From: Candidatus Sungiibacteriota bacterium | Lineage (GTDB): Bacteria > Patescibacteriota > Minisyncoccia > Sungbacterales > HO2-52-23 | Assembly: GCA_016180435.1 (NCBI GenBank) | Contig: JACPBG010000003.1 | Location: 13,791-77,790 of the forward strand | Length of the DNA: 64,000 bases | Reading direction: 5' to 3' | Translations under genes and position numbers: made by a program | In this document: positions 1-64,000 of the stretch, piece by piece | Numbering within the stretch: position 1 is the first letter of the stretch | Layout: each line of letters begins with the position of its first letter | The notes under the pieces: generated by a model | The model's input: the letters and a program-made list of their open reading frames with translations, nothing else | Told to the model about the DNA's origin: nothing | The model's database searches: none

Positions 1-1
1 T

Positions 2-2140
2 GAGCTTCATGAAAAAAGCGGCGGCGCGAAAAATCAATATATTTTTATGCGGCATGGCCAGGCCGTGACTAATGTACGCGATATCGTGTCTACCGATCCG
101 GGCGGAAATTATTCCTTGACTCTTCGTGGCAGAACACAGGCAGAAAAAGCCGGAGAAAAACTAAAAAGCAAAAAAATTGACATCATTTTTTCATCCGATA
201 TTTTGCGCGCCAAGGAAACAGCTGAAATTGTAGCGGGCAAACTCGGTATTAAATCCATCCGGCTCGATGAGCGTCTGCGCGAGATTATTGTCGGGGAATT
301 TGAGGGGCGTTCCATCGGCGCGTACCGTGGTTTTTTTGCGGACGCGCGAGCCCGTTTTACAAAGGCTCCGCCAGGCGGCGAAACATTGCATGATGTACGG
401 CGGCGCGCAATTTCTTTTTTGTACGAATTGGAACGAAAATACGAGGGCAAAACCATTCTTATCGTAAGCCACGGCGATACGCTCTGGATGATGGGCAATA
501 CTGCGCGCGGTTTTTCGGAAGAAGAAGTTTGTGCGCTAAATTTAATGCCCGGGGATGAGGCCACACCCTTTGCGGAGCCGTATGAGGTGGCATATAAAAA
601 TCTGCCGCGGGACGAGACCGGAGATATAAATTTACATCGTCCGTATGTAGATTCGTTTCTGCTGATTTGCCCGAAATGCCGCGGCTCTATGCATCGCGTG
701 TCTGAGGTCGCGGACGTGTGGTTTGATTCTGGAGCAATGCCATACGCGAGCGTTCACTATCCGTTCACGCCCGCGCAAATTCCAAATTCCAAACTCCAAA
801 TCATAAACAAATTCCAAACCCCAAACTCCAAATTCAAAATTCCGTTTCCAGCTGATTATATAGCAGAAGCCGTGGATCAGACGCGCGGATGGTTTTATAC
901 GCTGCTTGCGGTAGCGGTGCTTTTGGGCAAAGGAACGCCATATAGGAATGTAATTTCTCTCGGCCATGTTTTGGATAAAAACGGGCAGAAAATGTCTAAG
1001 TCTAAAGGCAATGTGGTAAATCCGTGGGAAATGATTCAAAAATACGGAGCCGATGCCTTGCGCTGGTATTTTTATACTATAAATTCTCCAGGCGAGCCGA
1101 AGCGTTTTGACGAAAAGGACTTATTGCAGAAATTACGCGGATTTTTAATGACGTTTTGGAACAGTTTTGTTTTGTTTGACACATACATTGATAAAATTCC
1201 AAATTCCAAATTCCAAATTCCAAACAAATCCCAAAGAAAAAATCCAAAAATTCAAAACGTTTTGGATCAGTGGATTATTTTGAAACTGGATATGCTTACG
1301 GCATTCATCACGGAGAAGTTGGATCAGTACGATATCACAGCTGCGGCGCGCGCTATAGAGGATTTTACCGTCATTGATTTTTCGCAATGGTTCTTGCGCC
1401 GTTCGCGCCGCCGTTTTCAGCATCCGGAGTCAATGAAAGAAAAAAATGAAGCAGCAACAACCGCGGCCATAGTTTTGGAAACCCTTTGCCGGATTTCTGC
1501 GCCTTTTGTGCCGTTTCTTTCCGAGGCAATATACCAGGAACTCCGTAAAAAGGGAAAATACAAGGAAACGAGCGTGCATCTTACGGAGTGGCCCATAATA
1601 AAATCAAAAATCAAAATTCCCGCCCCCGCTAAGGCTTCGGCGGACAGGCAAAAATCAAAATTACTGAACGACATGGAGATTGTACGGGATGTTGTAGCAG
1701 AGGCATTGAAATTACGGGCGCAAGCGGGAATTAAGGTAAGACAACCATTACAAGAACTTAGAATCAAGAACTTAGAACTTAGAAATCAGTCGGGACTGCT
1801 TGAATTGATAAAAGACGAGGTGAATGTGAAAAAAATAACTTTCGGAAAAGAACTTAAACTTGATATAAAAATTACGCCGGAATTGAAAGAGGAGGGCTGG
1901 GTGCGTGAATTTATCCGCAATATTCAGGAAATGCGTCGCGATGCCGGGCGAAAACCAGGCCAAAAAATCAGTTGTCAGATTATGGGCTCGCAGAAACTTG
2001 AGCAAATCATGGAGCGCTGGACCAAATTCATTAAAAAAGAAACGAATACGACTGAATTTAAAGTCGGAGGAAAGCGCGTATTCAAAATAGAGCGGGAGGT
2101 TGAATTCGGCGAAGAAAATTTATGGATAGGAATTTCGTAA
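2..2140 (+). CDS. ileS: Isoleucyl-tRNA synthetase, C-terminal two-thirds (5'-truncated at window edge), with an N-proximal histidine-phosphatase (phosphoglycerate-mutase family) domain in the same ORF
   Basis: The frame is open from nt 2 through the annotated M47, so the gene continues upstream. Residues IFMRHGQ...SHGDTLW give the RHG and second-His signature of the histidine phosphatase fold. These are followed by the IleRS hallmarks LHRPYVD, CPKC, VWFDSG and KMSKS (KMSKSKGNVVNPWE) and an anticodon-binding region. Four in-frame repeat insertions are present. Confidence 0.85.
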   Translation, partial: ELHEKSGGAKNQYIFMRHGQAVTNVRDIVSTDPGGNYSLTLRGRTQAEKAGEKLKSKKIDIIFSSDILRAKETAEIVAGKLGIKSIRLDERLREIIVGEFEGRSIGAYRGFFADARARFTKAPPGGETLHDVRRRAISFLYELERKYEGKTILIVSHGDTLWMMGNTARGFSEEEVCALNLMPGDEATPFAEPYEVAYKNLPRDETGDINLHRPYVDSFLLICPKCRGSMHRVSEVADVWFDSGAMPYASVHYPFTPAQIPNSKLQIINKFQTPNSKFKIPFPADYIAEAVDQTRGWFYTLLAVAVLLGKGTPYRNVISLGHVLDKNGQKMSKSKGNVVNPWEMIQKYGADALRWYFYTINSPGEPKRFDEKDLLQKLRGFLMTFWNSFVLFDTYIDKIPNSKFQIPNKSQRKNPKIQNVLDQWIILKLDMLTAFITEKLDQYDITAAARAIEDFTVIDFSQWFLRRSRRRFQHPESMKEKNEAATTAAIVLETLCRISAPFVPFLSEAIYQELRKKGKYKETSVHLTEWPIIKSKIKIPAPAKASADRQKSKLLNDMEIVRDVVAEALKLRAQAGIKVRQPLQELRIKNLELRNQSGLLELIKDEVNVKKITFGKELKLDIKITPELKEEGWVREFIRNIQEMRRDAGRKPGQKISCQIMGSQKLEQIMERWTKFIKKETNTTEFKVGGKRVFKIEREVEFGEENLWIGIS
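781..846. repeat. In-frame CCAAAT/TTCCAAA-type heptad repeat run inside ileS (encodes IPNSKLQIINKFQTPNSKFKIP)
   Basis: ttccaaattccaaactccaaatcataaacaaattccaaaccccaaactccaaattcaaaattcc; the reading frame is preserved. Confidence 0.8.
1196..1262. repeat. Second in-frame TTCCAAA repeat run inside ileS (IPNSKFQIPNKSQRKNPKIQN)
   Basis: ttccaaattccaaattccaaattccaaacaaatcccaaag...; the frame is preserved. Confidence 0.8.
1752..1790. repeat. In-frame GAACTTAGAA-type repeat inside ileS (QELRIKNLELRNQ)
   Basis: agaacttagaatcaagaacttagaacttagaaatc. The same motif family recurs in tatD (15974-16003), leuS (20856-20890) and mfd (62815-62850). Confidence 0.75.
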
Positions 2141-2156
2141 TCATCGGTTAAAGCTC

Positions 2157-2411
2157 ATGATTTATTTCACGGCACACGCCAAGGACAAATTTGAAATATT
2201 GAAACGGCACGGCGTTTTCATTATCCGACGTCAGGTTCTGGATGCGGTGCTGTGCCCTGAAATTGTTGATAATTCTCGGGCTCCGTTAAAAATTGTCCAG
2301 CGTCAGTTTGACGAAACACGGGTATTGCGCGTAGTATATAGGGAGGAAAGGCGAACAAAAATAATCATCACTTTTTATCCGGGCAGAAAATCTCAATATG
2401 AAAAAAAATAA
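2157..2411 (+). CDS. DUF4258-family small protein (putative toxin of a DUF4258/DUF2283 pair)
   Basis: The 84-aa sequence MIYFTAHAKDKFEILKRHGV...LRVVYREERRTKIIITFY matches the DUF4258 pattern (H.A..R...RGI ... LRVVY ... VITVY). It overlaps its partner in the string ATGAAAAAAAATAA. Confidence 0.5.
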   Translation: MIYFTAHAKDKFEILKRHGVFIIRRQVLDAVLCPEIVDNSRAPLKIVQRQFDETRVLRVVYREERRTKIIITFYPGRKSQYEKK

Positions 2412-2418
2412 TATAAAA

Positions 2419-2628
2419 ATGAGTTATGAGCCGGAAGCTGATGTTTTGCGGATAGAGGCGCAAAAAGGGCCCATTTGGTATGCCAGCGAAGTCGGAAATG
2501 TCATTGTGCACTTTAATCGGAAAGGTAATCCGATGTATTTCGAAATTCTCGACGCAACAAAATTCCTCAAAAAAGCATCGACTCTTCTTCATTTTCCTGT
2601 GTCGCGAATTGGCGCGATGGCACAATGA
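2419..2628 (+). CDS. DUF2283-family small protein (putative antitoxin partner)
   Basis: MSYEPEADVLRIE... matches the DUF2283 N-terminus (MKISYDPEADALYI). It lies immediately downstream of the DUF4258 gene. The start could alternatively be 2398. Confidence 0.5.
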   Translation: MSYEPEADVLRIEAQKGPIWYASEVGNVIVHFNRKGNPMYFEILDATKFLKKASTLLHFPVSRIGAMAQ

Positions 2629-2639
2629 GTTATCTCTAT

Positions 2640-2735
2640 ATGGGACCGGTAGATCGCACATGCCAAAATTGTAAAAACGAGTTCACTATCGAACCCGATG
2701 ATTTTGAGTTTTATTTACCCTCCCAAGTTTTGTAA
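2640..2735 (+). CDS. Small ORF or remnant (31 aa, MGPVDRTCQNCKNEFTIEPDDFEFYLPSQVL) duplicating the zinc-ribbon N-terminus of the downstream Cys-rich gene
   Basis: CQNCK.EF.IEP.DFEFY matches the C-terminal ribbon motif of the 2843..4585 gene. It is followed by a perfect 9-bp-stem hairpin ccctcccaa...ttgggaggg (2718-2752). Confidence 0.3.
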   Translation: MGPVDRTCQNCKNEFTIEPDDFEFYLPSQVL

Positions 2736-2842
2736 TGCAAAATTTGGGAGGGCGAGCGAAAAAACATGACACGCCAATGCCAAAATTGTAAACAGAGTGC
2801 CGTATTCATGTCCCGCCGCCGACCTGGTGCCCGGAGTGCAGA

Positions 2843-4585
2843 TTGGTTCGTAGAATTCTCTGGCGAAATGAAAAAACGCTCTATAAGCGGAGTTGTGACG
2901 TTCCGGGACATACGGAGCAATTACTTTCTACGTATTCGGCTGAAAAGCCGTTTAACGTTTATGACCAAAAGTATTGGTGGTCAGATGTATGGGATCCTCT
3001 GCAATTCGGGAGGAAATATGATTTTACACAGCCATTTTTTGAACAATTCCGGCAACTCATTCGGGCGGTTCCGCATCCTATACTTTTGACCGAGTATACT
3101 ACCTGTATAAATAGCGATTATTCCAATTGGGCCGGGGAGCTTAAAAATTGTTATTTAATCTCCGATGCGGATGTGGTGCAGGATTCCGCATACGGATCAG
3201 GAGTGTTTAACTGTAAAGATTGTTTTGATAACGGGAATATCTCGGAATCCGAACTATCGGCGCATAATTTCAATGTGCGTAAGTGCTACCGTACTGTTTT
3301 TTCGGTAGATTGTTCGTCATGTACGGAGGTATGGCTATCTAAAAATTGTATCGGATGCACAAATTGCTTTGGTTGCGTTAATTTAAGAAATAAATCTTAC
3401 CACATTTTTAATGTCCCCTACGATAGAGATAACTATTTTAAAAAATTGGAAGAATTCCGGCTCGGATCATTTGAAAATTTTGAAAAACTGCGGTTTGAAG
3501 CGGAGAAATTTTGGAATGCGCAGCCACAGAAATATATGCGAGGATTTTCTAATACGCGAACCTCGGGTGATTATATCTATCACTCCAAAAATGTTCAGCA
3601 CGGTTTTTTAATTACCGGCGTGGAAGATAGTAAATTTGTAGTTCTTACTCATGTTCCTTCTACGAAAGATTGCTATGACTATACGGATTGGGGATATGGA
3701 GCGGAGCGGCTATATGAATGTATGACGGTGGGGCTAAAGGCGAGTGATATAAAATTTAGTCACATTGTTTTCAGAAATGTGATGGATGTACAATACAGTT
3801 TTTGGTGCGGATCCGGATCATCAAACCTTTTTGGCTGCATCGGCCTCCGCTCCAAATCCTACTGCATCCTAAACAAGCAATACACCAAAGAAGAATACGA
3901 AACACTCGTCCCCAAGATCATTAAACACATGAACTCCATGCCTTATATAGATAAGAAAGGAAGAGTATATAAATATGGTGAATTCTTCCCTCCAGAGCTC
4001 TCTCCCTTCGCATATAACGAAACCATAGCCCAGGAATACTTTCCTTTAACCAAGGAACAAGCCATAGAGCAGGGATATGCCTGGAAAGACCCCGAGGAAC
4101 GAAATTACAAAATCCAAATTCCAAATGATAAACTACCGGATCACATTAAAGACGTTCCCGACGATATCGTGGGGCAGGTGATAGAGTGCGGCCATGCCAT
4201 ACAAGAATCAAGAAGCATGAATCATGAATCAAGAGTAATCTGTAACGAACAATGTACCGAAGCCTTTAAGATCATCAAACCCGAACTGGAGTTCTACCGT
4301 AAAATGAACCTGCCCCTGCCCCGTTTATGCCCCAATTGCCGGCATTACCAGAGAATCAAGCAAAGAAACCCCCTCCGCCTCTGGCACCGCCAATGCATGT
4401 GCCAAGGCGCAAAATCCCAAATCTCAAATTCCAAATCCCAAACAAATTCCAATTTCCAATATAAAAACACTGCCGCTCATTCCCACGGACCAAGTCCCTG
4501 CCCCAATGAGTTTGAGACATCTTACGCTCCGGAGAGACCGGAGATAGTTTATTGCGAGGCCTGTTACAATACGGAGATTATTTAG
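2843..4585 (+). CDS. Cysteine-rich repeat protein with zinc-ribbon motifs (C..C..RNKSY-type repeats, C-terminal CxxC...LPLPRLCPNCR ribbon). The N-terminus appears disrupted (frameshift or deletion near 2796-2806).
   Basis: The long ORF has repeated units (CSSCTEVWLSKNCIGCTNCFGCVNLRNKSYHIFN and CGSGSSNLFGCIGLRSKSYCILN) and a C-terminal ribbon ELEFYRKMNLPLPRLCPNCR. An ATG at 2766 encodes MTRQCQNCKQ in another frame, and VPPPTWCPECR continues in the 2843 frame. The ORF in the 2843 frame has no ATG and uses a TTG start. Confidence 0.55.
   Translation: MVRRILWRNEKTLYKRSCDVPGHTEQLLSTYSAEKPFNVYDQKYWWSDVWDPLQFGRKYDFTQPFFEQFRQLIRAVPHPILLTEYTTCINSDYSNWAGELKNCYLISDADVVQDSAYGSGVFNCKDCFDNGNISESELSAHNFNVRKCYRTVFSVDCSSCTEVWLSKNCIGCTNCFGCVNLRNKSYHIFNVPYDRDNYFKKLEEFRLGSFENFEKLRFEAEKFWNAQPQKYMRGFSNTRTSGDYIYHSKNVQHGFLITGVEDSKFVVLTHVPSTKDCYDYTDWGYGAERLYECMTVGLKASDIKFSHIVFRNVMDVQYSFWCGSGSSNLFGCIGLRSKSYCILNKQYTKEEYETLVPKIIKHMNSMPYIDKKGRVYKYGEFFPPELSPFAYNETIAQEYFPLTKEQAIEQGYAWKDPEERNYKIQIPNDKLPDHIKDVPDDIVGQVIECGHAIQESRSMNHESRVICNEQCTEAFKIIKPELEFYRKMNLPLPRLCPNCRHYQRIKQRNPLRLWHRQCMCQGAKSQISNSKSQTNSNFQYKNTAAHSHGPSPCPNEFETSYAPERPEIVYCEACYNTEII
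4411..4460. repeat. In-frame TCCCAAA/TTCCAAA repeat run in the Cys-rich protein gene (KSQISNSKSQTNSNFQYKN)
   Basis: aaaatcccaaatctcaaattccaaatcccaaacaaattccaatttccaat. Confidence 0.75.
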
Positions 4586-4623
4586 ATAAAGACAGGCCGA
4601 TGTCTCGCCGAAGCTTTAGCGAA

Positions 4624-4662
4624 GGCGGACGAAAGTTGCTACAATTCTGAAGTTGTATAATG
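4624..4662 (+). promoter_or_regulatory. Promoter-like element, copy a (GGCGGACGAAAG-TTGCTACAAT-N-TGTATAAT)
   Basis: ttgcta ... tgtataat reads as a -35 plus an extended -10. It is duplicated about 150 bp downstream. Confidence 0.3.
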
Positions 4663-4777
4663 AAAGCATGCGGAGTCCCGCTTCAATTCAAGAATTGATT
4701 TTGTATATAGACGTAGTAAGCCGAAGGCGTTGCCGCGCGATGATCATAATTTTACTGCTGACTTCGCATGGAATTGA

Positions 4778-4818
4778 GGCGGGACGAAAGTTGCTACAAT
4801 GCAGAAGTGGTATAATAG
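4778..4818 (+). promoter_or_regulatory. Promoter-like element, copy b, upstream of recO
   Basis: ggcgggacgaaagttgctacaatgcagaagtggtataatag, about 50 nt upstream of the 4869 start. Confidence 0.35.
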
Positions 4819-4868
4819 TTTCTTATCTTCTCTAATTCGCGTGAATTAGAGAATAGCAGAATACGTAT

Positions 4869-5357
4869 ATGTTTATATATAGTACGCAAGGAATAATTCT
4901 TTCTCGTTCGACCGCCGGAGAGGCGGATGCGATTTTTTCAATCTATACTAAGGACTTTGGAAAAATTTTGGCACGCGCGCAAGGAATTAAAAAAGAAGAA
5001 GCAAAATTAAAAGGTCATCTGGAGACATTGCATTTAAGTTCAACCCAGTTTGTTTTGGGGAAAAATGGCGCACGGCTCATCGGCGCCTCATTATTGAATT
5101 CGTGGCCCATAATTCGATCCGATTTTGATAAGTCCATGGCCGCTCTGCGTATTACAGAAACGTTTGATCGCCACTGTTTTCCGAATGACCGTGACGAATC
5201 GTTATGGAACGTATTGCTTGAAAGTTTGACCCTGCTTGAGCGCAGCGAATTTTTTGCTGGTGATTTCCAAAAATTTCTACGTTCTTTCGAGGAAAAGTTT
5301 TCGGTCACGCTCGGTTATGGGGATACAAAAAGTGCGGTAAGTTATGGTATACTATAA
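4869..5357 (+). CDS. recO: DNA repair protein RecO (short form)
   Basis: N-terminus QGIILSRSTAGEADAIFSIYTKDFGKILARAQGIKK matches the RecO OB-fold N-terminus (GIVL...GEaD.il.lfT...Gki...AkGarr). Confidence 0.6.
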   Translation: MFIYSTQGIILSRSTAGEADAIFSIYTKDFGKILARAQGIKKEEAKLKGHLETLHLSSTQFVLGKNGARLIGASLLNSWPIIRSDFDKSMAALRITETFDRHCFPNDRDESLWNVLLESLTLLERSEFFAGDFQKFLRSFEEKFSVTLGYGDTKSAVSYGIL

Positions 5358-5359
5358 TT

Positions 5360-7276
5360 ATGTCAAAATTAGAGAATCTTGAAGAAGAACTTTATGGTAA
5401 AGAAGCCGAGGGAAAATTAGCCAAGCGCATGCGCCATAAAGAGGAACTTCCTTTGCCGCATCGCTCCGATCAGACCTCGTGGCAGGAATACGAATCGCCG
5501 CCTCCACCCCAAAATACAAAGCGGCCGCGATTTTTTATTTTTGACTATCGGGCTCTGATTTTGCTTCTGGGGGGATTGGTATTCCTGGCGGTTTTTGCCG
5601 GGGCTATTTTTGTGTATTTTTATTTTCAGACCCAGGGTAAGGAAGCGGAGATTGCAATTTTTTCGCGCGATACCGCAGAATCCGGGGAGAGGGTAACATT
5701 CTCGGTGGTGGTGAAGAATGTTTCGCGATATTCTCTTGAGGACGGGGAGGTGGTGCTAGTTCTTCCTTCCGGCTCGATTCTTATTGAAGAGGGCGAGGAG
5801 CGTTCTGCTCCGTCGCGGCTTGTCAAAAAAATATCTCCGGTCCAGCCGCGTGGCGAAGAAACAATTGAAGTTGCGGCGCGTATTTTTGGGTCGGAGTTTG
5901 AAGAGCGCAAGATTGACGCGTCTTTTCATTATCGGCCGGAGAATCTCCGCGCGCGATTTACCGCGCGCGCCTCCAAGGCGTTTACCATAAACCGTGTACC
6001 CATTGCAATTTCTTGGGAAGTTCCGGAATTGGTTACGCAGAATCAGGAAATGGAACTTCGGGTAGATTATATATCAAACGCGCGCGCGCCTTTTGATGAT
6101 TTATCGTTTCGTATCGAGTATCCGCCCGGGTTTAAATTTATTTCCGCCGATCCCAAGCCGGGTTCCGGAGAGACGATTTGGAGAATCGGCACCCTGGACC
6201 CCGGCGGCGGAGGGAGTATACGCATACGCGGGATTATAACCGGACAGGAAGGCGAGACCAAAGCATTCCGGGGGAGTATCGGATTATATAACTCGGCAAC
6301 CCGTGACTGGAAACCATATGTGGATGCCAGCCAGGATTTGAAGTTTTCAACCGATCCTTTATCGGTCAGGATTTCGCTCGGGCGCGATGTCGAAAATATA
6401 ATTGTACCCGGGGCTCATCCCACATTTTTCGTGTATTATCGGAACAATACGCCGGTTATTTTGCGGAATGTATCCATATTGGTATCTATTGAGGGGGGTA
6501 TAATTTTAAAAGATACGATTTTTGTCAGCCGCGGCGGAGTATTTGATGGAGCGAGGCAGGCAATCATTTGGGGGCCGGGGAATATTCCGGAGCTTCGCGA
6601 AGTTTCGCCGGGCAAAGAGGGAGAATTCTCTTTTTCCGTTCAGACGCGGGCACAGCCCGTGATGCGAAGCGCCACGGATAAGAATCTTTTGGTGAAAGTA
6701 AAGTCACTGGCGCGTCCCGGCGATATCCCGCCGGAACTTGCGGGAACCGATTTGGAGTCGGAACATTCGGTTGAATTTAAGGTATCGTCCAAAGTCATAT
6801 TTTCGGGGAAAAGCGTTTATCGCACCTCCCCTATTAAAAATTTAGGACCCCTGCCGCCTAAAGTCGGCGCAGAAACAACCTATGTAATCGTGTGGGAAGT
6901 TAAGAATTTCACTAATGATTTAAAAAATACCGAAATTAGAGCCACTCTTCCACCGAATATAAAATGGGGGGGAGCAGTTTTCCCGTCCGATGCCAAAATT
7001 ACGTTTAGTGAATCATCGTCCGAGGTGCGGTGGAATATAGAAAATGTTCCGGCCGGTACCGGTGTTATTTCAAAGTCAATGGTGGCCGCGTTTCAGGTCG
7101 TCGTAACGCCTTCGCAGATAGATGCGGGGCGGGCGATTCCTCTGGTTAATGAAGCGCGTTTGACGGCACTTGATAGTTTTACGGGAAGCGGGATGGATGA
7201 GAAAATTGATCCCTTGACTACGGAGACAAGGCAGGATACGTTGACGAATCCTAAAGAATGGCAGGTGGTTCGGTGA
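5360..7276 (+). CDS. Membrane-anchored surface protein with about four DUF11/CARDB-like beta-sandwich repeats
   Basis: Pro-rich N-terminus, a single TM segment (ALILLLGGLVFLAVFAGAIFVYFYF), and repeated GE..tf.v.v.N.s...l.d..v...LP.g motifs. Confidence 0.55.
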   Translation: MSKLENLEEELYGKEAEGKLAKRMRHKEELPLPHRSDQTSWQEYESPPPPQNTKRPRFFIFDYRALILLLGGLVFLAVFAGAIFVYFYFQTQGKEAEIAIFSRDTAESGERVTFSVVVKNVSRYSLEDGEVVLVLPSGSILIEEGEERSAPSRLVKKISPVQPRGEETIEVAARIFGSEFEERKIDASFHYRPENLRARFTARASKAFTINRVPIAISWEVPELVTQNQEMELRVDYISNARAPFDDLSFRIEYPPGFKFISADPKPGSGETIWRIGTLDPGGGGSIRIRGIITGQEGETKAFRGSIGLYNSATRDWKPYVDASQDLKFSTDPLSVRISLGRDVENIIVPGAHPTFFVYYRNNTPVILRNVSILVSIEGGIILKDTIFVSRGGVFDGARQAIIWGPGNIPELREVSPGKEGEFSFSVQTRAQPVMRSATDKNLLVKVKSLARPGDIPPELAGTDLESEHSVEFKVSSKVIFSGKSVYRTSPIKNLGPLPPKVGAETTYVIVWEVKNFTNDLKNTEIRATLPPNIKWGGAVFPSDAKITFSESSSEVRWNIENVPAGTGVISKSMVAAFQVVVTPSQIDAGRAIPLVNEARLTALDSFTGSGMDEKIDPLTTETRQDTLTNPKEWQVVR

Positions 7277-7285
7277 TGCGGTCTT

Positions 7286-7482
7286 GCAATGTTATTTTGA
7301 AACACGGGCGGGCATCCAGCGATGCCCGCCCTAAGCATCCGGCGCGGCGCCGAGCGCTAAATTCTGAAATAGTATTCTTCGAGCTTGTCGAGAAGTCACC
7401 TTATTAAATGTATTTGTGTATTCGATTATTTAGCGCTCGGACCATGCCGCCGCGCCTTCTGATTGTTTTAAAATAACATTGC
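7286..7482. repeat. Palindromic MITE-like structured element, copy 1 (about 197 bp; terminal inverted repeats GCAATGTTATTTTGAAAC / GTTTTAAAATAACATTGC)
   Basis: Outer TIRs; an internal hairpin gggcgggcatccagcgatgcccgccc; a long internal inverted repeat gcatccggcgcggcgccgagcgctaaat / atttagcgctcggaccatgccgccgcgcc. It starts 10 nt after the stop of the upstream gene. Confidence 0.8.
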
Positions 7483-7556
7483 GATACCGCATCGTTCACT
7501 TTTAGAATTTTCTTGATGTAGCGCTATGTGCCGTCGTCACAATAAATTTCTTTATA

Positions 7557-7586
7557 TAAGCCATTTTTACGGCTTGATTTTTTATC
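7557..7586 (+). terminator. Rho-independent terminator-like hairpin (aagccatttttacggctt + T-run)
   Basis: Stem aagcc/ggctt followed by gatttttta, downstream of MITE copy 1. Confidence 0.45.
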
Positions 7587-7664
7587 TTTCCGATGTATAA
7601 TTAGAATATTATAGAGATTCGTGATTCGTAAATATTCGCCATAAATCCGTGAAAATTTGTTTCC

Positions 7665-9338
7665 ATGAATGACAAAGAGCAAAATCTAATGGAAAAAATT
7701 GTATCGCTTGCCAAAAGACGGGGGTTTGTGTTTCCGGGTTCGGAAATTTACGGAGGACTTGCCGGAACTTGGGACTATGGGCCTTTGGGCGTGCGTTTGA
7801 AAGAAAATATCAAGCATGAGTGGTGGCGGCACATGCTTCGTGAAGACCGCATTTATCCCTTGGATGCCGCGATTTTGATGAATTCGAAAACTTGGGAGGC
7901 ATCCGGGCACATTGAGCATTTTTCCGACCCCCTAGTTGAGTGTAATAATTGTAATTATAGAGATAGACCAGATCAGTTGGTTGAGAATGAACTTGATTTA
8001 GCAACAGTTAGAAAGGAATTTCTTGTTATTATAGATGATATTGCGGACAAAATAGATTCGGATACGAATAAAGCAAAAGATCTAATGAAATCTGCAAGAA
8101 TTATAATTCAGGACCGCCTAAAAGACAACTCGCTGTCTCCCGAGGAAATATCTGCACTTCAGTCAACAGTTGAAATGATACTTAATCAATCTGAGTATCT
8201 ATTGAAAAAAAGTGGATCTAGTTTGCAAGTTAAAAGCTTTATTATTAAGGAAGTTTCAAATTCTTTAAAATACCATGGAATAGTTTTGCGTAGATATCTT
8301 AATGCTTTTGTGAGGTGTCCAAATTGTGGAGCAAGAAAATGGGGTATACCAAAGCTATTTCAAATGATGTTCAAAACTCATGCCGGACCAGTTGAAAATG
8401 CGTCCACAGTTGTTTATTTGCGTCCGGAAACCGCGCAGGGAATATTCACAAATTTTAAAAATGTGGTGGATTCGTTTCGTCCGGTTTTGCCGTTTGGCAT
8501 TGCGCAAATTGGGAAGGCGTTCAGAAATGAAATCACTCCGCGTAATTTCCTGTTCCGCGCGCGGGAATTTGAACAAATGGAACTTGAATATTTTTGCCAT
8601 CCGGAAAAAGCGGATGAATACTTCACCGATATACGCAATATGCGGATGGAGTGGTTTTTGTCGCTCGGAATCCGGAAAGACAACATACGATTTCGTGATC
8701 ACGCGAAAGACGAACTCGCGCATTATTCCCGTGCTGCCACAGATATTGAATATCGGTTCGGCTTGAATGAGGGCGGATTTTCCGAATTGGAAGGGATTGC
8801 CAATCGCGGAGATTTTGACCTTTCCAACCACGCCAAGCATTCCGGCATTGATTTGAAACTGGAAGGCATAATGCCCCACGTCATCGAGCCGTCGCTTGGG
8901 CTTGACCGTGCGTTTTTGGCGTTTTTGATGGATGCATATTATGAGGAATCCGTTGGAAGTCCGACTTCCAGCGGGAAGTCGGACTTCCCCGGAAAGCGCG
9001 TGGTATTGAAACTTCATCCTCGCCTTGCTCCGCTGAAAGTCGCCGTATTCCCGCTTCTGGCGAACAAACCGCAATTAGTTGAAAAAGCTAGGAGTATTTA
9101 TGTGATGTTGCGGGAGGCCGGAAGCTGGGGGTTGGGGGCCGCGATAGCTTGGGATGATCGTGGAAACATCGGCAAGCGTTATTTCGCGCAGGATGAAATC
9201 GGCACGCCTTGGTGTGTTACCGTAGATTTTCAGACATTGGAAGATGATACCGTGACGGTGCGGGATAGAGATACGGCCAAGCAGGAAAGAATTTCAATCA
9301 GTGAATTGCAAAAATATTTCAGAGAAAAGTTAATTTAA
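7665..9338 (+). CDS. glyQS: Glycyl-tRNA synthetase (alpha2 dimer type)
   Basis: N-terminus MEKIVSLAKRRGFVFPGSEIYGGLAGTWDYGPLG, class II motifs, and the CNNC...CPNCG zinc motif flanking an insertion. Contains an in-frame 34-bp perfect palindrome. Confidence 0.9.
   Translation: MNDKEQNLMEKIVSLAKRRGFVFPGSEIYGGLAGTWDYGPLGVRLKENIKHEWWRHMLREDRIYPLDAAILMNSKTWEASGHIEHFSDPLVECNNCNYRDRPDQLVENELDLATVRKEFLVIIDDIADKIDSDTNKAKDLMKSARIIIQDRLKDNSLSPEEISALQSTVEMILNQSEYLLKKSGSSLQVKSFIIKEVSNSLKYHGIVLRRYLNAFVRCPNCGARKWGIPKLFQMMFKTHAGPVENASTVVYLRPETAQGIFTNFKNVVDSFRPVLPFGIAQIGKAFRNEITPRNFLFRAREFEQMELEYFCHPEKADEYFTDIRNMRMEWFLSLGIRKDNIRFRDHAKDELAHYSRAATDIEYRFGLNEGGFSELEGIANRGDFDLSNHAKHSGIDLKLEGIMPHVIEPSLGLDRAFLAFLMDAYYEESVGSPTSSGKSDFPGKRVVLKLHPRLAPLKVAVFPLLANKPQLVEKARSIYVMLREAGSWGLGAAIAWDDRGNIGKRYFAQDEIGTPWCVTVDFQTLEDDTVTVRDRDTAKQERISISELQKYFREKLI
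8955..8988. repeat. Perfect 15-bp inverted repeat (ggaagtccgacttcc agcg ggaagtcggacttcc) lying in-frame inside glyQS (encodes GSPTSSGKSDFPG)
   Basis: Read directly; each arm is the reverse complement of the other. Confidence 0.85.
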
Positions 9339-9408
9339 TCAACGAATAACGAATCCTGTACGAATATACGAATTGAATTTATAAATTCGTTACGAAATTC
9401 AATATTCG

Positions 9409-10689
9409 TTGATATCAATGTTTAAAAAAATAACTCTTGACAATGGACTGCGCATAATTACCGCTCCCATGCAAGGTACTAACACCGTGACCACGTTGGT
9501 GCTTTGCGGCACGGGTTCGGATTATGAGTCGCAGGAAATAAGCGGGATTTCCCATTTTTTGGAGCACATGTTTTTCAAAGGCACTCAAAAACGTCCCCTT
9601 CCGACTGATATTACGCACGAGTTAGATAGCATGGGCTCGATTTCAAATGCTTTTACTTCGCACGAATTAACCGGATATTTCGTTAAAGCCGGGAAAGAAT
9701 ATTTAGATCGATCGTTTGATATTTTGTCGGATATTTATAAGAATTCGCTTTTGAACGAAGAGGAAATCGAAAGAGAAAAACAGGTGGTAGTTGAAGAAAT
9801 GCACAAAGACCGCGATAATCCCATGCTTTATATCTGGTGGGTGTGGGAGAAATTGCTTTACGGCGATCAACCGGCCGGTTGGGACGTGATTGGGACGGAA
9901 GAGGTTATAAGAAAATTAAAGCGCGAGGATTTTGTAAATTATTTTTTCCATCAGTATGTTGCATCCAATACGGCGATTGTGGTTGCGGGGAATTTTGAAG
10001 AAATATCCATGCAGAAGCGTATTGAAGAAATTTTTGGGGACATAAGGCATGATCCGCCGGTGCGCAAAAAAGCCGACTTTCGTGAGGGACAAAAAGATTC
10101 GGCGCTGGATATCCATTATAAAGAAACCGATCAGACTCATATTACTTTGGGGTTTCGGGGTTATGACGCCAATCATCCCCAGCGCTATGCCGCTGAATTG
10201 CTTGCCGCAATTCTGGGTGCGGGCATGTCCTCGCGCATGTTTACCGAAATTCGGGAACGATTAGGGTTGGCATATGCCGTATCTTCTGTTCATGAGTCAT
10301 ATTCAAACCGCGGTTATCTTGTGACTTACGCGGGTGTGGCGCACGAGAATGTGGAAAAAACAATTCGCGCAATTTTAGGAGAGTACGGGCGGCTTTGTGA
10401 AGAAAAAGTCAGCGATAAGGAGTTTAAAAAAGTTAAGGACTATATCCGTGGTACAACCCTGATCGCGCTTGAATCCTCTAACGCCGTGGCAAGTTTTGTG
10501 GGCGGAGAGGAGATGTTGACCGGCAAGCCCCTGACAATTGATGAAGTTTTTGCTAAGATAGACGCAGTAACACCCGATCAAATCTGCGCGATTGCCAAAG
10601 ACATCATGCGCCCGGAGAGGTTAAATCTTGCCATGATCGGGCCGTGGAGGGACAGCGCATCATTTATTAAGTTGCTTCGGGAATTTTAG
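9409..10689 (+). CDS. M16-family zinc peptidase (insulinase/pitrilysin-like)
   Basis: Inverted zincin motif HFLEHMFFKG (HxxEH), downstream E, and typical M16 length and organisation. Confidence 0.8.
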   Translation: MISMFKKITLDNGLRIITAPMQGTNTVTTLVLCGTGSDYESQEISGISHFLEHMFFKGTQKRPLPTDITHELDSMGSISNAFTSHELTGYFVKAGKEYLDRSFDILSDIYKNSLLNEEEIEREKQVVVEEMHKDRDNPMLYIWWVWEKLLYGDQPAGWDVIGTEEVIRKLKREDFVNYFFHQYVASNTAIVVAGNFEEISMQKRIEEIFGDIRHDPPVRKKADFREGQKDSALDIHYKETDQTHITLGFRGYDANHPQRYAAELLAAILGAGMSSRMFTEIRERLGLAYAVSSVHESYSNRGYLVTYAGVAHENVEKTIRAILGEYGRLCEEKVSDKEFKKVKDYIRGTTLIALESSNAVASFVGGEEMLTGKPLTIDEVFAKIDAVTPDQICAIAKDIMRPERLNLAMIGPWRDSASFIKLLREF

Positions 10690-10701
10690 TTTTTTAGGAA
10701 A

Positions 10702-11745
10702 ATGCCAAATAAAAATTTACAATCCATGCATATTTCTACCGGAACGATAATCCGCCTCTTTTTGATATTTTTTGGAATTATTTTAATTTATATCATCCGC
10801 GATATATTAACCTCGCTACTTTTTGCCGTGATTATCGCATCGGCCCTGGAGCCGTCAATTGAATGGTTGAAATCATACAAAGTTCCGCGCATTGCCGGAG
10901 TGGTGTTGATTTATGTTGCTATTGGCGCCATGCTTTTCTTTTCTCTTTATCTTGTTTTTCCGTTATTTTTTGATGAGTTCAAGGCGATTTCTTCGACATA
11001 TCCGTCTTTGCAAGACCGTTTGATTTCTGAACTTCAGCGCGTTGATATTTTGCCTTTTGGAGAATATTTACGCGGCAATGTAGAAGAGGTTATCCAAATA
11101 CCCGCGGGTTTTTTCGGGCAATTGAGCGGGGGCGTAATAAATTTCGCTTCAGCCGTATTTGGCGGGGTATTCTCTTTTTTTCTTATCATAATTTTTTCTT
11201 TTTATCTGGCGACGCAGGAAAAAGGAATTGAGAGTTTTTTGCGTCTGATCGCGCCGGTTGAATACGAGCCGTATTTAATAGATTTGTGGCATCGGTCGCA
11301 AAGAAAATTGGGGCGCTGGCTAAGGGCGCAGATGCTTCTGGGCGCGATTGTCGGTGTTTTAATATTTTTTGGGCTTACTATTCTGGGAGTCGAGCATGCC
11401 ATGTTTTTTGCGATGCTGGCAGCGCTATTTGAGGTTATTCCGGTGGTTGGGCCGATTTTGGCTGCGGTTCCTGCGGTTCTTGTATCGGTTTTTGTATCAC
11501 CCATGTTTGCGATATGGGTTGTTGTACTATACATCGCGGTTCAACAATTGGAGTCGCATGTGATTGTGCCTGTTGTTATGCGTACCACTATTGGTTTAAG
11601 TCCGTTGATCGTGGTGCTGGCTTTATTGATTGGCGCGAAATTGGGCGGGATTTTCGGGATTTTGCTTGCGGTGCCTTTGACCGCGATTGGGGCGGAGTTG
11701 ATTAATGATTGGGATAAAAAAAAGAGGGCGCTAATACCGGAGTAG
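10702..11745 (+). CDS. AI-2E family transporter (PerM/YhhT-like, UPF0118)
   Basis: Polytopic membrane protein with the AI-2E-typical topology and conserved C-terminal region (AVPLTAIG). Confidence 0.65.
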   Translation: MPNKNLQSMHISTGTIIRLFLIFFGIILIYIIRDILTSLLFAVIIASALEPSIEWLKSYKVPRIAGVVLIYVAIGAMLFFSLYLVFPLFFDEFKAISSTYPSLQDRLISELQRVDILPFGEYLRGNVEEVIQIPAGFFGQLSGGVINFASAVFGGVFSFFLIIIFSFYLATQEKGIESFLRLIAPVEYEPYLIDLWHRSQRKLGRWLRAQMLLGAIVGVLIFFGLTILGVEHAMFFAMLAALFEVIPVVGPILAAVPAVLVSVFVSPMFAIWVVVLYIAVQQLESHVIVPVVMRTTIGLSPLIVVLALLIGAKLGGIFGILLAVPLTAIGAELINDWDKKKRALIPE

Positions 11746-11766
11746 GGGCGGTATTCCTCGGTAATA

Positions 11767-11950
11767 TGATTTTGAAACACATGCGGCCGTCCAGCGACGG
11801 CCGCATTAAGCATCCGGCGCGCGCCGAGCACTTAATTTATCAAAAATAGTTCCCGAGCTTGTCGAGGGACTACCTTTAGTGAAGTCAATACCGCAATCGT
11901 GGGTTGAGTGCTCGGACCATGCCGCGCGCCTTCTGATTGTTTCAAAATCA
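11767..11950. repeat. Palindromic MITE-like structured element, copy 2 (about 184 bp), homologous to 7286..7482
   Basis: TIRs tgattttgaaaca / tgtttcaaaatca; hairpin tgcggccgtccagcgacggccgca; internal IR ...ccgagcactta / ...gagtgctcgg. The stems differ from copy 1 by compensatory changes. Confidence 0.8.
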
Positions 11951-12004
11951 CATCACCTCGACCGCCCCACTCTGATATTTTATTAAAAGAAGATTTGCTA
12001 AATG

Positions 12005-12040
12005 TAGCTCAACGGAAACGTTGAGCTATCGATTTTGTTT
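12005..12040 (+). terminator. Rho-independent terminator (tagctcaacg-GAAA-cgttgagcta + T-run)
   Basis: Perfect 10-bp stem with a GNRA loop, followed by tcgattttgttt. Confidence 0.55.
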
Positions 12041-12106
12041 GACAATAGAATATGGGTAGTGTATCCTTATTTCAGAACTTTAGACATGAATTTATAGAGG
12101 CGAACA

Positions 12107-12304
12107 ATGTCCAGAGTTAAAAGAACTAGCACGGATAAGTTCGGAGAACACATTGACGAAATAATTAATCTTTTTCGCGGTGCCGATAAGAAAAAGTTGA
12201 AAGCCGCCACTGCGTCCAAAGATCCGGAAAAAATGATCGAAGCACTCGATGTTACAAAAAAAGAGTTAAAGGCGCTCCATGAAAGAGGAAGAAAGTTGTG
12301 TTGA
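12107..12304 (+). CDS. Small charged hypothetical protein (65 aa)
   Basis: Upstream TTGACA-N17-TATCCT-like promoter (12040-12070). The product is charged and helical, and is preferred over the antisense 98-aa ORF. Confidence 0.35.
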   Translation: MSRVKRTSTDKFGEHIDEIINLFRGADKKKLKAATASKDPEKMIEALDVTKKELKALHERGRKLC

Positions 12305-12383
12305 GTATTTTGAGCGAAACTTTTAAAGAACTGGCCCCCCCTGGTATTAGGTGAATCCATCAAGAAATAACTTGATGGAATTT

Positions 12384-12878
12384 TTATATGAGAAAATAAA
12401 CCGCGATTAAAAGAATGGCAAGTTGAAATGGGACGCCAATCAGGGGGTAGGGTCCGAGGCGGATTCGGGTGTGCATGCGATTATGGAAGCGGTGGACGGG
12501 TTCAAGAAATTTTAATCCGAGAATCGTATAAACTCCTTGTAAAAAATCAGGAAGGCAGCTGCCTACAGCGGCAAGTCCCATCCAAATTATGGTTTCAAAC
12601 GACACGGGTCCGACGATGAACCACATTAAAGCAAGTCCCAAAGTCCCGTCCAGTGACATTTTTATGAAATCCCCGCCAAACTTCGGATGGCGAATACTGA
12701 TTTTTTTTACATTCGTCGATTCATCTCTTTCGGGCGAGTGAAGTTCATAATCCCAATGAGGGATGGCATCGGATAGATAGTGTGTTGCGAGTGCAATAAC
12801 AAAAGTAAGCGCAGGATGGACATGCGCGATAGGCCGGGTTATGGCGGCGGCAATGGCTATATGGGTGGTAAGGGTCAT
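12384..12878 (-). CDS. Membrane-bound metal-dependent hydrolase-like protein (YdjM/DUF457-like)
   Basis: Multi-TM protein with the motif HYLSDAIPHWDY (H...D...H). Confidence 0.45.
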   Translation of the reverse strand: MTLTTHIAIAAAITRPIAHVHPALTFVIALATHYLSDAIPHWDYELHSPERDESTNVKKISIRHPKFGGDFIKMSLDGTLGLALMWFIVGPVSFETIIWMGLAAVGSCLPDFLQGVYTILGLKFLEPVHRFHNRMHTRIRLGPYPLIGVPFQLAILLIAVYFLI

Positions 12879-12965
12879 GAAGACAAATTTTCAATTTTTA
12901 ATTATCAATTTCCAAACAAATAAAGTATAACATTATTAGATAAAAAAAGAAGCGCTGGTGGGCGC

Positions 12966-13427
12966 TTAGATTTTTTTATTGAGGCGGGCCCTGATTCTGA
13001 GAAGATCGATATCGTTGTCTATGCGGCGTAAGAAGAGTTTGTTGTCTCTAATTTCGGTCGGGTATCGTGCTTCGTCGGGGAAGAGAATGATGATTGCTAT
13101 GCTATTTTCTGAGATCTTTTTGAGTGTCGCATGCAGATAGGAATCGCTAACGAGAATATCCAGCTGTTCCCGACAATCTTCGGGCTGGATTTTATCGGAG
13201 CAACTGAATTGACCCGTTTCCAGCAGTGCTTTACGATTCCTGTCTATTTTTATGGATTGAACCCCCTTTTCTTTTACTTCCCGAATAATCCTATTTGCTG
13301 CGATTTCTGGCGACGAGGTTGATTGCGAATGCCGTGAAACGATATCTATTGGAAAGAGTGCTCCTAGAAAGAAAGATAGAATAAATATTCCGGCAAAGGC
13401 GAGATAGCACCTGGTATGATTGTTCAT
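12966..13427 (-). CDS. Membrane-anchored hypothetical protein
   Basis: Start chosen at MNNHTRCYLAF because GAGGAG sits 4 nt upstream (reverse complement of 13428-13445). An N-terminal TM segment is present. Confidence 0.45.
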   Translation of the reverse strand: MNNHTRCYLAFAGIFILSFFLGALFPIDIVSRHSQSTSSPEIAANRIIREVKEKGVQSIKIDRNRKALLETGQFSCSDKIQPEDCREQLDILVSDSYLHATLKKISENSIAIIILFPDEARYPTEIRDNKLFLRRIDNDIDLLRIRARLNKKI

Positions 13428-13460
13428 AAAACTCCTCAATTTGAAGGAACGATAAGATAT

Positions 13461-14972
13461 ATGTATCATAAAGCTATTATGCCGTCAAGCGAAAAGGAAA
13501 CTTTCTATATAACCACCACCCTGCCTTATGTAAATGCGGATCCGCATATCGGGTTTGCTTTGGAAATTATTCAGGCCGATGTGATCGCGCGGTATAAGCG
13601 TCAGCAGGGGTATGATGTAATATTTAATACAGGCACGGATGAGCACGGGTTAAAAATTTATCGCAGGGCGCTTGAAGAAAAAAAAGATCCGCAAAAATAC
13701 GTGGACGAACTTGCTCCGCGATTTGAACGCCTGAAATCCGCGCTTAATTTAAGTTACACCCATTTTATCCGCACCACCGATCCGCATCACAAGCTCGCGG
13801 CACAGGAATTTTGGAAACGGTGCCGGGCCGCGGGTGATATATATAAAGCGGCGTATCATACCAAATATTGCGTGGGATGCGAGCTTGAAAAGACCGACTC
13901 CGAACTTGAAGATGATCGCTGTCCCGTCCATCCCAATCTGCAAGTTGAGATAATTGAAGAAGAGAATTATTTTTTCAGATTTTCCAAATATGAAAAACCG
14001 CTTCTCGGATTCTTCGCAGAGAATTCAAAATTCGTACTTCCGGAACACCGTTTTAACGAGGTTAAAAATTTTGTGGCTTCGGGTCTGCGTGATTTCAGTA
14101 TTTCGCGCCGATCCGAGAAAATGCCATGGGGCGTTTCGGTCCCGGATGATCCGGAGCATGTTATGTATGTCTGGTTTGATGCTCTGGTAAATTACATTTC
14201 CACCCTGGGCTGGCCGGAAGATAGGGTAAATTTTAGCGCATACTGGCCGGGCATGCAGGTTGCGGGAAAAGACAATTTGAGGCAGCAGGCCGCTATGTGG
14301 CAGGCTATGCTTTTGTCTGCGGGGATTCCCAATTCAAAACAGATTTTTATCCACGGATTCATTACGGTAGACGGAGAGAAGATGTCAAAGTCCCGCGGAA
14401 ATGTAATTGATCCGGCGGAGCTTGTTCAAAAATATAGCACAGATTCAGTTCGATATTATCTGCTGCGTGAAATTCCGTCCGGCGAGGACGGGGACTTTTC
14501 ATATAAAAAATTTGAAGATAGATACAACGGGGATTTAGCCAATGGACTGGGGAACCTGGTCGCAAGAGTTGTAACGCTTGCGACCAAAGTCAAAAGTCCC
14601 GCCAGGGGCGAGGCTCGCTTGAGGCGGCAAAAACCAAAAGCCAAAACCGAAGTTCAAAATATAAAATTAATCCCTGAACTGAAAAATGTAAAAGAAAATT
14701 ATGAAAAGGCGATGGAGGAGGTACGGCTGATTGAGGCGCTGGAAGAAGTATGGAAATTAATTCATATAGCGGATAAATATGTGAATGAAGAAAAACCATG
14801 GGAAAATAAAAAGCCGGAAGTGATTTCCGATCTTTTGTTTCTGATTCTTGAAATCGCGTCTTTGCTTAACCCGTTTTTGCCCGAAACCGTGGAAAAAATA
14901 AGGGAACAGATAAAAATTGCCGACGGTCAATTTGAGATAAAAAAAAGCGAAAATTTGTTTCCACGGCTATGA
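13461..14972 (+). CDS. metG: Methionyl-tRNA synthetase
   Basis: PYVNADPHIGFALE (HIGH-type), KMSKSRGNVIDP, and an anticodon-binding helical domain. The alternative start at 13479 is equally plausible. Contains the in-frame 35-bp palindromic element at 14598-14633. Confidence 0.88.
   Translation: MYHKAIMPSSEKETFYITTTLPYVNADPHIGFALEIIQADVIARYKRQQGYDVIFNTGTDEHGLKIYRRALEEKKDPQKYVDELAPRFERLKSALNLSYTHFIRTTDPHHKLAAQEFWKRCRAAGDIYKAAYHTKYCVGCELEKTDSELEDDRCPVHPNLQVEIIEEENYFFRFSKYEKPLLGFFAENSKFVLPEHRFNEVKNFVASGLRDFSISRRSEKMPWGVSVPDDPEHVMYVWFDALVNYISTLGWPEDRVNFSAYWPGMQVAGKDNLRQQAAMWQAMLLSAGIPNSKQIFIHGFITVDGEKMSKSRGNVIDPAELVQKYSTDSVRYYLLREIPSGEDGDFSYKKFEDRYNGDLANGLGNLVARVVTLATKVKSPARGEARLRRQKPKAKTEVQNIKLIPELKNVKENYEKAMEEVRLIEALEEVWKLIHIADKYVNEEKPWENKKPEVISDLLFLILEIASLLNPFLPETVEKIREQIKIADGQFEIKKSENLFPRL
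14598..14633. repeat. GGCGAGGCTCGC-centred palindromic element (cccgccaggggcgaggctcgcttgaggcggcaaaa) in-frame in metG (SPARGEARLRRQK)
   Basis: Near-identical to 18065-18098 in leuS. Related copies lie at 49555-49600 (topA) and 63625-63659 (pth). Confidence 0.85.
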
Positions 14973-15221
14973 TTTTTTGGATCGTCCAGTGGCGTATCTG
15001 TGCCGATCGATGTGGGTACGTTTGGCTTTGAATTTTTGTTCCAGCTCGTAATTCCTGCAGTAATTGCACACTGTGTTTGGCCAGCGACACCTACATTTTT
15101 GGTCATTAAGCTTATCTTGCGCAGCAGATAAATTATGAGACATGATTATCACTTTTAAAAAACTTATTCTATTGATAGCACGGGGGCTATATTTACGTCA
15201 AGCATTAAGGGTTAATAAAAA

Positions 15222-15245
15222 AGCGGAAATTTGTTTCCGCTATTA
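15222..15245 (-). terminator. Terminator hairpin gcggaaacaaatttccgc + T-run, reading on the minus strand
   Basis: Perfect 7-bp stem followed by ttttttatt on the minus strand, downstream of the 15272..15526 gene. Confidence 0.5.
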
Positions 15246-15271
15246 TGGCGTTTATTTCCGCTGTTGTAAAA

Positions 15272-15526
15272 CTATCGGAGTATTTTGATCGTTTTTGGTA
15301 CTTCGTGCGAGAAAGTATACATTGCCTTGCATTCCAGGCATTGTACCACTATGTACCCTACGTACTCTACGTAATGTTTGGGGGAGATGAAGGAGAAGGT
15401 CGTTTCCACGGCATGCCGGTGACTTGGTGCGCCGTCGCAATAATAGCGACCACCATTTTTGGAAACCACCTCTGCTTTTACGACAAATTGTGATATGTCG
15501 TTCGGTACGAAAAGGGGACGTGCCAT
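15272..15526 (-). CDS. Small hypothetical protein (84 aa, Cys-containing)
   Basis: GGAG lies 7 nt upstream of the ATG (GGAGTAAAAAGATGG) and a terminator lies downstream. No recognisable family. Confidence 0.45.
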   Translation of the reverse strand: MARPLFVPNDISQFVVKAEVVSKNGGRYYCDGAPSHRHAVETTFSFISPKHYVEYVGYIVVQCLECKAMYTFSHEVPKTIKILR

Positions 15527-15577
15527 CTTTTTACTCCAGTATAAGATCTGGGATTAGTTTATCAGAAGACCATAATC

Positions 15578-16459
15578 ATGTCAACTCTAAAGTTATTTGA
15601 TGTCCATACTCATACTCAATTTGCCGCATTTAAGGATGAAATCGATGTGGTGATTAAACGCGCGCTGGACGCCGGGATCTGGTTGGTAAATGTGGGAACC
15701 CAGCGCGATACTTCGGCCAAGGCAGTTGAAATAGCGAATAAATATTCGGAGGGAGTATATGCAACAGTCGGGCTTCATCCTATTCATACGGAAAAGTCAT
15801 TCCACGACGAAAAAGAATTGGGTGCGTTAGTGTTCTCTAATTCGCGCGAATTAGAGAATAAGAACTTGCCTGGATTTTTAAGTCGAGCAGAAGAATTTGA
15901 TTATGAGTATTACAAAAAATTAGCCGAAGATCCGAAAGTTGTTGCGATCGGGGAGTGCGGGCTGGACTATTATAGAACTAAGAATTTAGAACTTAGAACT
16001 AAGCAGTTTGATACTTTTAAAAAACAGATTGAGTTGGCGGTTGAATTAAAAAAACCATTGATGATTCATTGCCGTAACGCCTTTGAAGATTTGATCGACA
16101 TTCTACAAACTACAAACTATAAACTAAAATCCGGTATAATACATTTTTTCTCCGGTACCGTAGAAGATGCGCGAAAACTTTTGGATCTCGGATTTTCATT
16201 TTCTTTCGGTGGTGTTATAACGTTTACCCGAGATTACGATGAAGTCGTGAAATATATGCCACTGGAGCGAATCTTGCTGGAGACCGATGCGCCATATGTG
16301 GCACCGGTTCCATATCGCGGGAAACGCAATGAACCATTGTATGTTGTGGAAGTAGCAAAAAAAATAGCGGAGCTTAAAGCCGTTGCGCCAGGCGATATAG
16401 AAAGAATTACAACCGAAAACGCCTTGAAAATATTCGGAATAAAAAATGACCGCGATTAG
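15578..16459 (+). CDS. tatD: TatD-family metal-dependent deoxyribonuclease/hydrolase
   Basis: LFDVHTHTQF (HxH), a conserved E, and an HF.S..GG motif. Contains in-frame GAACTTAGAA and CTACAAACTA repeat insertions (15974-16003, 16108-16135). Confidence 0.8.
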   Translation: MSTLKLFDVHTHTQFAAFKDEIDVVIKRALDAGIWLVNVGTQRDTSAKAVEIANKYSEGVYATVGLHPIHTEKSFHDEKELGALVFSNSRELENKNLPGFLSRAEEFDYEYYKKLAEDPKVVAIGECGLDYYRTKNLELRTKQFDTFKKQIELAVELKKPLMIHCRNAFEDLIDILQTTNYKLKSGIIHFFSGTVEDARKLLDLGFSFSFGGVITFTRDYDEVVKYMPLERILLETDAPYVAPVPYRGKRNEPLYVVEVAKKIAELKAVAPGDIERITTENALKIFGIKNDRD

Positions 16460-16466
16460 TGCGGTC

Positions 16467-17387
16467 TTATTCGTATACATATGTTAGCCAGCGCGAGTAT
16501 TCCGGATGTTTCCCGCGCACCACCTCGGCGTAAAGATTCGCAAACTGCGTAGTAACTTTATCCGATTTGCTGGTCCATGGGGTAATTTGCCCCATGGATT
16601 CGCGTTGGATTTCAACAACCAGAAGAACTTCCATGGCGGTGCCGCAAAGAAACACCTCATCGCTTTTGAAAAGCGCCTCCGGCGTGATCAATGTCTCCTC
16701 TACGCGGTAGCCGTAGTCACGCGCCAGTACCAGGATCGTTTGTCGCGTAACCCCGTCTAATATTGATCCTTTTGACGGCGTATATATATTTCCGTTTGTA
16801 ACCATAAAAATATTTTCTGCAGATCCTTCGGCAACCATTCCCATCCAATCCAGAAGTATGGCTTCGTCGAATCCGGAATCCAGAGCATCGCGAAGCGCCA
16901 AAATTGAGTTTACGTAGTGCCCGCTGATTTTTGCTTCAACGTGGGTGCTTCGCGGGTCAATTCGCAGATATTTTGAAATTTTGGCGCGGATTTGTTCGTG
17001 TTCCAAGCGTTTGTTCCAGGAAAATACGGCAATCGCGACATCAGTTTTTTCTCCGAGGCGTAGTCCCAGGCGTTCTTCTCCGTACCAAGCGATTGGGCGA
17101 ATATATCCTTCGCGGAGTCCGCTTTTTTTGATCAGTTCTTTTATGGCATCCGTGAGTACTTCCGGCGAATAGCGCAGGATCATATATGCTTTGCGCTGGG
17201 AATAGTCAAAACGCTCCAGGTGCTTATCGAGCCGGAAAATAGCCGGACCGCGTTCTTCGGTGTCGTAAAAGCGTATTCCTTCAAATACTCCCATGCCGTA
17301 ATGAAGCCCCTGGCAGAAAATATTGGTTTTGGCATTTCGTCCGTCTATGATCTTGCCATTTTTCCAGACGTATTTTGAAAGCACCAC
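16467..17387 (-). CDS. ilvE: Branched-chain amino acid aminotransferase (class IV PLP enzyme)
   Basis: Class IV fold motifs (EGIRFYDT, LDKHLERF, catalytic Lys region) and 306 aa. Confidence 0.8.
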   Translation of the reverse strand: MVLSKYVWKNGKIIDGRNAKTNIFCQGLHYGMGVFEGIRFYDTEERGPAIFRLDKHLERFDYSQRKAYMILRYSPEVLTDAIKELIKKSGLREGYIRPIAWYGEERLGLRLGEKTDVAIAVFSWNKRLEHEQIRAKISKYLRIDPRSTHVEAKISGHYVNSILALRDALDSGFDEAILLDWMGMVAEGSAENIFMVTNGNIYTPSKGSILDGVTRQTILVLARDYGYRVEETLITPEALFKSDEVFLCGTAMEVLLVVEIQRESMGQITPWTSKSDKVTTQFANLYAEVVRGKHPEYSRWLTYVYE

Positions 17388-17497
17388 AGCCGTTCCTTAT
17401 GAAAGATCTTCAATATCTTTATACTCTGGCGCCGAAATTTAGGCAAATCGTTTTCTTGCGAAATGGATTTTTTTCGGTTATAATCGAATTATAATTT

Positions 17498-20400
17498 ATG
17501 CGCTATTTTCCCCACAAAATAGAAAAAAAGTGGCAAAAAATTTGGCTGAAAATGGAAATCTATGAACCCGACATCAAGAAAACCAAAAAGCCGTTTTATA
17601 ATTTAATGATGTTTCCGTATCCTTCCGCCGAAGGACTGCATGTTGGGAATATGTACGCGTTTACCGGCGCGGATATTTATGGTCGTTTTATGCGGATGCG
17701 GGGGCGTGATGTTTTTGAGCCGATCGGCCTTGATGGTTTCGGGATCCATTCGGAAAATTTTGCCATGAAAATTGGGAGGCACCCGGCGGATCAGGCCAAA
17801 ATTTCGGAGAAAAATTTTTACCGTCAGCTTGAGGCGCTTGGAAACGGGTTTGCTTGGTGTGAACGGCTTGAAACATATAACCCCGAATATTATAAATGGA
17901 CCCAATGGATTTTTGTGCAAATGTTTAAACGCGGCCTTGCCTATCGCAAAAAGCAGGCAGTGAATTGGTGTCCCAACTGCAAAACAGTGCTTGCGGATGA
18001 GCAGGTCATACAGAAATCCGAAATCCGAAATCCGAAATCCGAAACAAATTCGAAATTCGAAATTCCCGCCGGAGGCGAGGCTCGCTCGGGGCGGCAAAAT
18101 TCAAAACAAAAAATCACGATTGGCGTATGCGAACGATGCGATACGCCGGTGATTAAAAAAGAACTGGAGCAATGGTTTTTCAAAATAACGGATTATGCCG
18201 AGCGGCTTCTCGGAAATCTTGCAAAACTTGATTGGTCGGAGCGCGTCAAAATCGCGCAAAAAAACTGGATCGGGAAATCCGAGGGCGCTTTAATCAAATT
18301 TCCAATTTCCAATTTCCAATTTCCAATTAAGGATCTTGATTTTGTATTTATCCATGGATATAAAGGCGATTCACGGGATATTTTTTGGCCATGGTTTAGA
18401 AAAGAAATCGAACGTAGAGGCGCTAAGGTCTTTGCCCCCGACTTGCCCAATTCAGATGCGCCTAATATAAATGAACAGGTTCAATATGTTTTAAAGCAAC
18501 ATTCATTTAGCGAAAAGACCGTTATTGTGACTCACTCTTTGGGGGGCGTGGTTGCTATGAAATTATTGCCTTTATTGCACGATAAAATAGAACGGCTTTT
18601 GCTGGTGGCACCGCCTCTTCGGACGGAATTTCTGGATGGAAAAAAACGCCCGGCTTTAGAGGACGCTTGTGATTGGAAATTCAATTTTAATGAAATTAAA
18701 AAACACGCGAGGAATATTAGTGTTTTAGCAGATACGGAAGATCATGTTGTGTCCTTGGATCAACTCGTAGAAATTGCCGGACAGCTTAATGCCAGATTAC
18801 GGAAAACTGTGGCGAGTGCCCCGCATTTTAGAGAAATTGTAGAGCCGGAAATCGTAAACGAATTGTTTCCGGAAATTGAGATTTTTACCACGCGGCCGGA
18901 CACGCTTTTTGGAGCAACGTACCTCGTACTCTCGCCAGAGTACGAGGAAATTTCCAATTTCCAATTTCCAATTTCCAATCGCGGGGAAGTTGACGAATAT
19001 ATTAAAAATACGAAAGCTAAAACCGAGGAGGAAAGAATTTCCGAAGGCAGAGAAAAAACCGGAGTTGAATTAAAAGGAATAAAAGTTATAAATCCGGTAA
19101 ACGGCGAGGAAATCCCGGTGTGGGTTGCGGATTATGTTTTGGGCGGAGTGGGGATGGGCGCTATTATGGCGGTTCCGGCGCATGATGAGCGCGATTTTGA
19201 GTTCGCGAAAAAACACGATTTGCCGATTAAGACAGTCGTCGAATCATTCTACATTCAAAAAGAGGAACCGGGCGTATATAGAGAAAATGAATCAATCGTA
19301 CCGCGGGACGGGATAATTACAATTATCAAGCATTGGTCTGAAGATAAATATATTGGTCTTAAATGGAAAAAGGTTGCCTGGGGAACATTTCTTACGGGTG
19401 GCATAGAGAAAGGGCAAACCGCGGAACAGGCCGGAGTTGCTGAAATTTTGGAAGAAACAGGATATCTTCACCCCAAGTTTATTCGAGAACTTGGCATAAC
19501 GCACGGGCTTTTTTATCACGTTCCCAAAAAAGAGAATCGTCTTGTGCATGCACATATTCTCTATTTTGAATTGCAGGATGGGGCCCGGACCGAGATATCC
19601 GAAAAAGAGCAAGAGATTCATGATATAAAATGGTTGACTCTAAAAGAGCTTAAATCTTTCCTTACCCCCGCTACTCATACTTATGCCCTTGATTTATTTA
19701 GGGAGGGAATAAAAGTATATACGGGCGGGGGAATTCTTTGTAATTCCGGAGAATTCAACGGTATGGATTCAGAAAAGGCCAAATTGGAAATTACGAAATT
19801 CGTCTGCGGAGAGCGTAAAATTCAGTATCGCTTGCGGGATTGGTTGATTTCGCGACAAAGGTATTGGGGACCTCCAATTCCAATGATTTTTTGCGAGAGC
19901 TGCAAAAAATCACTGGAAAATTCCAAATTCTCGAAAGGAGAATTAGAAAATCCCGGATGGACAGCGGTGCCGGAAAAGGATTTGCCGGTAAAATTGCCGT
20001 ATGTGAAAAATTTCCGGCCGACCGGTACGGACAAATCACCCCTTGCCACTGTTAAAAAATTTTACAAAGTTCGCTGTCCCAAATGTAAATCTTGGGCTCG
20101 TAGGGAAACCGATGTTTCGGACACTTTCCTGGATTCGGCATGGTATTATTTACGCTATCCGAGCGTAAAAATGCAAAATTCAAAAATCAAAATGCAAAAT
20201 GAAAATTCAAAATCTAAAAATATAGAAATTCCTTGGAATTCGGAAATTACTAAAAAATGGACACCGGTGAACATGTACATAGGCGGAGCAGAACATTCTG
20301 TGCTTCATCTTCTTTACTCTCGTTTTTTAGCAATGGCGTTTAAGGATTGGGGATTGACGCATTTTGAAGAACCATTCACAAAATTTCGCGCGCATGGGCT

Positions 20401-21121
20401 TTTGATAAAAGACGGAACGAAGATGTCAAAGTCCAGGGGGAATGTGGTCAATCCGGATGAGTATATTAGAGCGTATGGCGCGGATGCTCTGCGTATGTAT
20501 TTGATGTTTTTGGGGCCGTTTGAGCAGGGCGGGGATTTTCGGGATGACGGGATCAGGGGAATAACACGGTTTTTGGAGAGAGCATACAAACTAATTTCCA
20601 ATTTCCAAAATCCAATTTCCAAACAAATTCCAAATTCAAAATCACAAATTCAAAAAATATTACACCAGACAATTAAGAAAGTAACGGAAGATATTGAGAA
20701 CCTGCAATACAATACGGCGATTTCGGCTTTAATGATACTTTTGAATAAGTTTGAAGAAAATCCGTCCGCAGTTACTAAAGAACACGTTTCAATATTTTTG
20801 CGATTGTTGGCTCCGGTTGCGCCCTTCATAACGGAGGAATTGTGGAGTATGTTTCCTACAAACTACAAACTACAAGCTACAAGCGTACATAAAAATAAGT
20901 GGCCGGAATATGACCCGAAATTGATTCAAGAAGACACGTTTGAGCTGGTGGTCCAGATAAACGGCAAAGTGCGGGACAAATTTGAGGCTCCGATTGATGT
21001 CTCTGAAGATAATGCAACCCGTTTGACTTTGGGGCGGGAGAGGGTTAAGAGTATAGTTGGAACCTTAAAACCGCGTAGGATTATTTTTGTCCCGAAGCGG
21101 TTGATAAATATCGTGATTTAG
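17498..21121 (+). CDS. leuS: Leucyl-tRNA synthetase carrying two extra inserted domains in one continuous ORF: an alpha/beta serine hydrolase (about 18329-18830) and a Nudix-like domain (about 19290-19720)
   Basis: LeuRS motifs: PYPSAEGLHVGN (HIGH-type), TTRPDTLFGATYLV, AVPAHDERDFEFA (editing Asp), NSGEFNGMD, YRLRDWLISRQRYWGPPIP and KMSKSRGNVVNP. The insert FIHGYKGD...THSLGG (GxSxG) resembles a YdeN/RBBP9-type hydrolase. The insert GGIEKGQTAEQAGVAEILEETGY is a Nudix-box-like sequence in which E is replaced by Q and R by A. At least six in-frame repeat insertions are present. Confidence 0.9.
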   Translation: MRYFPHKIEKKWQKIWLKMEIYEPDIKKTKKPFYNLMMFPYPSAEGLHVGNMYAFTGADIYGRFMRMRGRDVFEPIGLDGFGIHSENFAMKIGRHPADQAKISEKNFYRQLEALGNGFAWCERLETYNPEYYKWTQWIFVQMFKRGLAYRKKQAVNWCPNCKTVLADEQVIQKSEIRNPKSETNSKFEIPAGGEARSGRQNSKQKITIGVCERCDTPVIKKELEQWFFKITDYAERLLGNLAKLDWSERVKIAQKNWIGKSEGALIKFPISNFQFPIKDLDFVFIHGYKGDSRDIFWPWFRKEIERRGAKVFAPDLPNSDAPNINEQVQYVLKQHSFSEKTVIVTHSLGGVVAMKLLPLLHDKIERLLLVAPPLRTEFLDGKKRPALEDACDWKFNFNEIKKHARNISVLADTEDHVVSLDQLVEIAGQLNARLRKTVASAPHFREIVEPEIVNELFPEIEIFTTRPDTLFGATYLVLSPEYEEISNFQFPISNRGEVDEYIKNTKAKTEEERISEGREKTGVELKGIKVINPVNGEEIPVWVADYVLGGVGMGAIMAVPAHDERDFEFAKKHDLPIKTVVESFYIQKEEPGVYRENESIVPRDGIITIIKHWSEDKYIGLKWKKVAWGTFLTGGIEKGQTAEQAGVAEILEETGYLHPKFIRELGITHGLFYHVPKKENRLVHAHILYFELQDGARTEISEKEQEIHDIKWLTLKELKSFLTPATHTYALDLFREGIKVYTGGGILCNSGEFNGMDSEKAKLEITKFVCGERKIQYRLRDWLISRQRYWGPPIPMIFCESCKKSLENSKFSKGELENPGWTAVPEKDLPVKLPYVKNFRPTGTDKSPLATVKKFYKVRCPKCKSWARRETDVSDTFLDSAWYYLRYPSVKMQNSKIKMQNENSKSKNIEIPWNSEITKKWTPVNMYIGGAEHSVLHLLYSRFLAMAFKDWGLTHFEEPFTKFRAHGLLIKDGTKMSKSRGNVVNPDEYIRAYGADALRMYLMFLGPFEQGGDFRDDGIRGITRFLERAYKLISNFQNPISKQIPNSKSQIQKILHQTIKKVTEDIENLQYNTAISALMILLNKFEENPSAVTKEHVSIFLRLLAPVAPFITEELWSMFPTNYKLQATSVHKNKWPEYDPKLIQEDTFELVVQINGKVRDKFEAPIDVSEDNATRLTLGRERVKSIVGTLKPRRIIFVPKRLINIVI
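18013..18064. repeat. In-frame GAAATCC/GAAATTC heptad repeat in leuS (IQKSEIRNPKSETNSKFEIP)
   Basis: gaaatccgaaatccgaaatccgaaatccgaaacaaattcgaaattcgaaattcc. Confidence 0.8.
18065..18098. repeat. GGCGAGGCTCGC palindromic element copy in leuS (cccgccggaggcgaggctcgctcggggcggcaaaa; AGGEARSGRQ)
   Basis: About 90% identical to the metG copy at 14598-14633. Confidence 0.85.
18297..18328. repeat. In-frame ATTTCCA repeat x4 in leuS (FPISNFQFPIKD)
   Basis: aatttccaatttccaatttccaatttccaatt. Confidence 0.8.
18949..18980. repeat. In-frame ATTTCCA repeat x4 in leuS (ISNFQFPISN), preceded by an 11-bp inverted repeat cctcgtactct/agagtacgagg (18922-18948)
   Basis: atttccaatttccaatttccaatttccaatcg. Confidence 0.8.
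20168..20222. repeat. In-frame AAAATGCAAAAT/TTCAAAA repeat in leuS (KMQNSKIKMQNENSKSKN)
   Basis: aaaatgcaaaattcaaaaatcaaaatgcaaaatgaaaattcaaaatctaaaaa. Confidence 0.75.
20594..20655. repeat. In-frame TTTCCAA/ATTCAAA repeat in leuS (ISNFQNPISKQIPNSKSQIQKI)
   Basis: atttccaatttccaaaatccaatttccaaacaaattccaaattcaaaatcacaaattcaaaaa. Confidence 0.8.
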
Positions 21122-21130
21122 GAGGAAGAG

Positions 21131-21232
21131 GTGCTAGATTTTTTTATGAATATCACGCTCATGATAGTTCTTCTGGCAACAATTGCGTTAGTCGTAACAG
21201 TGATAGTGGTAAAAAGGAGGCAACATGAATAA
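21131..21232 (+). CDS. Tiny hydrophobic peptide (about 28-33 aa, single TM segment: MNITLMIVLLATIALVVTVIVVKRRQHE)
   Basis: GGAGG 5 nt upstream of a GTG at 21131, with an in-frame ATG at 21146. Below the 60-aa ORF-track cutoff. Confidence 0.25.
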   Translation: MLDFFMNITLMIVLLATIALVVTVIVVKRRQHE

Positions 21233-21359
21233 GGCGCGAAAACGTTTGCGTCAGCGTTGTCCTCGTTGCGGTTCGGCCTGTGATGGCTGGATGTGTGGAA
21301 GAGAGCATAAGCAAAAGAAAGGAGGTATTTATGGCAGGGAAGAAAAAAGATCCGCTTAA
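21225..21359 (+). CDS. 44-aa mini zinc-ribbon peptide (MNKARKRLRQRCPRCGSACDGWMCGREHKQKKGG...)
   Basis: GGAGG with a 5-nt spacer before the ATG, and a CPRC...C..C motif. Overlaps its neighbours in the manner of translational coupling. Confidence 0.3.
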   Translation: MNKARKRLRQRCPRCGSACDGWMCGREHKQKKGGIYGREEKRSA

Positions 21360-21570
21360 ATATATGAGCGAATCCGAGGCGCTCAAACGAGCTCACGCGT
21401 GCGTCAAGGATATGGTGCAAAAACTTGAAAGACTGAATGAGAAGCCATTTTCCAAGAAGGAACGAAGATTGCTTCTTCAGAAATTACAAGACGTGACACT
21501 TCGGTATTTAGACAAACATTTCGTCGTTGTTGTCGATACGGACGATCGAGTTCGCAAAAATCCCAGATAA
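21331..21570 (+). CDS. 79-aa charged helical hypothetical protein (MAGKKKDPLKYMSESEALKRAHACVKDMVQKLERL...)
   Basis: GGAGG 5 nt upstream of the ATG at 21331; a terminator hairpin cccagataacttctggg + T-run follows at 21569-21597. Confidence 0.45.
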   Translation: MAGKKKDPLKYMSESEALKRAHACVKDMVQKLERLNEKPFSKKERRLLLQKLQDVTLRYLDKHFVVVVDTDDRVRKNPR

Positions 21571-21595
21571 CTTCTGGGGTATTTTTTATATCCGA

Positions 21596-21700
21596 ACCCC
21601 GTTAAAGAAAAACCAACCGGACATTTTTTAATTTAGAGTTAACAAAAAATACTAAACATTCTTGCAGTAAAAACGTTTTCTGTTTTTCTCTAACGGGGTG
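21596..21700. repeat. CCCCGTTA(A/G)AG-TIR MITE-like element (aaccccgttaaag ... ctctaacggggtg)
   Basis: Same TIR family as 37109-37313 and the in-frame copy in mfd at 61976-62078. Confidence 0.6.
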
Positions 21701-21785
21701 AACCCTTTTCTTTCAATAAGAAGTTATATAATGTATAGATACATAAGCGCTATAGCGCCACTTTTAGAAAATTCATAAGTGAGCA

Positions 21786-21990
21786 TATGGGCGGTTGAGG
21801 ATGTTTGATTTTAGACAATGGGAGGATTAGTTTGTTAGGTTCTCCGCCGCAGGCGGATTCAATAAGAAAATTCTCCAAGCGAGTCACAGGCGGAATTTAG
21901 CATTTTGCTTTTAAGGCAATGGGAGGATAAGTTTGCATGGTTTCTGCCGCAGGCGGATACAATACGAAAACCCATAAACGAGCTAATCAT
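21786..21990. repeat. Family-B structured repeat (two tandem units containing ttttagacaatgggagg ... ccgccgcaggcgg ... gagtcacag)
   Basis: Shares the motifs gggcggttgaggatgtttgattttagacaatgggagg with 41380-41420 and 47375-47395. Confidence 0.7.
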
Positions 21991-22135
21991 TCTTTATTCA
22001 ATTAACGCAGGGCTGGCGAATAAATGGTGAGAAAATGTGACAAGGGAAGCCGGCTCTGCCGGAGGGTTTCCGTCACATTTTCGGCTCCATTTATCCAGAC
22101 CGAAGTTTTGAATAAAAATGATTGGCGAGTGAAAA

Positions 22136-23980
22136 ATGTGCGGAATTGTCGGATACATAGGTACAAAACGCGCCATCCCTATTTTATTGGACGGCCTGAA
22201 AGCGCTTGAATATCGCGGATACGATTCAAGCGGTTTTGCCGTACTCACCAAAAACGGAAACATCAAAAGCGAAAGAGCGGTGGGGAAGATTATGAATTTA
22301 GAGGAAAAAATCAGCGGCCGAGAAGATCTTTTCGGAACTTGCGGCATCAGCCATACCCGGTGGGCAACTCACGGCGGAGTTACGGAGGCAAACGCCCATC
22401 CGCATGCCGATTGCCGGCAGGAGATCTGGGCCGTGCATAACGGCATTATTGAAAATTATAAGGAACTGCGGCGCGACTTGGAAAAATTAGGACATAAATT
22501 CCGTTCCGAAACCGATACTGAAACCATCGTGCATTTGATTGAGGAGTTCAAGAATAAAAATCCGGAATTGCCGCTGGAAGAAGCGGTCCGGCTGTCTTTG
22601 CTTACTATCCGCGGAACATACGGCATTGCGGTGATTGATGCGCGCGAGCCCAAAAAACTTGTGGCAGCCAGGAATTTCAGCCCCCTGCTTCTTGGTATCG
22701 GAGATGGAGAATATCTGGTGGCATCGGACGCCTCCGCAGTGCTTAAATACACAAAGCAGGTGATATACCTTGATGACGGTGAAATTGCCGTGCTTTCGCA
22801 TGATGGGCATAGCGTCCATGATTTGAAACGGAAAAATCATGAGAAAAAATTGCACGAGATTGAATGGTCTTTGGAAGACGCGCAAAAAGGCGGGCATCCG
22901 CATTTCATGCGAAAGGAAATTTTTGAGCAGCCGGAAGCAATTGAAAATTCCATTCGCGGAAGGATCGTCGCCAAAGGCGGCCGCGCAAAATTAGGGGGAA
23001 TTGCGGAAATTACGGATCGTTTAAAAAGTGTCCGCCGCATCCATGTCGCGGCTTGCGGCACCGCCTATCTTGCGGGGAGGGTGGGAGAATACATGCTGGA
23101 GGAATATGCCGGAATTCCAACCGAGGTTGATCTGGCTTCGGAATTTCGTTATCGCAAGCCCGTATTTTGCGATGGGGATTTGTTCATTGCCGTTTCGCAA
23201 TCCGGAGAAACAGCCGATACCCTGGCTGCGCTTCGCGAGGCCAAAGAAAAAAGTGTACTAACCCTTGGAATTGTAAATGTGGTGGGGTCAACCATTGCGC
23301 GTGAAACCGATGTCGGAGTATATCAGCATATCGGACCGGAGATCGGGGTGGCGTCCACCAAGGCCTTTACGTCCCAGGTTGCGATTCTTGCCTTGCTTAC
23401 GCTTCTTTTGGGGCGCCAGCGCGAGATGTCCGGGGTTATGGGCGAGCGCATTGCCGCGGAATTAAAAAAAATTCCTTTGCATATCCGCGCAATTTTAAAA
23501 AATAGCGGTCAAATCGCCGCCCTTGCCCAAAAATACCAAAAATACGAAAATTTTTTGTATCTTGGCAGGAAATATAATTTGCCGGCGGCGCATGAGGGCG
23601 CCTTGAAGCTTAAAGAAATTTCGTATGTGCACGCCGAAGGGTGCGGAGCAGGCGAGATGAAGCACGGGCCGATTGCCATGATTGATGAGAATTTCCCATC
23701 GGTTTTTATCGCGCCGCAGGATTCCGTATATGACAAAATGATTTCCAATATTGAGGAAGTCAGGGCGCGCAAAGGCCCGATAATTGCGATCGCCACCCAA
23801 GGTGATGAAAAAATTCGTGAACTTGCGGATGATGTGATATATATTCCCAAAACTCTGGAGATGTTAACCCCGATTTTATCCGTAATTCCGCTTCAGCTTT
23901 TCGCTTACCATTTTGCGGTTTTGCGCGGCTGTGATGTAGACAAGCCGAGGAATTTAGCTAAAAGTGTTACCGTGGAATAG
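22136..23980 (+). CDS. glmS: Glutamine--fructose-6-phosphate aminotransferase (isomerising)
   Basis: N-terminal nucleophile MCGIVGYIG, a glutaminase domain and two SIS domains; 614 aa. Confidence 0.95.
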   Translation: MCGIVGYIGTKRAIPILLDGLKALEYRGYDSSGFAVLTKNGNIKSERAVGKIMNLEEKISGREDLFGTCGISHTRWATHGGVTEANAHPHADCRQEIWAVHNGIIENYKELRRDLEKLGHKFRSETDTETIVHLIEEFKNKNPELPLEEAVRLSLLTIRGTYGIAVIDAREPKKLVAARNFSPLLLGIGDGEYLVASDASAVLKYTKQVIYLDDGEIAVLSHDGHSVHDLKRKNHEKKLHEIEWSLEDAQKGGHPHFMRKEIFEQPEAIENSIRGRIVAKGGRAKLGGIAEITDRLKSVRRIHVAACGTAYLAGRVGEYMLEEYAGIPTEVDLASEFRYRKPVFCDGDLFIAVSQSGETADTLAALREAKEKSVLTLGIVNVVGSTIARETDVGVYQHIGPEIGVASTKAFTSQVAILALLTLLLGRQREMSGVMGERIAAELKKIPLHIRAILKNSGQIAALAQKYQKYENFLYLGRKYNLPAAHEGALKLKEISYVHAEGCGAGEMKHGPIAMIDENFPSVFIAPQDSVYDKMISNIEEVRARKGPIIAIATQGDEKIRELADDVIYIPKTLEMLTPILSVIPLQLFAYHFAVLRGCDVDKPRNLAKSVTVE

Positions 23981-24019
23981 TTGATATGATGGCCACCTTG
24001 TCATTAAATTTTAACTTGT

Positions 24020-24571
24020 TTAATCAAGCCGGTTTTTTATGTATGATTTCAAGGCGCTTCTAAATGGAAGCGCAAATTTTTTAGGATGGCGCTTTACGTC
24101 TTTAAGCAGAGATTTAAGGCCAACAAATTTATACATACTTATTTCGTACGAATTGGGGCAAATTTTTTCAGAAGCGCGTCCTGTATATAGATGATGAATT
24201 AATTTTCCGTGGCGGCTTATAACATCAAATCTTCCTATATATTTGAGTCGGGTTTTAATATGCAGTTCCTCATACAATTCTCGTTTGGCAGCAGAAAGAT
24301 ATGATTCGCTTTTCTCTACGTGCCCGCCAGCCGAGGAGGTAAAAAGGCTGGGATATGCTTTGGCAAATTTAGGCCTCTGACAAATTAAAAGCTCGCCCGC
24401 CGGATTGAATAAAAATATATGTACAATGCGGCGCCATAGGCCCAGCCGTTTAGCGTCTTCTTTGGTACTAATGGTAATCCTCTTGTCATTCATATCAAAA
24501 AGATCAAAAATCCGTTTTTGGGGAAACCGTTTAGGATATTTTTTGGTTTTAGGATATATGGTGAAGGCCAT
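24020..24571 (-). CDS. Nudix hydrolase
   Basis: Nudix box GGHVEKSESYLSAAKRELYEELHI (GG.vE.gE......REl.EElg). Confidence 0.8.
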   Translation of the reverse strand: MAFTIYPKTKKYPKRFPQKRIFDLFDMNDKRITISTKEDAKRLGLWRRIVHIFLFNPAGELLICQRPKFAKAYPSLFTSSAGGHVEKSESYLSAAKRELYEELHIKTRLKYIGRFDVISRHGKLIHHLYTGRASEKICPNSYEISMYKFVGLKSLLKDVKRHPKKFALPFRSALKSYIKNRLD

Positions 24572-24653
24572 AAAAGCATCACGTAATAATTTACAAGAAT
24601 TGTATGAGAAAAAAATTTGCCGCCTACTTGAGGTAAAAACTGCGTCAAGTTTA

Positions 24654-25199
24654 ATGAGACCGCGCCGTTTGATTATATCAGGAATTTCGGGTTCGGGGAA
24701 AACAACCCTGGGAAAGGCGCTGGAAAAAAGGGGATTTCAAAAATTTCCCAATGTAGTCACCCGGCCACGTCGTCCGGGTGAGCGAGCAGAGGAAAACATT
24801 TTTATTGATGATAAAATATTCAATCGTTGGCGCAAAGAAAGGCGTTTGGTCATGTGCCGTCAAACTAATGGTGTCTGGCACGCCATTTTTAAAAAACATC
24901 TGAATCACGTTAAAAATTCACGCCACCCTATTTATTTTGACAAAAGTATTCCATCGGCTCGTCGTCTCACTGAATTTTTGCCTGGTGTAAAATTTTTATT
25001 GATTTACCTTTTGCCTCCATCATTTCGCATATTGTATAATCGCTTAAAGCTCCGTGAAGAAAAAGATGGAATGGGAAAGGAAGAAATTCATCAGCGATTT
25101 TTTGAAGAAATAAATGAATTGGGGCAAAGCGCGCAACTGCCTTACGCATACATCGTAAATGATAAGATTGAGCGTATTATTCGTCTTATTTCGCAATAA
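24654..25199 (+). CDS. Guanylate kinase-like P-loop kinase
   Basis: P-loop IISGISGSGKTT at residues 7-18 when started at 24654, plus VVTRPRRPGE (the TTRPPRxGE Gmk motif). The longer ORF from 24405 would overlap the divergent Nudix gene. Confidence 0.6.
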   Translation: MRPRRLIISGISGSGKTTLGKALEKRGFQKFPNVVTRPRRPGERAEENIFIDDKIFNRWRKERRLVMCRQTNGVWHAIFKKHLNHVKNSRHPIYFDKSIPSARRLTEFLPGVKFLLIYLLPPSFRILYNRLKLREEKDGMGKEEIHQRFFEEINELGQSAQLPYAYIVNDKIERIIRLISQ

Positions 25200-25206
25200 A
25201 TAAAAA

Positions 25207-25899
25207 ATGAAGGCCGTAATTTTAGCAGCCGGAGAGGGGATTCGCATGCTGCCCCTTACGGAAAATAAACCCAAACCCTTGCTTGAGGTCCTTGGCAAGC
25301 CGCTTTTGCAATACTCTTTTGAGGCGTTACCCGACGTGGTGGATGAAGTTATTTTATTGGTTGGATATTTGGGTGATCAAATTCGTGATTATTGCGGCAA
25401 TGAGTTTTTGGGACGAAAAATCCGCTATGTGGAGCAAAAAGAAAAGCGCGGGACTGCGCATGGACTTTGGATATGCCGCGAATTTTTAGGGAACGAAAGA
25501 TTTCTGACATATTATGCCGACGACATTCAGCAAAAAGACGATTTGAAGGCCTGCCTTAAATATCCATTGGCAATTTCCGTAAGCACTGTATCAGATCCGC
25601 GAAAATTCGGAGTGGTCAGCGTAGATAAAAATATGCGGGTGCTGGATTTAGTGGAAAAGCCGGAAATTCCGCCATCCAATTTTGTTTCCACCGGCATTAA
25701 AGTACTGGATGAACGGATTTTTAAATATTTTTCCCCGCATCGCGAAAACGGCGAACATTATATTACGGATCCCTTGCGCGGTCTGGCGCATGATTGCGAA
25801 ATGATCGCGGTTCCGGCGTCGCACTGGATCCCGATTGGATATCCGGAGGATTTGAAAAAAGCCGAAATATTATTGGGTAAACGGGCGGGCATAAGATAA
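25207..25899 (+). CDS. Sugar-phosphate nucleotidyltransferase (GlmU N-terminal-like / RmlA-like)
   Basis: MKAVILAAGEGIRMLPLTENKPKPLLEV (G.G.R..P.T...PK signature). Confidence 0.85.
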   Translation: MKAVILAAGEGIRMLPLTENKPKPLLEVLGKPLLQYSFEALPDVVDEVILLVGYLGDQIRDYCGNEFLGRKIRYVEQKEKRGTAHGLWICREFLGNERFLTYYADDIQQKDDLKACLKYPLAISVSTVSDPRKFGVVSVDKNMRVLDLVEKPEIPPSNFVSTGIKVLDERIFKYFSPHRENGEHYITDPLRGLAHDCEMIAVPASHWIPIGYPEDLKKAEILLGKRAGIR

Positions 25900-26096
25900 A
25901 TCCCGCCCTTTCACCGCGGGGTATTACACCCCGCGGTAAATGCAAAACAATCTCCATTCATTCCTGTGCCAAGAGCATGGGGTATTCAGGAAAGAGCGGG
26001 ATAAATACGTCAGATTTTTTTCAAAGCAGGATACTTGCAATTCGTCCTGCTTTTTGATACGCTTTTCATGGTTCTTAACAACAGATAGAGGAAATT

Positions 26097-27464
26097 ATGG
26101 AAAAGTATTTATTGAATACTCGGAGTGAATTCGAAACACATTTGAAAGAACTTGTGGAGATGCCAACAGTAAGTGCGGAGCCGGAGCGGGCGGGTGACAT
26201 CCGGCGTTGTGCCGAATATGCCGCGCGGATGCTGGGCGCCGGGGGTTTCAAATCGGGCGTGTTTGAAACCGCGGGTAATCCAATCGTGATCGGCCAATAT
26301 ATCCATGATGAACGCGCCCAAACCGTCATGATTTATAACCATCTGGATGTACAGCCGGCTGATAAAGAGAAAGAAGGATGGCGCACGGACCCGTTTACCT
26401 TTACGAAGATCGGTGATAAGTATTTTGGGCGAGGAACCACGGACGATAAAGGCCCGGCATTAGCCGCATTTTTGGCAGCGCACTATGCGGTATGGAAAAA
26501 ACTTCCAATTAACTTTTTTATCGTGTGGGAATTAGAGGAGGAAAGCGGCAGCACCAATTTCCATGAGCTTTTTGGCGATCGTTACCCGTTTTTATGCCGT
26601 CCCGATCCCGATGTGGTTATTGTGTCAGATGGCCTTTGGCGTGATCGCGAACATCCGGCCATTGAATACGGGCTTCGCGGCAATCTATGCTTTTCTTTGG
26701 CGCTTCAGACCGCAGATCATGATACCCATTCGGGTTGCACCGGCGGATTTGCGCGGAATCCGATAGTTGAACTTTGTGCCTTAATCTCAAGGATGGTTAA
26801 TGCCGTGACCGGGGATATAAAAATTCCCGGCATATATCGTAAAGTTTGCGGCGTGAATTTAGAGGAGTTGGAGAATTTAAGCCGAGGATTTGATCAGGAG
26901 GTCTTTAAGAAGGCGTGGGGGCTTCACACCACACGTAAGATGACTAACGAAGAAGCGGTTGTCTCTTTGAAGCTTTTGCCGACTTTTGAGGTGGTGAATA
27001 TCTCCGGCGGATATGAGGGTCCTGGGTTTAAGACCATCGTGCCGCACCGCACAGAGGCCAAAATCAGTATGCGGTTGGTTCCTGATCAGAATCCGGAGCA
27101 AGTGCTTGAGGCGGTGAAAAAATTCGTGGCACGAATGAATCCAGATGTGGAGGTACGAGCTTTGAGGGGAACGGCAAAACCATATGCCTCGGATTATAAA
27201 AATCCTTATTTTCAAATGCTGCAGCAGATTGTTGGCGAAGTGACGGGAAAAGAGTGTGCGCTGGATCGTTCGGGCGGATCAATCGGCGCCGTGGGCACTA
27301 TGGCCGAGTATTTAAAGGCGCCCATTGTTTTATTCGGATTAAGTTTGCCCGAACACGGATATCATGCTCCAAACGAATATTTTGAATGGTCCCAGGCCGA
27401 GGCGGGTATCCGCATATTCGCCGAGTACTTTGAAGAAATCTCGAAACTTAAAAGTCCCGTTTAA
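26097..27464 (+). CDS. M20-family metallopeptidase (dipeptidase/ArgE/DapE-like)
   Basis: IYNHLDVQPAD...GRGTTDDKGP, the M20 metal-binding motifs. Confidence 0.85.
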   Translation: MEKYLLNTRSEFETHLKELVEMPTVSAEPERAGDIRRCAEYAARMLGAGGFKSGVFETAGNPIVIGQYIHDERAQTVMIYNHLDVQPADKEKEGWRTDPFTFTKIGDKYFGRGTTDDKGPALAAFLAAHYAVWKKLPINFFIVWELEEESGSTNFHELFGDRYPFLCRPDPDVVIVSDGLWRDREHPAIEYGLRGNLCFSLALQTADHDTHSGCTGGFARNPIVELCALISRMVNAVTGDIKIPGIYRKVCGVNLEELENLSRGFDQEVFKKAWGLHTTRKMTNEEAVVSLKLLPTFEVVNISGGYEGPGFKTIVPHRTEAKISMRLVPDQNPEQVLEAVKKFVARMNPDVEVRALRGTAKPYASDYKNPYFQMLQQIVGEVTGKECALDRSGGSIGAVGTMAEYLKAPIVLFGLSLPEHGYHAPNEYFEWSQAEAGIRIFAEYFEEISKLKSPV

Positions 27465-27502
27465 TTTAATCGGGACTATTTATTATCCGGTTAGGACTTG
27501 TT

Positions 27503-28447
27503 TTAACGGGACCCATATTTTTTCTCAAGTTCGGCAAGATATGCCTCAAGCGCGGATGTTTCAGCCGGAGATTTTTTAAGATCGGCAATCAGCAATTTTA
27601 GGTCTCCGCATTTTTCATAGAGCGCCACCACGCGATCAAAATATTTATGGTACAGATAATCATAGCTTATTTTAGCCTCCAGTCGATTTTCTTCCAGTGA
27701 CTCTTGGTTAAGAGATTCTCCGATATTTCTGAACTCCGCCATATAGTTTGGATAATCTTCCGCAATCTCAAATATTTTTTCATACCATTCTTCTTCGGGT
27801 ATATGCAAAAAAATATCCAGCACAGTTTTAACAAAATCGTTTAGTTCCCGTGAAATAGCGCGGTAGCGCTGTATCAGGGCCTCGGTTTTAGTATAATTGG
27901 CACGGTCTTCGGCGTATTCAAAAAACTTAAGCGCGGCCAAGGTCGCCAAGGGGGTTATGATCGCTTCTTGGTTGATAGTTCCACGAAGATGCTCGGTGTT
28001 CATATGCAGGTCTTCATGCAGGATGACGTCCACTTTTCTCATAAGCTCTTCTTTGGCAAAATCCGGAGTTATGGTTGATCCTTTGTCGGCGAGTTGCTCG
28101 CCTAGGCGCGTATAGATGCTGTAGCTTTTATTATATAGATACCAATTCTGTATAATTTTTCGCGGGGACTCTGAAAAATACAGCCAAAATTCCATTTCTA
28201 TGGGTTCGTGCAATGCAAGAGTACCGCGCTTTTGCGCCATGACCACAAGCCAGTCCTGGCGCGGGGCCTCCAGAGCAGTTTTGGTTAGTACGGCGCTTGG
28301 TTCAATGCCGATGGTTTTTCCGAATTCTTTGACTTCTTTGGAAAGCGCTGCGGTTTCACGCAGGAGTTCTTCTTCGGATTTTTCTGCAGCTGCGGCCTTG
28401 GGTTCAAAAAGAAAAATGCACAGGATAATCAAAAGGATTTTTCTCAT
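27503..28447 (-). CDS. Secreted protein with a zincin HExxH motif (putative metallopeptidase, DUF2265-like)
   Basis: Signal peptide MRKILLIILCIFLFEPKAAAA, plus VILHEDLHMNTEHL (HExxH with a downstream E). Confidence 0.45.
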   Translation of the reverse strand: MRKILLIILCIFLFEPKAAAAEKSEEELLRETAALSKEVKEFGKTIGIEPSAVLTKTALEAPRQDWLVVMAQKRGTLALHEPIEMEFWLYFSESPRKIIQNWYLYNKSYSIYTRLGEQLADKGSTITPDFAKEELMRKVDVILHEDLHMNTEHLRGTINQEAIITPLATLAALKFFEYAEDRANYTKTEALIQRYRAISRELNDFVKTVLDIFLHIPEEEWYEKIFEIAEDYPNYMAEFRNIGESLNQESLEENRLEAKISYDYLYHKYFDRVVALYEKCGDLKLLIADLKKSPAETSALEAYLAELEKKYGSR

Positions 28448-28596
28448 AAACTACCGGGGTTTTATTGTAAAGTTCTGATTTAAGAATTAGCACGGATGGA
28501 GTATAAAAGTAAAGTCCCGCTGAAGCGGGACGGATCCATATATTATACTGAAAAATTACTATCCAGTATGTCGCGCAGAACTGTATCTACCGCGTG

Positions 28597-29415
28597 TCAG
28601 GTTCCTTCCAGGATCAGGTCAATCGGCATGCGGCCATCAAACACTTTGTGCGGGCGGGTTAGCCATTCATAGATAAGGGCGGGGTGTCGGGTCGCATCTG
28701 TTTCCGTTTGTGAAAATACTGACTTGAGAAGTTCAATCCGTTCTTTTCCGATTTTTATTTTCTCAAATCCCTCGGCTGTTTTACGGAGATATGTACTTTC
28801 GCTTTGGTGCTCCTGTGCGCGGGCGATTACCATTGTATATGGTCGGACATCTCGTGAAATAGTTGATCCGGCTGCCACCATGGCATCGTTTCCGATCGTG
28901 ATAGGCGCTATGAGATTCGCGTTTGTTCCGATGAATACGCCGTTGCCGATTGCGATGGGATGTTTTTTCGTGCCATCATAATTTGCGGTAATTACACCCG
29001 CGCCGATATTTACATTATTGCCTATATCTGCATCTTCTATGTCGCAATGGTGTTTCGCCGTAAAGTTTTTCCCAATCCTGCAGCGTTTAAATTGTGCCGT
29101 AAATCCGATTTTCGCTCCGGATTTGATTTGGCAATTCTCTATGCAGGCTGTGGGGCCAATAGAGGAGTCGGGCCCGATTTTGCTGTTTACAATCCAGGAG
29201 CCGGGAAGTATGGTTGATCGCGGACCAATTTGTATATTTCCGACAAAGAAAATATTCGGACCAAGCCGCACTCCGCCACCAAATTTTAAAGATGAACCCT
29301 CGCTCACAAATACCGTTTCTTCGTTATCAACCAACATGTTCGGTCTGCGGGAATTTTTAAAGAATCCCGATTCACGCAGGGTTATAAATCGTGGCGACGA
29401 TTCGCGCTTTTCCAT
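28597..29415 (-). CDS. Left-handed beta-helix (hexapeptide-repeat) acyltransferase, GlmU C-terminal-like, with a C-terminal DUF2384-like tail
   Basis: Multiple [LIV]G.N..IG hexapeptide repeats. The C-terminal segment YEWLTRPHKVFDGRMPIDLILEGT resembles the WL..P...LgG..Pldll motif of the Xre/MbcA/ParS antitoxin C-terminal domain. Confidence 0.65.
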   Translation of the reverse strand: MEKRESSPRFITLRESGFFKNSRRPNMLVDNEETVFVSEGSSLKFGGGVRLGPNIFFVGNIQIGPRSTILPGSWIVNSKIGPDSSIGPTACIENCQIKSGAKIGFTAQFKRCRIGKNFTAKHHCDIEDADIGNNVNIGAGVITANYDGTKKHPIAIGNGVFIGTNANLIAPITIGNDAMVAAGSTISRDVRPYTMVIARAQEHQSESTYLRKTAEGFEKIKIGKERIELLKSVFSQTETDATRHPALIYEWLTRPHKVFDGRMPIDLILEGT

Positions 29416-29474
29416 ATAATCCTTTCTTTGTGGAACTACTTTTGAAACGAACTTTACGCTATGCTGGTTATATC

Positions 29475-30146
29475 ATGCGTAAGATAAATTACAAGGTGAT
29501 GCGAAAGAAGCCCCAGAATCAAAAGTTAATATTTATAGATTTTGACGATGTTTTGTTGAATACCAAAACATTCCGAAAAGAACTTTTCTCCGGTCTCGGC
29601 GTGCCCTATAAATACGCGGTCAAGTGCTATGTAGAAATGCAGAATACGCGGGGACGGTATGATCCCCATCCTTACTTTATGTTTATACGGAGGTGCTATC
29701 CCAATATGCGATATCGGCTTTTGATGCGGATGCTTAATGCCAAGCAAATGCGCACGCGCCGTCACGTTTTTGCGGATTCGGAAAAGTTTTTGCGCTGGTT
29801 GAGAAAGGACGGTTGGCGAATTGAGCTTGTGTCAAGCGGGAATTACGCCATGCAAAAAAGGAAAATTCTGGGCAGCGGCCTTGCCAAATTTTTCCATAAG
29901 ATTCATATTGTGCCCATAACCCGTGCCAAGGGCCGCGAAATACGCCGGGTTTTAAACGGCAGGCGCGGCAATTTCGTTTTTATCGATGATGTTAAAATTA
30001 TTGTTGATGATGTGAAGAAACTTCATCCGGAAGCATTTGTATTTCAGATGCGCAGGCGCAGAGACCGGGAAAAATCAAATCGAGTTGATGCGGTTGTTAA
30101 AAATTTTTCCCAGGCCGTTAATATCCTTAAAAAATTACATGCTTAA
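29475..30146 (+). CDS. HAD-superfamily hydrolase
   Basis: Motif I FIDFDDVL, motif II LVSSG, motif III K, motif IV FIDDV. The start is uncertain (29475 or 29499). Confidence 0.55.
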   Translation: MRKINYKVMRKKPQNQKLIFIDFDDVLLNTKTFRKELFSGLGVPYKYAVKCYVEMQNTRGRYDPHPYFMFIRRCYPNMRYRLLMRMLNAKQMRTRRHVFADSEKFLRWLRKDGWRIELVSSGNYAMQKRKILGSGLAKFFHKIHIVPITRAKGREIRRVLNGRRGNFVFIDDVKIIVDDVKKLHPEAFVFQMRRRRDREKSNRVDAVVKNFSQAVNILKKLHA

Positions 30147-31098
30147 AAAAAATAAGGAAAAGAAGCCGCGAATTGTGGTAATCGGCGGCGGTACCGGGGC
30201 ATTTACCGTGCTTTCGGGCCTGCGCAAATATCCGCTGGAGCTGGCGGCCATAGTATCTATGGCGGATGATGGCGGATCAACCGGCGTTCTCCGAGAAGAG
30301 TTCGGAATCTTGCCGCCCGGCGACGTGCGCCGGGTTTTGGTCGCTATGGCGCATTCCGATAACCGCATGATGTCGGAGCTTTTTAATTACCGCTTTGCCG
30401 AAGGAGGATTACGAGGCCATACTTTCGGCAATATAATGCTTGCCGCACTTTCCCGCGTTACTGGCAGTTTTGAGGGCGCAATTTATGAGGCATCGCGGAT
30501 TTTGCGCGTGCGCGGAACTGTGATTCCGGTAACTCTTGATAATGTGCGGCTTTGCGCGAAATTGGAAAATGGCGCCGTGATACGCGGAGAATCCAATATT
30601 GATATGCCCAAACACGATGGCCGATTGCATATTAAAAAATTATGGCTTGATCCGGCGGCATATTTAAATAAAAAGGCGCGGGAAGCGATTCTCGCGGCGG
30701 ATATGATTGTAATCGGTCCGGGAGATCTTTATACAAGCATTATGCCCAATTTGGTAGTTCACGGTATGAGGGATGCCATCCGAAAATCCAGAGCCAAAAA
30801 AGCGTATGTTGTGAATTTGATGACCAAATGGGGGGAAACCAACGGATATGCAGCCGCGGATTTTGTGCGCATGGTGGAGAAAGAATTGGGCGGCGGGGTT
30901 TTGCATTATGCGCTTATAAATTCTAAGCATCCGTCTGCGGACCGCCTGCGGCAATACGAAAAAGAATCCTCGGAATTTGTTGCCCCAGGAGAACTTTCCA
31001 AGAAACCCGTTGCGGTTTTTGGAGATTTTTTGCGTAATCGCGGATTTGTGCGCCATGATCCGGATAAATTGGCGAAAGTTCTGGTATCACTTATTTAG
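30139..31098 (+). CDS. YvcK/CofD-family protein (gluconeogenesis factor / 2-phospho-L-lactate transferase-like, UPF0052)
   Basis: IVVIGGGTGAFTVLSGLRKY...ADDGGSTG signature. Started at the internal Met at 30139, overlapping the upstream stop by 8 nt. Confidence 0.75.
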   Translation: MLKKNKEKKPRIVVIGGGTGAFTVLSGLRKYPLELAAIVSMADDGGSTGVLREEFGILPPGDVRRVLVAMAHSDNRMMSELFNYRFAEGGLRGHTFGNIMLAALSRVTGSFEGAIYEASRILRVRGTVIPVTLDNVRLCAKLENGAVIRGESNIDMPKHDGRLHIKKLWLDPAAYLNKKAREAILAADMIVIGPGDLYTSIMPNLVVHGMRDAIRKSRAKKAYVVNLMTKWGETNGYAAADFVRMVEKELGGGVLHYALINSKHPSADRLRQYEKESSEFVAPGELSKKPVAVFGDFLRNRGFVRHDPDKLAKVLVSLI

Positions 31099-31120
31099 CG
31101 TATAAATCCGTATAAATTTT

Positions 31121-31780
31121 ATGCAAAAAGCGGTTATTTTTGATATGGACGGCGTTATTGCCGATACCCAGATAATTCATGCCTCGGTCGCAAGCAACAT
31201 GCTTCGCGATGTGGGGATTGTTGTAGATCCAGACATCATATCTTATAAATATGCAGGCGTTTCTTATCCAACGATGTTTCGGGAAATTTTTGACCAATCC
31301 GGAATTCAAAAAGGCGTTGAGGAAATAGTTGCTAAGACCAGAAGTACGGCGTTAAAAGCGCTGCAGGAAACCGAAATTGTACCACTTCCCGGGGCCTTAG
31401 AATTGATACAAATCTGTCTTGAAAACGGATTTGCTACGGCCATCGCGTCATCTTCGCGGTTTGCCATGATTGATACGGTTTTGAATAAACTTGGTTTAAC
31501 CGGAAAATTTCACGCAATTGCGTCGGGCGAAGAAGTTAAACGCGGCAAGCCCGATCCGGAAATTTTTCTTTTGGCGGCGCAAAGAATCAGTATAAATCCG
31601 CAAAATTGCGTAGTAATTGAAGATAGCTATCATGGCATGTTCGGAGCAAAGTCGGCCGGGATGAAATGTATAGGACTGATACGTGATGGAGATTTTGACC
31701 GGGGATATCCGGCCGATCTTCTTGTAAAAAACCTTCATGAGGTGTCAGTTGGAACCATCCTGGATATTTTGGGACAGTAG
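31121..31780 (+). CDS. HAD hydrolase, beta-phosphoglucomutase-like subfamily
   Basis: VIFDMDGVIADTQ (DxDG motif), a C1 cap, and the VIEDS motif IV. Confidence 0.8.
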   Translation: MQKAVIFDMDGVIADTQIIHASVASNMLRDVGIVVDPDIISYKYAGVSYPTMFREIFDQSGIQKGVEEIVAKTRSTALKALQETEIVPLPGALELIQICLENGFATAIASSSRFAMIDTVLNKLGLTGKFHAIASGEEVKRGKPDPEIFLLAAQRISINPQNCVVIEDSYHGMFGAKSAGMKCIGLIRDGDFDRGYPADLLVKNLHEVSVGTILDILGQ

Positions 31781-31811
31781 AATTTTCAAAAATAAAAGCC
31801 CGCGGGGGGCT

Positions 31812-32456
31812 TTATGCAAATTGGCAAATGATATGGATGGCGTCAACAAGAGCTTGCCGTGAAATGGATGGCGCATGCCGGTGATGTACATTGCGGCAAA
31901 CTTCATCCGATAGCAAAGGAAGCTGTATCAAGCCGAAATGTGCCGAAATGTCAGGAAGTTCAATAGAGCCGGGTCTTCTCGGAGAGTTTTTTTGCCTTTC
32001 TATCATAATTGGTACAATTGAGGAAACATAGCTGCAATCCGATGGCCGGAGATCTTGTGCGCATATTGCCGGAATTTCTTTTTCGGCAAGCGCCTGGATA
32101 ATCATATCCGCATCCAGGGTGCATGGCAGTATGCGGCTTTCGTCGTCCAATCCCACACTTGTCCCTCCTCGTTCTATCGGAAAACGGTTATACACGACTT
32201 TTTGGAAAGTAATGCAAGTACGCTGCGGAATTGTTTCAAACGTCAATACCGCATCGGGTTTGAGCACGTGAATACGATTACTTAGTCGTGGAAATGTTTG
32301 CCCGAGGTTGTCGTTATCTACGATCATTGATTCAATGTGCAGATCGTCTGGAAGAAACATATCCTGATGCCATTGTTGAATGATTCCGGCTATTAGTTCG
32401 CAGGGATCCGCTAAAAGGTCATTTCGTTTGCAGGCTACAATTATAATTTTTTTCAC
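31812..32456 (-). CDS. Hypothetical protein (Rossmann-like N-terminus)
   Basis: 214-aa ORF with no family recognised. Confidence 0.4.
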   Translation of the reverse strand: MKKIIIVACKRNDLLADPCELIAGIIQQWHQDMFLPDDLHIESMIVDNDNLGQTFPRLSNRIHVLKPDAVLTFETIPQRTCITFQKVVYNRFPIERGGTSVGLDDESRILPCTLDADMIIQALAEKEIPAICAQDLRPSDCSYVSSIVPIMIERQKNSPRRPGSIELPDISAHFGLIQLPLLSDEVCRNVHHRHAPSISRQALVDAIHIICQFA

Positions 32457-32535
32457 GGTTTTATCCCCAGTTTGCTAAGAGCTGTTTTTATTTGTACGCT
32501 ATTTATAATCCAAAGTCAATGTTATGTTAAGTTGT

Positions 32536-32582
32536 CGTAGCTTCGAGGCTAAACCTCGATAGTTAACTATCGAGGTTTAGCC
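32536..32582. repeat. Near-perfect 20-bp-arm palindrome tcgaggctaaacctcgatag TTAA ctatcgaggtttagcctc upstream of tsaC
   Basis: Read directly. Same motif family as the in-frame palindrome at 62960-63010 in mfd. Confidence 0.8.
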
Positions 32583-32605
32583 TCTGTTGCATTTGTCTAT
32601 AGTTT

Positions 32606-33295
32606 ATGCGAATTATCAAACTTAACGAATCAAATCAAGCGATAGTTATAAAAAATGCCATAAAAATTATTCAAGGTGGCGGAATTGTGATTGGTCCCAC
32701 CGATACGGTTTACGGGATTTTTTGCGATGCGCGGAATAAAGATGCAATAAAGAAAATTTTTGCCTTAAAAGGGCGCCCCCGACAAAAAGCCCTCCCGATT
32801 TTTGTGCGCGATATAAAAATGGCGCGATATTATACGTATATTTCGGATGCCAAAGCGAGGTTTTTGGAGAAAGTGTGGCTTACCCCGTTAGATAATGAGC
32901 GAAGCGAAAATATAATGGGGCCCGGATTCGTAACCGTAGTTTTTCAACATAAGGATAAGTTGCCGAGGGTTTTAACCGGGGGCCTTGACACCGTCGGGAT
33001 TCGTATTCCGAATCATCCTTTTTTGCGCGAATTATTATTTATTTTGGACTATCCGGTTGCGCAGACCTCGGCCAATGTTTCTGATGCGCCTCCGGCCCGT
33101 AATGTCGCGGAAATTAAGAAGTATTTTATAGGCGCCAAAACCAAACCCGATTTAGTCATTGATGCCGGAGAGATTGAGGGGGAACCATCCGCGGTGATTG
33201 ATTGTACTGGAGTAAGGCCCGTTATTTTGCGAACCGGCACGCTTTCATTCGATACTCTGAATGATTTTTGGGACTCTCCGACGGATGGAAATTGA
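32606..33295 (+). CDS. tsaC: L-threonylcarbamoyladenylate synthase (YrdC/Sua5 family)
   Basis: YrdC-domain motifs GGIVIGPTDTVYGIFCDA, ALKGRP, LP.FV, and GIRIP.H. Confidence 0.8.
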   Translation: MRIIKLNESNQAIVIKNAIKIIQGGGIVIGPTDTVYGIFCDARNKDAIKKIFALKGRPRQKALPIFVRDIKMARYYTYISDAKARFLEKVWLTPLDNERSENIMGPGFVTVVFQHKDKLPRVLTGGLDTVGIRIPNHPFLRELLFILDYPVAQTSANVSDAPPARNVAEIKKYFIGAKTKPDLVIDAGEIEGEPSAVIDCTGVRPVILRTGTLSFDTLNDFWDSPTDGN

Positions 33296-33353
33296 CAGAT
33301 ATTCCGTACTCTGATACGATTTTTACAGTTCATTCACGAAAGAAAAATAATCC

Positions 33354-34109
33354 ATGAAATCGGTAATGGAGATGACCCTGGAAGAACTATCTGCGTTTGT
33401 TGCGGAACGATGGCCGTTTGATGAAAATAATTATGATCAACTCAGACGCATTATGTCTGTACCGGTAGCCGTACGTACAAAATTTTCGATAATGCATATT
33501 CATAAGCATTTGAGTAAAACAGTAGGATTGATAGCTGACTTCTTGGAGCCGCTTGATCATCAAACTTTCGCTCTGCTGGCTAGATATTTGGATTCGGTTA
33601 AATGCAGAAATATTTTGGCGATGGTGGCAAAAAACCTTTTGGTCAGTACGGTTCGTCTTATAGAAGCCGCTAATCTCGCTCCTTACGACGCGAATCTAGA
33701 GCGGCAGATTAATGAAATGACACTGTCGGAACTGTGTTCACATGTTGAAGCGCATTACCCTTTCGGTTACGGTGAGCTTGGGCGGATCCCTCCTCTGACG
33801 CACAATAAGGATTATGATACATTGCGTTTGAAATTCGCCCTGGAGGACATTCACTACGAATTAAGTGAAGCGACTGGCGTTATTGGTAAATTTTTGCGCG
33901 ACCGCAATAAAAATCCAATCATTGGTAATATGATTGCTTATATGGAATCGCCAGTCTCCAGAAAAGAACTTGAACCCATAGCGATGATGCTGACATTAAA
34001 TATGGCCCGTTTAATCGGAGTCATGTCATTGGCGCCATACTTGGAAGAAGAATTTTCCTTACGGGCATACGAACACCACCGGATACACCCGAAGAATAAG
34101 AAATTATGA
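33354..34109 (+). CDS. Hypothetical all-alpha protein with an internal tandem duplication (possible MazG/HisE-like NTP-pyrophosphatase fold)
   Basis: Two approximately 115-aa repeats, MTLEELSAFVAERWPFDENNYDQL... and MTLSELCSHVEAHYPFGYGELGRI... Confidence 0.35.
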   Translation: MKSVMEMTLEELSAFVAERWPFDENNYDQLRRIMSVPVAVRTKFSIMHIHKHLSKTVGLIADFLEPLDHQTFALLARYLDSVKCRNILAMVAKNLLVSTVRLIEAANLAPYDANLERQINEMTLSELCSHVEAHYPFGYGELGRIPPLTHNKDYDTLRLKFALEDIHYELSEATGVIGKFLRDRNKNPIIGNMIAYMESPVSRKELEPIAMMLTLNMARLIGVMSLAPYLEEEFSLRAYEHHRIHPKNKKL

Positions 34110-34206
34110 CCCCTCACGGGTCTTTTTTATATCCCGGGTTGGCATGTGGATTGCGGTATATTGTTGGACTTATAAGTTTGGAGTATCCTTTAAGTTACAT
34201 TCTTTT

Positions 34207-34884
34207 ATGCTTTTATCTCGCCATGCCATTTTGCGTCATTTCAAAGAGGGGAATATTGTAATTGACCCCTTTGACGATCGAAAATTAAAAACCACCAGCT
34301 ACGATGTTGCGTTGGGTGAGTGGTTTTGGCGCGAAGGACATCCGGAGAGTCGCGCAACACTTCATAATGTATATGACGAGGAATCAACTAAGCGGGTGTG
34401 GCAGGGGCCTTATGGTGCGGAAAGTGCGAGGGCGGTAAGCGAGCGGCTTGGGCTTAATCTTAAAAATATTAAACCCGAAGATAAAATTATTCTTTTACGT
34501 CCGGGCGAGACGGTCTTGGCGCACACTGATGAATTTATAGGCGGACGCAATAAAGTGGTTTCCAAAATGTATGCGCGCTCGTCTCTTGGCAGAAACTTTG
34601 TGGAAGTTTGCAAAGACGCGGGCTGGGGGGACATCGGATATTTCAACCGTTGGACCATGGAGGTGACAAATAATTCGCAGTATTTTACGATCCCGTTGGT
34701 GGTGGGGCGCCGCATCGGGCAGATGGTGTTTTATGAGGTAGAGCCGGTGGCAAGCGGAGCGGATTATGTGGCGGAAGCGGGAAAGTATCAACTATCGCAG
34801 GATATTGAGGAGGTCAAAAAAACCTGGAAGCCGGAGATGATGATACCGAGCATGCATTTAGATTGGGAGGTACGCTCCGTATAG
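34207..34884 (+). CDS. dCTP deaminase / dUTPase-fold protein (Dcd-like) with a C-terminal extension
   Basis: N-terminus ILRHFKEGNIVIDPF...TSYDVALG and core LRPGETVLAHTDEFIGG...SSLGR...GWGD.G matching Dcd family blocks. Confidence 0.65.
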   Translation: MLLSRHAILRHFKEGNIVIDPFDDRKLKTTSYDVALGEWFWREGHPESRATLHNVYDEESTKRVWQGPYGAESARAVSERLGLNLKNIKPEDKIILLRPGETVLAHTDEFIGGRNKVVSKMYARSSLGRNFVEVCKDAGWGDIGYFNRWTMEVTNNSQYFTIPLVVGRRIGQMVFYEVEPVASGADYVAEAGKYQLSQDIEEVKKTWKPEMMIPSMHLDWEVRSV

Positions 34885-35147
34885 CGGTTATCGGCAATTC
34901 TTTTTACAGACACGCAAAAATTTCCCTGCGAGAAATTTTTCTCAGGATCCGGCATTGCTCTCCCGCCTTTAGCGGGATCCATGCCCGCAATGTCTCATCA
35001 TGGTCTGTAAAAAGAATTGCCGATAACCGCATTTATTTTGCTATAAGGTTTTCGTAATGTAACCGGCATTTGCCGGTTTTTTTGATTGACATAAAAAAGC
35101 AAGCGTGTTACTAATGGATATAGATCTTTAATGTTGAGGATGAATCT

Positions 35148-35597
35148 ATGTTAACGAAGCCGACAGAAGCGCAGATCAAAAAAGCATGTGAGTTCTGGGC
35201 GGGAAAACTTGGTAAATTTAACGCATTTTTCCAGACTAAAGAGGAACGGAAAGATCCGGCGAACCGCGAAACATCTTATGAAGAAACTCGAGCGACAGTA
35301 GACGGCCAGCAACATGCGGCGCAATTTTCTACGGCGGAGGCCAAAGAGCGGTTGAAAGTGGAAATTCGTAAATATTTACGTGAGCATGAGTTTGAATTCG
35401 TTCCGGATTTGGGAAGGCGCGTCCATATTTGTTTAGATGTAGATTACCACCCAAGGTATGATTTTTTCGATATCGTAGATAAAGCCGGACTTGATCCGCA
35501 TGATTTTTTGTTTCCGATCAAGACACAACTTGTTATAAAGCCGGACGGCGGGGTAGTTGTTTTTGAGGGCATTAACGCGGAACCGTATGAAATTTAA
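35148..35597 (+). CDS. Hypothetical protein
   Basis: 149-aa ORF with no family recognised. Confidence 0.4.
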   Translation: MLTKPTEAQIKKACEFWAGKLGKFNAFFQTKEERKDPANRETSYEETRATVDGQQHAAQFSTAEAKERLKVEIRKYLREHEFEFVPDLGRRVHICLDVDYHPRYDFFDIVDKAGLDPHDFLFPIKTQLVIKPDGGVVVFEGINAEPYEI

Positions 35598-35695
35598 ATA
35601 GGTTCGAGTCAGCATCTGCCGGCTTATTTTAATTGCCGGTTTTTGTTTGTTTACGCGGGGGTTGACTTTTATTTTAGGATTAGTATCATAGAATT

Positions 35696-35953
35696 ATGAA
35701 ACGCATCCCAAAATTACCAACTATTGATGTTAAAAAATACGGAGGGCGGCAGGTTGCGATTGTGGATGGAAAGATCATCGCATCTGGACGTACTTTACGT
35801 CAGGTTATTTTGCGGGCGCGAAAAATAATTCCTTCGCGGCCACTGCATGAGATTAGAGTTTTTTCCGTACCAAGATCTCTGTCGGTGATTTATTATGCCC
35901 AATATTCAGATTTTTCCATATGGTATCACGCTTCGGGAGGGGGGTGCAGTTGA
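35696..35953 (+). CDS. DUF5678-like small protein (copy 1)
   Basis: MKRIPKLPTIDVKKYGGRQVAIVDGKIIASGRTLRQVILRARK; a paralogue lies at 46530. It overlaps the downstream aspartic protease by 59 nt. Confidence 0.5.
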   Translation: MKRIPKLPTIDVKKYGGRQVAIVDGKIIASGRTLRQVILRARKIIPSRPLHEIRVFSVPRSLSVIYYAQYSDFSIWYHASGGGCS

Positions 35954-36359
35954 TGTTTTCCCGGCGGCAGAAGTTACTTTTGAGGTGAGCAAAAATGAGC
36001 GGTTAACCCTATTTTTTATCATTGATTCCGGAGCGGCAATTTCCGCACTTCCTAAAAGCGATGCTCCAATGCTTGGTATAGATGCCAAGAGCGGTATTTT
36101 GACGAATATTTCTGGTGTCGGCGGAAATTCCGTTATTGGCTGGACGCATGAAGTTGCTGTGGGTTTGGGGAAATATAATTTAAAGCTCCCGATCGTCTTT
36201 TTGGATCATAGCGAAGCGCCTCGGGTATTAGGACGTGCCGGACTCTTTAACCGCTATACGATTATTTTTGAAGAAACCAAACATAGAAGCAGTTTCATGG
36301 ATAATTCTACCAAGGAGTCCCGTAAAATTGCTAAAATCGTTGATGGGGGCGCATCTTAG
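35895..36359 (+). CDS. Retropepsin-like (clan AA) aspartic protease
   Basis: FIIDSGAAISALP (D-S/T-G-A catalytic motif) and about 150 aa, typical of bacterial Asp_protease_2 proteins. Confidence 0.65.
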   Translation: MPNIQIFPYGITLREGGAVDVFPAAEVTFEVSKNERLTLFFIIDSGAAISALPKSDAPMLGIDAKSGILTNISGVGGNSVIGWTHEVAVGLGKYNLKLPIVFLDHSEAPRVLGRAGLFNRYTIIFEETKHRSSFMDNSTKESRKIAKIVDGGAS

Positions 36360-36458
36360 AGGTTAAGAAAAATCAGTTCCGGCTTAGCCGGTTTTTTAAT
36401 TGCGTGCTTAATCGGTTCGTGGTATTCTCAAAGAAGCACTTTTCTACGGAGAAATGAG

Positions 36459-37064
36459 ATGAAGAAGGCCCATTTATTGGCGTTGACTGTTTTGATTGTT
36501 GCGCTTTACGCCAACAGCATATTCGCTCAAGAGATTAAAGTAGGCGGGAAGAGTTTCCAATTTTCCGAGATTCTTTCTAAAACAAAATTAGAGGGCGATA
36601 TAGTGACAAATCCCATCGACTATAAAATCGTTACCATACGTTTTGCGCCGGGTTCGAGCTGGAAACAACAGCTTCCGGAGCTTCAGAATCGCATATGGGG
36701 GTTGAACAAACTCAATTTTAGTTTTAATATTTTTTCTGATTACAGTCCGTTTTATCAACTGGAAGGCGAACTTTTATTTTATCCTAATACAAAATTCGGT
36801 ACTGTTAGAGTGGAAATTTATACGGTGAGCTACGCCGAGCGCCACCGTTTTAGCAGATTGACCGATATTTGGAATAAAATATTGGTCATTACGGAGAAAT
36901 CAAGAGAGACAGATGGAATGGGATTATCGTGTGTTGAGATGACCGGGCTTTTATATTTAAGCGACGCGGTTCAAGAAAATACCGTGATGACCCTGGACGA
37001 ATCCGAATGGAAATTCAATTTTGATCCGCAATCCGCCGAACTTGTGAATTGCAATAAAAAATAA
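36459..37064 (+). CDS. Secreted hypothetical protein
   Basis: Signal peptide MKKAHLLALTVLIVALYANSIFA; a terminator hairpin aaccccgtcaaggggtt follows. Confidence 0.45.
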   Translation: MKKAHLLALTVLIVALYANSIFAQEIKVGGKSFQFSEILSKTKLEGDIVTNPIDYKIVTIRFAPGSSWKQQLPELQNRIWGLNKLNFSFNIFSDYSPFYQLEGELLFYPNTKFGTVRVEIYTVSYAERHRFSRLTDIWNKILVITEKSRETDGMGLSCVEMTGLLYLSDAVQENTVMTLDESEWKFNFDPQSAELVNCNKK

Positions 37065-37108
37065 AACCCCGTCAAGGGGTTATTTTATTTAAACGCGCGG
37101 ATGTTTTA

Positions 37109-37313
37109 CCCCGTTAGAACGCCGTCGACTCCTGTCGGCGGTAATGGCAGAGATAAATGATGGAAGTGTAATGCTCCCATCTACGGGTCGCTCGCCCCGT
37201 TAGAGATGCGGCGCGACAAGACCCCGGCGGTACTAGTGAAAAATGTAATTTTTTTCTTAAATGGATTCAACTCTATAAATCTCTAACGGGGCGAAGCGCC
37301 CGTTCTAACGGGG
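37109..37313. mobile_element. Nested CCCCGTTAGAG-TIR MITE-like element (outer TIR ccccgttagaacg / cgttctaacgggg; inner TIR ccccgttagagat / atctctaacgggg)
   Basis: Two concentric pairs of perfect 13-bp inverted repeats in the hyp-glyA intergenic region. Confidence 0.7.
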
Positions 37314-37351
37314 TTTTACAATAAACAATAGATGTTTTAGAATTTAAGAAT

Positions 37352-38722
37352 ATGGCAATGCAATATAAAAACGTAAAAAAATATGATAGGGAGATTTATA
37401 ATCTTATCCGTGAAGAAGAACGAAGGCAGAAAGATGGGTTGGAACTTATCCCTTCGGAAAGTTACGCATCCGCCGCTGTGCTTGAGGCCCTGGGCAGTAT
37501 TTTGAATGACAAATATGCGGAGAATTATCCGGGAAAACGCTATTACGGCGGGTGCGAGACCGTGGATAAGGTGGAACGGTTGTGCCAGGAACGCGCCTTA
37601 AAAGTTTTTCGCGCGCAAGGATACAAAGTAAATGTCCAGCCCTATTCCGGAAGTCCGGCCAATATTGAGGTGTATGCGGGATTGCTTGATTTTGGAGATA
37701 CGATCATGGCTTTGCGCTTGGATCATGGCGGCCACTTGACCCACGGTTCTCCGGTAAGTTTTTCAGGTAAGGCATACAAATTTATTCATTATGGAGTTGA
37801 TCCAAAAACTGAATGTCTTGATTATGACGAAATTGCGCGGCTCGCCCAAAAACATAAGCCCAAAATTATTCTTTCCGGATTTACCGCCTATCCGCGGCTG
37901 ATAGATTTTAAAAAAATGCACGCGATTGCAAAATCTGTCGGCGCAATTTCCATGGCGGACATTTCGCATATTTCGGGACTTATCATCGGCGGCGCTCATC
38001 CCTCGCCTTTTCCGTTCACGGATGTGGTGACAACTACTACGCATAAAACCCTGCGCGGTCCGCGCGCGGCTATGATATTTTCTCGAAAAGATAAAAGTAT
38101 AAAGATAAAAGATAAAAACGTCTTGATTTCTGAAGCTATTGATAAGGCAGTTTTCCCCGGCATGCAGGGCGGGCCGCATGAGCACACGATCGCGGCAATT
38201 GCCGTGGCTTTGCACGAGGCAAAAAAACCGGAATTCAGAAAATTTGCGGAGCAGGTGGTTAAAAATGCCAAAGTACTTGCCATAGCCATCCAAAAAGAAG
38301 GACTCCGTTTAATTTCGGGGGGAACCGATAATCATCTGATGTTAATTGATTTACGGCCGTTTGGCCCGGGTAGGGGAAAATTTATTGAAAAAGCATTGGA
38401 GGCAGTACGTATTAGTGTAAACAAAAGTCCTATTCCCAATGACCCTTCGCCGCCGTTTTATCCGTCCGGAGTCCGTCTGGGCACCCCGGCGATAACCAGC
38501 CGCGGCATGAAAGAAAAAGAAATGCGTGTTATTGCGGGATTTATCGCGCGTGTGGTGCGGGAATTTTCGCACGTCATACTGCCGGAGGAAAAATCCGAGC
38601 GCGCCACGGCGGTACGTGAATTTACCCAGAAACTTTCTCGCAGCCAATTTGTCAAAAAAATAGGTAGTGAGGTTAAACAGTTCGCATCAAGATTTCCGGT
38701 CCCGGGGATTGACACGAAATAA
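37352..38722 (+). CDS. glyA: Serine hydroxymethyltransferase
   Basis: SHMT motifs (LIPSENY-type N-terminus, PLP-Lys region TTTTHKTLRGPR). Has an in-frame AAAGATAAAAG repeat at 38086-38116 (KDKSIKIKDKN). Confidence 0.95.
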   Translation: MAMQYKNVKKYDREIYNLIREEERRQKDGLELIPSESYASAAVLEALGSILNDKYAENYPGKRYYGGCETVDKVERLCQERALKVFRAQGYKVNVQPYSGSPANIEVYAGLLDFGDTIMALRLDHGGHLTHGSPVSFSGKAYKFIHYGVDPKTECLDYDEIARLAQKHKPKIILSGFTAYPRLIDFKKMHAIAKSVGAISMADISHISGLIIGGAHPSPFPFTDVVTTTTHKTLRGPRAAMIFSRKDKSIKIKDKNVLISEAIDKAVFPGMQGGPHEHTIAAIAVALHEAKKPEFRKFAEQVVKNAKVLAIAIQKEGLRLISGGTDNHLMLIDLRPFGPGRGKFIEKALEAVRISVNKSPIPNDPSPPFYPSGVRLGTPAITSRGMKEKEMRVIAGFIARVVREFSHVILPEEKSERATAVREFTQKLSRSQFVKKIGSEVKQFASRFPVPGIDTK

Positions 38723-38783
38723 TCAGTATGTTACGTATAAACACATAAGTTCTTTATAGATTTTTTGCGTAGATGGTAGCAAT

Positions 38784-39071
38784 ATGAAGAAGCGGACATT
38801 CATGATGTTGGTTGCGATCTTTCTTCTTGTGCCGATTGGCAGTTTTGGGCAAAATAAGCCGGTTGATATCTGTATTTCAGTAATTGATATGCAGATCGTC
38901 CCGGTTGCACGAATTCCTTTCTTCGGTGGGCAAGTGCTTGTAGGAGGGCGTCGCTATCAATTGCCCGACGGCAGGATCATCGAAATTCCCATTCCAGTCT
39001 TTCCGGAACACATGAAAATCGGATCAGATGGATTGCCCCTTTATTGCGGGCCACACAAAGTAGTGAAATAA
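38784..39071 (+). CDS. Small secreted hypothetical protein (95 aa)
   Basis: Signal peptide; preceded by the repeated promoter-bearing 60-mer gattgacacgaaataatcagtatgttacgtataaacacataagttcttt (38700-38755). Confidence 0.4.
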   Translation: MKKRTFMMLVAIFLLVPIGSFGQNKPVDICISVIDMQIVPVARIPFFGGQVLVGGRRYQLPDGRIIEIPIPVFPEHMKIGSDGLPLYCGPHKVVK

Positions 39072-39128
39072 AGGAAGCCATTTGCGCTTCCTATTTTATT
39101 TGACCCATTTTGCGGCTAATGATATTAT
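39072..39128 (+). promoter_or_regulatory. Terminator-promoter cassette (hairpin aggaagccatttgcgcttcct + T-run, then TTGACC-N17-TATTAT)
   Basis: An identical 70-nt block recurs at 39947-40003; a variant terminator half lies at 41172-41201. Confidence 0.6.
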
Positions 39129-39135
39129 AAAAAAT

Positions 39136-39369
39136 ATGAATGTTATTACTATTCCAAAAGGAGAATTTGTGGTTATTCCGCGTAAGGACTACGAGGAACT
39201 TACTGAACTAAAAAAATGGATTCCAGTAGTTAAACCCACCCGGGGTGAGTTACGGGTTATACGGCGCGGTGAGCGGGAGATTGCACGTGGCGAGTACGTT
39301 TCGTGGTCAAAGGTAAAATATGAACTGGAACGCCGTCTTAACCGAAGTCGCAATAAAGCATCTGGATAA
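39136..39369 (+). CDS. Type II antitoxin (Phd/YefM-like N-terminus), cassette 1
   Basis: The ATG lies 8 nt downstream of the -10; MNVITIPKGEFVVIPRKDYEEL; the gene overlaps the downstream toxin. Confidence 0.5.
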   Translation: MNVITIPKGEFVVIPRKDYEELTELKKWIPVVKPTRGELRVIRRGEREIARGEYVSWSKVKYELERRLNRSRNKASG

Positions 39370-39577
39370 AATTCCGGCGCATGATGTCAAGGCAATTAAA
39401 ATAGTTATACAGCAGATGGAGGAGAATCCATATCTTGGTGATATTGTAAAGCTGGGGGGAGAAAATAATCGTTGGCGAAGACGCGCCGGAAATTATCGCC
39501 TTATGTATAACATTCTTTCCAAAGAAAGGATTATTTTTATTTATGATATTCGACGGCGTACCAGCAATACGTATTAA
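39320..39577 (+). CDS. RelE/ParE-family toxin, cassette 1
   Basis: C-terminus GNYRLMYNI...IIFIYDIRRRTSNTY matches the RelE/ParE motif (GnYRiiY.i.d....v.i..i.hR). 85 aa. Confidence 0.6.
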   Translation: MNWNAVLTEVAIKHLDKIPAHDVKAIKIVIQQMEENPYLGDIVKLGGENNRWRRRAGNYRLMYNILSKERIIFIYDIRRRTSNTY

Positions 39578-39690
39578 AACGTTTCTTTTGACTGAAAAGA
39601 TTTGCCTCCAAATTTCCAGTTCCGGGGATTGACACGAAATAATCAGTATGTTACGTATAAACACATAAGTTCTTTGCATCGGAGGTAATT

Positions 39691-39948
39691 GTGGCTTCCC
39701 AAATACGCATTTTTTTGAAAAGTGCTTACTTTATTTTATGCGTTGATGCTATCGCACAAGGCGGGATTGTATCACTTCTGGTTTTTCGGGATCCCGCCCA
39801 ACTTTCGTATAGCCACGGCTGGGACGTATTTGCGCGGGCATTGTTTCTTTTAATGAGCATATGTTCGGCCGCGGGAGTGTCCATTTTGTGTTTTGCGTTC
39901 TTTTTCTCTTTTACATCGCTCTATAAAAGAGCATTTTTAATCAGTTAG
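39691..39948 (+). CDS. Small membrane protein (85 aa, GTG start)
   Basis: GGAGG 8 nt upstream of a GTG; two or three TM segments. Preceded by the second copy of the gattgacacgaaataatcag... 60-mer (39620-39676). Confidence 0.35.
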   Translation: MASQIRIFLKSAYFILCVDAIAQGGIVSLLVFRDPAQLSYSHGWDVFARALFLLMSICSAAGVSILCFAFFFSFTSLYKRAFLIS

Positions 39949-40010
39949 GAAGCCATTTGCGCTTCCTATTTTATTTGACCCATTTTGCGGCTAATGATAT
40001 TATAAAAAAT

Positions 40011-40247
40011 ATGAATGTGGTTACTATTCCTCAAAAATTAGCGCAGAAAGGTGATTTGGTAGTAGTCCCTCGGCGGGAATATGAGGCGCTTTTACGCAGG
40101 CAGCCCAAACTTATTCCAGTCATAAAGTTGACCCCTCTTGAAATGCGGGCTATTGAAAAAAGCGAGAAAGAACTTGCACGCGGGGATTATGTAACTTTAG
40201 ATGAATTAGAACATGAGTTGGGAAGTGCGAATACCAAAAAACGTTAG
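40011..40247 (+). CDS. Type II antitoxin, cassette 2 (paralogue of 39136..39369)
   Basis: Identical promoter/5' leader; MNVVTIPQKLAQKGDLVVVPRREYEALL. Confidence 0.5.
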   Translation: MNVVTIPQKLAQKGDLVVVPRREYEALLRRQPKLIPVIKLTPLEMRAIEKSEKELARGDYVTLDELEHELGSANTKKR

Positions 40248-40470
40248 GAAATGTATCAAGCGATTCCCCAAGGAAGATCGCGAACGCGTGATTGAAACGC
40301 TTCGCGATTTTGTTATTGATCCGTGGCGCGGGGATATCGCCAAAATTGGCGAAAAGGACAATTTATGGCGCCGACGGATCGGTAATTATCGCATTTCTTA
40401 CTCCATATTTATAAATTTGAACGTTGTTGAAATTAAAGACATTAAAAGGCGTACCAGCAATACGTATTAA
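40213..40470 (+). CDS. RelE/ParE-family toxin, cassette 2
   Basis: GNYRISYSI...VVEIKDIKRRTSNTY; identical C-terminus and 3' flank (taaaacgtttcttttgactgaaaagatttgcctccaaatttccagttccggg) to cassette 1. Confidence 0.6.
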   Translation: MSWEVRIPKNVRKCIKRFPKEDRERVIETLRDFVIDPWRGDIAKIGEKDNLWRRRIGNYRISYSIFINLNVVEIKDIKRRTSNTY

Positions 40471-40609
40471 AACGTTTCTTTTGACTGAAAAGATTTGCCT
40501 CCAAATTTCCAGTTCCGGGAATCTGACCCGATTTTATTGACACCGGAACGGTTTAAATGCTATAAGTAGTTAAAGTTCTTTGCAATTTGTTTAGAGAAAG
40601 GAAAGAGTT

Positions 40610-41164
40610 ATGAATCATAAAAAAGGTCTTACTCTGATGGAGATGTTGATAGTTATGACTGTGATTGGGATTTTGGCAGCGATAATCGTGCCGAGATTGC
40701 AAGAACGTAATCCGTGGTCACCTCCGGAAGTATACGCTTTATTTAGCGGCGAGCACGAATTGCGGCGCATGGTTGAACGTGAGGGCGCTGCTGAAAGTCG
40801 TTTAAGCGGTAGCGGGTTTTTTGTTCTAGGAACCGGAGCGATAACGATTGAAGGTACAACCAAATCGGCAACCCATATCACGTTTGCGTGGAAACATCCA
40901 CATGGAAAGAAAACTTTTGTGATCAGCACCATGCCCATTGAAAAAATACAGCCGACGTTTGACGTTTCGGCAACCGTTCCGCGTATCCGGTTTCAACTGC
41001 ATCCGAATTGTGCAGGAGGTGTGGGAAATGTTCGTTGTCCGGAGTGGAAACTGAAAGAGTGGGGGCCGCAAGCGATGATTGATAGCGGGTACATCGTGTA
41101 TGCGACATTGTTTATAAGAGAAGAGGATTGGCCAACGAAAATTCAGTTGCCGCTTTCAAAATAG
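40610..41164 (+). CDS. Prepilin-type N-terminal cleavage/methylation domain protein (type IV pilin/pseudopilin-like)
   Basis: MNHKKGLTLMEMLIVMTVIGILAAIIVPRL (class III signal peptide, G-[FL]TL-E motif). Confidence 0.75.
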   Translation: MNHKKGLTLMEMLIVMTVIGILAAIIVPRLQERNPWSPPEVYALFSGEHELRRMVEREGAAESRLSGSGFFVLGTGAITIEGTTKSATHITFAWKHPHGKKTFVISTMPIEKIQPTFDVSATVPRIRFQLHPNCAGGVGNVRCPEWKLKEWGPQAMIDSGYIVYATLFIREEDWPTKIQLPLSK

Positions 41165-41401
41165 AATATAAAGGAAGCCCTCGCGCTTCCTATTTTATTT
41201 GATTTTATGCAAATTTTATGCTATTTAAAGGTAGTGTAATGTATCAGGCGTGAAGCGCTACACTAAGAAAATTTTAAGTGAGTCAAAACGGTTGAGGCGT
41301 TTTGTTTTCGAAGCGATGGGGGGCGTTAAATCATGTTTTCCGCCTTAGGCGGACACAATAAGAAAATATCTAAGCGGAGTCATGGGCGGTTGAGGATGTT
41401 T

Positions 41402-41509
41402 GATTTTAGACAATGGGAGGTCCGATTTGCTTGGTTCCGCCGAAGGCGGAAAATCGGACTGACCTTTAGTGAGGCGGCCGCTGGGAGCCGCCGAATCGTG
41501 TCTAAAATC
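41402..41509. repeat. Family-B structured element, compact copy (closing stem gattttagaca/tgtctaaaatc with nested stems), 33 nt upstream of folD
   Basis: An 11-bp closing helix; nested helices gtccgattt/aaatcggac, ccgcc/ggcgg and gcggcc...gccgcc. The homologue at 47375-47614 has compensatory changes (ggcggc/gccgcc versus ggccgc/gcggcc). Confidence 0.7.
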
Positions 41510-41541
41510 AAATATCCGAAAACCGCCATACGAAGCGATCT

Positions 41542-42399
41542 ATGATTTTACTTGACGGGAAAAAACTGGCGGAAAAAATTCTGGATGAGGTGAAAAAGGA
41601 TGTTGCGGGATTGGATGAAAAACCGCGTCTGGCTATTGTGCTGGTGGGCAAAAATACGGCCATTGAGAAATTTATTGAACAAAAAAAGAAGGCCGCGAAG
41701 TCGGTCGGTATTGACGTGTGCATATATCCGTTTGATCAGGCCATAAGTACGAACGAACTCCGTAAGCGTCTTTCCGAAATAGTGCATGAGAAAAAAAATA
41801 CCGGTGTGATTGTGCAGTTACCTTTGCCGGAACAAATTCATGTTCAGTATATTTTAAATGCCATTACGCCCGAAAAAGATGTGGATGTATTATCTTCCCG
41901 CGCGATTGGGAATTTTTCCACCGGACGAAGCAAAATCATGCCGCCGGTTGCAGGCGCCATAAAAGCACTGTTTGAGGAATACGGAATTGATTATAAAAAT
42001 AAGCATGTAGTAATTTTGGGCGCCGGAAATCTGGTTGGAAAGCCGACGGCATTATGGTTGCTCAATGAAAAGGCGACATTTAGCGTTATACGCAGTTCCA
42101 CTCGGCATCCGGAAGAATTTTTGCAGCAAGCCGATATAATAATATCCGGAATCGGTAAACCGGGATTTATCACGGGAAACATGATAAAGGACGGCGCGGT
42201 TTTAATAGATGCCGGAACTTCGGAATCCGAAGGCCCCTCGACCGGGCTCGGGGTAAAAAAATTAGTTGGTGACGTTGATTTTGAGTCAGTTGCCGCCAAA
42301 TGTTCATTTCTTACTCCGGTTCCGGGTGGCGTAGGTCCACTGACAGTTGCGCTACTTTTTAAAAATTTAGTTGCGATATCCCCCCATGAATATCCTTGA
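41542..42399 (+). CDS. folD: Bifunctional methylenetetrahydrofolate dehydrogenase/cyclohydrolase
   Basis: MILLDGKKLAEKI, VQLPLP, ILGAGNLVGKP, and GGVGPLTVA FolD motifs. Confidence 0.95.
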   Translation: MILLDGKKLAEKILDEVKKDVAGLDEKPRLAIVLVGKNTAIEKFIEQKKKAAKSVGIDVCIYPFDQAISTNELRKRLSEIVHEKKNTGVIVQLPLPEQIHVQYILNAITPEKDVDVLSSRAIGNFSTGRSKIMPPVAGAIKALFEEYGIDYKNKHVVILGAGNLVGKPTALWLLNEKATFSVIRSSTRHPEEFLQQADIIISGIGKPGFITGNMIKDGAVLIDAGTSESEGPSTGLGVKKLVGDVDFESVAAKCSFLTPVPGGVGPLTVALLFKNLVAISPHEYP

Positions 42400-42961
42400 T
42401 TTAGAACTATTTAGTATTTTAAACTCTTTAGCCGGAATTAATGAATTTTGGGATGGGATAATTATCTTTCTGGCAAGTTGGACTCTTTATTTTATGATAG
42501 CGGGCGTGGTTATTTTTCCAATTATTCCGTATATATCTTCAGGGTTTTACGGATTTTGGCGAAAGAATAAAGAATTTTTTTTGACAGCCCTGCTGTCGTC
42601 TTTTATCGCGCGGTTTTTATTGACGGAATTAATCCGGATTTTATATTATCGCCCCCGGCCATTTTCTATCGCGCCGGAAATTTTAGCCAAAAGCCAGGTC
42701 TATGTAATCCAGCTTCTGCCCCATGCCAGTAGTTCGTCTTTTCCTTCGGGGCATGCGGCATTTGCTTTTGCATTGGCTTTTGCGGTCTATTACTATTATC
42801 CGCGGCTGGGCGGAGTATTTTTTGCCGTAGCGATTTTAATGGGTGCGGCGCGGGTGGCAGCCGGAGTGCACTGGCCCCTGGATATTTTAGGCGGCGCGGT
42901 TGCGGGGATTGGATCGGCATGGCTACTGTGTGTTCTACGTGATTGGTATTTTAAAAAATAA
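42371..42961 (+). CDS. PAP2-family phosphatase (undecaprenyl-diphosphatase-like)
   Basis: PSGHAAFAF and AAGVHWPLDILGG (PAP2 motifs 2 and 3); multi-TM. Confidence 0.75.
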   Translation: MRYPPMNILDLELFSILNSLAGINEFWDGIIIFLASWTLYFMIAGVVIFPIIPYISSGFYGFWRKNKEFFLTALLSSFIARFLLTELIRILYYRPRPFSIAPEILAKSQVYVIQLLPHASSSSFPSGHAAFAFALAFAVYYYYPRLGGVFFAVAILMGAARVAAGVHWPLDILGGAVAGIGSAWLLCVLRDWYFKK

Positions 42962-43297
42962 AGCCCCGTCGGGGCCTAACATATAAGTTTTCTAATTGTT
43001 CGGTGGTCAGCCTTCGGTTTTTCCGGGGGTTGTTTTATATGGAGTAAATCGCACATTTTGTAAAACATACATTGTTTCGGCGCGTTTGAAATGCATTTTT
43101 TTGCATGATCACAGGGCTTCTCCGCATAACGAAAATCAAAATCATGCGAGCTTCGGCTCATTATTTACTCATTTTTCGGGTACTTCTGCTGTTTTAGCAA
43201 ATTCTTGCGGGGAAAGCAATACTACACGCCGTTTGACAATGCAGGAAAGCGGTTTTACTATATATTCAGTACCTTTAATTCACGGAGATGTTTTTCC

Positions 43298-43855
43298 ATG
43301 AAATTATTTACCGAGTCAAAAATTCTTTGGGGGAGTTTTCTCAAATCCACCGTTCTTAAGGCGCTTGGCATAGTTCTCATGTCGCTGGGCATGCTTGCCT
43401 TATTTGGGGCGCTATTTTTATTCGCATCACGTTTATTTGCGGCTGAAATTTCACTTGTGCCCAAGTGTGTCCCATTTTCTATGTCAGAAGTTCCGGATGA
43501 GACCAGGCCGGAGTGGAAGTTTATGTATGAATGGAAAGTTGATGATGACCGCACAGGATTTATGTATGAAATTGATTCCGGATTTCATCTCGGCGTGTGG
43601 TATCATTTTGGGAAACTTGCACACAAGGCATGGGCTTGTGACGCGTCGGAGAATAACGGAAAACATCCGTTGGACAAAGCCGATCATATGATTTCAATCT
43701 TTCTGGAAGACGGAACATGGTCAATTCCGGTTTATGCCCAGCGGCCCGAGCGTATGAATTTATACGCAGGATCGGTTCTCTCCGGATATTTTTTATATCT
43801 CCGGGATAAAGATGGCAATATAGTCGCGTGGCGAACTATTGAACGCCCAAAGTAA
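43298..43855 (+). CDS. Membrane-anchored hypothetical protein
   Basis: Started at MKLFTESK with GGAG 12 nt upstream; N-terminal TM segment. Confidence 0.45.
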   Translation: MKLFTESKILWGSFLKSTVLKALGIVLMSLGMLALFGALFLFASRLFAAEISLVPKCVPFSMSEVPDETRPEWKFMYEWKVDDDRTGFMYEIDSGFHLGVWYHFGKLAHKAWACDASENNGKHPLDKADHMISIFLEDGTWSIPVYAQRPERMNLYAGSVLSGYFLYLRDKDGNIVAWRTIERPK

Positions 43856-43927
43856 AACCGTTCCTTTTGGAGCGGATTTTTATTGATTTTTTTGAATTTT
43901 ACATTACAATGGGAAAGTATAGAAGAC

Positions 43928-44010
43928 GGGCGAGTGGCGGAATGGTTTACGCGCACGACTCAAAATCGTGTGGTCGAAAGGCCGTGTGGGTTCGAATCCC
44001 ACCTCGCCCA
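43928..44010 (+). tRNA. tRNA-Leu (anticodon CAA), class II with a long variable arm; CCA not encoded
   Basis: Acceptor stem GGGCGAG/CTCGCCC with discriminator A; anticodon stem-loop CACGA-CTCAAAA-TCGTG (anticodon CAA); variable arm TGGTCGAAAGGCCGTGT; T-arm GTGGG-TTCGAAT-CCCAC. Confidence 0.85.
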
Positions 44011-44024
44011 ATTAGTATTTTTTT

Positions 44025-44801
44025 ATGGCCAGAATCATCACATTATGTAATCAAAAAGGCGGGGTGGGGAAATCAACATCGGCTCAAAACCTTTCGGTTT
44101 TTTTGGCGGCACTTGGAAAAAAAGTGCTATTGGTTGATTTTGATCCGCAAGCCAATACCACGTCTGGCCTTGGTTTTAACCCGCGCAAAATAGAAAAAAG
44201 CATTTATCATGCGCTTATCGGGAAAATTACCGCTAGCGACGCCGTAAAAAAAAGCGGGATTCTGGCTGTTGATATTTTGCCGGCATCTCCTGCGCTTGCC
44301 GGCGCGTCGGTGGAACTTGTTGACATGCGCAGCCGAGAGTATAAACTAAAAGAAATCCTTGAGCCGTTGCGCCGGAAATACGACTTTATTATAATTGATT
44401 CTCCGCCGAGTTTAGGGCTTCTTACCATAAACGCGCTTACCGCATCGCAAAAGGTGGTTATCCCGGTGCAGTGCGAATATTACGCCCTGGAGGGCCTTGC
44501 TGATCTGCTCCGTACTATACAGCTTGTTAATTCCAATTTGAAAACCCGTACCGCTATTTTAGGAGCGCTTCTCACCATGTATGACCGGAAATCGCGTTTG
44601 CATCGCGCAGTAGCCAAAGAAATCCGGCGTAAATTCCCGGGATACGTGTTTGAGGCCGTGATTCCGCGAAACATAAGTTTGGCCGAAGCCCCGTCATTTG
44701 GTAAAACAATTTTGCAATATGATCCGTATTCGCACGGAGCCAAAGCGTATAGGCAATTGGCGGAAGAGATATTGAGGTTGGAGGGAATAAGAAAAATATG
44801 A
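44025..44801 (+). CDS. parA: ParA/Soj chromosome-partitioning ATPase
   Basis: Deviant Walker A KGGVGKST; 258 aa; adjacent to parB. Confidence 0.9.
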   Translation: MARIITLCNQKGGVGKSTSAQNLSVFLAALGKKVLLVDFDPQANTTSGLGFNPRKIEKSIYHALIGKITASDAVKKSGILAVDILPASPALAGASVELVDMRSREYKLKEILEPLRRKYDFIIIDSPPSLGLLTINALTASQKVVIPVQCEYYALEGLADLLRTIQLVNSNLKTRTAILGALLTMYDRKSRLHRAVAKEIRRKFPGYVFEAVIPRNISLAEAPSFGKTILQYDPYSHGAKAYRQLAEEILRLEGIRKI

Positions 44802-44993
44802 TGCCAATCTACAAATCTTATGCCAATTTGGCGAATTGCGAATCGTTACTATTTGAGCTTGCTTGCCTCGCTGTAGCGAGAGCGAAGCGGGTCGATAATA
44901 TACATTTAAGGCATCTTCTCGATTTCACTTAAAGAATAAGTATTTGCAATTTGTAGATTAGCATTAAATTCGCATCGGATTGGCATCACATTT

Positions 44994-46028
44994 ATGGAGT
45001 CATTAGGAAGAGGTCTTGAATCCTTAATTCCCGATAGGGGGCCGGAAGAAATTCCGGCGGATTTGGGCGCGGAAAATAGTGAGGATAAAATTACTCCGGA
45101 ATCCGAACACAATTTAACTGCCAGGGCGGGAACGCCCGCATCTCCTCTGGCATCGCTCGGCGCGTCACAGCGCGCTACTTTTCATGATAATTTCCAGCCC
45201 AAAAAAACCGATTCGGTTTTTTGGATTGAAATAGATAAGATTGAATCCAACCCTTATCAGCCGCGCCGCGAATTTAACGAGGGCGCGTTGAAGGATCTCG
45301 CCATGTCCATACGCGAGCATGGATTATTGCAGCCGATTTTGGTTTCCAAGCAAGAGATCGAGACCCAAACCGGACTGGATGTCAGGTATCAATTGATTGC
45401 TGGAGAAAGAAGGTGGCGCGCGGCGACGCTTGCCGGACTTTCGCAAATTCCGGCTGTGATCAGGCGCGGCGTGCCGGATAATCGCCTGAAATTGGAATTG
45501 GCTTTGATTGAAAATGTTCAGCGTGAGGACTTAAATCCCATGGAGCGCGCGCGGGCCTTCAAGCAATTAGTTGATGAGTTCCATCTGATGCAAAAAGAAA
45601 TTGCCGAGCGTATTGGCAAATCGCGCGAAACCGTGGCCAACACTTTAAGGCTTTTAACCCTTCCTGCAGACATCCAGCAAGGGTTGCATGAGGGGCGTAT
45701 TACCGAGGGACATGCGCGCGCGGTTTTAATTGCCGGGGATGATCAAACCAAACAATTTGAAGTATATAATGCGATCTTAATGGATCGTTTGAATGTGCGC
45801 GAGGCGGAAAATCGCGCACGGCATGTGTCCGGCAAAGCGTTTACCCCGCGCAAGCGCCCTTCGGCAGTGCAGGACCCGGAACTTCGCCGTTGGCAGAATG
45901 AATTGCAGGAGCGTTTGGGAACCAAAGTGCGTTTGGAAAAATTGGGCGACCGCGGAAAAATTATTGTTGAGTTCTATTCCGACGAAGAGCTTCAAGGGCT
46001 GTTGGGCAAATTAATACACGAAACATAA
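44994..46028 (+). CDS. parB: ParB/Spo0J partition protein
   Basis: ParB box IEIDKIESNPYQPRREF, GLLQPILV, HTH region, and C-terminal dimerisation segment. Has an N-terminal low-complexity extension. Confidence 0.9.
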   Translation: MESLGRGLESLIPDRGPEEIPADLGAENSEDKITPESEHNLTARAGTPASPLASLGASQRATFHDNFQPKKTDSVFWIEIDKIESNPYQPRREFNEGALKDLAMSIREHGLLQPILVSKQEIETQTGLDVRYQLIAGERRWRAATLAGLSQIPAVIRRGVPDNRLKLELALIENVQREDLNPMERARAFKQLVDEFHLMQKEIAERIGKSRETVANTLRLLTLPADIQQGLHEGRITEGHARAVLIAGDDQTKQFEVYNAILMDRLNVREAENRARHVSGKAFTPRKRPSAVQDPELRRWQNELQERLGTKVRLEKLGDRGKIIVEFYSDEELQGLLGKLIHET

Positions 46029-46161
46029 ATTTGATGGCGGAATTTTATCCCCACACCAAATTTGGTGTGGGGGTTTGTTTGGATGAGGAACTTAGGGGAA
46101 TACTTGACAAATTGATCAGAGAGGTGTAGATTTATTGTGGTTCATTGCTGGGAGTTTATTT

Positions 46162-46458
46162 ATGCGAAACTTGTGGAAGTTATTGTTAGATCTTTTTGGT
46201 TTAACTAAAAATTATTATCCTTCTTTCAGTCCTGGTGAAACCTTGTTGGTAGAAGAAGGCGGACGGCTACTCTTTGGGGTAGTAGAACAGGTTACCGGTC
46301 GTCATGAGTTCGATAGGGTGTTGTTTAAGTATTCAACAACTTCAAGTTTTAGCGCCAATCTGCCTTTTTTTGTTACCATGGTTCGGCAAAAGGTTTCATT
46401 GGCGGATGTCTTGACTAAGGCCAATCAGCTCCCCAATCCGTATCTTAAAACAATTTAG
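46162..46458 (+). CDS. Hypothetical small protein
   Basis: GGGAG 8 nt upstream of the ATG; preceded by a parB-3'-end-like duplicated module containing TTGACA-N17-TAGATT; a terminator atcggctctcgggccgat + T-run follows. Confidence 0.4.
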   Translation: MRNLWKLLLDLFGLTKNYYPSFSPGETLLVEEGGRLLFGVVEQVTGRHEFDRVLFKYSTTSSFSANLPFFVTMVRQKVSLADVLTKANQLPNPYLKTI

Positions 46459-46529
46459 TCGTTGATCTAATCGGCTCTCGGGCCGATTTTTTTGTTTGAC
46501 ATTTTTGGCTGGTAAGTTATACTAAAATT

Positions 46530-46751
46530 ATGAAGCGGTTTACAACCCCTATCATTGATGTAAAAAAATATGGCGGAAAACAGGTGGCGATTGTGAAAGG
46601 AAAAATTGTGGCTTCCGGTATCACCACCCGGGAGGTGTTGGAGAATGCCAGAAAAAAACTTCCGCATGCGACTTGGCGCGATATTCTCTTGGTGAGCGTT
46701 CCTATAATTTTATCCCCACACCTTTCCAGAGTATTTCATAGGAAGGTGTGA
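46530..46751 (+). CDS. DUF5678-like small protein (copy 2, orphan)
   Basis: MKRFTTPIIDVKKYGGKQVAIVKGKIVASGITTREVLENARKKLP, a paralogue of 35696..35953. Confidence 0.5.
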   Translation: MKRFTTPIIDVKKYGGKQVAIVKGKIVASGITTREVLENARKKLPHATWRDILLVSVPIILSPHLSRVFHRKV

Positions 46752-46885
46752 GGATTTATTAATTTGGGTGTAAGCGCGGAAAAATCATGACTGAGTTTTA
46801 TTCGGATGAGGAACTAAGAGGCATACTTGACAAATTAATAAGGGAGGTGTAATCTGTGTGTAGCTATTTGGAAAGGTGAATCGCA

Positions 46886-47248
46886 ATGGAAGAACAAATG
46901 TTGGTTGCTCCGACTTCGGAAGATTTAAGGTTATCCGACTTTATTAAGGGTGAGTTCGTGCGGTGGCATGAAAAAGGAGTAGAACATTTTGGGATAGTGG
47001 CCGAAATAAATTTAGGTGAATCTCAGGTTTTGGCGGTTCAAGGTGGGAATCCTTTCCCCACTTGTTTCTTTTATTTTGCGACGTCAGAACAGCGGGTTCG
47101 CAATAAGGAGGTAGACCTGCGAAAGACGACTTTGGGTGAGTTTCTGATAGATTCGAACACGATATCTAGGAATTACTCGGACTGTTCTAAAAAATATAAC
47201 GAAGTCGTCGATTCATTGGCAGTTCTTTTGCGTGCTGTAAATCATTAA
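46886..47248 (+). CDS. Hypothetical protein (distant paralogue of 46162..46458)
   Basis: Preceded by the second parB-tail-like module (MTEFYSDEELRGILDKLIREV coding remnant, TTGACA-N17-TAATCT); a similar terminator hairpin follows. Confidence 0.4.
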   Translation: MEEQMLVAPTSEDLRLSDFIKGEFVRWHEKGVEHFGIVAEINLGESQVLAVQGGNPFPTCFFYFATSEQRVRNKEVDLRKTTLGEFLIDSNTISRNYSDCSKKYNEVVDSLAVLLRAVNH

Positions 47249-47374
47249 CAGTTCGGTCCTCGGGCCGATTTTTTATAGTTTAAATAATAGCCAGGCTCAA
47301 AGCCCTACCTGTCGGTAGGTAGGGCTACCATAAGCAAACCTTTTAAGCGAGCGTTGCGGCCGAAGGTATTTTCT

Positions 47375-47614
47375 ATTTTAGACAATGGGAGGATAAAATT
47401 GCTTGCCCCGCACCAAATTTTGACTGCCGCTTTCGTTTCCATCCAAGCAAATATGAACATCTGTTAAGAAATACAGAATATGTCCCGCCAGCTTATTCGA
47501 GGTGGCACGGAAACGGTCAAAATTTTGATGACGGGGCTTGGCTTGTGCGAAGCGCAAAAATTTGTCCGACCCTTAGCGAGGCCGCCGCAGGAGCGGCCGA
47601 GACGTGTCTAAAAT
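47375..47614. repeat. Family-B structured element, long copy, downstream of relA
   Basis: attttagaca...tgtctaaaat closing stem; shares the gaggcCgccgc...gcggCcga stem (compensated relative to the 41-kb copy) and the gagtcacag motif. Confidence 0.65.
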
Positions 47615-47644
47615 AGGAAATACCCGAGAAGCCGCATCAGCGAG

Positions 47645-49375
47645 TCACAGTAATTTATAACTTACATCCTCAATCCCTTTTATCCCCTTTAATCTCACCA
47701 TCATTTTTTCCACCTCGGTTTTATTTTTAAATCCCTCGGCATGTATTAGAAGCGCCGCCCATTTTTGATTTTTGGTGTCGGTATCCACTTTTTTTATATT
47801 TATTTTGTGTTTGGCCAGCATGTGGGTTACGTCGCGTAACAGTCCCACCCGGTCGCGGATCGTCAGGTTGAATTCCACTGTTTCTCCGCCGCGTTTTTCG
47901 AATTTTTTATCCCCCTCGGAATGTTTAAGAAAAGAACTTATTTTTTTACGCGCCTGCGCGCTTTTTACTATTTTCAGCCAATCGCGGCTCGGTTTTTTGT
48001 TTTTCTGTTTTAAGATTTCCACAATGTCCCCGTTTTTCAGGATATGATCCAAGGCAACCATTTTTCCGTTGATTTTGGCGCCGACTGCGGTGTTTCCAAT
48101 ATCGGAATGCACATGATACGCAAAATCAATGGGCGTAGATCCTTCCGGCAGATCAAAGGCATCGCCTTTGGGAGTCAGGACAAAAATCCTATCTTTGAAA
48201 AAATCGATTTTTAGCGCCTCCAAAAATTCCTCCGGTTTTTCAAATTCCTTTTGCCATTCGCGTAGCTGCTCAATCCAGGCAAAGTGCCGCGCATTTATTT
48301 TGGAGGAGCGCCCTTCGGCATACGCCTGGGTGTCGCGGCGTTTCATTTCCGAATATGCCCAATGCGCGGCAATTCCGAATTCCGCTTCTCCATGCATTTC
48401 TGGCGTTCGTATCTGAATTTCTATCGGACGCTCTTCATGGCCGATTACGGTGGTATGAAGCGAGCGATAGCCGTTGGGCTTGGGAAGCGCAATATAATCT
48501 TTGATGCGCCCGGGTAGGGGTTTCCAGAGTTTATGTATTACGCCAAGCGTCGCGTAGCAATCTTCAATTGTAGGCACAATGATGCGCAGCGCCACTATAT
48601 CCGTGATTTTTCTTACATCCATGCCATAACGCAGAAGTTTTTTGTAGAGCGAATAATAATGCTTGGCGCGCGCATTTATTCCGGTGAAAGGAATTCTTTC
48701 TTTCACAAGCTCCTCGGTAAGCACCGGTTTTATCCGCTCGACATATTTTCGCCAATCCTCATAGGTTTCTTTGGCCTCTTTCATAAGCCATTCGTATTCC
48801 GAAGAATACACATGGGGGAAAGACAGATCCTCCAATTTTCCCGAAAGATCCGCCATGCCGAGGCGATAAGCCAGGGGCGCGTAAATTTCCAGGGTTTCCA
48901 ACGCAATCCGTTTTTGTTTTTCCGGCGGCAGATGAGAAAGAGTTTGCATATTATGGAAACGGTCCACGAGTTTCAGTAAAACCACGCGAATATCTTCGCC
49001 GATTGCCAGAAACATTTTACGCAAGCTCTCGGCCGAGCGTTCGGTGCCGCGGTATCTTATTTTATCCAGTTTGGTGACTCCTTGAACCAGAAACGCAATT
49101 TCGTCTCCGAATTCTTTGCGTATGTCTTTAATCGAGTGGTACGTATCTTCGCATACGTCGTGCAGGAGCGCGGCGGCAATGGTGGAGGAGTCAAGATGCA
49201 TGTCAACGAGTTCAGATGCGGTTGCCAGGGGATGGGATATATATGGGTCGCCGGATTTCCGTTTTTGTTCTCCATGGGCTTTGGCGGCAAAATCGTAGGC
49301 GCGTTTAATCAACATCAGGTCCTCTGCGGAGCGCGCCTGCGCTTTTATTTTTTCGAAAAGATTTTGCGCGGTCAT
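47645..49375 (-). CDS. relA: Bifunctional (p)ppGpp synthetase/hydrolase RelA/SpoT
   Basis: HD domain (HD...DVCED), synthetase domain (RIKDYIALPKPNGYRSLHTTV), TGS and ACT domains. Start placed at MTAQNLFEKIKA; the longer ORF from 49669 would run into topA. Confidence 0.9.
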   Translation of the reverse strand: MTAQNLFEKIKAQARSAEDLMLIKRAYDFAAKAHGEQKRKSGDPYISHPLATASELVDMHLDSSTIAAALLHDVCEDTYHSIKDIRKEFGDEIAFLVQGVTKLDKIRYRGTERSAESLRKMFLAIGEDIRVVLLKLVDRFHNMQTLSHLPPEKQKRIALETLEIYAPLAYRLGMADLSGKLEDLSFPHVYSSEYEWLMKEAKETYEDWRKYVERIKPVLTEELVKERIPFTGINARAKHYYSLYKKLLRYGMDVRKITDIVALRIIVPTIEDCYATLGVIHKLWKPLPGRIKDYIALPKPNGYRSLHTTVIGHEERPIEIQIRTPEMHGEAEFGIAAHWAYSEMKRRDTQAYAEGRSSKINARHFAWIEQLREWQKEFEKPEEFLEALKIDFFKDRIFVLTPKGDAFDLPEGSTPIDFAYHVHSDIGNTAVGAKINGKMVALDHILKNGDIVEILKQKNKKPSRDWLKIVKSAQARKKISSFLKHSEGDKKFEKRGGETVEFNLTIRDRVGLLRDVTHMLAKHKINIKKVDTDTKNQKWAALLIHAEGFKNKTEVEKMMVRLKGIKGIEDVSYKLL

Positions 49376-49425
49376 GTGTATTTTTAATAAATCCTGGCGT
49401 TTTTTCAATACAAATCCGCGTATTT

Positions 49426-51537
49426 TTACGCGGATTTTTCTTTTGTTTCTAGCTCTGATAGAGGATTTGTCCACGATGCAAAATCGCAGTTGGGGTAGCG
49501 CGAGCATCCGAAAAACACTTTGCCTCGGCGCGTGCGCCGCATGATCACGTCTCCCCCGCCCGCCGGGGCGGGCGAGGCTCGCCCGTCTTTGATGGGCGGC
49601 TCTGCGCATTTCGGACACTTCATGCCAATGGTTTGGGGCTCTTGTTTCAGGGTCTTGGTTGTTTTGCAATCGGGGAAGCCGGAGCAGGCCAAAAATTTTC
49701 CAAATCTTCCAAGTTTAACAATCATGGGTTTTCCGCATTTTTCGCAAATTTCGTCCGTGGTTTCGGCAATTTCATGTTTTTTCACCTCTTCGTATTTTGA
49801 TTCAAGATGCTTGGCGAATGGCTCGTAAAATTCGCGGATAACCGGCTGCCACTCCATTTTTCCTTCGGCTATCTCGTCCAGTTCCTCCTCCATTTTAGCA
49901 GTAAATTGTATGTCCACGATTTCCGGAAAGTGTTCGACCAGCATATCGTTTACCAGAAATCCGACCTCGGTGGGTTTTAGATACCTCCGTTCATGGCGTT
50001 CAACGTATTTTCGGGCAAGAATTGTGGAAATAATAGGAGCATAAGTGGATGGCCGGCCAATGCCATTTTTTTCAAGAGTTTTTACCAAGGTTGCTTCTGA
50101 AAAACGCGGCGGCGGCTGGGTAAAATGCTGAAGGGGTTTTAACTCCCGGCATTCAAGTCGATCGTTTTTGGCAAGTTCCGGAAGTTCGGCTTCGGAAAAT
50201 TTCATGGGGTAAATTTTGAGGAACCCGTCGAATTTCATAACTTGTCCCGTTGCCCGAAAAGTATAGCTGGTAGCTGGTAGCTGGTAGCTGGTAGCTACGG
50301 CAATATCTATGCTGGTGGCATCAAATATTGCCGCTGGCATTTGTGATGCGATAAATCTTCGCCAGATCATGTCATAGAGCCGGAATTGGCGCTGGTCCAG
50401 GAACTTTTTAATGGACTCCGGAGTGCGTCGAGGATCGGTTGGCCGAATGGCTTCATGGGCCTCTTGCGCTCCCCTGGAAGTTGTTTTGAACCGGCGGGGT
50501 GAGGCCGGGGCATAGCGATCTCCCAACTCTTTTTTCAAGAATGCCGCGGCATCGCGCAGTGAGTCCTCGGAAAGATTAAGCGAGTCGGTCCGCATGTATG
50601 TGATAAGTCCGGTGGATCCCTCGTCTCCGAGTTCAATTCCCTCATAAAGCTGCTGGGCGAACATCATGGTTTGTTTGGAAGAAAATCCGAGGCGGCGGAA
50701 CGCATCTTGTTGAATAGTTGAGGTCATGTATGGAGGAAGAGGATTTTTGGATACTGCTTTTTTTTCCACTTCATTTATCGTCCACTCCGCATTTTCCAGA
50801 TTTTTAACAATTTTTTCTGACTCTTCCGCGCTTGCGATATCAAATTTATCCAGCGTCTTATCCCCGATTTTTACTAAATTCGCTTCAAACTGCTGTTCGT
50901 GCTGTTGGTTTTCTGTTCGCGTTGTTTGTGTTTTGAGGAGCGAAGCGACGATAGACCAATATTCTTTGGTCTTAAAATTTTGAATTTCTCGTTCCCGCTC
51001 CACAATCAGGCGCACCGCAACGGACTGCACTCGTCCGGCGGATAGGCCGCGATACATTTTTTTCCACAAAAATGGCGATAGTTTATATCCTACCAGCCGG
51101 TCAAGGATCCGGCGCGCCTGCTGGGCATCAACCTGTTTTAGGTCAATATCGCGCGGATTTTTTAAAGCGTCATTTATGGCGCGTTCAGTTATTTCGTGAA
51201 ATACGATCCTTTCGATGTTATCGCCCGGCCGATCTTCGAGTCCGAGTGCGCTGATAAGATGCCAGGCAATGGCCTCTCCCTCGCGGTCTTCGTCGGTCGC
51301 GAGTATTATTTTATCCGCGGACTTGGCTTCTTTTTTTAATTGGTTTACGTTTTTCCGGCTTTTTAAGGGGATTATATAGCGCGGTTCGAAGTTTTTTTCT
51401 ACATCAATTCCAAGATCGGATTTGGGCAAATCGCGCACGTGGCCATAGCTTGATTCCACAATAAAATCGCTCCCTAAGAATCGGGAGATGGTTCGGGCTT
51501 TGGTGGGACTCTCAACTATTACTAAACTTTTTGCCAT
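49426..51537 (-). CDS. topA: DNA topoisomerase I
   Basis: Toprim N-terminus MAKSLVIVESPTKARTISRFLG, catalytic Tyr region, and C-terminal CxxC zinc ribbons. Has in-frame inserts (the GGCGAGGCTCGCC element at 49555-49600 and the CTACCAG x4 repeat at 50264-50296). Confidence 0.95.
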   Translation of the reverse strand: MAKSLVIVESPTKARTISRFLGSDFIVESSYGHVRDLPKSDLGIDVEKNFEPRYIIPLKSRKNVNQLKKEAKSADKIILATDEDREGEAIAWHLISALGLEDRPGDNIERIVFHEITERAINDALKNPRDIDLKQVDAQQARRILDRLVGYKLSPFLWKKMYRGLSAGRVQSVAVRLIVEREREIQNFKTKEYWSIVASLLKTQTTRTENQQHEQQFEANLVKIGDKTLDKFDIASAEESEKIVKNLENAEWTINEVEKKAVSKNPLPPYMTSTIQQDAFRRLGFSSKQTMMFAQQLYEGIELGDEGSTGLITYMRTDSLNLSEDSLRDAAAFLKKELGDRYAPASPRRFKTTSRGAQEAHEAIRPTDPRRTPESIKKFLDQRQFRLYDMIWRRFIASQMPAAIFDATSIDIAVATSYQLPATSYTFRATGQVMKFDGFLKIYPMKFSEAELPELAKNDRLECRELKPLQHFTQPPPRFSEATLVKTLEKNGIGRPSTYAPIISTILARKYVERHERRYLKPTEVGFLVNDMLVEHFPEIVDIQFTAKMEEELDEIAEGKMEWQPVIREFYEPFAKHLESKYEEVKKHEIAETTDEICEKCGKPMIVKLGRFGKFLACSGFPDCKTTKTLKQEPQTIGMKCPKCAEPPIKDGRASPAPAGGGDVIMRRTRRGKVFFGCSRYPNCDFASWTNPLSELETKEKSA
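49555..49600. repeat. GGCGAGGCTCGCC palindromic element copy in-frame in topA (encodes GRASPAPAGGG on the minus strand)
   Basis: cccgcccgccggggcgggcgaggctcgcccgtctttgatgggcggc. Confidence 0.8.
50264..50296. repeat. In-frame (AGCTGGT)x4 heptad repeat in topA (ATSYQLPATSYQ on the minus strand)
   Basis: agctggtagctggtagctggtagctggtagcta. Confidence 0.8.
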
Positions 51538-51720
51538 AATTTATAAAAATACAAAATATAGGAACCAAAATTCAAGCAGGGATTAAAATTCAAAATTCAC
51601 CTAATTCCTAATTCACCTAATAAAATTTTTAAGGCCCGAATTCTTAATTGCTTTATTAGATATTTTATTAGAAATTAGACAATTAGGTAATTAGGAATTT
51701 ATCTTAATGGGCTTTGTGTT

Positions 51721-52821
51721 TTAAGTGATTCGTTGATATGTATCTCCCCCCGTATTTTTTATGAGCCCCTTTAATTCAAGCATTGAAAGCGTGGCTATGA
51801 TTGCGGAGGTTTCTAAATTCGTGCCGACTTTAATGGCGTCTACGCCAAGCGGTTCGGTCAGTATTTCAAAAATTAATTTTTCCTTTTCACCCAGCCCGGC
51901 GGCAAATTTTTCCGCCCCCTCTTTATTATACTCTATTCCGAGCTCTTCTAAAATATCTTCGGCAGTTGTTACGCATTTGGCGCCTTCTTTTATAAGTGCG
52001 AGCGGTCCGCGGGAATATAGAGAAAATATTGATCCGGGTAGCGCAAATACGTCGCGATTTTGTTCAAGAGCAAGCCGCGCGGTGATAAGCGCTCCGGATC
52101 GCTCCGGCGCTTCAATAACCAGCACTCCTTGTGACAATCCGGAAACAATCCGATTTCTTTGCGGAAAATGCTCTTTGAGCGCCGGAGTCCCGGGCGCGTA
52201 TTCGGATATTACTGCTCCATTATTTTCTATTATTCTTCGGGCAAGGCCTTTGTGCTGCGGCGGAAAAATAGAATTTTGATCAATACCCGAACCCAAGACC
52301 GCAAGAGTGTGCCCGCCGGAATCAAGCGCGGTTTCATGCGCCCGTCCGTCAATGCCCGTGGCAAGTCCGCTTACGATAGTTAAAAAGTCAGCCAGGCGCT
52401 GGGTAATTTTTTCCGCCGCCTCAAGCCCATAGTGGGTTGGTTTTCTGGTGCCGACCACCGCAATGGATCGGGTATTAAGGAGCGAAATATCTCCTTTGCC
52501 GTAAATAACGGCAGGCGGGCTCGGAATTTCCTTTAACGATTCGGGATAATTCGGATCATCTTCGTGGATTGCCCAAATGCCCTCGCGGATCAATGTTCCC
52601 AGTCCTTTATCCGGATGGATAGACGGGCGTTTCCAGAGAATTGATTGCAGGGCGGCGGCCGTAATTCCAACGGAAGCCAGCGCCGATTCATTGGCGTACC
52701 AAGCTGTTTCATAATTCCCGAAATGGTTTTTGAGCGCGCGCAAAGTTACCGGTCCGATGCCGGGGATGGAATTAAAAGCATGTAGAAATTTCAGATCAGT
52801 CATGTCGGTTACTCTACACAA
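51721..52821 (-). CDS. dprA: DNA processing protein DprA (Smf)
   Basis: SAM-like N-terminal domain plus Rossmann DprA domain (AVVGTRKPT.YG...IVSGLA.GID...H). The start may be the internal Met at 52803. Confidence 0.88.
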   Translation of the reverse strand: MCRVTDMTDLKFLHAFNSIPGIGPVTLRALKNHFGNYETAWYANESALASVGITAAALQSILWKRPSIHPDKGLGTLIREGIWAIHEDDPNYPESLKEIPSPPAVIYGKGDISLLNTRSIAVVGTRKPTHYGLEAAEKITQRLADFLTIVSGLATGIDGRAHETALDSGGHTLAVLGSGIDQNSIFPPQHKGLARRIIENNGAVISEYAPGTPALKEHFPQRNRIVSGLSQGVLVIEAPERSGALITARLALEQNRDVFALPGSIFSLYSRGPLALIKEGAKCVTTAEDILEELGIEYNKEGAEKFAAGLGEKEKLIFEILTEPLGVDAIKVGTNLETSAIIATLSMLELKGLIKNTGGDTYQRIT

Positions 52822-52866
52822 TTTTTATTTATTGGGCAAATGAGGTAATATAAAATCGATAGTTCT

Positions 52867-53373
52867 TTGGGAATATATATGCGCGTATTCATGCGATATG
52901 TGCTCGTTTTGCTGCCACTTTTTTTCTTTGTGCAAAGTTGCGCATTCTTTCGATTCAATCCTCGTTCGGATACGGAATTTCGTAAACATCCTCTCGGCAT
53001 GAGTATCTATAATATGAGCGGGATGGAAATAAGCGATGCAGAATGGCAGAGGATTTTTAGTGAGGTTGCGGCCGCGCATCAGGCGCTTAAGGCCTGTTTG
53101 AAAATGAAGGGGGCTACATATAAAGAGCTTATGACACGCTCCATTGTTATTATTCCTCCGGAGGATATATTTTATATCGATGATAAAACGGGCGGGTTTG
53201 TAAATCTAATCTCCATTTTTATCCGTAAGGATAACGTATTTTTATTTTCCATACGCCATGAATGGATTCATATGTACATTTTTTTCGAGAATCCTTTAAC
53301 GCTTGGTGACCCGCCTCATTGGAGCAGGAAGTTCGCGCGCTGCGAAGAAAAATATCATCGTGAGAACAATTGA
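52867..53373 (+). CDS. Putative lipoprotein (hypothetical)
   Basis: Lipobox LFFFVQSC after a hydrophobic h-region. Confidence 0.4.
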   Translation: MGIYMRVFMRYVLVLLPLFFFVQSCAFFRFNPRSDTEFRKHPLGMSIYNMSGMEISDAEWQRIFSEVAAAHQALKACLKMKGATYKELMTRSIVIIPPEDIFYIDDKTGGFVNLISIFIRKDNVFLFSIRHEWIHMYIFFENPLTLGDPPHWSRKFARCEEKYHRENN

Positions 53374-53512
53374 GCACGGCACGGAAATTTTCCGCGCTTT
53401 TTTATTGACACAGCTACGCTACAAGCTCAGCCTTTGGGTTGGGGAATTTGACACTTAAATAACGTGCCGGTAGGGTGATAATATTGTACTTTGCTAAAAA
53501 AAGGGTGCAGTC

Positions 53513-55621
53513 ATGCAAAAAAAGATATTTTATGCAGTCGCGATTTATCTGTTACTGGTCGGAACTGTTGTCCGGGCGGGTGACATGCCCGAGACCAGAA
53601 TTGAGAACGTGTGCGAGATTATGCATGCGGTTGAAGTGTGCGATCCGTATCAGTGGCTTGAAAGTGACGCTTCTGAAGTTAAACAGTGGGTGGATGAACA
53701 GAATCGTTATGCGGCATCACAGTTAAGCGGCATTTCCCAACGCACGGCTATCCGTAAACGGCTTGCGGATCTTTATAAATCGTACAGTCGATCATTGCCT
53801 TATGTTTATGGCAATCGGTATTTTTTTAGCGCAGGCGGCAGCGAACAGAGGATTCTCTATGTTCAGGAAGGAGAAGATGGAACACCCCGCGTGCTTATTG
53901 ATCCTAACGCGTTGAGTGAAAAAGCCGGAAAAACAATTTCTTTGGGCGGTTGGAACGTGTCGCGTGACGGTAAACTCTTAGCATACGGATTATCCGACAC
54001 CGCGGGTGATGCCAAGTCGCGCTATGTGTTGAAAGTTGATTCCGGCGAGAACCTTTCGGATGTCATTCCATCTTACCTGTTTCCTTATGTCAATGACTGG
54101 GCGTATGACGGAAGCGGGTTTTACTATACCCGAAGGCCGTCTTCCGTTCCGGCCGGAGAAGAAAAATATCACCAAAAGCTTTATTTTCACCGACTCGGAA
54201 CACTATGGCAGGATGATACACTGCTTTGTTGTGAGGGCCTTAGAAAAGAGGCGTGGCCGTGGGCGCGTGTTTCCGATGACGGCCAATGGCTTTTGGTGAG
54301 TGTCATGGTTGAGGCGCGAAAGCACGAGATTTTTCTGAAAGACCTTTCAGATGATGCAGTTGATCTTATTCCGGTGATACGCGGCGTTAGTGCGGAATTT
54401 TATTCCGTAATCCACGGCCAGTATTTGTATATTCTCACTAATCATGAAGCGCCGCTTTGGAAAATAATGCGGGTAAAAATTGAGGATGTTTCCAAAGGCA
54501 TGGATGCCTGGCAGACGGTTATTCCCGAAGGAACGCATGGAATAGAAGGTATGCATATTTTCGGTGATCAATTGTTCGTGAAAACCCTGGAAAATGTTTC
54601 CTCCCGCTTTACAAGCCATACTCTTGAAGGTCAGTATCTTAGGACAATTCCTCTTCCGGTTTTGGGTTCGCTGGACGGATTCAGTTATGAACCAAGATCG
54701 CAAGAATTCTTTTTTGGGTTCAGTTCTTTCTTTTTTCCATATACTGTTTATCGGTACGACCTTGAAAGTGAAAATTATGAGAAACTTTGGGGCGATAATG
54801 TGTCGGGCGTAGATCCCACGCAGTTTGATATTTGGCAGATTTGGTACTCGTCTAAAGACGGCACCGGGGTTCCCATGTTTTTAATGCACAAGAAAGGACT
54901 GGCGCGCGATGGGAACAATCCGACGCTGCTTTACGGATATGGCGGATTTGGCATAAGCATTACGCCGTATTTTGACAAGGACATGCTTATGTTTCTTGAA
55001 CGCGGCGGCGTATATGCGATTGCCAATTTGCGCGGCGGAGGCGAATTCGGAGAAAAATGGCATGAAGCCGGGCAACGCGAGAAAAAGCAAAATGTTTTTG
55101 ATGACTTCATTGCCGCAGCCGAATGGTTGATTCGGGAAAACTATACCAACCCGGAACGCCTTGCCATATTCGGGTGGTCAAACGGCGGGCTTCTTACAGC
55201 GGCCGCCTTGACACAGAGATCGGATCTTTTTAAGGCGGTAATCATTGGCGCTCCGGTGCTGGATATGGTTCGCTTTGTGAAGTTTGTGGGCGGAAGATAT
55301 TGGATAAATGATTACGGCGATCCGGATGATCCGGCGCATTTCAGTAATCTTCTGGCGTATAGCCCCTACCACAATGTTCGGGACGGCGTGTTTTATCCAG
55401 CCACCTTGATTCTTATTGCCGATACGGATGATCGGGTGCATCCTCTGCATGCCTATAAAATGGCTGCCCGGCTTCAGGCGGCCAACGCTTCGGACAATCC
55501 TATTTTGCTTCGCGTAGAAAAAGGAACAGGCGGACATGGGGGGGCTACGACCATGTCTCGAAAGATTGAGATGAATGCGGATAAGTGGAGTTTTATATTT
55601 TTGCACCTCAATATTGAGTAA
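53513..55621 (+). CDS. Prolyl oligopeptidase family serine peptidase (S9A)
   Basis: Signal peptide, beta-propeller N-terminal domain, catalytic GWSNGGLL (GxSxGG), and Asp/His in the C-terminal alpha/beta hydrolase domain. Confidence 0.85.
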   Translation: MQKKIFYAVAIYLLLVGTVVRAGDMPETRIENVCEIMHAVEVCDPYQWLESDASEVKQWVDEQNRYAASQLSGISQRTAIRKRLADLYKSYSRSLPYVYGNRYFFSAGGSEQRILYVQEGEDGTPRVLIDPNALSEKAGKTISLGGWNVSRDGKLLAYGLSDTAGDAKSRYVLKVDSGENLSDVIPSYLFPYVNDWAYDGSGFYYTRRPSSVPAGEEKYHQKLYFHRLGTLWQDDTLLCCEGLRKEAWPWARVSDDGQWLLVSVMVEARKHEIFLKDLSDDAVDLIPVIRGVSAEFYSVIHGQYLYILTNHEAPLWKIMRVKIEDVSKGMDAWQTVIPEGTHGIEGMHIFGDQLFVKTLENVSSRFTSHTLEGQYLRTIPLPVLGSLDGFSYEPRSQEFFFGFSSFFFPYTVYRYDLESENYEKLWGDNVSGVDPTQFDIWQIWYSSKDGTGVPMFLMHKKGLARDGNNPTLLYGYGGFGISITPYFDKDMLMFLERGGVYAIANLRGGGEFGEKWHEAGQREKKQNVFDDFIAAAEWLIRENYTNPERLAIFGWSNGGLLTAAALTQRSDLFKAVIIGAPVLDMVRFVKFVGGRYWINDYGDPDDPAHFSNLLAYSPYHNVRDGVFYPATLILIADTDDRVHPLHAYKMAARLQAANASDNPILLRVEKGTGGHGGATTMSRKIEMNADKWSFIFLHLNIE

Positions 55622-55734
55622 ATATGAATCGGCGTGGTTTTTATAAATCGCGCTTTTTTATCGGTTGCGTTATTTTTTAATAGTGCTACAGGTGGGTATA
55701 AGTACATTGAAATTTAACGAATGGAAAGAGTTGC

Positions 55735-56913
55735 ATGAAGCGCCTGATTTTTCTAATGTCGCTTTTTTATCTTATTCAGGTTTATGGAGGAAATCCCGGC
55801 ATATATGATCTTTCATTTGGTTTGTATCTTAAAGAAACGCTTGGATTTTCGGCGGAAAAAATTGCGCATATCGGGACTATTATACTTCTGCCCTGGAACA
55901 TAAAGCCTCTCTGGGGAATCATGGCGGATAGTTTTCCGCTTTTCGGGTCTCAACTACGGAATTATTTTTTCCTATGCTATGCGCTGGCCGCCGTTACTCT
56001 TTTTGTTCTATCGATCGTGGATTCTTCTTCCGTCTCAATCATTATCGGGGGAGTTTTTATGGTTTCTTTGTGTATCGCGTTTTCCGATGTTCTTACCGAT
56101 AAGATGATGGTGGTTGAGGGTTCGGCTCGCAAGAAAACAGGAGTTTTGCAAGCTACCCAGTGGACAGCCGCGGGACTTGGCGGTGGGGGAATGTATTACC
56201 TTGGAGGAATTTTTGCCGGGCGATTGGGCCTTAAAGTCGCGTTTCGCATGAGCACCATTGTTCCGCTGGTCGGACTCTTTGCCACATATTTTTTTATTCG
56301 TGAGGAAAGAACGGATCGAGAGGCGATATCTTTGGGAAAAAGCAGCAGGGCACTATGGATTGCCGCGAAATCCAAACAATTTCTGGCGGTCGCCGCCTTT
56401 ATTGCTTGTCTTCGTTTCAGTCCGAATCCGCCGCTTCTTTTCTATTTGCGCGATGTATTGAAGTTTGACCCGGAATTTATGGGCACGCTGGATGCGATTG
56501 GATCTATAGCGCAGGGTATCGGGGCGGCGGTATTCGGGATTTTATGTTCAAGAATCTCGCGAAAAACGCTTCTAAATATGACAATCGGACTTAGCGCGCT
56601 CTCGTCTTTAGGCCTTATATTCATGCATGATGTCCAAAGTGCCATATGGGTATATGGTTTTACCGGATTTTTCAGCATGATTGCAACGCTTGGAATTTTG
56701 GAACTTGCGGTACGCCTTTGTCCTGTGGGAGCAGAGGGGACCGCCTATGCGTTTCTCGTATCGATCTACAATTTTGCTGGACGGCCCGCGACGATTATCG
56801 GTGCGCGGATGTATGATAACGGCGTTTCGTTTACCGCTTTAGTTCTCGTCGGTTCGGCGTTCACGCTTCTTTGCTGGTTTCTAATCCCCATTCTTAAACT
56901 TGAAAAAGAATGA
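55735..56913 (+). CDS. MFS-type transporter, possibly folate-biopterin transporter (BT1) family
   Basis: 12 predicted TM segments; the N-terminal motif LPWNIKPLWGIMADSFPLFG resembles the BT1 signature (LPWs.KPlwG..SD). Confidence 0.5.
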   Translation: MKRLIFLMSLFYLIQVYGGNPGIYDLSFGLYLKETLGFSAEKIAHIGTIILLPWNIKPLWGIMADSFPLFGSQLRNYFFLCYALAAVTLFVLSIVDSSSVSIIIGGVFMVSLCIAFSDVLTDKMMVVEGSARKKTGVLQATQWTAAGLGGGGMYYLGGIFAGRLGLKVAFRMSTIVPLVGLFATYFFIREERTDREAISLGKSSRALWIAAKSKQFLAVAAFIACLRFSPNPPLLFYLRDVLKFDPEFMGTLDAIGSIAQGIGAAVFGILCSRISRKTLLNMTIGLSALSSLGLIFMHDVQSAIWVYGFTGFFSMIATLGILELAVRLCPVGAEGTAYAFLVSIYNFAGRPATIIGARMYDNGVSFTALVLVGSAFTLLCWFLIPILKLEKE

Positions 56914-57022
56914 AAGATTTTTATGGTAGTTGGGGCGTCTCTATCGGGCGCTCTTTTATTTTGTTGCGGTTTTGGTATGTTTATAGTAGGTCATTAAATA
57001 GAAGTTTTTTGAGGAGGTTTTC

Positions 57023-57799
57023 ATGAATAAAATAGCGCGATTGCGAGTGGGTTTTGGGGTATTGCCTTTGATATTCGGTTTTTTCTTTTTTGCTTGCGGA
57101 AACGATGATGTCGAAAATGGAAAGCCGGTTGACACTCATCCCATCGGAATTGCGCCGCCGAAAAAAAGCTCCGGGATAATTACGGGCCGAGTTATGCTCG
57201 CGCGCAATGTATATGCGTCGCAGCCGAAAAGTATCTCAATCAGCAAGGATACGGATATTTGCGGGTTCAGCAAGTCGGATAAATCTTTGTTGATGCGGGA
57301 CGGCGGCATTGAAAATACGGTCGTATGGATCGAGGGTATGCCCGCGGGCCGTTCCTGGCCGTTTCATTTTCCGGCGCTTGATCAAAAAAAGTGCGAATTT
57401 AAACCGAGATTAATGTTTGTGGGGGTCGGAGAGGAAATGACCGTTTTGAATAACGATGGCATTCTTCATAATTTACATACATACAGCCGCATAAATCCGG
57501 CGCTGAATATCGCCCAGCCGAAGTTTAAGAAAGAAATTAAAGTTAAATTTGAAAAACCCGAGATTATAAAAATCGGTTGCGATGTCCACAGTTGGATGTC
57601 CGGCGTTGTCGTTGTTGCGGACCATATTTATTATGCGGCCACCAATAGCGAGGGCGAATTTAATTTTTTGCAGGACGTTCCTGCCGGAAAATATATGTTG
57701 CGCGCCTGGCACGAAAAACTCGGGGAATTATCACAGGAAGTTTTGGTTGAGTCGGGGAAAACCACTGAAATCATTTTTGAATATACAAAAATCCCCTAA
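57023..57799 (+). CDS. Putative lipoprotein (hypothetical)
   Basis: Lipobox FFFFACG. Confidence 0.45.
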   Translation: MNKIARLRVGFGVLPLIFGFFFFACGNDDVENGKPVDTHPIGIAPPKKSSGIITGRVMLARNVYASQPKSISISKDTDICGFSKSDKSLLMRDGGIENTVVWIEGMPAGRSWPFHFPALDQKKCEFKPRLMFVGVGEEMTVLNNDGILHNLHTYSRINPALNIAQPKFKKEIKVKFEKPEIIKIGCDVHSWMSGVVVVADHIYYAATNSEGEFNFLQDVPAGKYMLRAWHEKLGELSQEVLVESGKTTEIIFEYTKIP

Positions 57800-58080
57800 G
57801 GTTTCTTCGGGGACTTTTTATTGCGATAACCCGAATGGCTGGATAAGTCAATGTTGACGTGATTTAATCCGGAGATATTCTTAGATTAGTAATCTAAATA
57901 CGCTTATTTTATCAAGGATCCCAGAAAGGAAAGGGCAACCCGCCTAAATTTTGCCGAGCAAAATTTAGGCGAGGCCATTCTATCCCTAAGGATAGAATTT
58001 GTAATAGCCCTTTACTTTTCTCGGGATTTTTTGGTAGGGTTGGCGTAGCGGTCTTTTACAAGACAAGGAAGGAATATGTT

Positions 58081-59568
58081 ATGAAAGCGCGAATGCTTAT
58101 CGGGGGATTGATGGTAATATTCCTTGTGTTCTTTGCAGGGAATGTCAGCGCCGAATGGCCGAAAGTTTGTGAAGGCCAGCCGCCTCATTATTTAAGAGGA
58201 TTCACTCAAACCAACGATCAGATTGATGCATTTAAGCAGATGCAGTTGAATTTTGCGGCCAGCCGTTCCGACTCTTCGTTGTTGCGTGCCCGTTGGGCGT
58301 CAAACATCGGAGAGAGCGCCACCTTCATCTTTTATGGACATACCGTAAGTATTTATTTCCCCATGTATCAAAGGTTGGGGAACGTGGTGTATTATTATAC
58401 CGCAGCTGGAGCGACTCCTTTGACGGTTGAGGAATTTGAGTGCGTAAAAGAAGACTTTGGGCAGTGGATTCAGCAGGCAATTGATGCGAATTACGATGAT
58501 CACAGGAGAATTACCGATCTCGCGGTGGAAAGCTTTGCTGCCGGAAATAATATGACTCCCGATGCGGTGCGTAAGTTGATTGCAAGGCCCATTCCTGAAT
58601 ACGGCACGAATTACGGAGATGTCTTAAAAATACCCCTGTTGGAACCCGCCGATTTTATCAAGGGCGTAAAACATATTTATTTTACTTCGATGTCTTCCTG
58701 CAATGCCTGGGTGTATTTGCAGACGATCGTAGCATTTTCTCCGTGCACTCGCCGTTGGGACTACATCATGGGATATCCCACGGTTGCCAAGCATGAGCTT
58801 ATACATGCCAACGCCAAATTACAAGGGTTTCCTATCGGATGGTACTCCAATATGGAGCTTTTTGCGGCACTGCTTCCTTTTTTGGAACAGCCGACTGATC
58901 TTGAAACATTTTTTTATCACGGATACCTTTCCAAACCATGGGAGGCACTGGAAGTGTTTGGCAGTTTTGATGTGGCCAAAATCCGAAAAGAATTTTTCAG
59001 ATATGACGTTTGGGGGGGTGGATCCGCGATGAATCGCGAAGTAATTGCCGAATATCTGTCCGAAATAAACAAGGCCGCCGAATGGCTGCGTGAAAGCGGG
59101 CTGAAGGTGCTTGCTAAATTCTATACTGATCCGCATTTTTGGGTGGCCGTGAATGATATGTCGCATGACGATGACATGGCCTATATGGTGATTATGGCCG
59201 GACTCTATGAGCCTACGGCTCTCGGAGGGCATGATAACACCGTGCGTTTCATTCTTAAACACTCGGATCAATCTAAAAGCATTGCCGATGGCGCCTGGAG
59301 CCGGGTAGGCAAGTCGCGTTCCTTAATGTTTGATGAGCGGCGCCAGAAAGCACTGGAGGAACTTGTGCGTTTTGCCGATGCGCTTGGAATTTCTAAGGAG
59401 GAACTGATTCGCAAGGGACGCGCCTACGGGTTCCGCAGCGAGCATTTGGAAAACATGGACTTGGATTTGGCGCGCGAAATTTTAAGAAGTTTTTTGAGCG
59501 GCGATGGCGTATTTGGTAAGCCCATCGGATCTAAATTACTGCAAGAAAAGGAGGTACGATTGCCATGA
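58081..59568 (+). CDS. Secreted hypothetical protein
   Basis: Signal peptide MKARMLIGGLMVIFLVFFAGNVSA; 4-nt overlap (ATGA) with the next gene, indicating an operon. Confidence 0.5.
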   Translation: MKARMLIGGLMVIFLVFFAGNVSAEWPKVCEGQPPHYLRGFTQTNDQIDAFKQMQLNFAASRSDSSLLRARWASNIGESATFIFYGHTVSIYFPMYQRLGNVVYYYTAAGATPLTVEEFECVKEDFGQWIQQAIDANYDDHRRITDLAVESFAAGNNMTPDAVRKLIARPIPEYGTNYGDVLKIPLLEPADFIKGVKHIYFTSMSSCNAWVYLQTIVAFSPCTRRWDYIMGYPTVAKHELIHANAKLQGFPIGWYSNMELFAALLPFLEQPTDLETFFYHGYLSKPWEALEVFGSFDVAKIRKEFFRYDVWGGGSAMNREVIAEYLSEINKAAEWLRESGLKVLAKFYTDPHFWVAVNDMSHDDDMAYMVIMAGLYEPTALGGHDNTVRFILKHSDQSKSIADGAWSRVGKSRSLMFDERRQKALEELVRFADALGISKEELIRKGRAYGFRSEHLENMDLDLAREILRSFLSGDGVFGKPIGSKLLQEKEVRLP

Positions 59569-61196
59569 AGCGCGTACGTAACCTATTTTTATTTTCACTC
59601 CTCGCAACATTTGCGGCAGGATGTGTTACTGCTGCCAAGCAAGGATGTTTGGATGAATTGAGTGCGCGATATCCAACGTATACCGTAAAAGAGCGCCTGG
59701 TTCTTTTTTATGGAGCAAAGGGCGTGGGATGCATTCAAGAGTGGTTCTATGAGGTGGAGCGGGATAAAAGTGGTAAGCCCGGCATTCCGCGTATAGCGTA
59801 TCACAAAGTAAAGATGGATCAGATTTTGCGCGTGGAAGAAAAACAGTTGAAGGACGTGGAAGAGGTACTTGATACCAATCCTAAAAATGAGGAATGGTAT
59901 AAGCTTTTGGAAGAAACCGGCCGGCGCCCCGACTTCGAGGCCAATGAGCGGGCTTTGCGATTTCGCGTAGCGCGTCTGCGTCTTAATGTCAATCACAATG
60001 AATTCCGGAAGTTTTTAGGAGAGGTTGACACCTCGGCAGAGGCCGAGAAACGCCGTCAAGGTTATTCGGTACGGATTTTCCTGCCGGAATTTGATCCGCA
60101 ACGCGAAGCTCCTTTTACCGCCAAATTCGTGGCAGAAGCCAAACGTGACGGAAAACTTGCGTTTATTGGCATGACCACGGTATTTGACTACGAACTGCTC
60201 GGGAAAAAAGAGCCGGATCCGGAATTTCCGTCCGATCCTAACCGTTTCCTTTGGAAGGAAAAATACGAGGGATTGGAAATGCGGATCTATAAAGTAATGA
60301 ATTCACGGCAAGTGCGCGACAAACAGCCGCATTATATAGAAGCAACCCGTATTACGCATCGTTTCGATAAGAATGGTGCGCTGATCGCCACGGAACGTGA
60401 ATCAAAACCGGCTTTGCGCATTTTTGCTTCTCCATCCGACACCCTGGACATTGTGGTGTTGGATACTGATCGCGAAGGCGATTTGGGATTTGGATTCCCG
60501 GATATTGTTGAGAAGTTGTACGGAGGTATTACTACCGGTAAGGAACTTTATTTACAGCATCAAACCCTGCTCTCTAAACTTTTTCCGGATCGAATTGATG
60601 ATAAGCGAAAACCCATGCCCAAGCCCAAACCTCAAAAATTTGGGGTGGTCGTAGCCGGTACGCCGGTCGATCCTTGGGAGAAGGCGCCGACGAATGATGG
60701 TTGGAAAGTCCCACATGATTACATAAGTGAAAAAAAGGATAATTACAATGTGGACGTGGTGCTTGAGTCGCGCAAAAGCGGTGATTACACTTCGCCGCGC
60801 AAAATTCTGGCTTTATCCAGGGCGTATTATTCAACGGCCAATTCGTGGCAGCCGGTCAAGGGAGAGGTGGTGGAATATTACCGGCCGCTTCCGGAATTTT
60901 ACGAACAAAATATTTTGGAGGCCAGGGTGGATTGGTCCAATCGGCGGAAGATTGTTATTGAACGCGAGGGCAAGGCCGGTGTTTCGGGTATCGTGAATCC
61001 AGGCAAAAATGCCTTTACCGAAGAACGTCCTTATATGGTTGAATTTAGTGACGGCGAGACGCGATGGAGGATTGTTGATCGCGACAAAAGCGGCATTTTC
61101 ATGTATCGCATGGAGGTAGTGCGATCGGGCGGAAGCATGTTTGGGGGTTATTCGGACAATTCTCCGGTGGATTCTTCCTCCGGTAATGATTGGTGA
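59565..61196 (+). CDS. Putative lipoprotein (hypothetical)
   Basis: Lipobox LLATFAAGC; translationally coupled to the upstream gene. Confidence 0.5.
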   Translation: MKRVRNLFLFSLLATFAAGCVTAAKQGCLDELSARYPTYTVKERLVLFYGAKGVGCIQEWFYEVERDKSGKPGIPRIAYHKVKMDQILRVEEKQLKDVEEVLDTNPKNEEWYKLLEETGRRPDFEANERALRFRVARLRLNVNHNEFRKFLGEVDTSAEAEKRRQGYSVRIFLPEFDPQREAPFTAKFVAEAKRDGKLAFIGMTTVFDYELLGKKEPDPEFPSDPNRFLWKEKYEGLEMRIYKVMNSRQVRDKQPHYIEATRITHRFDKNGALIATERESKPALRIFASPSDTLDIVVLDTDREGDLGFGFPDIVEKLYGGITTGKELYLQHQTLLSKLFPDRIDDKRKPMPKPKPQKFGVVVAGTPVDPWEKAPTNDGWKVPHDYISEKKDNYNVDVVLESRKSGDYTSPRKILALSRAYYSTANSWQPVKGEVVEYYRPLPEFYEQNILEARVDWSNRRKIVIEREGKAGVSGIVNPGKNAFTEERPYMVEFSDGETRWRIVDRDKSGIFMYRMEVVRSGGSMFGGYSDNSPVDSSSGNDW

Positions 61197-61227
61197 TTTA
61201 TTTGAAACAAGTCCTGCATTAGCGGGA

Positions 61228-63453
61228 CTATTTTTTATAAGTTTCCACGGCCTCCGATAAAATTTGACAATACAGATTAAGCCCCACTTTGTTGATGGCG
61301 CCGGATTGTTCGCGGCCAAGCACATTTCCCGCCCCGCGGATTTCAAGATCGCGCAAGGCAATTTCATATCCTTGGCCGAGTTCCGAATATTCTTTCAGCG
61401 CCTCAAGGCGTTCGGCGGCTTTATCTGTTAAGTGTCGCGGTTTGTATAGAAAGTAGGCATGAGCCTTTTTGGATCCGCGGCCAATACGGCCTCTTAGCTG
61501 GTGGGCTTCGGCAAGTCCCAGGCGCGTGGCGTCATCTACAATAAGTGTGTTGGCGGACGAAATATCAAGTCCGTTTTCGATGATGGTGGTTGCCAGAAGA
61601 ATATTTATTTTTTTATCGCGGAATTGGTCCATGATATGAATTATTTCTTTTTCTTTCATGCGGCCGTGCATAATCCCTATTTTTTGGAAACTAAGTTTCC
61701 AAGCGCTTGGAAACTTAGTTTCCAAATAACGAAGAAGTTTTTCTTTCACCGCATCCATGGTTTCAATGCGGTTATGTAAAAAATATATTTGTCCGTGGCG
61801 GGAAAGTTCATGATCAATCGCGCGGACAATCGTTTGTGAAGAATAGGGCAGTACATAAGTCGCGATAGGGAGGCGTTCCGGAGGCGGGGAGTCAATGCGC
61901 GAAATATCACGGAGCTTGGCTAGCGCCAGCGACATGGTGCGCGGGATCGGTGTAGCGGATAAGGACAGGATGTCAACCCCGTTAGAGATATGGAACGAAT
62001 CGGCATTAGGGGGAGCGTGCTTGGGGACATAGCGATTTTCACTTAGTGTTTCGGTGTCGGATAAATCTCTAACGGGGTCAACTTCGGAACGCAAATCTTT
62101 AAAATATTCTTTTTGTTTGACCCCGAAGCGCTGTTCCTCGTCAATAATAACCAGCCCCAGGTTTTTAAACCGGATATCGCGCGAGAGTATACGGTGCGTT
62201 CCGATTACGCAATCAATGGATCCGTCCGCAAGGCCTCCGAGTATTTTTTTAGTTTCGCTTATGGATGTAAGGCGCGACAGCATGGATATGGTCACCGGCA
62301 GACGGCCGCCTATCCGCTCTTTAAACGTATTTAGGTGCTGTGCCGCAAGAATCGTGGTGGGAGCCAGAATGGCAACTTGTCGGCCTGAGCAAATTGCGCG
62401 TAAAGCCGCGCGTATGGCGATTTCGGTTTTTCCGAACCCCACGTCTCCGCAAAGAATCCGGTCCATGGGCCGCGGTCCGGAAAGATCGTGCATAATTTCA
62501 TTCTCGGCTTTTATCTGATCAGGCGTTTCCGTAAATGCAAAAGTATGGCGCAGTTCTTTCTCCAGTGTTTCGTCTCCGGGATGCGGCGGGCGCATGGCCG
62601 TGGCGCGCTTTTGATAAAGTTTTATGAGTTCCTGCGCCATTTTTTGCGTATCCTCGCGGATTTTGCGCGTGGTTTTTTGCCAGATCGATCCGCCCAAACG
62701 ATGAATTTTAGGAGTTTCAAATCCTATGTACGGGGACAGGCGGTTTTTTTGGTCAATGGGAACATATAGTCGATCCGGCGCTTTTCCTGACCCAGGTGCT
62801 GCGTATTCAATGAGAAAGAACTTAGAACTTGGAGTTGACAACTTGGAATTATCGCTAAGTTCTTGTTTGCTAAGATCTAAGTTCTCGGAATAGGAATTTT
62901 CAGAAACGATTCCTCTGAAAATTCCTATTCCGTGGTCCACATGCACCACATAATTTCCCGGAGCAAGTTTATCTATCGAGGCTAAGCCTCTATAGTGGTA
63001 TCGAGGCTTAGCCTCGATAGGAGGCGTTGGCCTTGGATAAATTGAGACAATCTGGTTTCCGGAAAACTCAATTAAATACGGTTTCTCGGTATTTATCGGC
63101 CAGATTTCTATAATTCCCCCGCGTACGGCAAAAATTCCTTTGCCGGACGTATGTGTGCTTCGTTCATATCCGAAATCGGCAAATTGTCGTAAAACCTCAT
63201 GTGGACGGATAACCAGATCCTTTTCAAGAAACAATGAATTGTCGCGCCACCATGGATTGGAAATACGTGCTTTTTTAATTGCGGCGGCGTTTTCCGAGAA
63301 CCAACCTCCTTCGCTCGCCGCGGCGAGCTTCGGTGGGCGCGACAAAACAGCCCGCTCCAGATTCTGGGGGGATATAGATACGATCAACAGTTCGCTTATT
63401 ACATCTGACATCTGACATCTGATATTTAACGCGGGATTAAAGTCAATCGTCAA
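61228..63453 (-). CDS. mfd: Transcription-repair coupling factor Mfd (short form lacking the UvrB-homology N-terminal domains), with multiple in-frame palindromic insertions
   Basis: RNAP-interaction domain (IEIWPIN...), helicase motifs GDVGFGKTE (Walker A), DEEQRFG (DExx), TRG motif region and C-terminal domain. In-frame inserts at 61976-62078, 62815-62850 and 62960-63010. The start may be the internal Met at 63411. Confidence 0.85.
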   Translation of the reverse strand: MTIDFNPALNIRCQMSDVISELLIVSISPQNLERAVLSRPPKLAAASEGGWFSENAAAIKKARISNPWWRDNSLFLEKDLVIRPHEVLRQFADFGYERSTHTSGKGIFAVRGGIIEIWPINTEKPYLIEFSGNQIVSIYPRPTPPIEAKPRYHYRGLASIDKLAPGNYVVHVDHGIGIFRGIVSENSYSENLDLSKQELSDNSKLSTPSSKFFLIEYAAPGSGKAPDRLYVPIDQKNRLSPYIGFETPKIHRLGGSIWQKTTRKIREDTQKMAQELIKLYQKRATAMRPPHPGDETLEKELRHTFAFTETPDQIKAENEIMHDLSGPRPMDRILCGDVGFGKTEIAIRAALRAICSGRQVAILAPTTILAAQHLNTFKERIGGRLPVTISMLSRLTSISETKKILGGLADGSIDCVIGTHRILSRDIRFKNLGLVIIDEEQRFGVKQKEYFKDLRSEVDPVRDLSDTETLSENRYVPKHAPPNADSFHISNGVDILSLSATPIPRTMSLALAKLRDISRIDSPPPERLPIATYVLPYSSQTIVRAIDHELSRHGQIYFLHNRIETMDAVKEKLLRYLETKFPSAWKLSFQKIGIMHGRMKEKEIIHIMDQFRDKKINILLATTIIENGLDISSANTLIVDDATRLGLAEAHQLRGRIGRGSKKAHAYFLYKPRHLTDKAAERLEALKEYSELGQGYEIALRDLEIRGAGNVLGREQSGAINKVGLNLYCQILSEAVETYKK
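61976..62078. mobile_element. CCCCGTTAGAGAT-TIR MITE-like element inserted in mfd without breaking the ORF
   Basis: accccgttagagat ... atctctaacggggt, perfect 14-bp TIRs about 75 bp apart; the mfd ORF reads through (…SDTETLSENRYVPKHAPPNADSFHISNGVDI…). Confidence 0.75.
62960..63010. repeat. CGAGGCTAAGCCTCGATAG palindrome pair in-frame in mfd (PIEAKPRYHYRGLASID)
   Basis: atctatcgaggctaagcctctatagtggtatcgaggcttagcctcgatagg, the same motif as the intergenic palindrome at 32536-32582. Confidence 0.8.
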
Positions 63454-63463
63454 ATGTCAATTG

Positions 63464-64000
63464 TCAGGTGTTTTTGTTGATTATTCCCACTGCTTTTTCC
63501 TGTTCTCCGGTTGCGAATGCCCCGACGCCCTCAAAGATTTTCTTTTCGAGTTTGCGGATTTGTTTTTGTTCATCCGGTTTAAGTTTCTGCAACACAAGCT
63601 TTTCCGCCTCTACGCGTTTTTTGCGCCCGCCTTTGGCGAGGCTCGCCCCAAAGGGCGGCTGGATTCCGACACGAAGCCGCCAAAAATCCCAACTTCCTAA
63701 AGCGCGTTTTATCGATTCCACCCCTTTATGGCCTGCTGAATGCTTATGGAATGAAAGTTTGGCGCGGCCAAGCAAAATATCGGCGTCATCATGAAGCACT
63801 ATCGTATCACGCGGTTTTACTTTATAAAATCGGGCTACGGGACCCGCGGCATTTCCGGATTTATTCATAAAGGTATCGGGCAGGAGTAGTGTGGCTTTTA
63901 TTTTTTCGATTCTGCCTTCGGAAATAAGCGCGTTCCATTTTTTTTCAAATTTAAATTCTGGAAAGCCGAATTTATTTCCGATGGATTGTGCGGTTTCGCG
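63464..64000 (-). CDS. pth: Peptidyl-tRNA hydrolase (5' end beyond window)
   Basis: Reverse-strand translation continues past the annotated Met to the window edge (…IGNKFGFPEFKFEKKWNALISEGRIEKIKATLLLPDTFMNKSG…HKHSAGHKGVESI). Contains an in-frame GGCGAGGCTCGCC element at 63625-63659. Confidence 0.85.
   Translation of the reverse strand, partial: RETAQSIGNKFGFPEFKFEKKWNALISEGRIEKIKATLLLPDTFMNKSGNAAGPVARFYKVKPRDTIVLHDDADILLGRAKLSFHKHSAGHKGVESIKRALGSWDFWRLRVGIQPPFGASLAKGGRKKRVEAEKLVLQKLKPDEQKQIRKLEKKIFEGVGAFATGEQEKAVGIINKNT
63625..63659. repeat. GGCGAGGCTCGCC palindromic element copy in-frame in pth (PFGASLAKGG on the minus strand)
   Basis: cccgcctttggcgaggctcgccccaaagggcggct. Confidence 0.8.

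Follow-up and report, generated by a model that had tools for sequence, protein, structure and literature searches.

The 64-kb window, the whole stretch of DNA that was analysed, derives from a CPR/Patescibacteria-type bacterium with a tiny genome and carries on its forward strand a leuS gene whose 1207-aa open reading frame proved uninterrupted, as the earlier note had reported (Table 1). The encoded protein scored 801.7 bits with the NCBIfam model leuS_bact (TIGR00396), whose cut-off is 548.4, and the full predicted model superposed on leucyl-tRNA synthetase (LeuRS) structures with a TM of approximately 0.8 relative to the target, 3zgz, a TM84 complex, being among the structures matched. To judge from the 64 kb analysed, this gene encodes the genome's LeuRS. 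With the bacterial-type, CP1-containing enzymes of T. thermophilus (1h3n) and E. coli (4aq7) it shares the overall fold, the KMSKS and TTRPDT motifs, the AHD aspartate, the zinc modules and the anticodon-binding and C-terminal domains, whereas it differs in having approximately 335 extra residues with two enzyme domains in CP1, HVGN for HIGH, GMG for GTG, several in-frame low-complexity peptides and no leucine-specific domain. In the alignment to 1h3n, T. thermophilus residues 579-635 were unmatched, only residues 971-973 of the query lying there. The HVGN variant is typical of the clade, since Asn occupies the position of the second His in 89 of 121 members.

Table 1. Features of leuS in the window
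Feature	Position	Strand	Evidence
leuS, bacterial-type leucyl-tRNA synthetase, 1207 aa, with two hydrolase modules inside	17498..21121	+	ORF, TIGR00396
HIGH motif as HVGN, second His replaced by Asn	17639..17650	+	translation
In-frame low-complexity insertion, residues 173-209, starting with a (GAAATCC)n heptamer array	18013..18124	+	TRF
(AATTTCC)x4.6 heptamer array, in frame (ISNFQFPI), just 5' of the hydrolase module	18297..18328	+	TRF
Insert 1, YdeN/RBBP9-family alpha/beta serine hydrolase, residues 281-458	18338..18871	+	Pfam, profile, model
Insert 1 triad Ser347, predicted nucleophile, in THSLGG	18536-18538	+	
Insert 1 triad Asp415, predicted acid	18740-18742	+	
Insert 1 triad His443	18824-18826	+	alignment
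CP1 editing core, residues 459-583, between the inserts	18872..19246	+	Pfam PF13603; alignment to 1h3n residues 243-363
TTRPDT motif, CP1 editing core	18887-18904	+	translation
Second array, (AATTTCC)x4.4, 3' of the hydrolase module	18949..18979	+	TRF
GTG motif of CP1 editing core, here GMG	19151-19159	+	translation
AHD motif, CP1 editing core	19178-19186	+	translation
Insert 2, Nudix hydrolase, 'Q-type' subtype, residues 584-740	19247..19717	+	Pfam, profile, model, Foldseek
Nudix box, G634...Q640...A648 E649 I L E652 E653 T G Y656	19397-19465	+	translation
X-loop residues F672 and Y673 of insert 2	19511-19516	+	alignment
Remaining LeuRS: CP1 end, second catalytic half, anticodon-binding and C-terminal domains	19718..21118	+	1h3n alignment; Pfam Anticodon_1
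KMSKS motif, second half of LeuRS catalytic domain	20420-20434	+	

The two foreign hydrolase domains that the earlier note had placed in or beside CP1 were both recovered in whole-protein Pfam searches. Ser_hydrolase (PF06821) was matched at residues 283-437 with 36.4 bits (cut-off 22) and NUDIX (PF00293) at residues 627-721 with 41.6 bits (cut-off 21.1), flanking a match to the LeuRS editing domain (PF13603) at residues 459-584. The profile of insert 1 matched YdeN (1uxo, E=1.3e-26) and also RBBP9 (2e-16), and that of insert 2 matched the Nudix protein 2azw (E=2.4e-12). Alignment to 1h3n indicated that insert 1 (query residues ~274-459) replaces T. thermophilus residues 240-242 in the first CP1 beta-hairpin, just before TTRPDT, and that insert 2 (query residues ~583-738) replaces residues 364-374, so that both lie within CP1. 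Structure prediction with AlphaFold gave pLDDT values of 93-98 for both inserts and of 95.2 for insert 2 modelled alone, consistent with the proposal that they are independently folded domains. The canonical editing residues claimed to be kept, TTRPDT and AHD, were present in the translation; the CP1 editing residues vary little or not at all within the family, T553M, which converts GTG to GMG, being found only in the window's protein. Judged by its motifs, this LeuRS has all of its own catalytic and editing elements. Editing residues were intact in 101 of 110 insert-bearing LeuRS proteins, indicating that the modules supplement CP1 and are not substitutes for it.

Insert 1 resembles B. subtilis YdeN and RBBP9 (PF06821) in its compact alpha/beta fold of approximately 180 aa, its xHSxG elbow and its Ser-Asp-His triad. 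Ser347, Asp415 and His443 align with S75, D138 and H165 of RBBP9, and the serine, the acid (Asp or Glu at 415) and the histidine were each present in 78/78 family members. It differs in being embedded in the domain of another enzyme and in the residues that hold the alpha-amine in RBBP9 (Ser76, Tyr99 and Glu108), which are not conserved in the insert 1 family; the Ser76 position is Leu, as in YdeN, and the alignment at Glu108 is ambiguous. RBBP9 cleaves aminoacyl-X bonds and requires a free alpha-amine (PMC8866121), and PMC7730578 cites its reference 5 for the activation by RBBP9 of valacyclovir, a nucleoside analogue esterified with an amino acid.

Foldseek searches with the insert 2 model returned the Nudix fold, with 2azw at the top (TM 0.74/0.79) followed by ApnA hydrolases; the latter are prominent amongst the structural neighbours, with NTP pyrophosphohydrolases interleaved, and the best match, 2azw, is uncharacterised. 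The Nudix box reads GGIEKGQTAEQAGVAEILEETGY, with Q640 where E is expected and A648 where R is expected. Both substitutions had been named correctly in the earlier note, but the glutamate described there as catalytic, that of Gx5E, is not the main catalytic residue, and E649, E652 and E653 are kept. The REUxEE glutamates of Nudix enzymes are those that bind metals, as mutagenesis of MutT indicated. Their counterparts were found in 73/75 (E649), 72/75 (E652) and 73/75 (E653) of the Nudix modules, and an X-loop aromatic residue was present at +16 in 73/75 and at +17, the position of Tyr673, in 66/75. An aromatic residue or Tyr in the X-loop approximately 17 residues past the box is a signature of ApnA hydrolases (PMC5389931). 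Compared with the ApnA hydrolases of Aquifex (3i7u), T. thermophilus (Ndx1, 1vc8) and human (NUDT2) and with 2azw, insert 2 shares this feature, the REUxEE glutamates and the fold (TM 0.64-0.79); it differs in an identity of only 14-21%, in a box lacking the Gx5E glutamate and the Arg, and in its covalent insertion into a synthetase, an ApnA substrate being presumed here. The absence of the Gx5E/R pair from this Q-type box counts against reading the Nudix module as active.

Outside the modules, residues 176-204 of the low-complexity insertion were disordered in the model (pLDDT <50), and the whole insertion is missing from the closest relative (P0001), which also has unrelated sequence at the position of the second AATTTCC array. 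The two AATTTCC arrays are 100% identical over 32 nt (register 18296-18327 versus 18948-18979). Such identical repeats flanking the hydrolase region could point to an assembly chimera or to an element, such as an intein, that is mobile or splices itself out, as could the fact that the inserts lie in frame at conserved positions of an essential gene, which is typical of inteins. However, 41 independent assemblies have the double architecture and more than 100 have single inserts, and Pfam searches of the whole protein detected neither a Hint nor an intein domain. The residues at the junctions do not resemble those of inteins, both modules belong stably to the mature protein in the predicted structure, and base composition is even across the junctions. 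Since the 41 homologues (46-66% overall identity) carry both inserts at the same two sites and with tightly conserved lengths, misassembly is in practice excluded, and the chimera or intein reading is effectively refuted, with a negligible probability.

The same inserts recur amongst the 120 best LeuRS homologues, 41 of which carry both, 35 the hydrolase only and 33 the Nudix domain only. Eight of these close relatives have neither, showing that the modules are evolutionarily dispensable, which counts against coupling to LeuRS. On a tree of the synthetase core approximately 25 state changes were counted for each module, losses being frequent, and one Nudix cassette has taken the place of another between syntenic orthologues. 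These comparisons demonstrate gain, loss and exchange of the modules between leuS alleles as cassettes. Amongst 1.84 billion cluster representatives, 316 matched the window's Nudix domain at E<=1e-3; the best 149 of these comprised 107 inside LeuRS, 36 small free proteins and one in ProRS, with up to three LeuRS-borne copies per protein at no fewer than three sites. One LeuRS (L022) contains three Nudix domains, an alpha/beta hydrolase and a HAD hydrolase. The earlier note had known of no description of this architecture for LeuRS. Full-text literature searches found no published account of a LeuRS with hydrolase and Nudix inserts, but the double-insert form is common in Patescibacteria and present, unremarked, in NCBI, UniRef and JGI records; it thus seems undescribed in the literature searched rather than absent from databases.

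In comparison with P0001, dN/dS was 0.13 for insert 1 and 0.08-0.15 for the core, whilst in comparison with P0057 dN was 0.13 for insert 2 and 0.44 for the core, dS being saturated. Models and alignments together demonstrate modules that are predicted to fold independently, that have kept the residues for catalysis in more than 75 homologues and that are under purifying selection as strong as that on the synthetase core, or stronger. The combination of Q640 with a non-Arg residue at 648 is common to 23 modules, free-standing proteins included, and by these measures is a stable conserved subtype under very strong purifying selection with no mark of decay or inactivation. It had been suggested that the inserts could be structural passengers, in which case they would be catalytically silent, the Nudix domain serving, for example, as a nucleotide sensor of the NrtR type and the hydrolase as a docking surface, and would tune CP1 movement or partner binding. 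Non-enzymatic Nudix domains do exist (PMC5389931), and the absence of the Gx5E glutamate and Arg and the unusual GMG in the CP1 motif of the window's LeuRS would fit such a role. The invariant triad, the three metal-binding glutamates in 72-73/75 modules and the conservation of the Q/A variant, also in free-standing form and with a dN far under that of the core, argue against it, as does gene neighbourhood, making silent modules improbable.

Free-standing Nudix proteins 51-58% identical to insert 2 are encoded directly upstream of leuS and co-directionally with it in five cases (L001, L003, L004, L005 and L018), and in three (L006-L008) the gene directly upstream of leuS, which there lacks inserts, encodes a free-standing YdeN-like hydrolase 49-50% identical to insert 1. 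On a Pacearchaeota contig (L092), an archaeal-type LeuRS comes after two genes for YdeN-like proteins, one for a YbaK-type aminoacyl-tRNA deacylase and one for a Ham1 NTP pyrophosphatase. Because they are found inserted in LeuRS or as genes adjoining leuS in many relatives, the modules very probably work together with the synthetase, and we consider it likely that they are active enzymes with an accessory role functionally tied to that of LeuRS. A rather unlikely alternative, and the most substantial one, is that they are active but unrelated housekeeping enzymes, a generic esterase and a house-cleaning Nudix, lodged in permissive CP1 loops with the essential, constitutively expressed LeuRS as a mere carrier in streamlined CPR genomes. 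CP1 is mobile, surface-exposed and tolerant of insertion, the hydrolase types found in LeuRS are varied (Nudix, alpha/beta hydrolase and HAD), the modules are often lost, and more distant free-standing members of both families (P0126, P0127 and P0142) do not adjoin leuS. The HAD domain of L022 and the Ham1 gene of L092 hint at general nucleotide sanitation, fitting house-cleaning equally well and so counting against a LeuRS-specific role. Set against this are the near confinement of the Nudix sub-family to LeuRS or to leuS-adjoining genes, the linkage of the hydrolase to LeuRS of both the bacterial and the archaeal type, as well as to a YbaK-type deacylase, and repeated insertion at three or more LeuRS sites and one ProRS, which permissiveness alone hardly explains.

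Overall, the explanation that fits best, with moderate confidence, is one of accessory hydrolases that are exchangeable, are coupled to LeuRS and act on substrates linked to it. Two autonomous, predicted catalytically competent modules would have been spliced into surface loops of CP1, the first in its first beta-hairpin and the second in the loop that follows the AHD...PIKxV block, the latter module being a small Nudix pyrophosphohydrolase with a single domain. The serine hydrolase may be an additional acyl-ester hydrolase or aminoacyl-ester deacylase working through an acyl-Ser347 intermediate; mis-acylated tRNA(Leu), and other aminoacyl esters or adenylates left by the threonine-rich site of CP1, are proposed tentatively as its targets. 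The Nudix module could hydrolyse an adenine-containing dinucleoside polyphosphate or a related adenylylated by-product of the Ap4A/ApnA class, formed in the synthetase from aminoacyl-AMP and ATP, with E649, E652 and E653 binding Mg2+ and F672/Y673 of the X-loop stacking the second adenine. A precedent for a Nudix enzyme clearing a synthetase by-product is human NUDT2, which breaks down the Ap4A that LysRS makes. Nudix specificity is notoriously hard to infer from sequence, and the assignment to ApnA-class compounds is likewise tentative. Extra hydrolytic proofreading and turnover of Ap4A or aa-AMP, the functions guessed at in the earlier note, would still be the most plausible ones, a view now backed by gene context.

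LeuRS is a known target of compounds that mimic leucyl-adenylate, and the modules might instead shield it from aminoacyl-nucleotide antibiotics or toxins (mimics like agrocin-84/TM84 or microcin C) by hydrolysis at the target. An acyl hydrolase and a nucleotide pyrophosphatase would make a sensible pair against an aminoacyl-nucleotide, and the gain, loss and swapping of cassettes resembles the turnover of resistance or defence genes. However, the gene neighbourhoods examined contained no toxin or immunity genes, and synonymous sites are saturated, indicating that the exchanges are old and not part of a recent arms race; protection of this kind is therefore very improbable.

Coupled accessory hydrolases would have parallels in other synthetases. 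The INS domain of ProRS and free-standing YbaK share one job, the same hydrolytic module being inserted or separate. The LeuRS modules resemble ProRS INS and the YbaK/ProXp trans-editing factors (and AlaX with AlaRS) in occurring inserted in a synthetase or free-standing, the free-standing forms here adjoining the synthetase gene, and in L092 a single operon includes the YbaK-type gene and those for the YdeN-like proteins. They differ in that their alpha/beta hydrolase and Nudix folds are unrelated to YbaK, with a deacylase role that is here putative, and in that LeuRS keeps its canonical CP1 editing site alongside the inserts. IleRS with a GNAT domain (NCBIfam NF040702) is likewise an adenylate-forming enzyme of the HIGH superfamily that bears a second catalytic domain, and NMNAT-Nudix (NadM) is a fusion on a HIGH-superfamily nucleotidyltransferase (PMC7824862). 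Those are terminal fusions, whereas the LeuRS modules are internal to CP1, several in number and exchangeable.

The leuS product was found to be encoded by a single unbroken ORF of 1207 aa, as the earlier note had read it, and scored 801.7 bits against the NCBIfam model TIGR00396 (leuS_bact), for which the curated equivalog cut-off, applied to the whole protein, is 548.4 bits. A phmmer search of the PDB reached T. thermophilus LeuRS (1h3n) at E=1e-177, and Pfam detected LeuRS catalytic, editing and anticodon-binding domains. On these matches the protein is assigned as a bacterial-type LeuRS; no other database record of this exact sequence was found. All motif coordinates were checked by translation. 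The KMSKS motif is exact, and the HIGH motif reads HVGN, a clade-typical variant since Asn occupies this position in 89/121 clade members. The threonine-rich TTRPDT motif and the AHD motif with its Asp were both present in the CP1 editing domain, bearing out the claim that the canonical editing residues are retained. The conserved CP1 GTG is replaced by GMG; Thr553 is present in 117/121 relatives and Met at this position in the studied LeuRS alone. Alignment to 1h3n indicated that the leucine-specific domain (T. thermophilus residues 579–635) is missing, HGLLIKDG running directly into TKMSKS, and the clade consensus has an equally short connection at this place. A full-length AlphaFold model (residues 1–1200, 111-sequence alignment) had a mean pLDDT of 88.7 and a pTM of 0.79, superposed on LeuRS crystal structures at TM ~0.8 relative to the target, and contained only two disordered stretches.

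Two hydrolase domains had been proposed to flank or lie inside CP1, and both were recovered there by Pfam, Ser_hydrolase (PF06821) at residues 283–437 with 36.4 bits against a gathering cut-off of 22 and NUDIX (PF00293) at residues 627–721 with 41.6 bits against 21.1. Residue-by-residue alignment to 1h3n fixed both insertion points and thereby placed both inserts inside CP1. The hydrolase (residues ~274–459) stands for T. thermophilus residues 240–242, in the first beta-hairpin of CP1 directly ahead of TTRPDT, and the Nudix module (residues ~583–738) stands for residues 364–374, downstream of AVPAHD...PIKTVV and upstream of NSGEF. Profiles built from separate hydrolase and Nudix alignments (A2 and A3) were run against solved structures, and these matched YdeN 1uxo (E=1.3e-26) and RBBP9 (2e-16) in the first case and 2azw (E=2.4e-12), then Ap4A hydrolase and ADP-ribose pyrophosphatases, in the second. 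Both inserts were confidently folded in the full-length model (pLDDT 93–98), the hydrolase as an alternating beta-alpha pattern over residues 281–457, and the Nudix module modelled alone reached a pLDDT of 95.2 and gave 511 Foldseek matches in the PDB at E<=1e-3 (top TM 0.74/0.79). Profiles and models together indicate that each insert is a genuine domain and neither a chance match nor an artefact. An assembly chimera is in practice excluded because the architecture is common across many independent assemblies, insert lengths are tight and base composition is even over the insert junctions. Pfam detected no Hint or intein family in the studied LeuRS, and the junctions, which read ...KDLD|FVFIHGY and ...NELFP|EIEIFTT for the hydrolase and ...TVVE|SFYIQ and ...EGIKV|YTGGG for the Nudix module, carry no intein-like Cys/Ser...His-Asn residues, arguing against an intein or mobile element. 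An origin of the architecture as artefact or intein is on these grounds almost certainly wrong. By its sequence matches the studied protein is thus described as an ordinary bacterial LeuRS carrying members of PF06821 and PF00293.

Locations of features in the window (nucleotides, with residues of the studied LeuRS) and in loci of relatives
Feature	Position	Strand	Remark
MetRS	13380-14969	+	precedes leuS
TatD	15578-16459	+	precedes leuS
Class IV (branched-chain-type) aminotransferase, Aminotran_4	16467-17387	-	precedes leuS
leuS	17498-21121	+	LeuRS with inserts
Hydrolase insert	18338-18871	+	residues 281-458
LeuRS editing domain (Pfam)		+	residues 459-584
TTRPDT		+	residues 464-469
GMG	19151-19159	+	residues 552-554
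AHD		+	residues 561-563
Nudix insert	19247-19717	+	residues 584-740
Place of leucine-specific domain	~20408-20416	+	residues 971-973
KMSKS		+	residues 975-979
Smaller extra segments relative to 1h3n		+	residues 173-209, 803-819, 890-905
Disordered stretches in AlphaFold model		+	residues 176-204, 893-907
Separate NUDIX gene	24023-24736	-	past glmS
Heptamer arrays within leuS coordinates	18013-18063, 18297-18328, 18949-18979, 20168-20219, 20587-20655
Other heptamer arrays	776-843, 1194-1224, 4102-4126, 4412-4442, 12886-12915, 51585-51599
32-nt direct repeats	18296-18327, 18948-18979
Five-gene locus, Pacearchaeota MAG	L092:4001-8549		in this order, two YdeN-like Ser_hydrolase genes, a YbaK-type tRNA_edit deacylase, a Ham1-like NTP pyrophosphatase and an archaeal-type LeuRS
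LeuRS, Candidatus Taylorbacteria MAG	L022:4902-10106		Nudix ~259-388, ~431-570, ~933-1078; YdeN-like hydrolase 620-797; HAD-family hydrolase 1199-1352 (residues)
Split LeuRS frame, Candidatus Gracilibacteria MAG	L009:4974-8666		five adjacent ORFs

Among the 120 best database homologues, which wherever named came from Patescibacteria-type MAGs (Liptonbacteria, Sungbacteria, Paceibacterota, Tyrphobacter), both inserts were present in 41, the hydrolase only in 35, the Nudix module only in 33 and neither in eight, with three of ambiguous architecture. Insert lengths were 169–174 aa for the hydrolase in nearly all homologues (up to 181) and mostly 138–147 aa for the Nudix module. A genome scan with the whole LeuRS, which sampled a broad mix and not the closest relatives, found the Nudix module at the identical CP1 site in Saccharibacteria, Nomurabacteria, Paceibacterota, Minisyncoccia and other MAGs, and the hydrolase insert in a Gracilibacteria LeuRS. 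In a Candidatus Taylorbacteria MAG a single LeuRS ORF of 1735 aa contained as many as five accessory hydrolase modules, namely three Nudix domains, the YdeN-like hydrolase and a HAD-family hydrolase. Under table 11 the Candidatus Gracilibacteria LeuRS frame was split into five ORFs that adjoin one another in the same frame, and the hydrolase module forms one of these. The Gracilibacteria lineage has a known alternative code with UGA as an amino acid, and the split is consistent with such reading in this lineage. Databases name these proteins 'class I tRNA ligase family protein', 'alpha/beta fold hydrolase' or 'leucyl-tRNA synthetase/predicted alpha/beta hydrolase family esterase', and annotation divided between the tRNA ligase and hydrolase names is misleading. 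The earlier note was not aware of this architecture having been described for LeuRS and, in agreement, no paper on an alpha/beta hydrolase or Nudix domain in LeuRS was found in the full-text literature searched, where subscription journals are thinly represented, so that an earlier published description may exist; the public databases do contain the architecture.

The hydrolase module retains an xHSxG nucleophile elbow and a Ser-Asp-His triad, S347, D415 and H443 aligning with S75, D138 and H165 of RBBP9. YdeN/RBBP9 enzymes act through an acyl-serine intermediate. Among the hydrolase-bearing clade members Ser347 and His443 were each invariant (78/78) and position 415 was always Asp or Glu (78/78). 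In comparison with P0001, the closest relative (82% core identity, identical synteny), dN/dS was 0.13 for the hydrolase and 0.08–0.15 for the synthetase regions. RBBP9 strips amino acids from N termini, for which the alpha-amine has to be free (PMC8866121). The RBBP9-type alpha-amine recognition residues Ser76, Tyr99 and Glu108 were sought in the hydrolase family alignment and were not conserved: Leu348 aligns with Ser76, Pro373 takes the place of Tyr99 (family members have Phe or Pro there), and the position matching Glu108 varies. These residues define RBBP9 specificity and not PF06821 membership, and their lack of conservation in the alignment argues against simple transfer of that specificity to the hydrolase.

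In the Nudix module the box reads G634-x5-Q640-x7-A648-E-I-L-E-E-T-G-Y compared with the consensus GX5EX7REUXEEXGU, and the replacement of the first Glu by Gln and of the Arg by Ala, noted earlier, was seen on translation as Q640 and A648. The REUxEE glutamates are kept, and the metal-binding residues E649, E652 and E653 are present in 72–73 of the 75 Nudix modules. The canonical box is the majority form among relatives (E640 in 56/75, R648 in 57/75). All 23 modules clustering with the studied Nudix at >=50% identity, free-standing proteins included, share Gx5Q...[A/T/M]E-U-x-EE together with a downstream HGKFYHVP motif. In comparison with the relative P0057, dN was 0.13 for the Nudix module and 0.44 for the synthetase core, with synonymous sites saturated in every region, and for this comparison the Nudix module is under tighter constraint than its host. 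Inactivation of the module by the two replacements was as a consequence rejected as stated, the conserved subtype and strong constraint speaking against it. The possibility left by the earlier note that the inserts are structural passengers, here taken as silent structural or regulatory ones, is likewise disfavoured by catalytic-residue conservation and dN and appears improbable. Past the box, aromatic residues occupy the X-loop at +16 (F672; 73/75 in the family) and +17 (Y673; 66/75), and the X-loop region of the family has neither the ADP-ribose Pro nor the NADH motif SQPWPFPQS. As relayed in PMC5389931 from Dunn 1999, the X-loop, ~17 residues past the Nudix box, sets 'X' specificity, with Tyr there in ApnA hydrolases; in the sequence at hand this Tyr may be taken as a weak predictor of that activity. 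After the uncharacterised 2azw, Foldseek neighbours included several ApnA hydrolases, namely Ndx1, Aquifex Ap4A hydrolase (rmsd 2.4 A), Rv2985, CT771, RppH and NUDT2, with NTP pyrophosphohydrolases interleaved among them. The window has a further, free-standing NUDIX gene, scored at 55.9 bits by Pfam and situated ~2.9 kb downstream of leuS; it scores weakly (13.7 bits) on the LeuRS-type Nudix profile and is therefore placed in another Nudix sub-family.

Free-standing forms of both modules were found beside leuS genes. A profile search identified free-standing Nudix proteins of 163 aa with 51–58% identity to the insert, whose genes directly precede leuS in the same orientation at four loci (L001, L003, L004 and L005) and likewise at a Saccharibacteria locus (L018). 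At L004 the gene order is Aminotran_4, Nudix, leuS, compared with Aminotran_4, leuS in the window, where the order MetRS, TatD, Aminotran_4 (minus strand), leuS is kept in the closest relative (P0001, locus L096). Free-standing YdeN-like hydrolases of 196–198 aa, with 49–50% identity to the insert, are encoded at L006–L008 immediately upstream of an insert-free bacterial-type leuS (888 aa). In the Pacearchaeota MAG five co-directional genes overlap or abut and end in an archaeal-type LeuRS (810 bits to PRK12300). The more distant free-standing relatives P0126, P0127 and P0142 are not adjacent to leuS. An exhaustive HMMER search with the studied Nudix insert against 1.84 billion cluster representatives (E<=1e-3) returned only 316 matches; among the best 149 of these, 107 were embedded in LeuRS, 36 were small free proteins and one was in ProRS. 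The LeuRS-embedded matches comprised 84 with a single Nudix module, 12 with two or three of them and 13 that had the hydrolase as well; two proteins belong to both the second and the third group. The ProRS match, P0399 (643 aa), is a class II ProRS with a Nudix module of the same sub-family at residues 398–515, between the anticodon-binding and C-terminal domains. The modules might be unrelated housekeeping enzymes lodged in insertion-tolerant loops of an essential protein, a reading that the HAD module of the Taylorbacteria LeuRS and the Ham1 gene of the Pacearchaeota locus fit and that the near-exclusive tie of the Nudix clade to LeuRS makes unlikely. Three independent genomic lines tie two unrelated hydrolase folds to LeuRS, namely insertion (up to five modules in a single LeuRS), a conserved position of the free-standing genes beside leuS of the bacterial as well as the archaeal type, and purifying selection on the modules at least equal to that on the synthetase core. 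The data show an intact LeuRS that contains two hydrolase domains, both of them intact, under selection and linked specifically to LeuRS genes.

The inserts behave as exchangeable cassettes. When insert presence and absence were mapped on an NJ tree built from 746 columns of the core, ~25 changes were needed per insert, compared with ~36 (minimum 29–30) for shuffled labels, and insert divergence showed no correlation with that of the core (Spearman 0.11 for the hydrolase, -0.07 for the Nudix module). BLAST by region gave identities of 76% (N-terminal), 70% (hydrolase), 72% (CP1 core), 35% (Nudix) and 69% (C-terminal) between the studied LeuRS and P0001, its orthologue in conserved synteny, and of 43%, 38%, 65%, 84% and 46%, respectively, for P0057. 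The low-identity tract in P0001 (residues ~572–745) is exactly the Nudix module, bounded by the near-invariant blocks AIMAVPAHDERDFEF and NSGEF...RDWLISRQRYWGPPIP, and P0001 therefore carries a Nudix module of another subtype (E-type) at the same site. Replacement of the module between these syntenic orthologues is clear from the alignment and represents a clean natural case of an essential gene with a domain shuffled inside it; the simplest mechanism would be homologous recombination via the conserved blocks on either side. Recent transfer as the source of the 84% Nudix identity to P0057 was rejected, synonymous sites being saturated, and this discordance reflects old subtype exchange and strong constraint.

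The modules are probably active enzymes that are coupled to LeuRS in an accessory role. In 101/110 insert-bearing LeuRS the CP1 editing residues are intact, so that the modules would supplement the CP1 site; the inserts standing in for a defunct CP1 site was rejected on the same count. Each substrate assignment is tentative. The best guess for the hydrolase is an extra aminoacyl-ester (editing-type) hydrolase, a role suggested by its editing-domain position, adjacency to both leuS types and operon with a YbaK-type deacylase. It is further suggested by the closeness of RBBP9/valacyclovir chemistry to the aminoacyl-A76 ester, RBBP9 being cited in PMC7730578 (primary source, reference 5 therein) as a valacyclovir-activating esterase and valacyclovir being a nucleoside analogue esterified with an amino acid. 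The Nudix module may clear Ap4A, ApnA or a related adenylylated by-product of the synthetase. Synthetases make Ap4A from aminoacyl-AMP and ATP, and this synthesis, the X-loop and the structural neighbours make such clearance the leading Nudix hypothesis; the occurrence of the clade in a ProRS as well agrees with a substrate that synthetases have in common. Protection of LeuRS by the modules from aminoacyl-nucleotide antibiotics seems very improbable. If the modules do act on LeuRS substrates, they would provide new quality control or by-product clearance in minimal-genome organisms and testable substrates both for the orphan YdeN/RBBP9 family and for a Nudix clade whose Gx5Q box is unusual.

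A broader and rather doubtful proposal is that LeuRS, and occasionally ProRS, of CPR bacteria and DPANN archaea acts as a docking platform for exchangeable hydrolase cassettes, in which YdeN/RBBP9 proteins would be unrecognised aminoacyl-tRNA/aminoacyl-adenylate editing factors, acting in cis when in CP1 and in trans when encoded beside leuS, and adenylylated by-products of the synthetase would be cleared by a 'Q-type/E-type' Nudix clade dedicated to the task. Synthetase editing folds form a small, well-catalogued set comprising CP1, INS/YbaK, the AlaX/ThrRS N2 domain and DTD. The proposal, if true, would add a new fold to this short list of translational proofreading modules and hint at what the orphan YdeN/RBBP9 family does physiologically. 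The closest conceptual precedents are ProRS INS with free YbaK and AlaRS with AlaX, where a hydrolytic module likewise occurs both in a synthetase and free; the LeuRS inserts differ from these in folds and multiplicity.

Heptanucleotide tandem arrays (units AATTTCC, AAATTCC, AAATCCC, GAAATCC and CAAATTC, 2–10 copies) were scattered over the window, and (AATTTCC)3 with <=3 mismatches gave 10 matches compared with 0.02 expected. Those within leuS are in frame and encode low-complexity loop peptides, ISNFQFPI (twice), EIRNPKSETNSKFEI, MQNSKIKMQNENSKSKN and ISNFQNPISKQIPNSKSQIQ, two of which coincide with the stretches modelled as disordered. P0001, the orthologue with 82% identity, lacks most of the leuS arrays and contains a (GTCAAAA)4 array of its own. 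A pair of 100% identical 32-nt direct repeats brackets the hydrolase module and the TTRPDT segment; their spacing of 652 nt is not a multiple of 3, and recombination between them would therefore break the frame. Slippage or gene conversion is a possible origin of these repeats.

Follow-up and report, generated by a model that had tools for sequence, protein, structure and literature searches.

DUF5678 as a putative dedicated partner of a retropepsin-like aspartic protease in a Candidatus Sungiibacteriota bacterium

Gene Structure and Family Membership

Analysis of a 64,000-nt stretch of DNA from a Candidatus Sungiibacteriota bacterium (contig JACPBG010000003.1; hereafter, the window) demonstrated two overlapping genes on the forward strand. 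The upstream gene, which encodes a DUF5678 protein, runs from an ATG to a TGA stop codon (35696–35953, +; 85 aa), and the downstream gene encodes a retropepsin-like (clan AA) aspartic protease that also starts with ATG (35895–36359, +; 154 aa). The overlap of the two ORFs measures 59 nt (35895–35953), and the protease ORF lies in the +1 frame relative to the DUF5678 ORF ((35895 − 35696) mod 3 = 1). These coordinates agree with a first-pass annotation, which had described an 85-aa DUF5678-like ORF and a DSGA-motif clan-AA protease shifted +1, with 59 nt shared between them. The host is a tiny groundwater bacterium.

Both family assignments were borne out by HMM searches, with scores above the Pfam gathering cut-offs. 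The DUF5678 ORF matched PF18929 (DUF5678) at 33.2 bits (E value, 4.6e-8; cut-off, 23.2 bits), although the match spanned residues 12–47 only, and the protease ORF matched Asp_protease_2 (PF13650) at 29.1 bits (E value, 1.7e-6; cut-off, 24.3 bits). Matches of the protease to gag-asp_proteas, Asp_protease, and RVP were below the Pfam cut-offs. Against NCBIfam TIGR02281 (clan_AA_DTGA), it scored 16.5 bits, under the cut-off of 57.95 bits, and by this profile comparison it falls outside that group, i.e., in a different subfamily.

The 85-aa form of DUF5678 was present on six contigs and carries an NCBI annotation (MBI2122086.1, hypothetical protein); it is therefore not a read error. Comparison with homologues divided it into a family-typical part of 68 aa (35696–35899, +) and a lineage-specific read-through extension of 17 aa (35900–35950, +). 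Relative to its closest relative, the DUF5678 gene showed 19 synonymous versus 4 non-synonymous codon differences over 68 codons, and the protease gene showed 37 versus 20 over 154 codons; judging from these differences, both genes are under purifying selection. No further copies of either gene were found in the window beyond this pair and an orphan DUF5678 ORF at 46530.

The Protease and the DUF5678 Protein

The protease carries a D-[TS]-G-A motif (D44-S-G-A) and a downstream G-R-[DNEA] motif (L112-G-R-A-G). The codons of the catalytic motif D44-S45-G46-A47 (GAT TCC GGA GCG) occupy 36024–36035 (+), and the four residues, together with R110, G113, and R114, were invariant in an alignment of 41 protease homologues. 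An AF2 model of the protease (pLDDT, 84.8) was compared with the PDB using Foldseek; the best match was APRc (5c9f; E value, 3.4e-5), followed by the HIV-1, HIV-2, SIV, HTLV, and EIAV proteases. According to the model, the protease has a retropepsin fold. No signal peptide or transmembrane segment was seen in the protease by eye, and the family is small in size (approximately 135–160 aa), paired, and predicted to be cytoplasmic. F7-P8 is nearly invariant in the aligned CPR proteases. In one 211-aa homologue (P0038), a C-terminal extension of the protease was found, not a fusion to DUF5678.

The AF2 model of DUF5678 has a confident core (residues 11–60) followed by a conserved tail of low pLDDT (residues 61–68), and the lineage-specific extension has a pLDDT below 50. 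The first-pass annotation had placed the end of the conserved region of this protein at SVP. The alignment corrected this: beyond SVP the conserved region continues as K-x-L-[ST]-V-[IV]-Y-x to the C-terminus, a tail that is present in the paired copy and missing in the orphan, and the homologues end in IYY[VA]-stop. Across the DUF5678 family, the tail motif at the extreme C-terminus can be written as [IV]P-x(3-5)-hydrophobic. The N-terminus contains a conserved basic stretch, KKYGGKQ, and the mean identity of the DUF5678 core was 56% versus 45% for the protease. Foldseek returned no significant structural neighbor of DUF5678 (best E value, 0.28) and no recognizable DNA-binding or inhibitor fold, and a DUF5678 profile matched nothing among the sequences of solved structures.

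Promoter, Translation Signals, and Terminator

A sigma-70-like promoter, TTGACT-16 nt-TATCAT (35662–35689, +), matches the consensus at 10 of 12 positions and is conserved in a related locus, L023. Its −10 hexamer ends 6 nt upstream of the DUF5678 start codon, and a leaderless or near-leaderless mRNA is therefore predicted. Of 70 unique regions upstream of DUF5678 homologues, 35 have a −10 hexamer ending 5–9 nt before the ATG, compared with 4 of 48 control ORFs in the window, and only five have an SD-like motif. Half of the homologous upstream regions thus fail this simple promoter test, and the leaderless start is predicted from consensus hexamers alone. Downstream of the pair, the two-gene unit is closed by a hairpin resembling an intrinsic terminator, CCGGCTTAGCCGG, with a T run behind it (36379–36397, +); such sites were located after 13 of 77 homologous proteases versus 8 of 176 random windows.

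No SD sequence was found upstream of the protease gene in the window, and no GGAG-type motif was seen in the family junction sequences inspected. The junctions are stop/start overlaps (ATGA, ATGnnTAA, and similar), as in coupling by termination-reinitiation. What the loci conserve is a self-contained two-gene module that is probably leaderless and translationally coupled. In the window, the distance from the DUF5678 stop to the protease start is now 56 nt. Reinitiation distances are such that coupling would be inefficient across a 59-nt overlap, and in this genome it is doubtful.

Origin of the 59-nt Overlap

In L023, which is 87% identical, the DUF5678 gene ends in TAT TAT GTC TAA, whereas the aligned codons in the window read TAT TAT GCC CAA. 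A CAA codon (35900–35902, +) thus occupies the ancestral stop position, and the loss of the stop by TAA to CAA is synonymous in the protease frame (CCT/TCT to CCC). Among 101 junctions, 93 showed an overlap of 4, 8, 11, or 14 nt between the DUF5678 stop and the protease ATG, and long overlaps were found in only four; a similar, independent stop loss was observed in L004, L022, and L035. By this comparison, the 59-nt overlap results from a recent loss of the DUF5678 stop codon.

The first-pass annotation had likened the arrangement to retroviral gag-pro frameshift expression. A programmed +1 (or −2) frameshift within the overlap could produce a DUF5678-protease fusion, and several features recall such a mechanism: the length of the overlap, the +1 frame of the protease, and a G-rich, SD-like run, GGGAGGGGGG, which precedes the stop of DUF5678 by 6 nt and is loosely reminiscent of the prfB +1 site. 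The resemblance also held in one respect, as distant relatives encode DUF5678 and the protease in a single natural polypeptide (P0270 and P0323). Frameshift expression itself did not stand. The long overlap is a lineage-specific product of a T-to-C stop loss, and the frame of the protease relative to DUF5678 differs by clade, being +1 in one and +2 in the other. The annotation had also noted that the protease has its own Met and a plausible N-terminus, and both were kept in every homologue aligned. The run GGGAGGGGGG codes for REGG, a conserved stretch of the protease, and a shift near the stop would exchange the conserved protease N-terminus FPYGITLREGG for an out-of-frame sequence. No canonical X XXY YYZ heptamer was seen by eye in the DUF5678 frame of 35895–35953, and no slippery motif was common to the junction sequences of approximately 100 loci. 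The region 35880–36030 folds at −32.9 kcal/mol, which is no better than shuffled sequences (z = +0.88), so a stimulatory structure was not apparent, and no fused ORF was found among approximately 100 close CPR loci. Frameshifting is therefore very improbable and, as far as the comparative data can tell, already contradicted. In related genomes, the long overlap is not conserved, but the two genes are tightly coupled and not well separated. A long out-of-frame overlap beside a retropepsin may thus reflect a trivial loss of a stop codon and not a recoding signal, which calls for caution.

A Truncated DUF5678 Copy

The orphan DUF5678 ORF (46530–46751, +; 73 aa) matched the DUF5678 family at 36.4 bits and belongs to the clade with the 4-nt ATGA overlap. 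It was correctly annotated at first pass as a paralogue that lacks a protease partner: tblastn detected no protease or protease remnant downstream of it. It had also been said to end at …SVP. Homology to the family is indeed confined to 46530–46703 (residues 1–58, …LLVSVP), but the ORF runs for 15 further codons of unrelated sequence. An exact 17-nt repeat, AATTTTATCCCCACACC (46706–46722, +), whose second copy lies at 46041–46057, coincides with the point at which homology breaks, and this point is therefore taken as a recombination or insertion junction. A promoter-like TTGACA-16 nt-TATACT (46496–46523, +), with a −10 ending 6 nt before the ATG, is retained. The orphan is a 3′-truncated relic, cut at the 17-nt repeat, that has kept its promoter and lost its protease. 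The small ORFs flanking it (46135–46458 and 46886–47248) are not detectably paralogous and had no Pfam or PHROG matches.

Pairing Across Relatives

DUF5678 was located directly upstream of the protease, on the same strand, at nearly every family protease locus with upstream DNA (101 junctions). In 507 kb of related loci, every DUF5678 gene other than the truncated copy of the window was accompanied by a protease. The two proteins also co-diverge (r = 0.80; none of 999 Mantel permutations was as high). The module is widespread in Patescibacteria and was found in other lineages too. The recurrence of the pair in approximately 100 independent loci exceeds chance, and the two genes are a real functional unit. 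The 201-aa neighbors seen in the window and in L103 were compared and are not related to each other.

The association extends to distant members of the DUF5678 family, six of seven of which, where downstream sequence was available, have a retropepsin-like domain adjacent or fused. An adjacent domain was recognized by hhalign in L107 (probability, 98.3%), L112 (99.2%), and L115 (97.6%), and weakly by Pfam Asp_protease_2 in L110. In L106, two diverged contigs encode DUF5678 and the protease as one polypeptide (P0323 and P0270); the protease part gave an hhalign probability of 69.5% (E value, 4e-5), and the alignment paired the DTGS and ILGRE motifs. In L109, a histidine kinase gene is followed by a response regulator of the form REC-DUF5678 and then by a protease gene (hhalign probability, 98.9%) with a 4-nt overlap. 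L108 encodes a tandem-DUF5678 protein that is not adjoined by a protease.

Proposed Function and Alternatives

DUF5678 directly precedes the protease at nearly all loci and, in distant relatives, is fused to it or forms the output domain of a response regulator encoded before it. DUF5678 is therefore likeliest to be a dedicated regulatory, pro-domain-like, or antitoxin-like partner of a cytoplasmic retropepsin-like protease. We favor, with some confidence, the following overall reading of the two-gene operon (35662–36397). The promoter abutting the first ATG is predicted to give a leaderless mRNA for DUF5678 and the protease, and the terminator closes the operon. In the family, the normal route of protease translation would be termination-reinitiation at a stop/start overlap of 4–14 nt, and the protease would act as a cytoplasmic homodimer with, presumably, one Asp per subunit. 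In this genome, the change of the DUF5678 stop from TAA to CAA added 17 codons and enlarged the overlap to 59 nt without introducing frameshifting. DUF5678 has a small folded domain and a conserved C-terminal strand, disordered alone, and most probably binds the protease and gates its activity. It would thus be a pro-domain encoded in trans or an inhibitor of the antitoxin type, made first and in amounts at least equal to those of the protease. The copy at 46530 is a decayed module, in which DUF5678 was cut at the repeat junction, the protease was lost, and the promoter was retained.

A narrower form of this reading, which we regard as possible at about one chance in a few, is a selfish toxin-antitoxin (TA) or abortive-infection-type module, in which a protease toxin cleaves essential cytoplasmic proteins and a labile DUF5678 antitoxin neutralizes it. 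The small upstream gene overlapping a larger downstream gene by 4–14 nt suits such a module, as does the leaderless-type promoter; in mycobacteria, leaderless mRNAs are overrepresented among TA operons. Two divergent paralogous pairs per genome or contig were observed in several cases (L002 with L021, L011 with L019, L004 with L022, and two each in L089 and L003), and the genes flanking the pair vary among loci. In another genome, the pair in the dcd-glyA slot is 36% identical, compared with 80% and 55% for its flanks. Decay is asymmetric: the window orphan and L022 keep DUF5678 and its promoter, and the protease is lost or frameshifted. The antitoxin-like build of DUF5678, in which a folded N-terminal domain is followed by a conserved, disordered C-terminal part, also fits, and known TA genes lie nearby in L103 (AbiEii/DUF6922), in L104 (ParE/YafQ), and in L112, where a DUF433 antitoxin-type gene overlaps the pair. 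A few protease homologues weakly matched the PADLOC candidate-defense families PDC-M52B (best E value, 5.4e-5) and PDC-M08B (best E value, 2e-4). However, these matches were confined to 4 of 41 members (4 of 41 for PDC-M52B), the window proteins reached E values of only 0.01–0.02, and DUF5678 had no PADLOC match. No DNA-binding fold was recognizable in DUF5678, the module gave no matches in PLSDB plasmids, IMG/VR viral contigs, or PHROGs, and literature searches returned no TA family whose toxin is an aspartic protease. The fused and two-component-linked forms resemble regulated proteolysis more than addiction.

Somewhat less probable still, in our estimation, is that DUF5678 is not an inhibitor but the dedicated substrate or precursor of the protease, or an activator or adaptor that delivers substrates. 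SpoIIGA, which processes the pro-sigma-E encoded next door, offers a model for a substrate. The obligate pairing, fusion, and co-divergence apply equally here, and DUF5678 stands at the output position of a REC response regulator, a position that is usually active when switched on; the REC-DUF5678 fusion would be as compatible with an activator or adaptor as with an inhibitor. At the domain junction of the fused protein lies an aromatic-Pro (W-P), comparable to the F7-P8 of the CPR proteases, and such a junction resembles the Phe/Tyr-Pro self-cleavage sites of retropepsins. On the other hand, the L107 and L109 proteases lack the aromatic-Pro motif, and the invariant V-P of DUF5678 would place a beta-branched residue at P1, which retropepsins disfavor. 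A conserved strand at the extreme C-terminus suits docking over cleavage, and a core more conserved than that of the protease is unusual for a mere propeptide.

Significance

Little is understood of the retropepsin-like proteases of bacteria and archaea, and no function has been assigned to DUF5678. Literature searches on DUF5678 and on its pairing with a protease found no publication, and those on retropepsins with TA, Asp_protease_2, and PDC-M08/M52 returned nothing relevant. Aspartic proteases are not mentioned in Makarova et al. (2009; PMC2701414). On the comparative evidence, DUF5678 can be given a concrete, testable role: it would be the partner dedicated to a single family of small cytoplasmic retropepsin-like proteases. 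This role is supported by three independent architectures, in which DUF5678 is encoded by an overlapping gene, is part of a fused polypeptide, or serves a response regulator as output domain. If DUF5678 gates the protease, the pair would constitute a simple switch for regulated proteolysis or of a toxin-like kind, widespread in small-genome Patescibacteria and present in other lineages. We raise only tentatively the idea of a new TA or abortive-infection-like class, in which a cytoplasmic retropepsin-like effector would be held inactive by the C-terminal strand of its co-translated partner; in some lineages, this switch would be wired to two-component signaling (REC-DUF5678) or, as a pro-domain, form part of a single chain.

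Comparison With Known Systems

As in retroviral gag-pro(-pol), an upstream ORF overlaps an ORF of retropepsin fold in another frame, and one polypeptide contains both in a distant relative. Unlike gag-pro(-pol), the pair has no slippery site or stimulatory structure, its frame varies between clades, the protease begins at a conserved start of its own, and the normal junction is a 4–14-nt stop/start overlap typical of translational coupling. Among bacterial enzymes, APRc (RC1339) of Rickettsia, RimB, and the Rlo proteases of P. aeruginosa share the fold and a single D-[ST]-G-A per chain. APRc is described as membrane-anchored and surface-exposed and the Rlo proteases as secreted, whereas the DUF5678-paired protease is predicted to be cytoplasmic; RimB falls in another Pfam family and acts together with RimA and RimK; and none of them is known to have a DUF5678 partner, in contrast to the small (approximately 135–160 aa), paired proteases of the present family. 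The best sequence-level matches among solved structures were Ddi1-type retropepsin domains, although these were marginal (E value, 0.016–0.1), and Ddi1 is a eukaryotic protein with ubiquitin-like and UBA domains.

Type II TA operons likewise combine a small upstream gene overlapping the effector gene with a promoter of its own for each module, occur in several divergent copies per genome in variable neighborhoods, and leave the upstream gene orphaned after decay of the effector; in their small protein, too, the N-terminal domain is folded and the C-terminus is conserved and disordered. The DUF5678 pair differs from them in having no known toxin or antitoxin domain, in not being found on plasmids or phages, and in its fused and two-component-linked forms. 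An upstream or adjacent polypeptide that controls an aspartic protease, or is processed by one, is known from the p6* transframe region upstream of the HIV protease and from SpoIIGA with pro-sigma-E. DUF5678 resembles such pro-domains, trans-acting inhibitors, and substrates in being encoded beside an aspartic protease, but it is mostly a separate product with its own conserved globular fold and can be fused to a receiver domain.

Identification of the Gene Pair

Two overlapping genes on the forward strand of the window, which derives from a Candidatus Sungbacteria (Patescibacteria/CPR) MAG, were examined. The ORF listing placed an 85-aa ORF with an ATG start and a TGA stop at 35696–35953 and a 154-aa ORF, also with an ATG start, at 35895–36359; they share 59 nt (35895–35953), and relative to the first, the second is read in frame +1, in agreement with the first-pass annotation of a DUF5678-like ORF overlapping a clan AA-type protease ORF. 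Both proposed family assignments held in Pfam, where the first product matched DUF5678 at 33.2 bits (cut-off, 23.2) and the second matched Asp_protease_2 at 29.1 bits (cut-off, 24.3), with weaker matches to gag-asp_proteas, Asp_protease, and RVP. A further DUF5678 match (36.4 bits) was the ORF at 46530–46751. An NCBIfam search of the ORFs added nothing, TIGR02281 being far under its cut-off, and all three are currently annotated as hypothetical proteins (HYT98_03105, HYT98_03110, and HYT98_03190). The 85-aa DUF5678 form was present on six contigs and is thus not a read error.

Conserved Junction and Stop Codon Loss

Of 102 related loci, 80 came from metagenomes and the other 22 from GTDB genomes, every one of them patescibacterial; both genes were placed in these loci by HMMs made from the two alignments. 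Wherever upstream DNA was available, a DUF5678 gene immediately preceded the protease gene in the same orientation; the five proteases without one were all cut by contig ends. The junction was an 8-nt overlap (ATGnnTAA/TGA/TAG, frame +1) in 46 loci and a 4-nt overlap (ATGA, frame +2) in 31 loci of a more divergent clade. Overlaps of 11 nt (n = 12) and 14 nt (n = 4), gaps of 2 nt (n = 2) and of 60 or 74 nt (n = 2), and long overlaps of 38 nt (n = 2; L004 and L022), 47 nt (n = 1; L035), and 59 nt (n = 1; the window) were also found. The two genes thus mostly overlap by 4–14 nt, and the long overlap of the window is not kept in its relatives.

Homologues of the small protein (n = 31) are 62–101 aa long, mostly 67–71, and end in ...SVPKSLSVIYY[VA]-stop. 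When aligned with them, the window protein continued beyond ...SVIYYA with 17 extra residues that matched nothing. In the closest relative, L023, whose protease is 87% identical, the junction reads TAT TAT GTC TAA TAT TCA, compared with TAT TAT GCC CAA TAT TCA in the window; the T-to-C change abolishes the DUF5678 stop and, in the protease frame, affects only the third base of codon 2. Judged from this alignment, the 59-nt overlap is a lost stop codon. Independent stop loss was also seen in L004 and L035, of an Uhrbacteria-type lineage, with 38–47-nt overlaps and DUF5678 extended by 9–13 aa, so C-terminal extensions of DUF5678 seem to be tolerated.

The long overlap had earlier been likened to gag-pro frameshift expression. 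No canonical slippery heptamer was seen in the overlap region of the window pair, and its RNA folded no better than shuffled sequence (z = +0.88). Since the frame relation (+1 or +2) and the long overlap vary across loci and no fused DUF5678–protease ORF was found among close relatives, gag-pro-like frameshifting is not supported; we regard this reading as refuted. All aligned proteases start at a Met of their own, after which comes a conserved x(3-5)-[VI]-F-P-Y-G-I-T-L-R-E-G-G, which bears out the earlier remark that the protease has a plausible N-terminus of its own. At the junction, the aligned loci conserve a short overlap of stop and start codons and lack a Shine-Dalgarno (SD) sequence, a signature of translational coupling.

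Predicted Transcription and Co-divergence of the Pair

A sigma-70-like promoter (TTGACT-16-TATCAT, 35662–35689) ends 6 nt before the DUF5678 ATG, and a hairpin with a T-run (36379–36397) lies 3′ of the protease gene. The same type of promoter, with its −10 element ending 5–9 nt before the ATG, was present upstream of homologous DUF5678 genes in 35 of 70 unique regions; among control ORFs in the window, only 4 of 48 had it. SD-like motifs occurred in only 5 of the 70. This promoter geometry and the rarity of SD motifs predict a leaderless bicistronic mRNA. Terminator-like sites were found 3′ of 13/77 proteases vs. 8/176 random windows.

Both genes are under purifying selection when compared with L023: differing codons were 19 synonymous and 4 non-synonymous of 68 in DUF5678, and 37 and 20, respectively, of 154 in the protease. 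Pairwise identities of the two proteins co-varied (r = 0.80, 67 pairs; 0/999 permutations as high), also inside each clade; the two genes are inherited together and diverge together.

Flanking genes were not conserved beyond near-identical contigs, with one informative exception: at L021, a pair of the other clade occupies the slot between dcd and glyA that holds the pair in the window (dcd 80%, glyA 55%, and protease only 36% identical), and the genome of L021 has a clade-1 pair elsewhere (L002). Two pairs per genome or contig were found in L002+L021, L011+L019, L004+L022, L003, and L089. The dcd-glyA interval (window 34144–38722; L021 1779–4958) is a variable slot, holding only a pair in L021 and three items in the window: an ORF at 35148–35597 with a match to phage family phrog_8937 (function unknown; E 6e-5) and a weak one to NucS_N, the pair, and a gene (36459–37064) for a 201-aa protein whose N-terminus, by eye, seems hydrophobic and like a signal peptide.

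Distant Relatives

When 1.84 billion cluster representatives were searched exhaustively with the DUF5678 profile (HMMER), only 155 were returned at E ≤ 1e-3, most of 60–100 aa; the C-termini inspected have the form [IV]P-x(3-5)-hydrophobic. Two longer members from diverged contigs, P0270 (209 aa) and P0323 (213 aa), carry an N-terminal DUF5678 and a C-terminal retropepsin-like domain (LLLDTGSD...ILGRE..NRFRIILD) in one polypeptide; hhalign of the fusion against the protease profile gave 69.5% probability (E 4e-5). The P0323 gene (L106 3050–3691) adjoins a DUF1616 gene, which we take to suggest archaeal origin, so this fusion is probably archaeal. Its domain junction reads ...GRSW-PYDMDYD, and in CPR proteases F7-P8 of xxxVF-PYGITL is nearly invariant; the two resemble aromatic-Pro self-cleavage sites of retropepsins, but neither the L107 nor the L109 protease has the motif.

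P0257 is a response regulator (REC + DUF5678) encoded after a HisKA/HATPase kinase gene and followed, with a 4-nt overlap, by a gene for a 143-aa member of the protease family (hhalign 98.9%, E 1.6e-17). This locus (L109 112–3507) appears to be a two-component system with protease control as its output, and the REC–DUF5678 regulator points to a regulatory role for DUF5678. Four more distant small DUF5678 genes are each immediately followed by a protease of the same family (L107, hhalign 98.3%; L110/L111, weak Pfam Asp_protease_2; L112/L113, hhalign 99.2%; L115, hhalign 97.6%), and a tandem-DUF5678 protein (L108) has no adjoining protease. At L112 (1238–2432) and L113, a DUF433 gene overlaps the DUF5678 start by 29 nt and the protease is followed by an unknown 99-aa ORF, perhaps a version of the module with three or four genes. 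The association was thus kept in 6 of 7 distant members sampled and in three architectures, namely separate genes, fusion, and response-regulator output domain. This Rosetta-stone evidence suggests a direct functional, and probably physical, link.

Structure Prediction

The AF2 model of the protease was confident (pLDDT 84.8); its best PDB match was the Rickettsia retropepsin-like APRc (E 3.4e-5), followed by HIV, SIV, HTLV, and EIAV proteases, and the DSGA and LGR motifs are invariant in the alignment. No signal peptide or TM segment is visible, and the protease is therefore taken to be cytoplasmic. The DUF5678 model has a confident core (residues 11–60: short helix, β-hairpin, helix, strand), a conserved tail of low confidence (61–68), and the window-specific extension at pLDDT < 50. 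Neither Foldseek against PDB (best E 0.28) nor a profile search of PDB sequences gave a significant match for it. As modeled, a folded N-terminal domain with a conserved tail disordered alone would be expected of a segment that folds on a partner.

The DUF5678 core QVAIVDGKIIASGRTL (35747–35800, residues 18–35) resembles the PRPP-binding motif of phosphoribosyltransferases, with weak matches to NCBIfam adenine PRTase (E 0.12), PDB HGPRT (E 1.6), and, for one member only, PADLOC PRTase_III-A (E 0.016); JGI names some homologues 'orotate phosphoribosyltransferase-like'. It may be an anion- or phosphate-binding loop or a chance likeness.

Orphan and Decayed Copies

The orphan DUF5678 (46530–46751) falls in the ATGA clade (...ATWRDILLVSVPKGLTVVYRL); no other DUF5678 in 507 kb of related sequence is unpaired. 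The orphan was correctly described as lacking a protease partner, no remnant being detectable; it had also been said to end at ...SVP, where its own similarity to the family does stop (P58, 46703), but the ORF goes on for 15 unrelated codons. Its promoter (TTGACA-16-TATACT, 6 nt before the ATG) is intact. Three bases past P58 begins an exact 17-nt repeat, AATTTTATCCCCACACC (46706–46722), whose other copy (46041–46057) lies just after parB. Another module has decayed in a Candidatus Uhrbacteria genome (L022 2799–3229), where DUF5678 and its promoter remain intact; the protease is frameshifted after ~30 residues and cut near residue 70, adjoining a 521-aa gene. In both cases, the small gene was kept and the protease lost.

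Each 17-nt repeat copy lies in a palindromic element: a perfect hairpin at 46041–46072 (CCCCACACC-AAATTT-GGTGTGGGG) and one with a longer loop at 46706–46745 (CCCCACACCTTTCC...GGAAGGTGTGAGG), which coincides with the orphan truncation point. Possible identities are a recombination site and a small mobile element. The 3′ end of parB (44994–46028; ...EFYSDEELQGLLGKLIHET) recurs twice downstream as short ORF fragments (46031–46129 and ~46787–46852), each followed by a small ORF without family matches (46135–46458; 46886–47248) and a near-identical terminator hairpin (46471–46492; 47253–47274). The orphan sits between these two units (45951–47274), and the arrangement resembles cassettes inserted in tandem at the 3′ end of parB.

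Proposed Mechanism

In the best-supported reading, the two genes form an operon: DUF5678 would be synthesized first, with translation of the protease coupled to it, and would bind the protease through its own conserved C-terminal strand and gate protease activity. In the window, the DUF5678 stop now lies 56 nt downstream of the protease ATG, a distance that should weaken coupling given reinitiation distances, and ribosomes translating DUF5678 would cross the protease start. We favor gating by inhibition, pro-domain-like or antitoxin-like, on three grounds: the logic of gene order and stoichiometry, the fact that copies decay asymmetrically, and the placement of DUF5678 at the N-terminus of the fusion; that DUF5678 is an activator or adaptor, or a substrate of the protease, seems less likely.

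A stricter toxin–antitoxin (TA) reading of the module would fit its multi-copy paralogy and variable context, the TA genes nearby (AbiEii in L103, ParE/YafQ in L104), and weak matches of a few proteases to the PADLOC candidate families PDC-M52B and PDC-M08B. The DUF433 gene overlapping the pair in L112 counts among these nearby TA genes, DUF433/COG2442 being a predicted PIN-associated antitoxin (PMC2701414). However, no DNA-binding fold was found in DUF5678 and the module had no matches in plasmid, viral, or PHROG collections. This stricter reading seems somewhat unlikely.

The literature search found no paper on DUF5678 or its pairing with a protease. Bacterial retropepsin-like proteases are already known, including APRc, RimB, and the Rlo proteases. 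What sets the present family apart is a small dedicated domain with which its members are obligately paired or fused, or through which they are signal-coupled; this tie is new among such proteases.

What the first reader, a model, noticed from the sequence alone, without database searches (positions are those of the whole stretch)
38697..41201. Toxin-antitoxin island: two paralogous RelE/ParE cassettes with identical terminator-promoter flanks and 3' flanks but divergent cores, interleaved with small membrane proteins and followed by a prepilin
Both cassettes (39072-39630 and 39947-40525) begin with the same 70-nt block: hairpin aggaagccatttgcgcttcct + T-run, then TTGACC-N17-TATTAT, then an ATG 8 nt downstream. 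Both end with the same toxin C-terminus (…RRTSNTY) and an identical roughly 55-nt 3' flank. The intervening antitoxin and toxin N-terminal sequences are strongly diverged. This pattern (conserved recombination flanks, variable cargo) resembles integron-like or shufflon-like cassette exchange rather than simple tandem duplication. A second repeated promoter-bearing 60-mer (gattgacacgaaataatcagtatgttacgtataaacacataagttcttt) occurs at 38700-38755 and 39620-39676 and drives a small secreted and a small membrane protein. A third terminator variant closes the pilin gene (41172-41201).
Basis: partly seen in the sequence, partly recalled or inferred. Interest (0 to 1): 0.6.

Follow-up and report, generated by a model that had tools for sequence, protein, structure and literature searches.

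The report
Recombining toxin-antitoxin modules behind glyA
Between two housekeeping genes of a tiny groundwater bacterium lie two and a half tandem ~0.9-kb modules, each a small envelope gene plus (in the first two) a RelE-type toxin-antitoxin pair; each module starts with a leftover copy of the end of the neighbouring gene glyA, which points to growth and reshuffling by ordinary homologous recombination, not by an integron-like machine.

Summary
Three junction blocks are 98-100% identical between the two cassettes, while the cores are only 40-50% identical in DNA (antitoxins 47% aa, toxins 38% aa).

Each ~0.9-kb module therefore begins with an orphan glyA tail.

The window comes from a Candidatus Sungbacteria (Patescibacteria) chromosome. 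Related genomes carry 1-4 modules of the same design at this locus, with different small genes and different TA types. No integrase, attC-like hairpin or inverted repeat is present.

The toxins are archaeal-type RelE. The antitoxins share a toxin-binding C-terminal module with canonical antitoxins.

Best reading: TA cassettes inserted with a long duplication of a host gene end, the array was amplified through those repeats, cores were swapped between lineages, and the junctions were recently homogenised by homologous recombination. This matches a pattern described for restriction-modification genes but, as far as I found, not for TA pairs.

The same toxin family shows gene-end duplications in other phyla, and its stop codon repeatedly abuts the folD start in other Patescibacteria.

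Moderate interest; a new variant of a known kind.

The parts
37352..38722 (+). glyA (serine hydroxymethyltransferase), left anchor. Its last 16 codons (38675-38722, KQFASRFPVPGIDTK*) are the 'real tail'.
   Evidence: Pfam SHMT on the identical product; ORF list.
38702..38755 (+). Block A, copy 1: the end of glyA plus 33 nt downstream. Holds promoter-like TTGACA (38709-38714)-17-TACGTA ahead of the first small gene.
   Evidence: 54/54 identical to 39622-39675. Homologous to the promoter-bearing glyA tail of L008 and L015 (alignment A2). Not called by the promoter scan.
38784..39071 (+). Slot-1 gene of module 1: 95-aa protein with an N-terminal signal-peptide-like sequence.
   Evidence: ORF. Only one homologue cluster among 1.84 billion representatives (73% identity). 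No Pfam or NCBIfam match.
39072..39135 (+). Block B, copy 1: terminator-like hairpin 39072-39092, T-run, -35 TTGACC 39100-39105, -10 TATTAT 39123-39128; ATG follows 7 nt later (near-leaderless).
   Evidence: Homologous block upstream of TA pairs in L004, L015, L008, L108 and L041 (alignment A6).
39136..39369 (+). Antitoxin 1 (77 aa).
   Evidence: Overlaps toxin 1 by 50 nt. Its C-terminal module is shared with antitoxins that carry RHH or AbrB/MazE N-terminal domains. 94% identical to P0015 of the L004 lineage.
39320..39577 (+). Toxin 1 (85 aa), RelE type.
   Evidence: Pfam PF05016, 32.8 bits against a cut-off of 23. PDB: RelE3 3bpq_B 3e-5. Family profile against aRelE 1wmi_A: 4.5e-12.
39553..39594 (+). 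Block C, copy 1: last 8 toxin codons, stop, and 17 nt (aacgtttcttttgactg) that may be a remnant of the folD start.
   Evidence: Identical to 40446-40487. The 17-mer matches the L004 folD head at 11/17 positions; 1.5% of random 17-mers do as well.
39595..39675 (+). Orphan glyA tail 1 (39595-39642, reads KRFASKFPVPGIDTK*) plus block A, copy 2.
   Evidence: Differs from the real tail at 9 of 36 nt, distributed 1/2/6 over codon positions 1/2/3. 92.5% identical over 40 nt to the real glyA tail of L004.
39691..39948 (+). Slot-1 gene of module 2: 85-aa hydrophobic protein with a GTG start and GGAGG 5 nt upstream.
   Evidence: ORF and sequence. No family match. Coding status is inferred only.
39947..40010 (+). 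Block B, copy 2.
   Evidence: Identical to copy 1 upstream of the ATG. It is unlike the B blocks that precede TA2-type pairs in L015 and L008.
40011..40247 (+). Antitoxin 2 (78 aa).
   Evidence: 47% identical to antitoxin 1. The TA2 region matches L015 at 75% nt and L008 TA-b at 68% nt.
40213..40470 (+). Toxin 2 (85 aa), RelE type.
   Evidence: 38% identical to toxin 1, E = 3e-21. Pfam 17.9 bits, below the cut-off. P0001, 99% identical, is named RelE/StbE by NCBI.
40446..40526 (+). Block C, copy 2, plus orphan glyA tail 2 (40488-40526, reads KRFASKFPVPGI*).
   Evidence: It ends in a stop at the same place as the real GlyA of L004 and L108.
40527..40609 (+). Block A'': diverged promoter block, TTGACA 40537-40542, 18-nt spacer, TATAAG 40561-40566.
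   Evidence: Alignments A1 and A2. Contiguous homology with the segment that follows the real glyA in L108.
40610..41164 (+). Slot-1 gene of module 3: type IV pilin-like protein (184 aa).
   Evidence: Pfam N_methyl 30.9 bits (cut-off 21.2); TIGR02532 29.3 bits (cut-off 16.3). A 64%-identical homologue lies directly after glyA in L108.
41172..41202 (+). Block B'': hairpin and T-run only; no TA pair follows.
41542..42399 (+). folD, right anchor. In relatives the toxin stop codon abuts this start codon.

Best explanation
The region is a hypervariable islet between glyA and folD in a Candidatus Sungbacteria chromosome. It consists of 2.5 tandem modules of about 0.9 kb.

Each module contains, in order:
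1. An orphan copy of the glyA 3' end plus a promoter-like block.
2. One small lineage-specific envelope gene (a secreted 95-aa protein, an 85-aa membrane protein, or a pilin-like protein).
3. A hairpin terminator fused to a sigma-70-like promoter.
4. A bicistronic type II TA pair (absent from the third, partial module).

Shown:
- The module anatomy.
- The archaeal-RelE affinity of the toxins.
- Homology of the junction blocks with relatives.
- Variation in module number and content among relatives.
- The absence of recombinase domains and att-like structure.

Inferred history:
- The ancestral state was glyA, small gene, TA, folD, with the toxin stop abutting the folD start, as in L004, L106 and L050.
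- A TA-containing segment became flanked by a long duplication of the glyA end. The first joint probably fused the folD head to the glyA tail.
- The array then expanded and contracted by unequal homologous recombination through these direct repeats.
- Cores were exchanged between lineages by recombination in the conserved blocks.
- In this genome the junction blocks A, B and C were very recently copied or gene-converted. As a result, an old TA2-type core now sits inside TA1-type flanks.

Inferred function:
- Each antitoxin represses its (now identical) promoter and neutralises its own toxin.
- The toxins cleave ribosome-bound mRNA.
- The pairs stabilise the islet or act in phage defence.
For: - Mosaic: flanks 98-100% identical against cores of 13-63%.
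- The 3' flank is a glyA tail copy. The orphan tails keep the GlyA reading frame, and the second ends in a stop at the L004 and L108 position. Differences from the real tail fall mostly on third codon positions (1/2/6).
- The orphan tails match the real glyA tails of relatives closely: 92.5% over 40 nt to L004, 91% over 35 nt to L108.
- The B-TA1 block is 90.1% identical to L004, against 79-83% for glyA and folD (Fisher p = 1e-7). This indicates exchange between lineages.
- L008 carries four glyA tails at a 1014-1056-nt period. All are readable as GlyA C-termini, and each is followed by a small ORF, a B-like hairpin and promoter, and a TA pair or an orphan antitoxin.
- The same locus holds TA1 only (L004, L106), a TA2-type pair (L015), or pilin plus two other TA pairs (L108).
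- Window module 3 aligns contiguously (tail, A'', pilin, B'') with the segment directly after the real glyA in L108.
- Window B2 is identical to B1 and close to the TA1-linked B of L004, but unlike the B blocks that accompany TA2-type pairs elsewhere. This indicates homogenisation within this genome.
- No recombinase domain in 64 kb, and the junction does not fold.
- Long direct repeats of host gene ends flank this TA family in 7 of 73 loci, against 5 of 388 shifted control positions (p = 0.0008). The downstream copy starts 0-9 nt after the toxin stop.
- Precedent: 'insertion with long target duplication' and amplification through the repeats for restriction-modification genes. Those repeats often span start or stop codons, and most cases are in naturally competent species (PMC2853133). 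DprA is encoded in the window.
Against: - No empty site, circular intermediate or copy-number polymorphism was observed. The Logan contigs of the L008 lineage are identical to L008.
- How the first joint formed is unknown. The folD-head remnant is only suggestive (11/17 matches, about 1.5% by chance).
- Three separate identical blocks require either several conversion events, or one duplication followed by two core replacements. The data cannot tell these apart.
- The codon-position bias in the L008 tails is marginal (5/10/16).
- The window is from a metagenome-assembled genome with 50-90-nt exact repeats, so module order rests on the assembler.
- TA function, autoregulation and promoter activity are all inferred.
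Confidence: 0.6

Rival explanations
1. Integron-like or shufflon-like system: the conserved blocks are recombination sites for a dedicated site-specific recombinase that inserts, excises or inverts cassettes.
For: Arrays of cassettes of about 0.5-1 kb bounded by near-identical repeats, including RelE/ParE TA pairs with their own promoters, are typical of sedentary chromosomal integrons (own knowledge). The mosaic is real.
Against: - No integrase or other recombinase domain in any of the 40 scanned ORFs of the 64-kb window.
- The junction shows no fold beyond shuffled sequence.
- There are no R''/L''-L'/R' type inverted cores and no inverted repeats between blocks.
- Junction length and the gene of origin differ between genomes.
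Confidence: 0.04
2. Small integrase-less integrative modules that target the glyA 3' end. They would be mobilised in trans by a tyrosine or serine recombinase encoded elsewhere, each bringing a replacement glyA tail. This resembles the accretion of integrative elements at tRNA or gene 3' ends.
For: - Every module boundary carries a glyA tail that still reads as a GlyA C-terminus, in both the window and L008.
- The module farthest from glyA (the pilin module) matches the module that sits next to the real glyA in L108, as expected if new arrivals insert at the glyA-proximal side.
Against: - Tail length is not fixed (39-48 nt against about 128 nt).
- The same TA family is flanked by duplicated ends of other genes: the folD 3' end, a gyrB-like 3' end, and the 5' head of a downstream gene.
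- No recombinase is linked in any locus inspected.
Confidence: 0.12
3. An old tandem duplication with ordinary divergence. The flanks stayed identical only because they are regulatory elements under strong purifying selection.
For: Blocks A and B contain terminator and promoter signals, and block C encodes the family-invariant RRTSNTY active-site tail.
Against: - The orthologous B block of L004 differs at about 9 positions, and L106's is barely alignable, while the two window copies are identical.
- Synonymous sites of the last seven toxin codons differ from L004 but are identical within the window.
- Spacer and non-functional positions are identical too.
Confidence: 0.06
4. Assembly chimera: strains carrying alternative modules at one locus were chained in series through the shared 50-90-nt repeats.
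For: - The source is a metagenome-assembled genome.
- Short-read unitigs break inside block A (L001-L003 end at 38731), and L107 starts inside block C (40490).
Against: - The joint from toxin end to orphan glyA tail has a unique sequence that differs from the real tail, so it must exist in reads.
- The blocks are shorter than typical reads.
- L008, from an independent MAG, shows the same tandem design with diverged repeats that assemble unambiguously.
Confidence: 0.07

Closest known systems
Insertion with long target duplication, followed by amplification through the repeats, described for restriction-modification gene complexes (Nobusato et al. 2000 Gene 259:99; Furuta et al. 2010, PMC2853133)
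   Same: - An addiction-type gene unit with no transposase or integrase.
- Flanked by direct duplications of the target longer than 30 bp and of variable length.
- The duplications often span the start or stop codon of a neighbouring gene, which leaves that gene intact.
- Tandem amplification through the repeats.
- Found mostly in naturally competent bacteria.
   Different: - The cargo here is a RelE-type TA pair, with or without a small envelope gene, not an RM system. The double-strand-break explanation proposed for RM cannot apply.
- The junctions are secondarily homogenised, and the cores are substituted.
Toxin-antitoxin cassettes of sedentary chromosomal integrons (e.g. the Vibrio superintegron)
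   Same: RelE/ParE-type pairs with their own promoters, interspersed among small genes of unknown function in a repeat-bounded array. They are thought to stabilise the array (own knowledge; PMC11023631 listed).
   Different: No IntI, attI or attC. The boundaries are copies of a host gene end plus terminator and promoter blocks.
Archaeal RelE-RelB: Pyrococcus horikoshii aRelE (PDB 1wmi), Methanocaldococcus jannaschii RelE3 (3bpq); E. coli RelE
   Same: - The toxin family profile matches 1wmi_A at 4.5e-12 and 3bpq_B at 5.7e-7.
   Different: - The antitoxin has no detectable similarity to RelB.
- It combines an N-terminal domain seen here only in Patescibacteria, with no Pfam match, and a C-terminal module that elsewhere is fused to RHH or AbrB/MazE domains.
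Accretion of integrative elements at the 3' end of a target gene (tRNA, tmRNA or protein-gene att sites)
   Same: Tandem units separated by orphan copies of the target gene's 3' end, with the older units lying farther from the gene.
   Different: The units are only about 0.9 kb, there is no integrase, and the repeat length and target gene vary.

Membership tests
Type II TA, RelE/ParE superfamily (toxin) | Sequence membership: Pfam PF05016 at or above the gathering score, or a significant match to solved RelE structures | tested here: met
   Toxin 1 scores 32.8 bits against a cut-off of 23. Toxin 2 scores 17.9 bits (below cut-off) but is 38% identical to toxin 1 (E = 3e-21). The family profile matches aRelE 1wmi_A at 4.5e-12.
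Type II TA, RelE/ParE superfamily (toxin) | RelE-type catalytic residues (equivalents of R61, R81 and C-terminal Y87), as opposed to ParE | tested here: met
   W52, R53, R55, G57, R60, Y63, R79, R80 and Y85 are invariant across 16 family members.
Type II TA (operon architecture) | A small upstream gene that overlaps the toxin gene and encodes a protein with a DNA-binding domain plus a toxin-binding domain | tested here: met
   The genes overlap by 50 nt and 35 nt. The antitoxin's C-terminal module is shared with homologues carrying RHH (PF01402) or MazE/AbrB (PF04014) N-terminal domains. The N-terminal domain found here has no family match, and the structure model was poor (pLDDT 61).
Type II TA (function) | Toxicity of the toxin, neutralisation by the cognate antitoxin, autoregulation of the promoter | not testable with these tools
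   Requires expression experiments.
Integron | An IntI tyrosine recombinase with attI next to the array | tested here: not met
   No recombinase domain in any of the 40 scanned ORFs of the 64-kb window. The neighbours are housekeeping genes. ORFs below 120 aa outside the island were not scanned.
Integron | attC sites: imperfect inverted repeats that fold as hairpins at each cassette boundary | tested here: not met
   The C-A junction folds no better than shuffled sequence on either strand (z +0.94 and +0.25). Reading the junction sequence by eye, I saw no GTTRRRY / RYYYAAC core pair; no pattern search was run.
Shufflon | Invertible segments bounded by inverted repeats, with an Rci-type recombinase | tested here: not met
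   All block repeats are direct. The only strong inverted repeats lie in the unrelated element at 41336-41529. No recombinase was found.
Insertion with long target duplication (Kobayashi group) | A unit flanked by direct repeats longer than 30 bp that correspond to a single-copy target sequence, with no other mobile-element genes | tested here: met
   - Window: the real glyA tail plus block A (38681-38755) is repeated at 39601-39675 and partly at 40494-40522.
- L020: 52 nt of the folD 3' end. L043: 44 nt of a gyrB-like 3' end. L024: 30 nt of a gene's 5' head.
- Enrichment: 7/73 against 5/388.
Insertion with long target duplication (Kobayashi group) | An empty site in a related genome that carries one copy of the repeat | tested here: inconclusive
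   Relatives with fewer modules exist: L004 and L106 go from one TA pair straight to folD. No relative lacking the TA pair at this locus was found, and the collection scans were exhausted.
Type IV pilin / pseudopilin | N-terminal prepilin cleavage and methylation motif followed by a hydrophobic helix | tested here: met
   PF07963 at 30.9 bits (cut-off 21.2) and TIGR02532 at 29.3 bits (cut-off 16.3). The sequence is MNHKKG/LTLMEMLIV.

The most novel reading that the evidence does not exclude
This RelE-type TA family may be an autonomous mobile unit of about 0.53-0.62 kb (promoter, antitoxin, toxin). On this reading it spreads without any recombinase by inserting at the very ends of housekeeping genes with a 30-130-nt duplication of the gene end. 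It then amplifies and exchanges cores through those repeats.

That is the virus-like life cycle proposed for restriction-modification genes, but for an element whose product cuts RNA rather than DNA. The mechanism would therefore have to be host-encoded, for example transformation plus template switching or homology-facilitated recombination.

In Patescibacteria the family has in addition become fixed just upstream of folD. There its autoregulated promoter would control a one-carbon-metabolism gene.
Probability: 0.25. Interest if true: 0.7.

Novelty: new variant of a known kind. Interest (0 to 1): 0.45.

Why it matters
- Type II TA pairs are called mobile, yet how bare two-gene modules move between chromosomal sites is mostly unknown. 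This locus and its relatives give a concrete, testable footprint: gene-end duplications that abut the toxin stop codon, tandem amplification, and core swapping inside conserved junctions.
- The footprint links TA pairs to the mobility mode described for restriction-modification genes. Because RelE does not cut DNA, it argues against an element-encoded DNA break as the cause.
- Patescibacteria have minimal genomes and few classical mobile elements. The glyA-folD interval appears to be a hotspot where small surface proteins are diversified next to addiction modules.
- folD often sits directly behind a TA operon in these bacteria, which may couple folate metabolism to TA regulation.

Tried and rejected
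- Exact-match scans for the 20-mer GCGCTTCCTATTTTATTTGA. There were no hits in the species-representative genomes. Of four metagenome hits, two were chance matches inside unrelated coding sequence (L006, L007).
- Exact-product look-ups of both toxins found nothing. P0001 could not be traced either.
- Rfam: no family matched in 38600-41600 at E up to 1. The whole window holds only one tRNA-Leu.
- Antitoxin identification failed by several routes: no PDB relative, only a sub-threshold phd_fam hit, and an AlphaFold model too poor (pLDDT 61) to justify a fold search.
- Plasmid and phage collections: no tblastn match to toxin 2.
- Population polymorphism in the L008 lineage: the Logan contigs were identical to L008.
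- The idea that TA1 and TA2 keep the same order in L008 was rejected. L008's first pair has a different toxin type.
- The idea that L008's tails show clear purifying selection is only marginally supported (codon-position counts 5/10/16).
- A folD-head origin for the -35 region of block B (the 12-mer ATTTTATTTGAC in L004) was judged possibly coincidental. A T-run followed by TTGAC is expected both after a terminator and in Leu/Phe-Asp codons.
- Literature searches for TA pairs with conserved flanks, or in CPR bacteria, returned nothing directly relevant.

Full report
**1. What is there**

The finding lies between glyA (37352-38722) and folD (41542-42399), all on the + strand. The interval reads, in order:

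| Coordinates | Feature |
|---|---|
| 38784-39071 | 95-aa signal-peptide protein |
| 39072-39135 | block B |
| 39136-39369 / 39320-39577 | antitoxin 1 / toxin 1 |
| 39553-39675 | block C, orphan glyA tail, block A |
| 39691-39948 | 85-aa hydrophobic protein |
| 39947-40010 | block B again |
| 40011-40247 / 40213-40470 | antitoxin 2 / toxin 2 |
| 40446-40609 | block C, orphan glyA tail, diverged block A'' |
| 40610-41164 | pilin-like gene |
| 41172-41202 | third B hairpin |
| 41240-41541 | about 300 nt of an unrelated repeated element |

- B: 82/84 identical.
- C: 74/74 identical.
- A: 54/54 identical.
- Cores: 13-63% identical in 30-nt windows.
- Proteins: 47% (antitoxins) and 38% (toxins) identical.

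Shuffled sequence gives no matches to these blocks.

**2.

Block A begins inside glyA. The stretch 39595-39642 after toxin 1 reads KRFASKFPVPGIDTK*. The real GlyA end reads KQFASRFPVPGIDTK*. They differ at 9 of 36 nt, and 6 of those fall on third codon positions.

The second orphan tail (40488-40526) reads KRFASKFPVPGI*. That is the same end, with the stop in the same place, as the real GlyA of relatives L004 and L108.

The orphan tails are close to those relatives' real tails: 92.5% identity over 40 nt to L004 and 91% over 35 nt to L108. Each ~0.9-kb unit therefore starts with a former glyA 3' end.

**3. Identity of the genes**

- Toxin 1 passes Pfam ParE_toxin. Toxin 2 does not pass alone.
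- A 16-member family profile matches Pyrococcus aRelE (1wmi_A) at 4.5e-12 and RelE3 (3bpq_B) at 5.7e-7.
- The shared RRTSNTY C-terminus is thus the family's active-site tail. That explains its amino-acid conservation, but not the 100% nucleotide identity.
- The antitoxins have no family hit. However, 65 upstream partners of this toxin family share their C-terminal module (consensus PT..E..AI.RG..E...G.yvtL.EL). In those partners it is fused to RHH, AbrB/MazE, or the ITIPK...VVIPR.EYE domain seen here only in Patescibacteria.
- The pilin-like protein has a valid prepilin motif.
- The 95-aa protein has a single homologue cluster in 1.84 billion representatives.

**4. Source and relatives**

A 99% match to toxin 2 and a 100% match to the pilin-like protein come from an NCBI Candidatus Sungbacteria MAG, on a 146-kb contig. 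The same locus in related genomes is modular and variable.

| Relative | Content between glyA and folD |
|---|---|
| L004, L098-L103 (glyA ~82% nt identical) | 53-aa ORF, 52-aa ORF, B, TA1 (90% nt identical), folD |
| L106 | 53-aa ORF, TA1 (79%), folD |
| L015 | 57-aa ORF, B, TA2-type pair (75%), two ORFs, folD |
| L108 | pilin homologue, B, one TA pair, a second TA pair of another toxin type, folD |
| L008 (glyA 62% nt identical) | four glyA tails at a 1014-1056-nt period; each readable as a GlyA C-terminus and followed by a small ORF, a B-like hairpin and promoter, and a TA pair or orphan antitoxin; no folD downstream |

In L008 and L015 the promoter that corresponds to block A lies inside the glyA coding end. 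Window module 3 (tail, A'', pilin, B'') aligns contiguously with the segment that follows the real glyA in L108.

**5. Why the flanks are identical**

B blocks are homologous in all relatives.
- The two window copies are identical to each other.
- They differ from the TA1-linked B block of L004 at about 9 positions.
- They are unlike the B blocks that accompany TA2-type pairs in L015 and L008.
- The last seven toxin codons are identical within the window but differ at synonymous sites from the L004 orthologue.

So an old TA2-type core sits inside TA1-type junctions. This is recent copying or gene conversion within this genome, not selective constraint.

The B-TA1 block is also significantly closer to L004 (90.1%) than glyA and folD are (79-83%; p = 1e-7). 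Together with the L004-like orphan tails, this indicates exchange between lineages.

**6. Mechanism**

Site-specific systems are not supported.
- No recombinase domain was found in 40 ORFs scanned across 64 kb.
- The junction does not fold like an attC site.
- No inverted repeats connect the blocks.
- Tail length differs between genomes (39-48 nt against about 128 nt).

The same TA family is flanked elsewhere by duplicated ends of other genes.
- L020: 52 nt of the folD 3' end.
- L043: 44 nt of a gyrB-like 3' end, including the stop codon.
- L024: the first 30 nt of a downstream gene.
- L052 and L056: further cases.

In each of L020, L024, L043 and L052 the downstream copy starts 0-9 nt after the toxin stop. 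Such repeats occur at 7 of 73 TA positions against 5 of 388 shifted control positions (p = 0.0008).

This is the footprint described as 'insertion with long target duplication' for restriction-modification genes. Those repeats often span start or stop codons. The cases occur mostly in competent species, and the units are known to amplify through the repeats (PMC2853133). I found no report of it for TA pairs.

DprA is encoded in the window, which is consistent with DNA uptake.

The 17 nt between the toxin stop and the orphan tail resemble the folD start (11/17 matches; 1.5% of random 17-mers do as well). In relatives TA1 abuts folD, so this fits a first joint that fused the folD head to the glyA tail. 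The evidence for this point is weak.

**7. Caveats**

- The window is from a MAG with exact 50-90-nt repeats, and short-read unitigs break at them.
- The orphan-tail joints are unique sequence, and L008 shows the same design with diverged repeats. I therefore rate an assembly chimera as unlikely, but it is not excluded.
- All functional statements (toxicity, autoregulation, promoter use) are inferences.

**8. Verdict**

The mosaic and the module turnover are real. The mechanism is homology-driven recombination at duplicated gene ends, not an integron or shufflon.

The TA pairs are new members of a known family. The array is a new variant of a known kind of mobility.

Beyond the finding, two points deserve follow-up. 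This toxin's stop codon repeatedly abuts the folD start across Patescibacteria. Gene-end duplications also recur around this TA family in other phyla.

Noticed in passing
window 41330-41545; also 21735-21950 (two cores) and 47300-47520; related copies at L004 2964-3036 and L098 27-99: A repeated intergenic element with the invariant core TTTTAGACAATGGGAGG. The copy just upstream of folD contains nested inverted repeats (41336-41358/41431-41453 and 41382-41412/41499-41529). No Rfam match at E up to 1 for the folD-proximal copy.
   Followed up: partly
L004 7030-7036, L050 5249-5251, L051 5255-5257, L019 5258-5263, L041 5251-5270, L106 3086-3088, L108 3246-3249: In several Patescibacteria the stop codon of a RelE-type toxin (or, in L108, a different toxin type) abuts or overlaps the folD start, with glyA a short distance upstream. 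folD is therefore probably co-transcribed with a TA operon. In the window this juxtaposition has been broken by the extra modules.
   Followed up: partly
L020 4678-4729/5261-5311; L043 4592-4635/5256-5299; L024 4698-4727/5262-5291; L052 202-231/771-800; L056 3603-3718/4345-4437: TA pairs of the same family in Liptonbacteria, other Patescibacteria and Acidobacteriota are bracketed by 30-115-nt direct duplications of a neighbouring gene's end. The insert between the repeats is about 530-620 nt in four of the five loci: L020, L024, L043 and L052.
   Followed up: partly
window 17498-21121: The leucyl-tRNA synthetase ORF (1207 aa) carries Pfam matches to a serine hydrolase / alpha-beta hydrolase (residues 283-437) and a NUDIX domain (627-721) inside the synthetase.
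   Followed up: no
window 47-2140: This ORF combines an N-terminal histidine phosphatase domain (His_Phos_1) with the C-terminal half of a class I tRNA synthetase and its anticodon-binding domain.
   Followed up: no
window 777-840, 1194-1257, 4102-4474, 12886-12917, 18014-18076, 18297-18328, 18949-18980, 20169-20687: Simple repeats of AAATTCC / AATTTCC type recur at many sites in the first 21 kb of the window. At least four of them (18014-18980) lie inside the LeuRS ORF 17498-21121.
   Followed up: no
loci L030, L040, L056 and others (RHH type); L067, L076 (AbrB/MazE type); Patescibacteria loci (ITIPK type): The antitoxin family is modular. One conserved toxin-binding C-terminal module is fused to three different N-terminal DNA-binding domains. 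The type found in Patescibacteria has no Pfam model.
   Followed up: partly
L008 7187-7408 and 7408-7478: An orphan antitoxin is followed directly by the last ~50 nt of a toxin gene and a glyA tail. This looks like an internal deletion of the toxin within one module of the L008 array.
   Followed up: no
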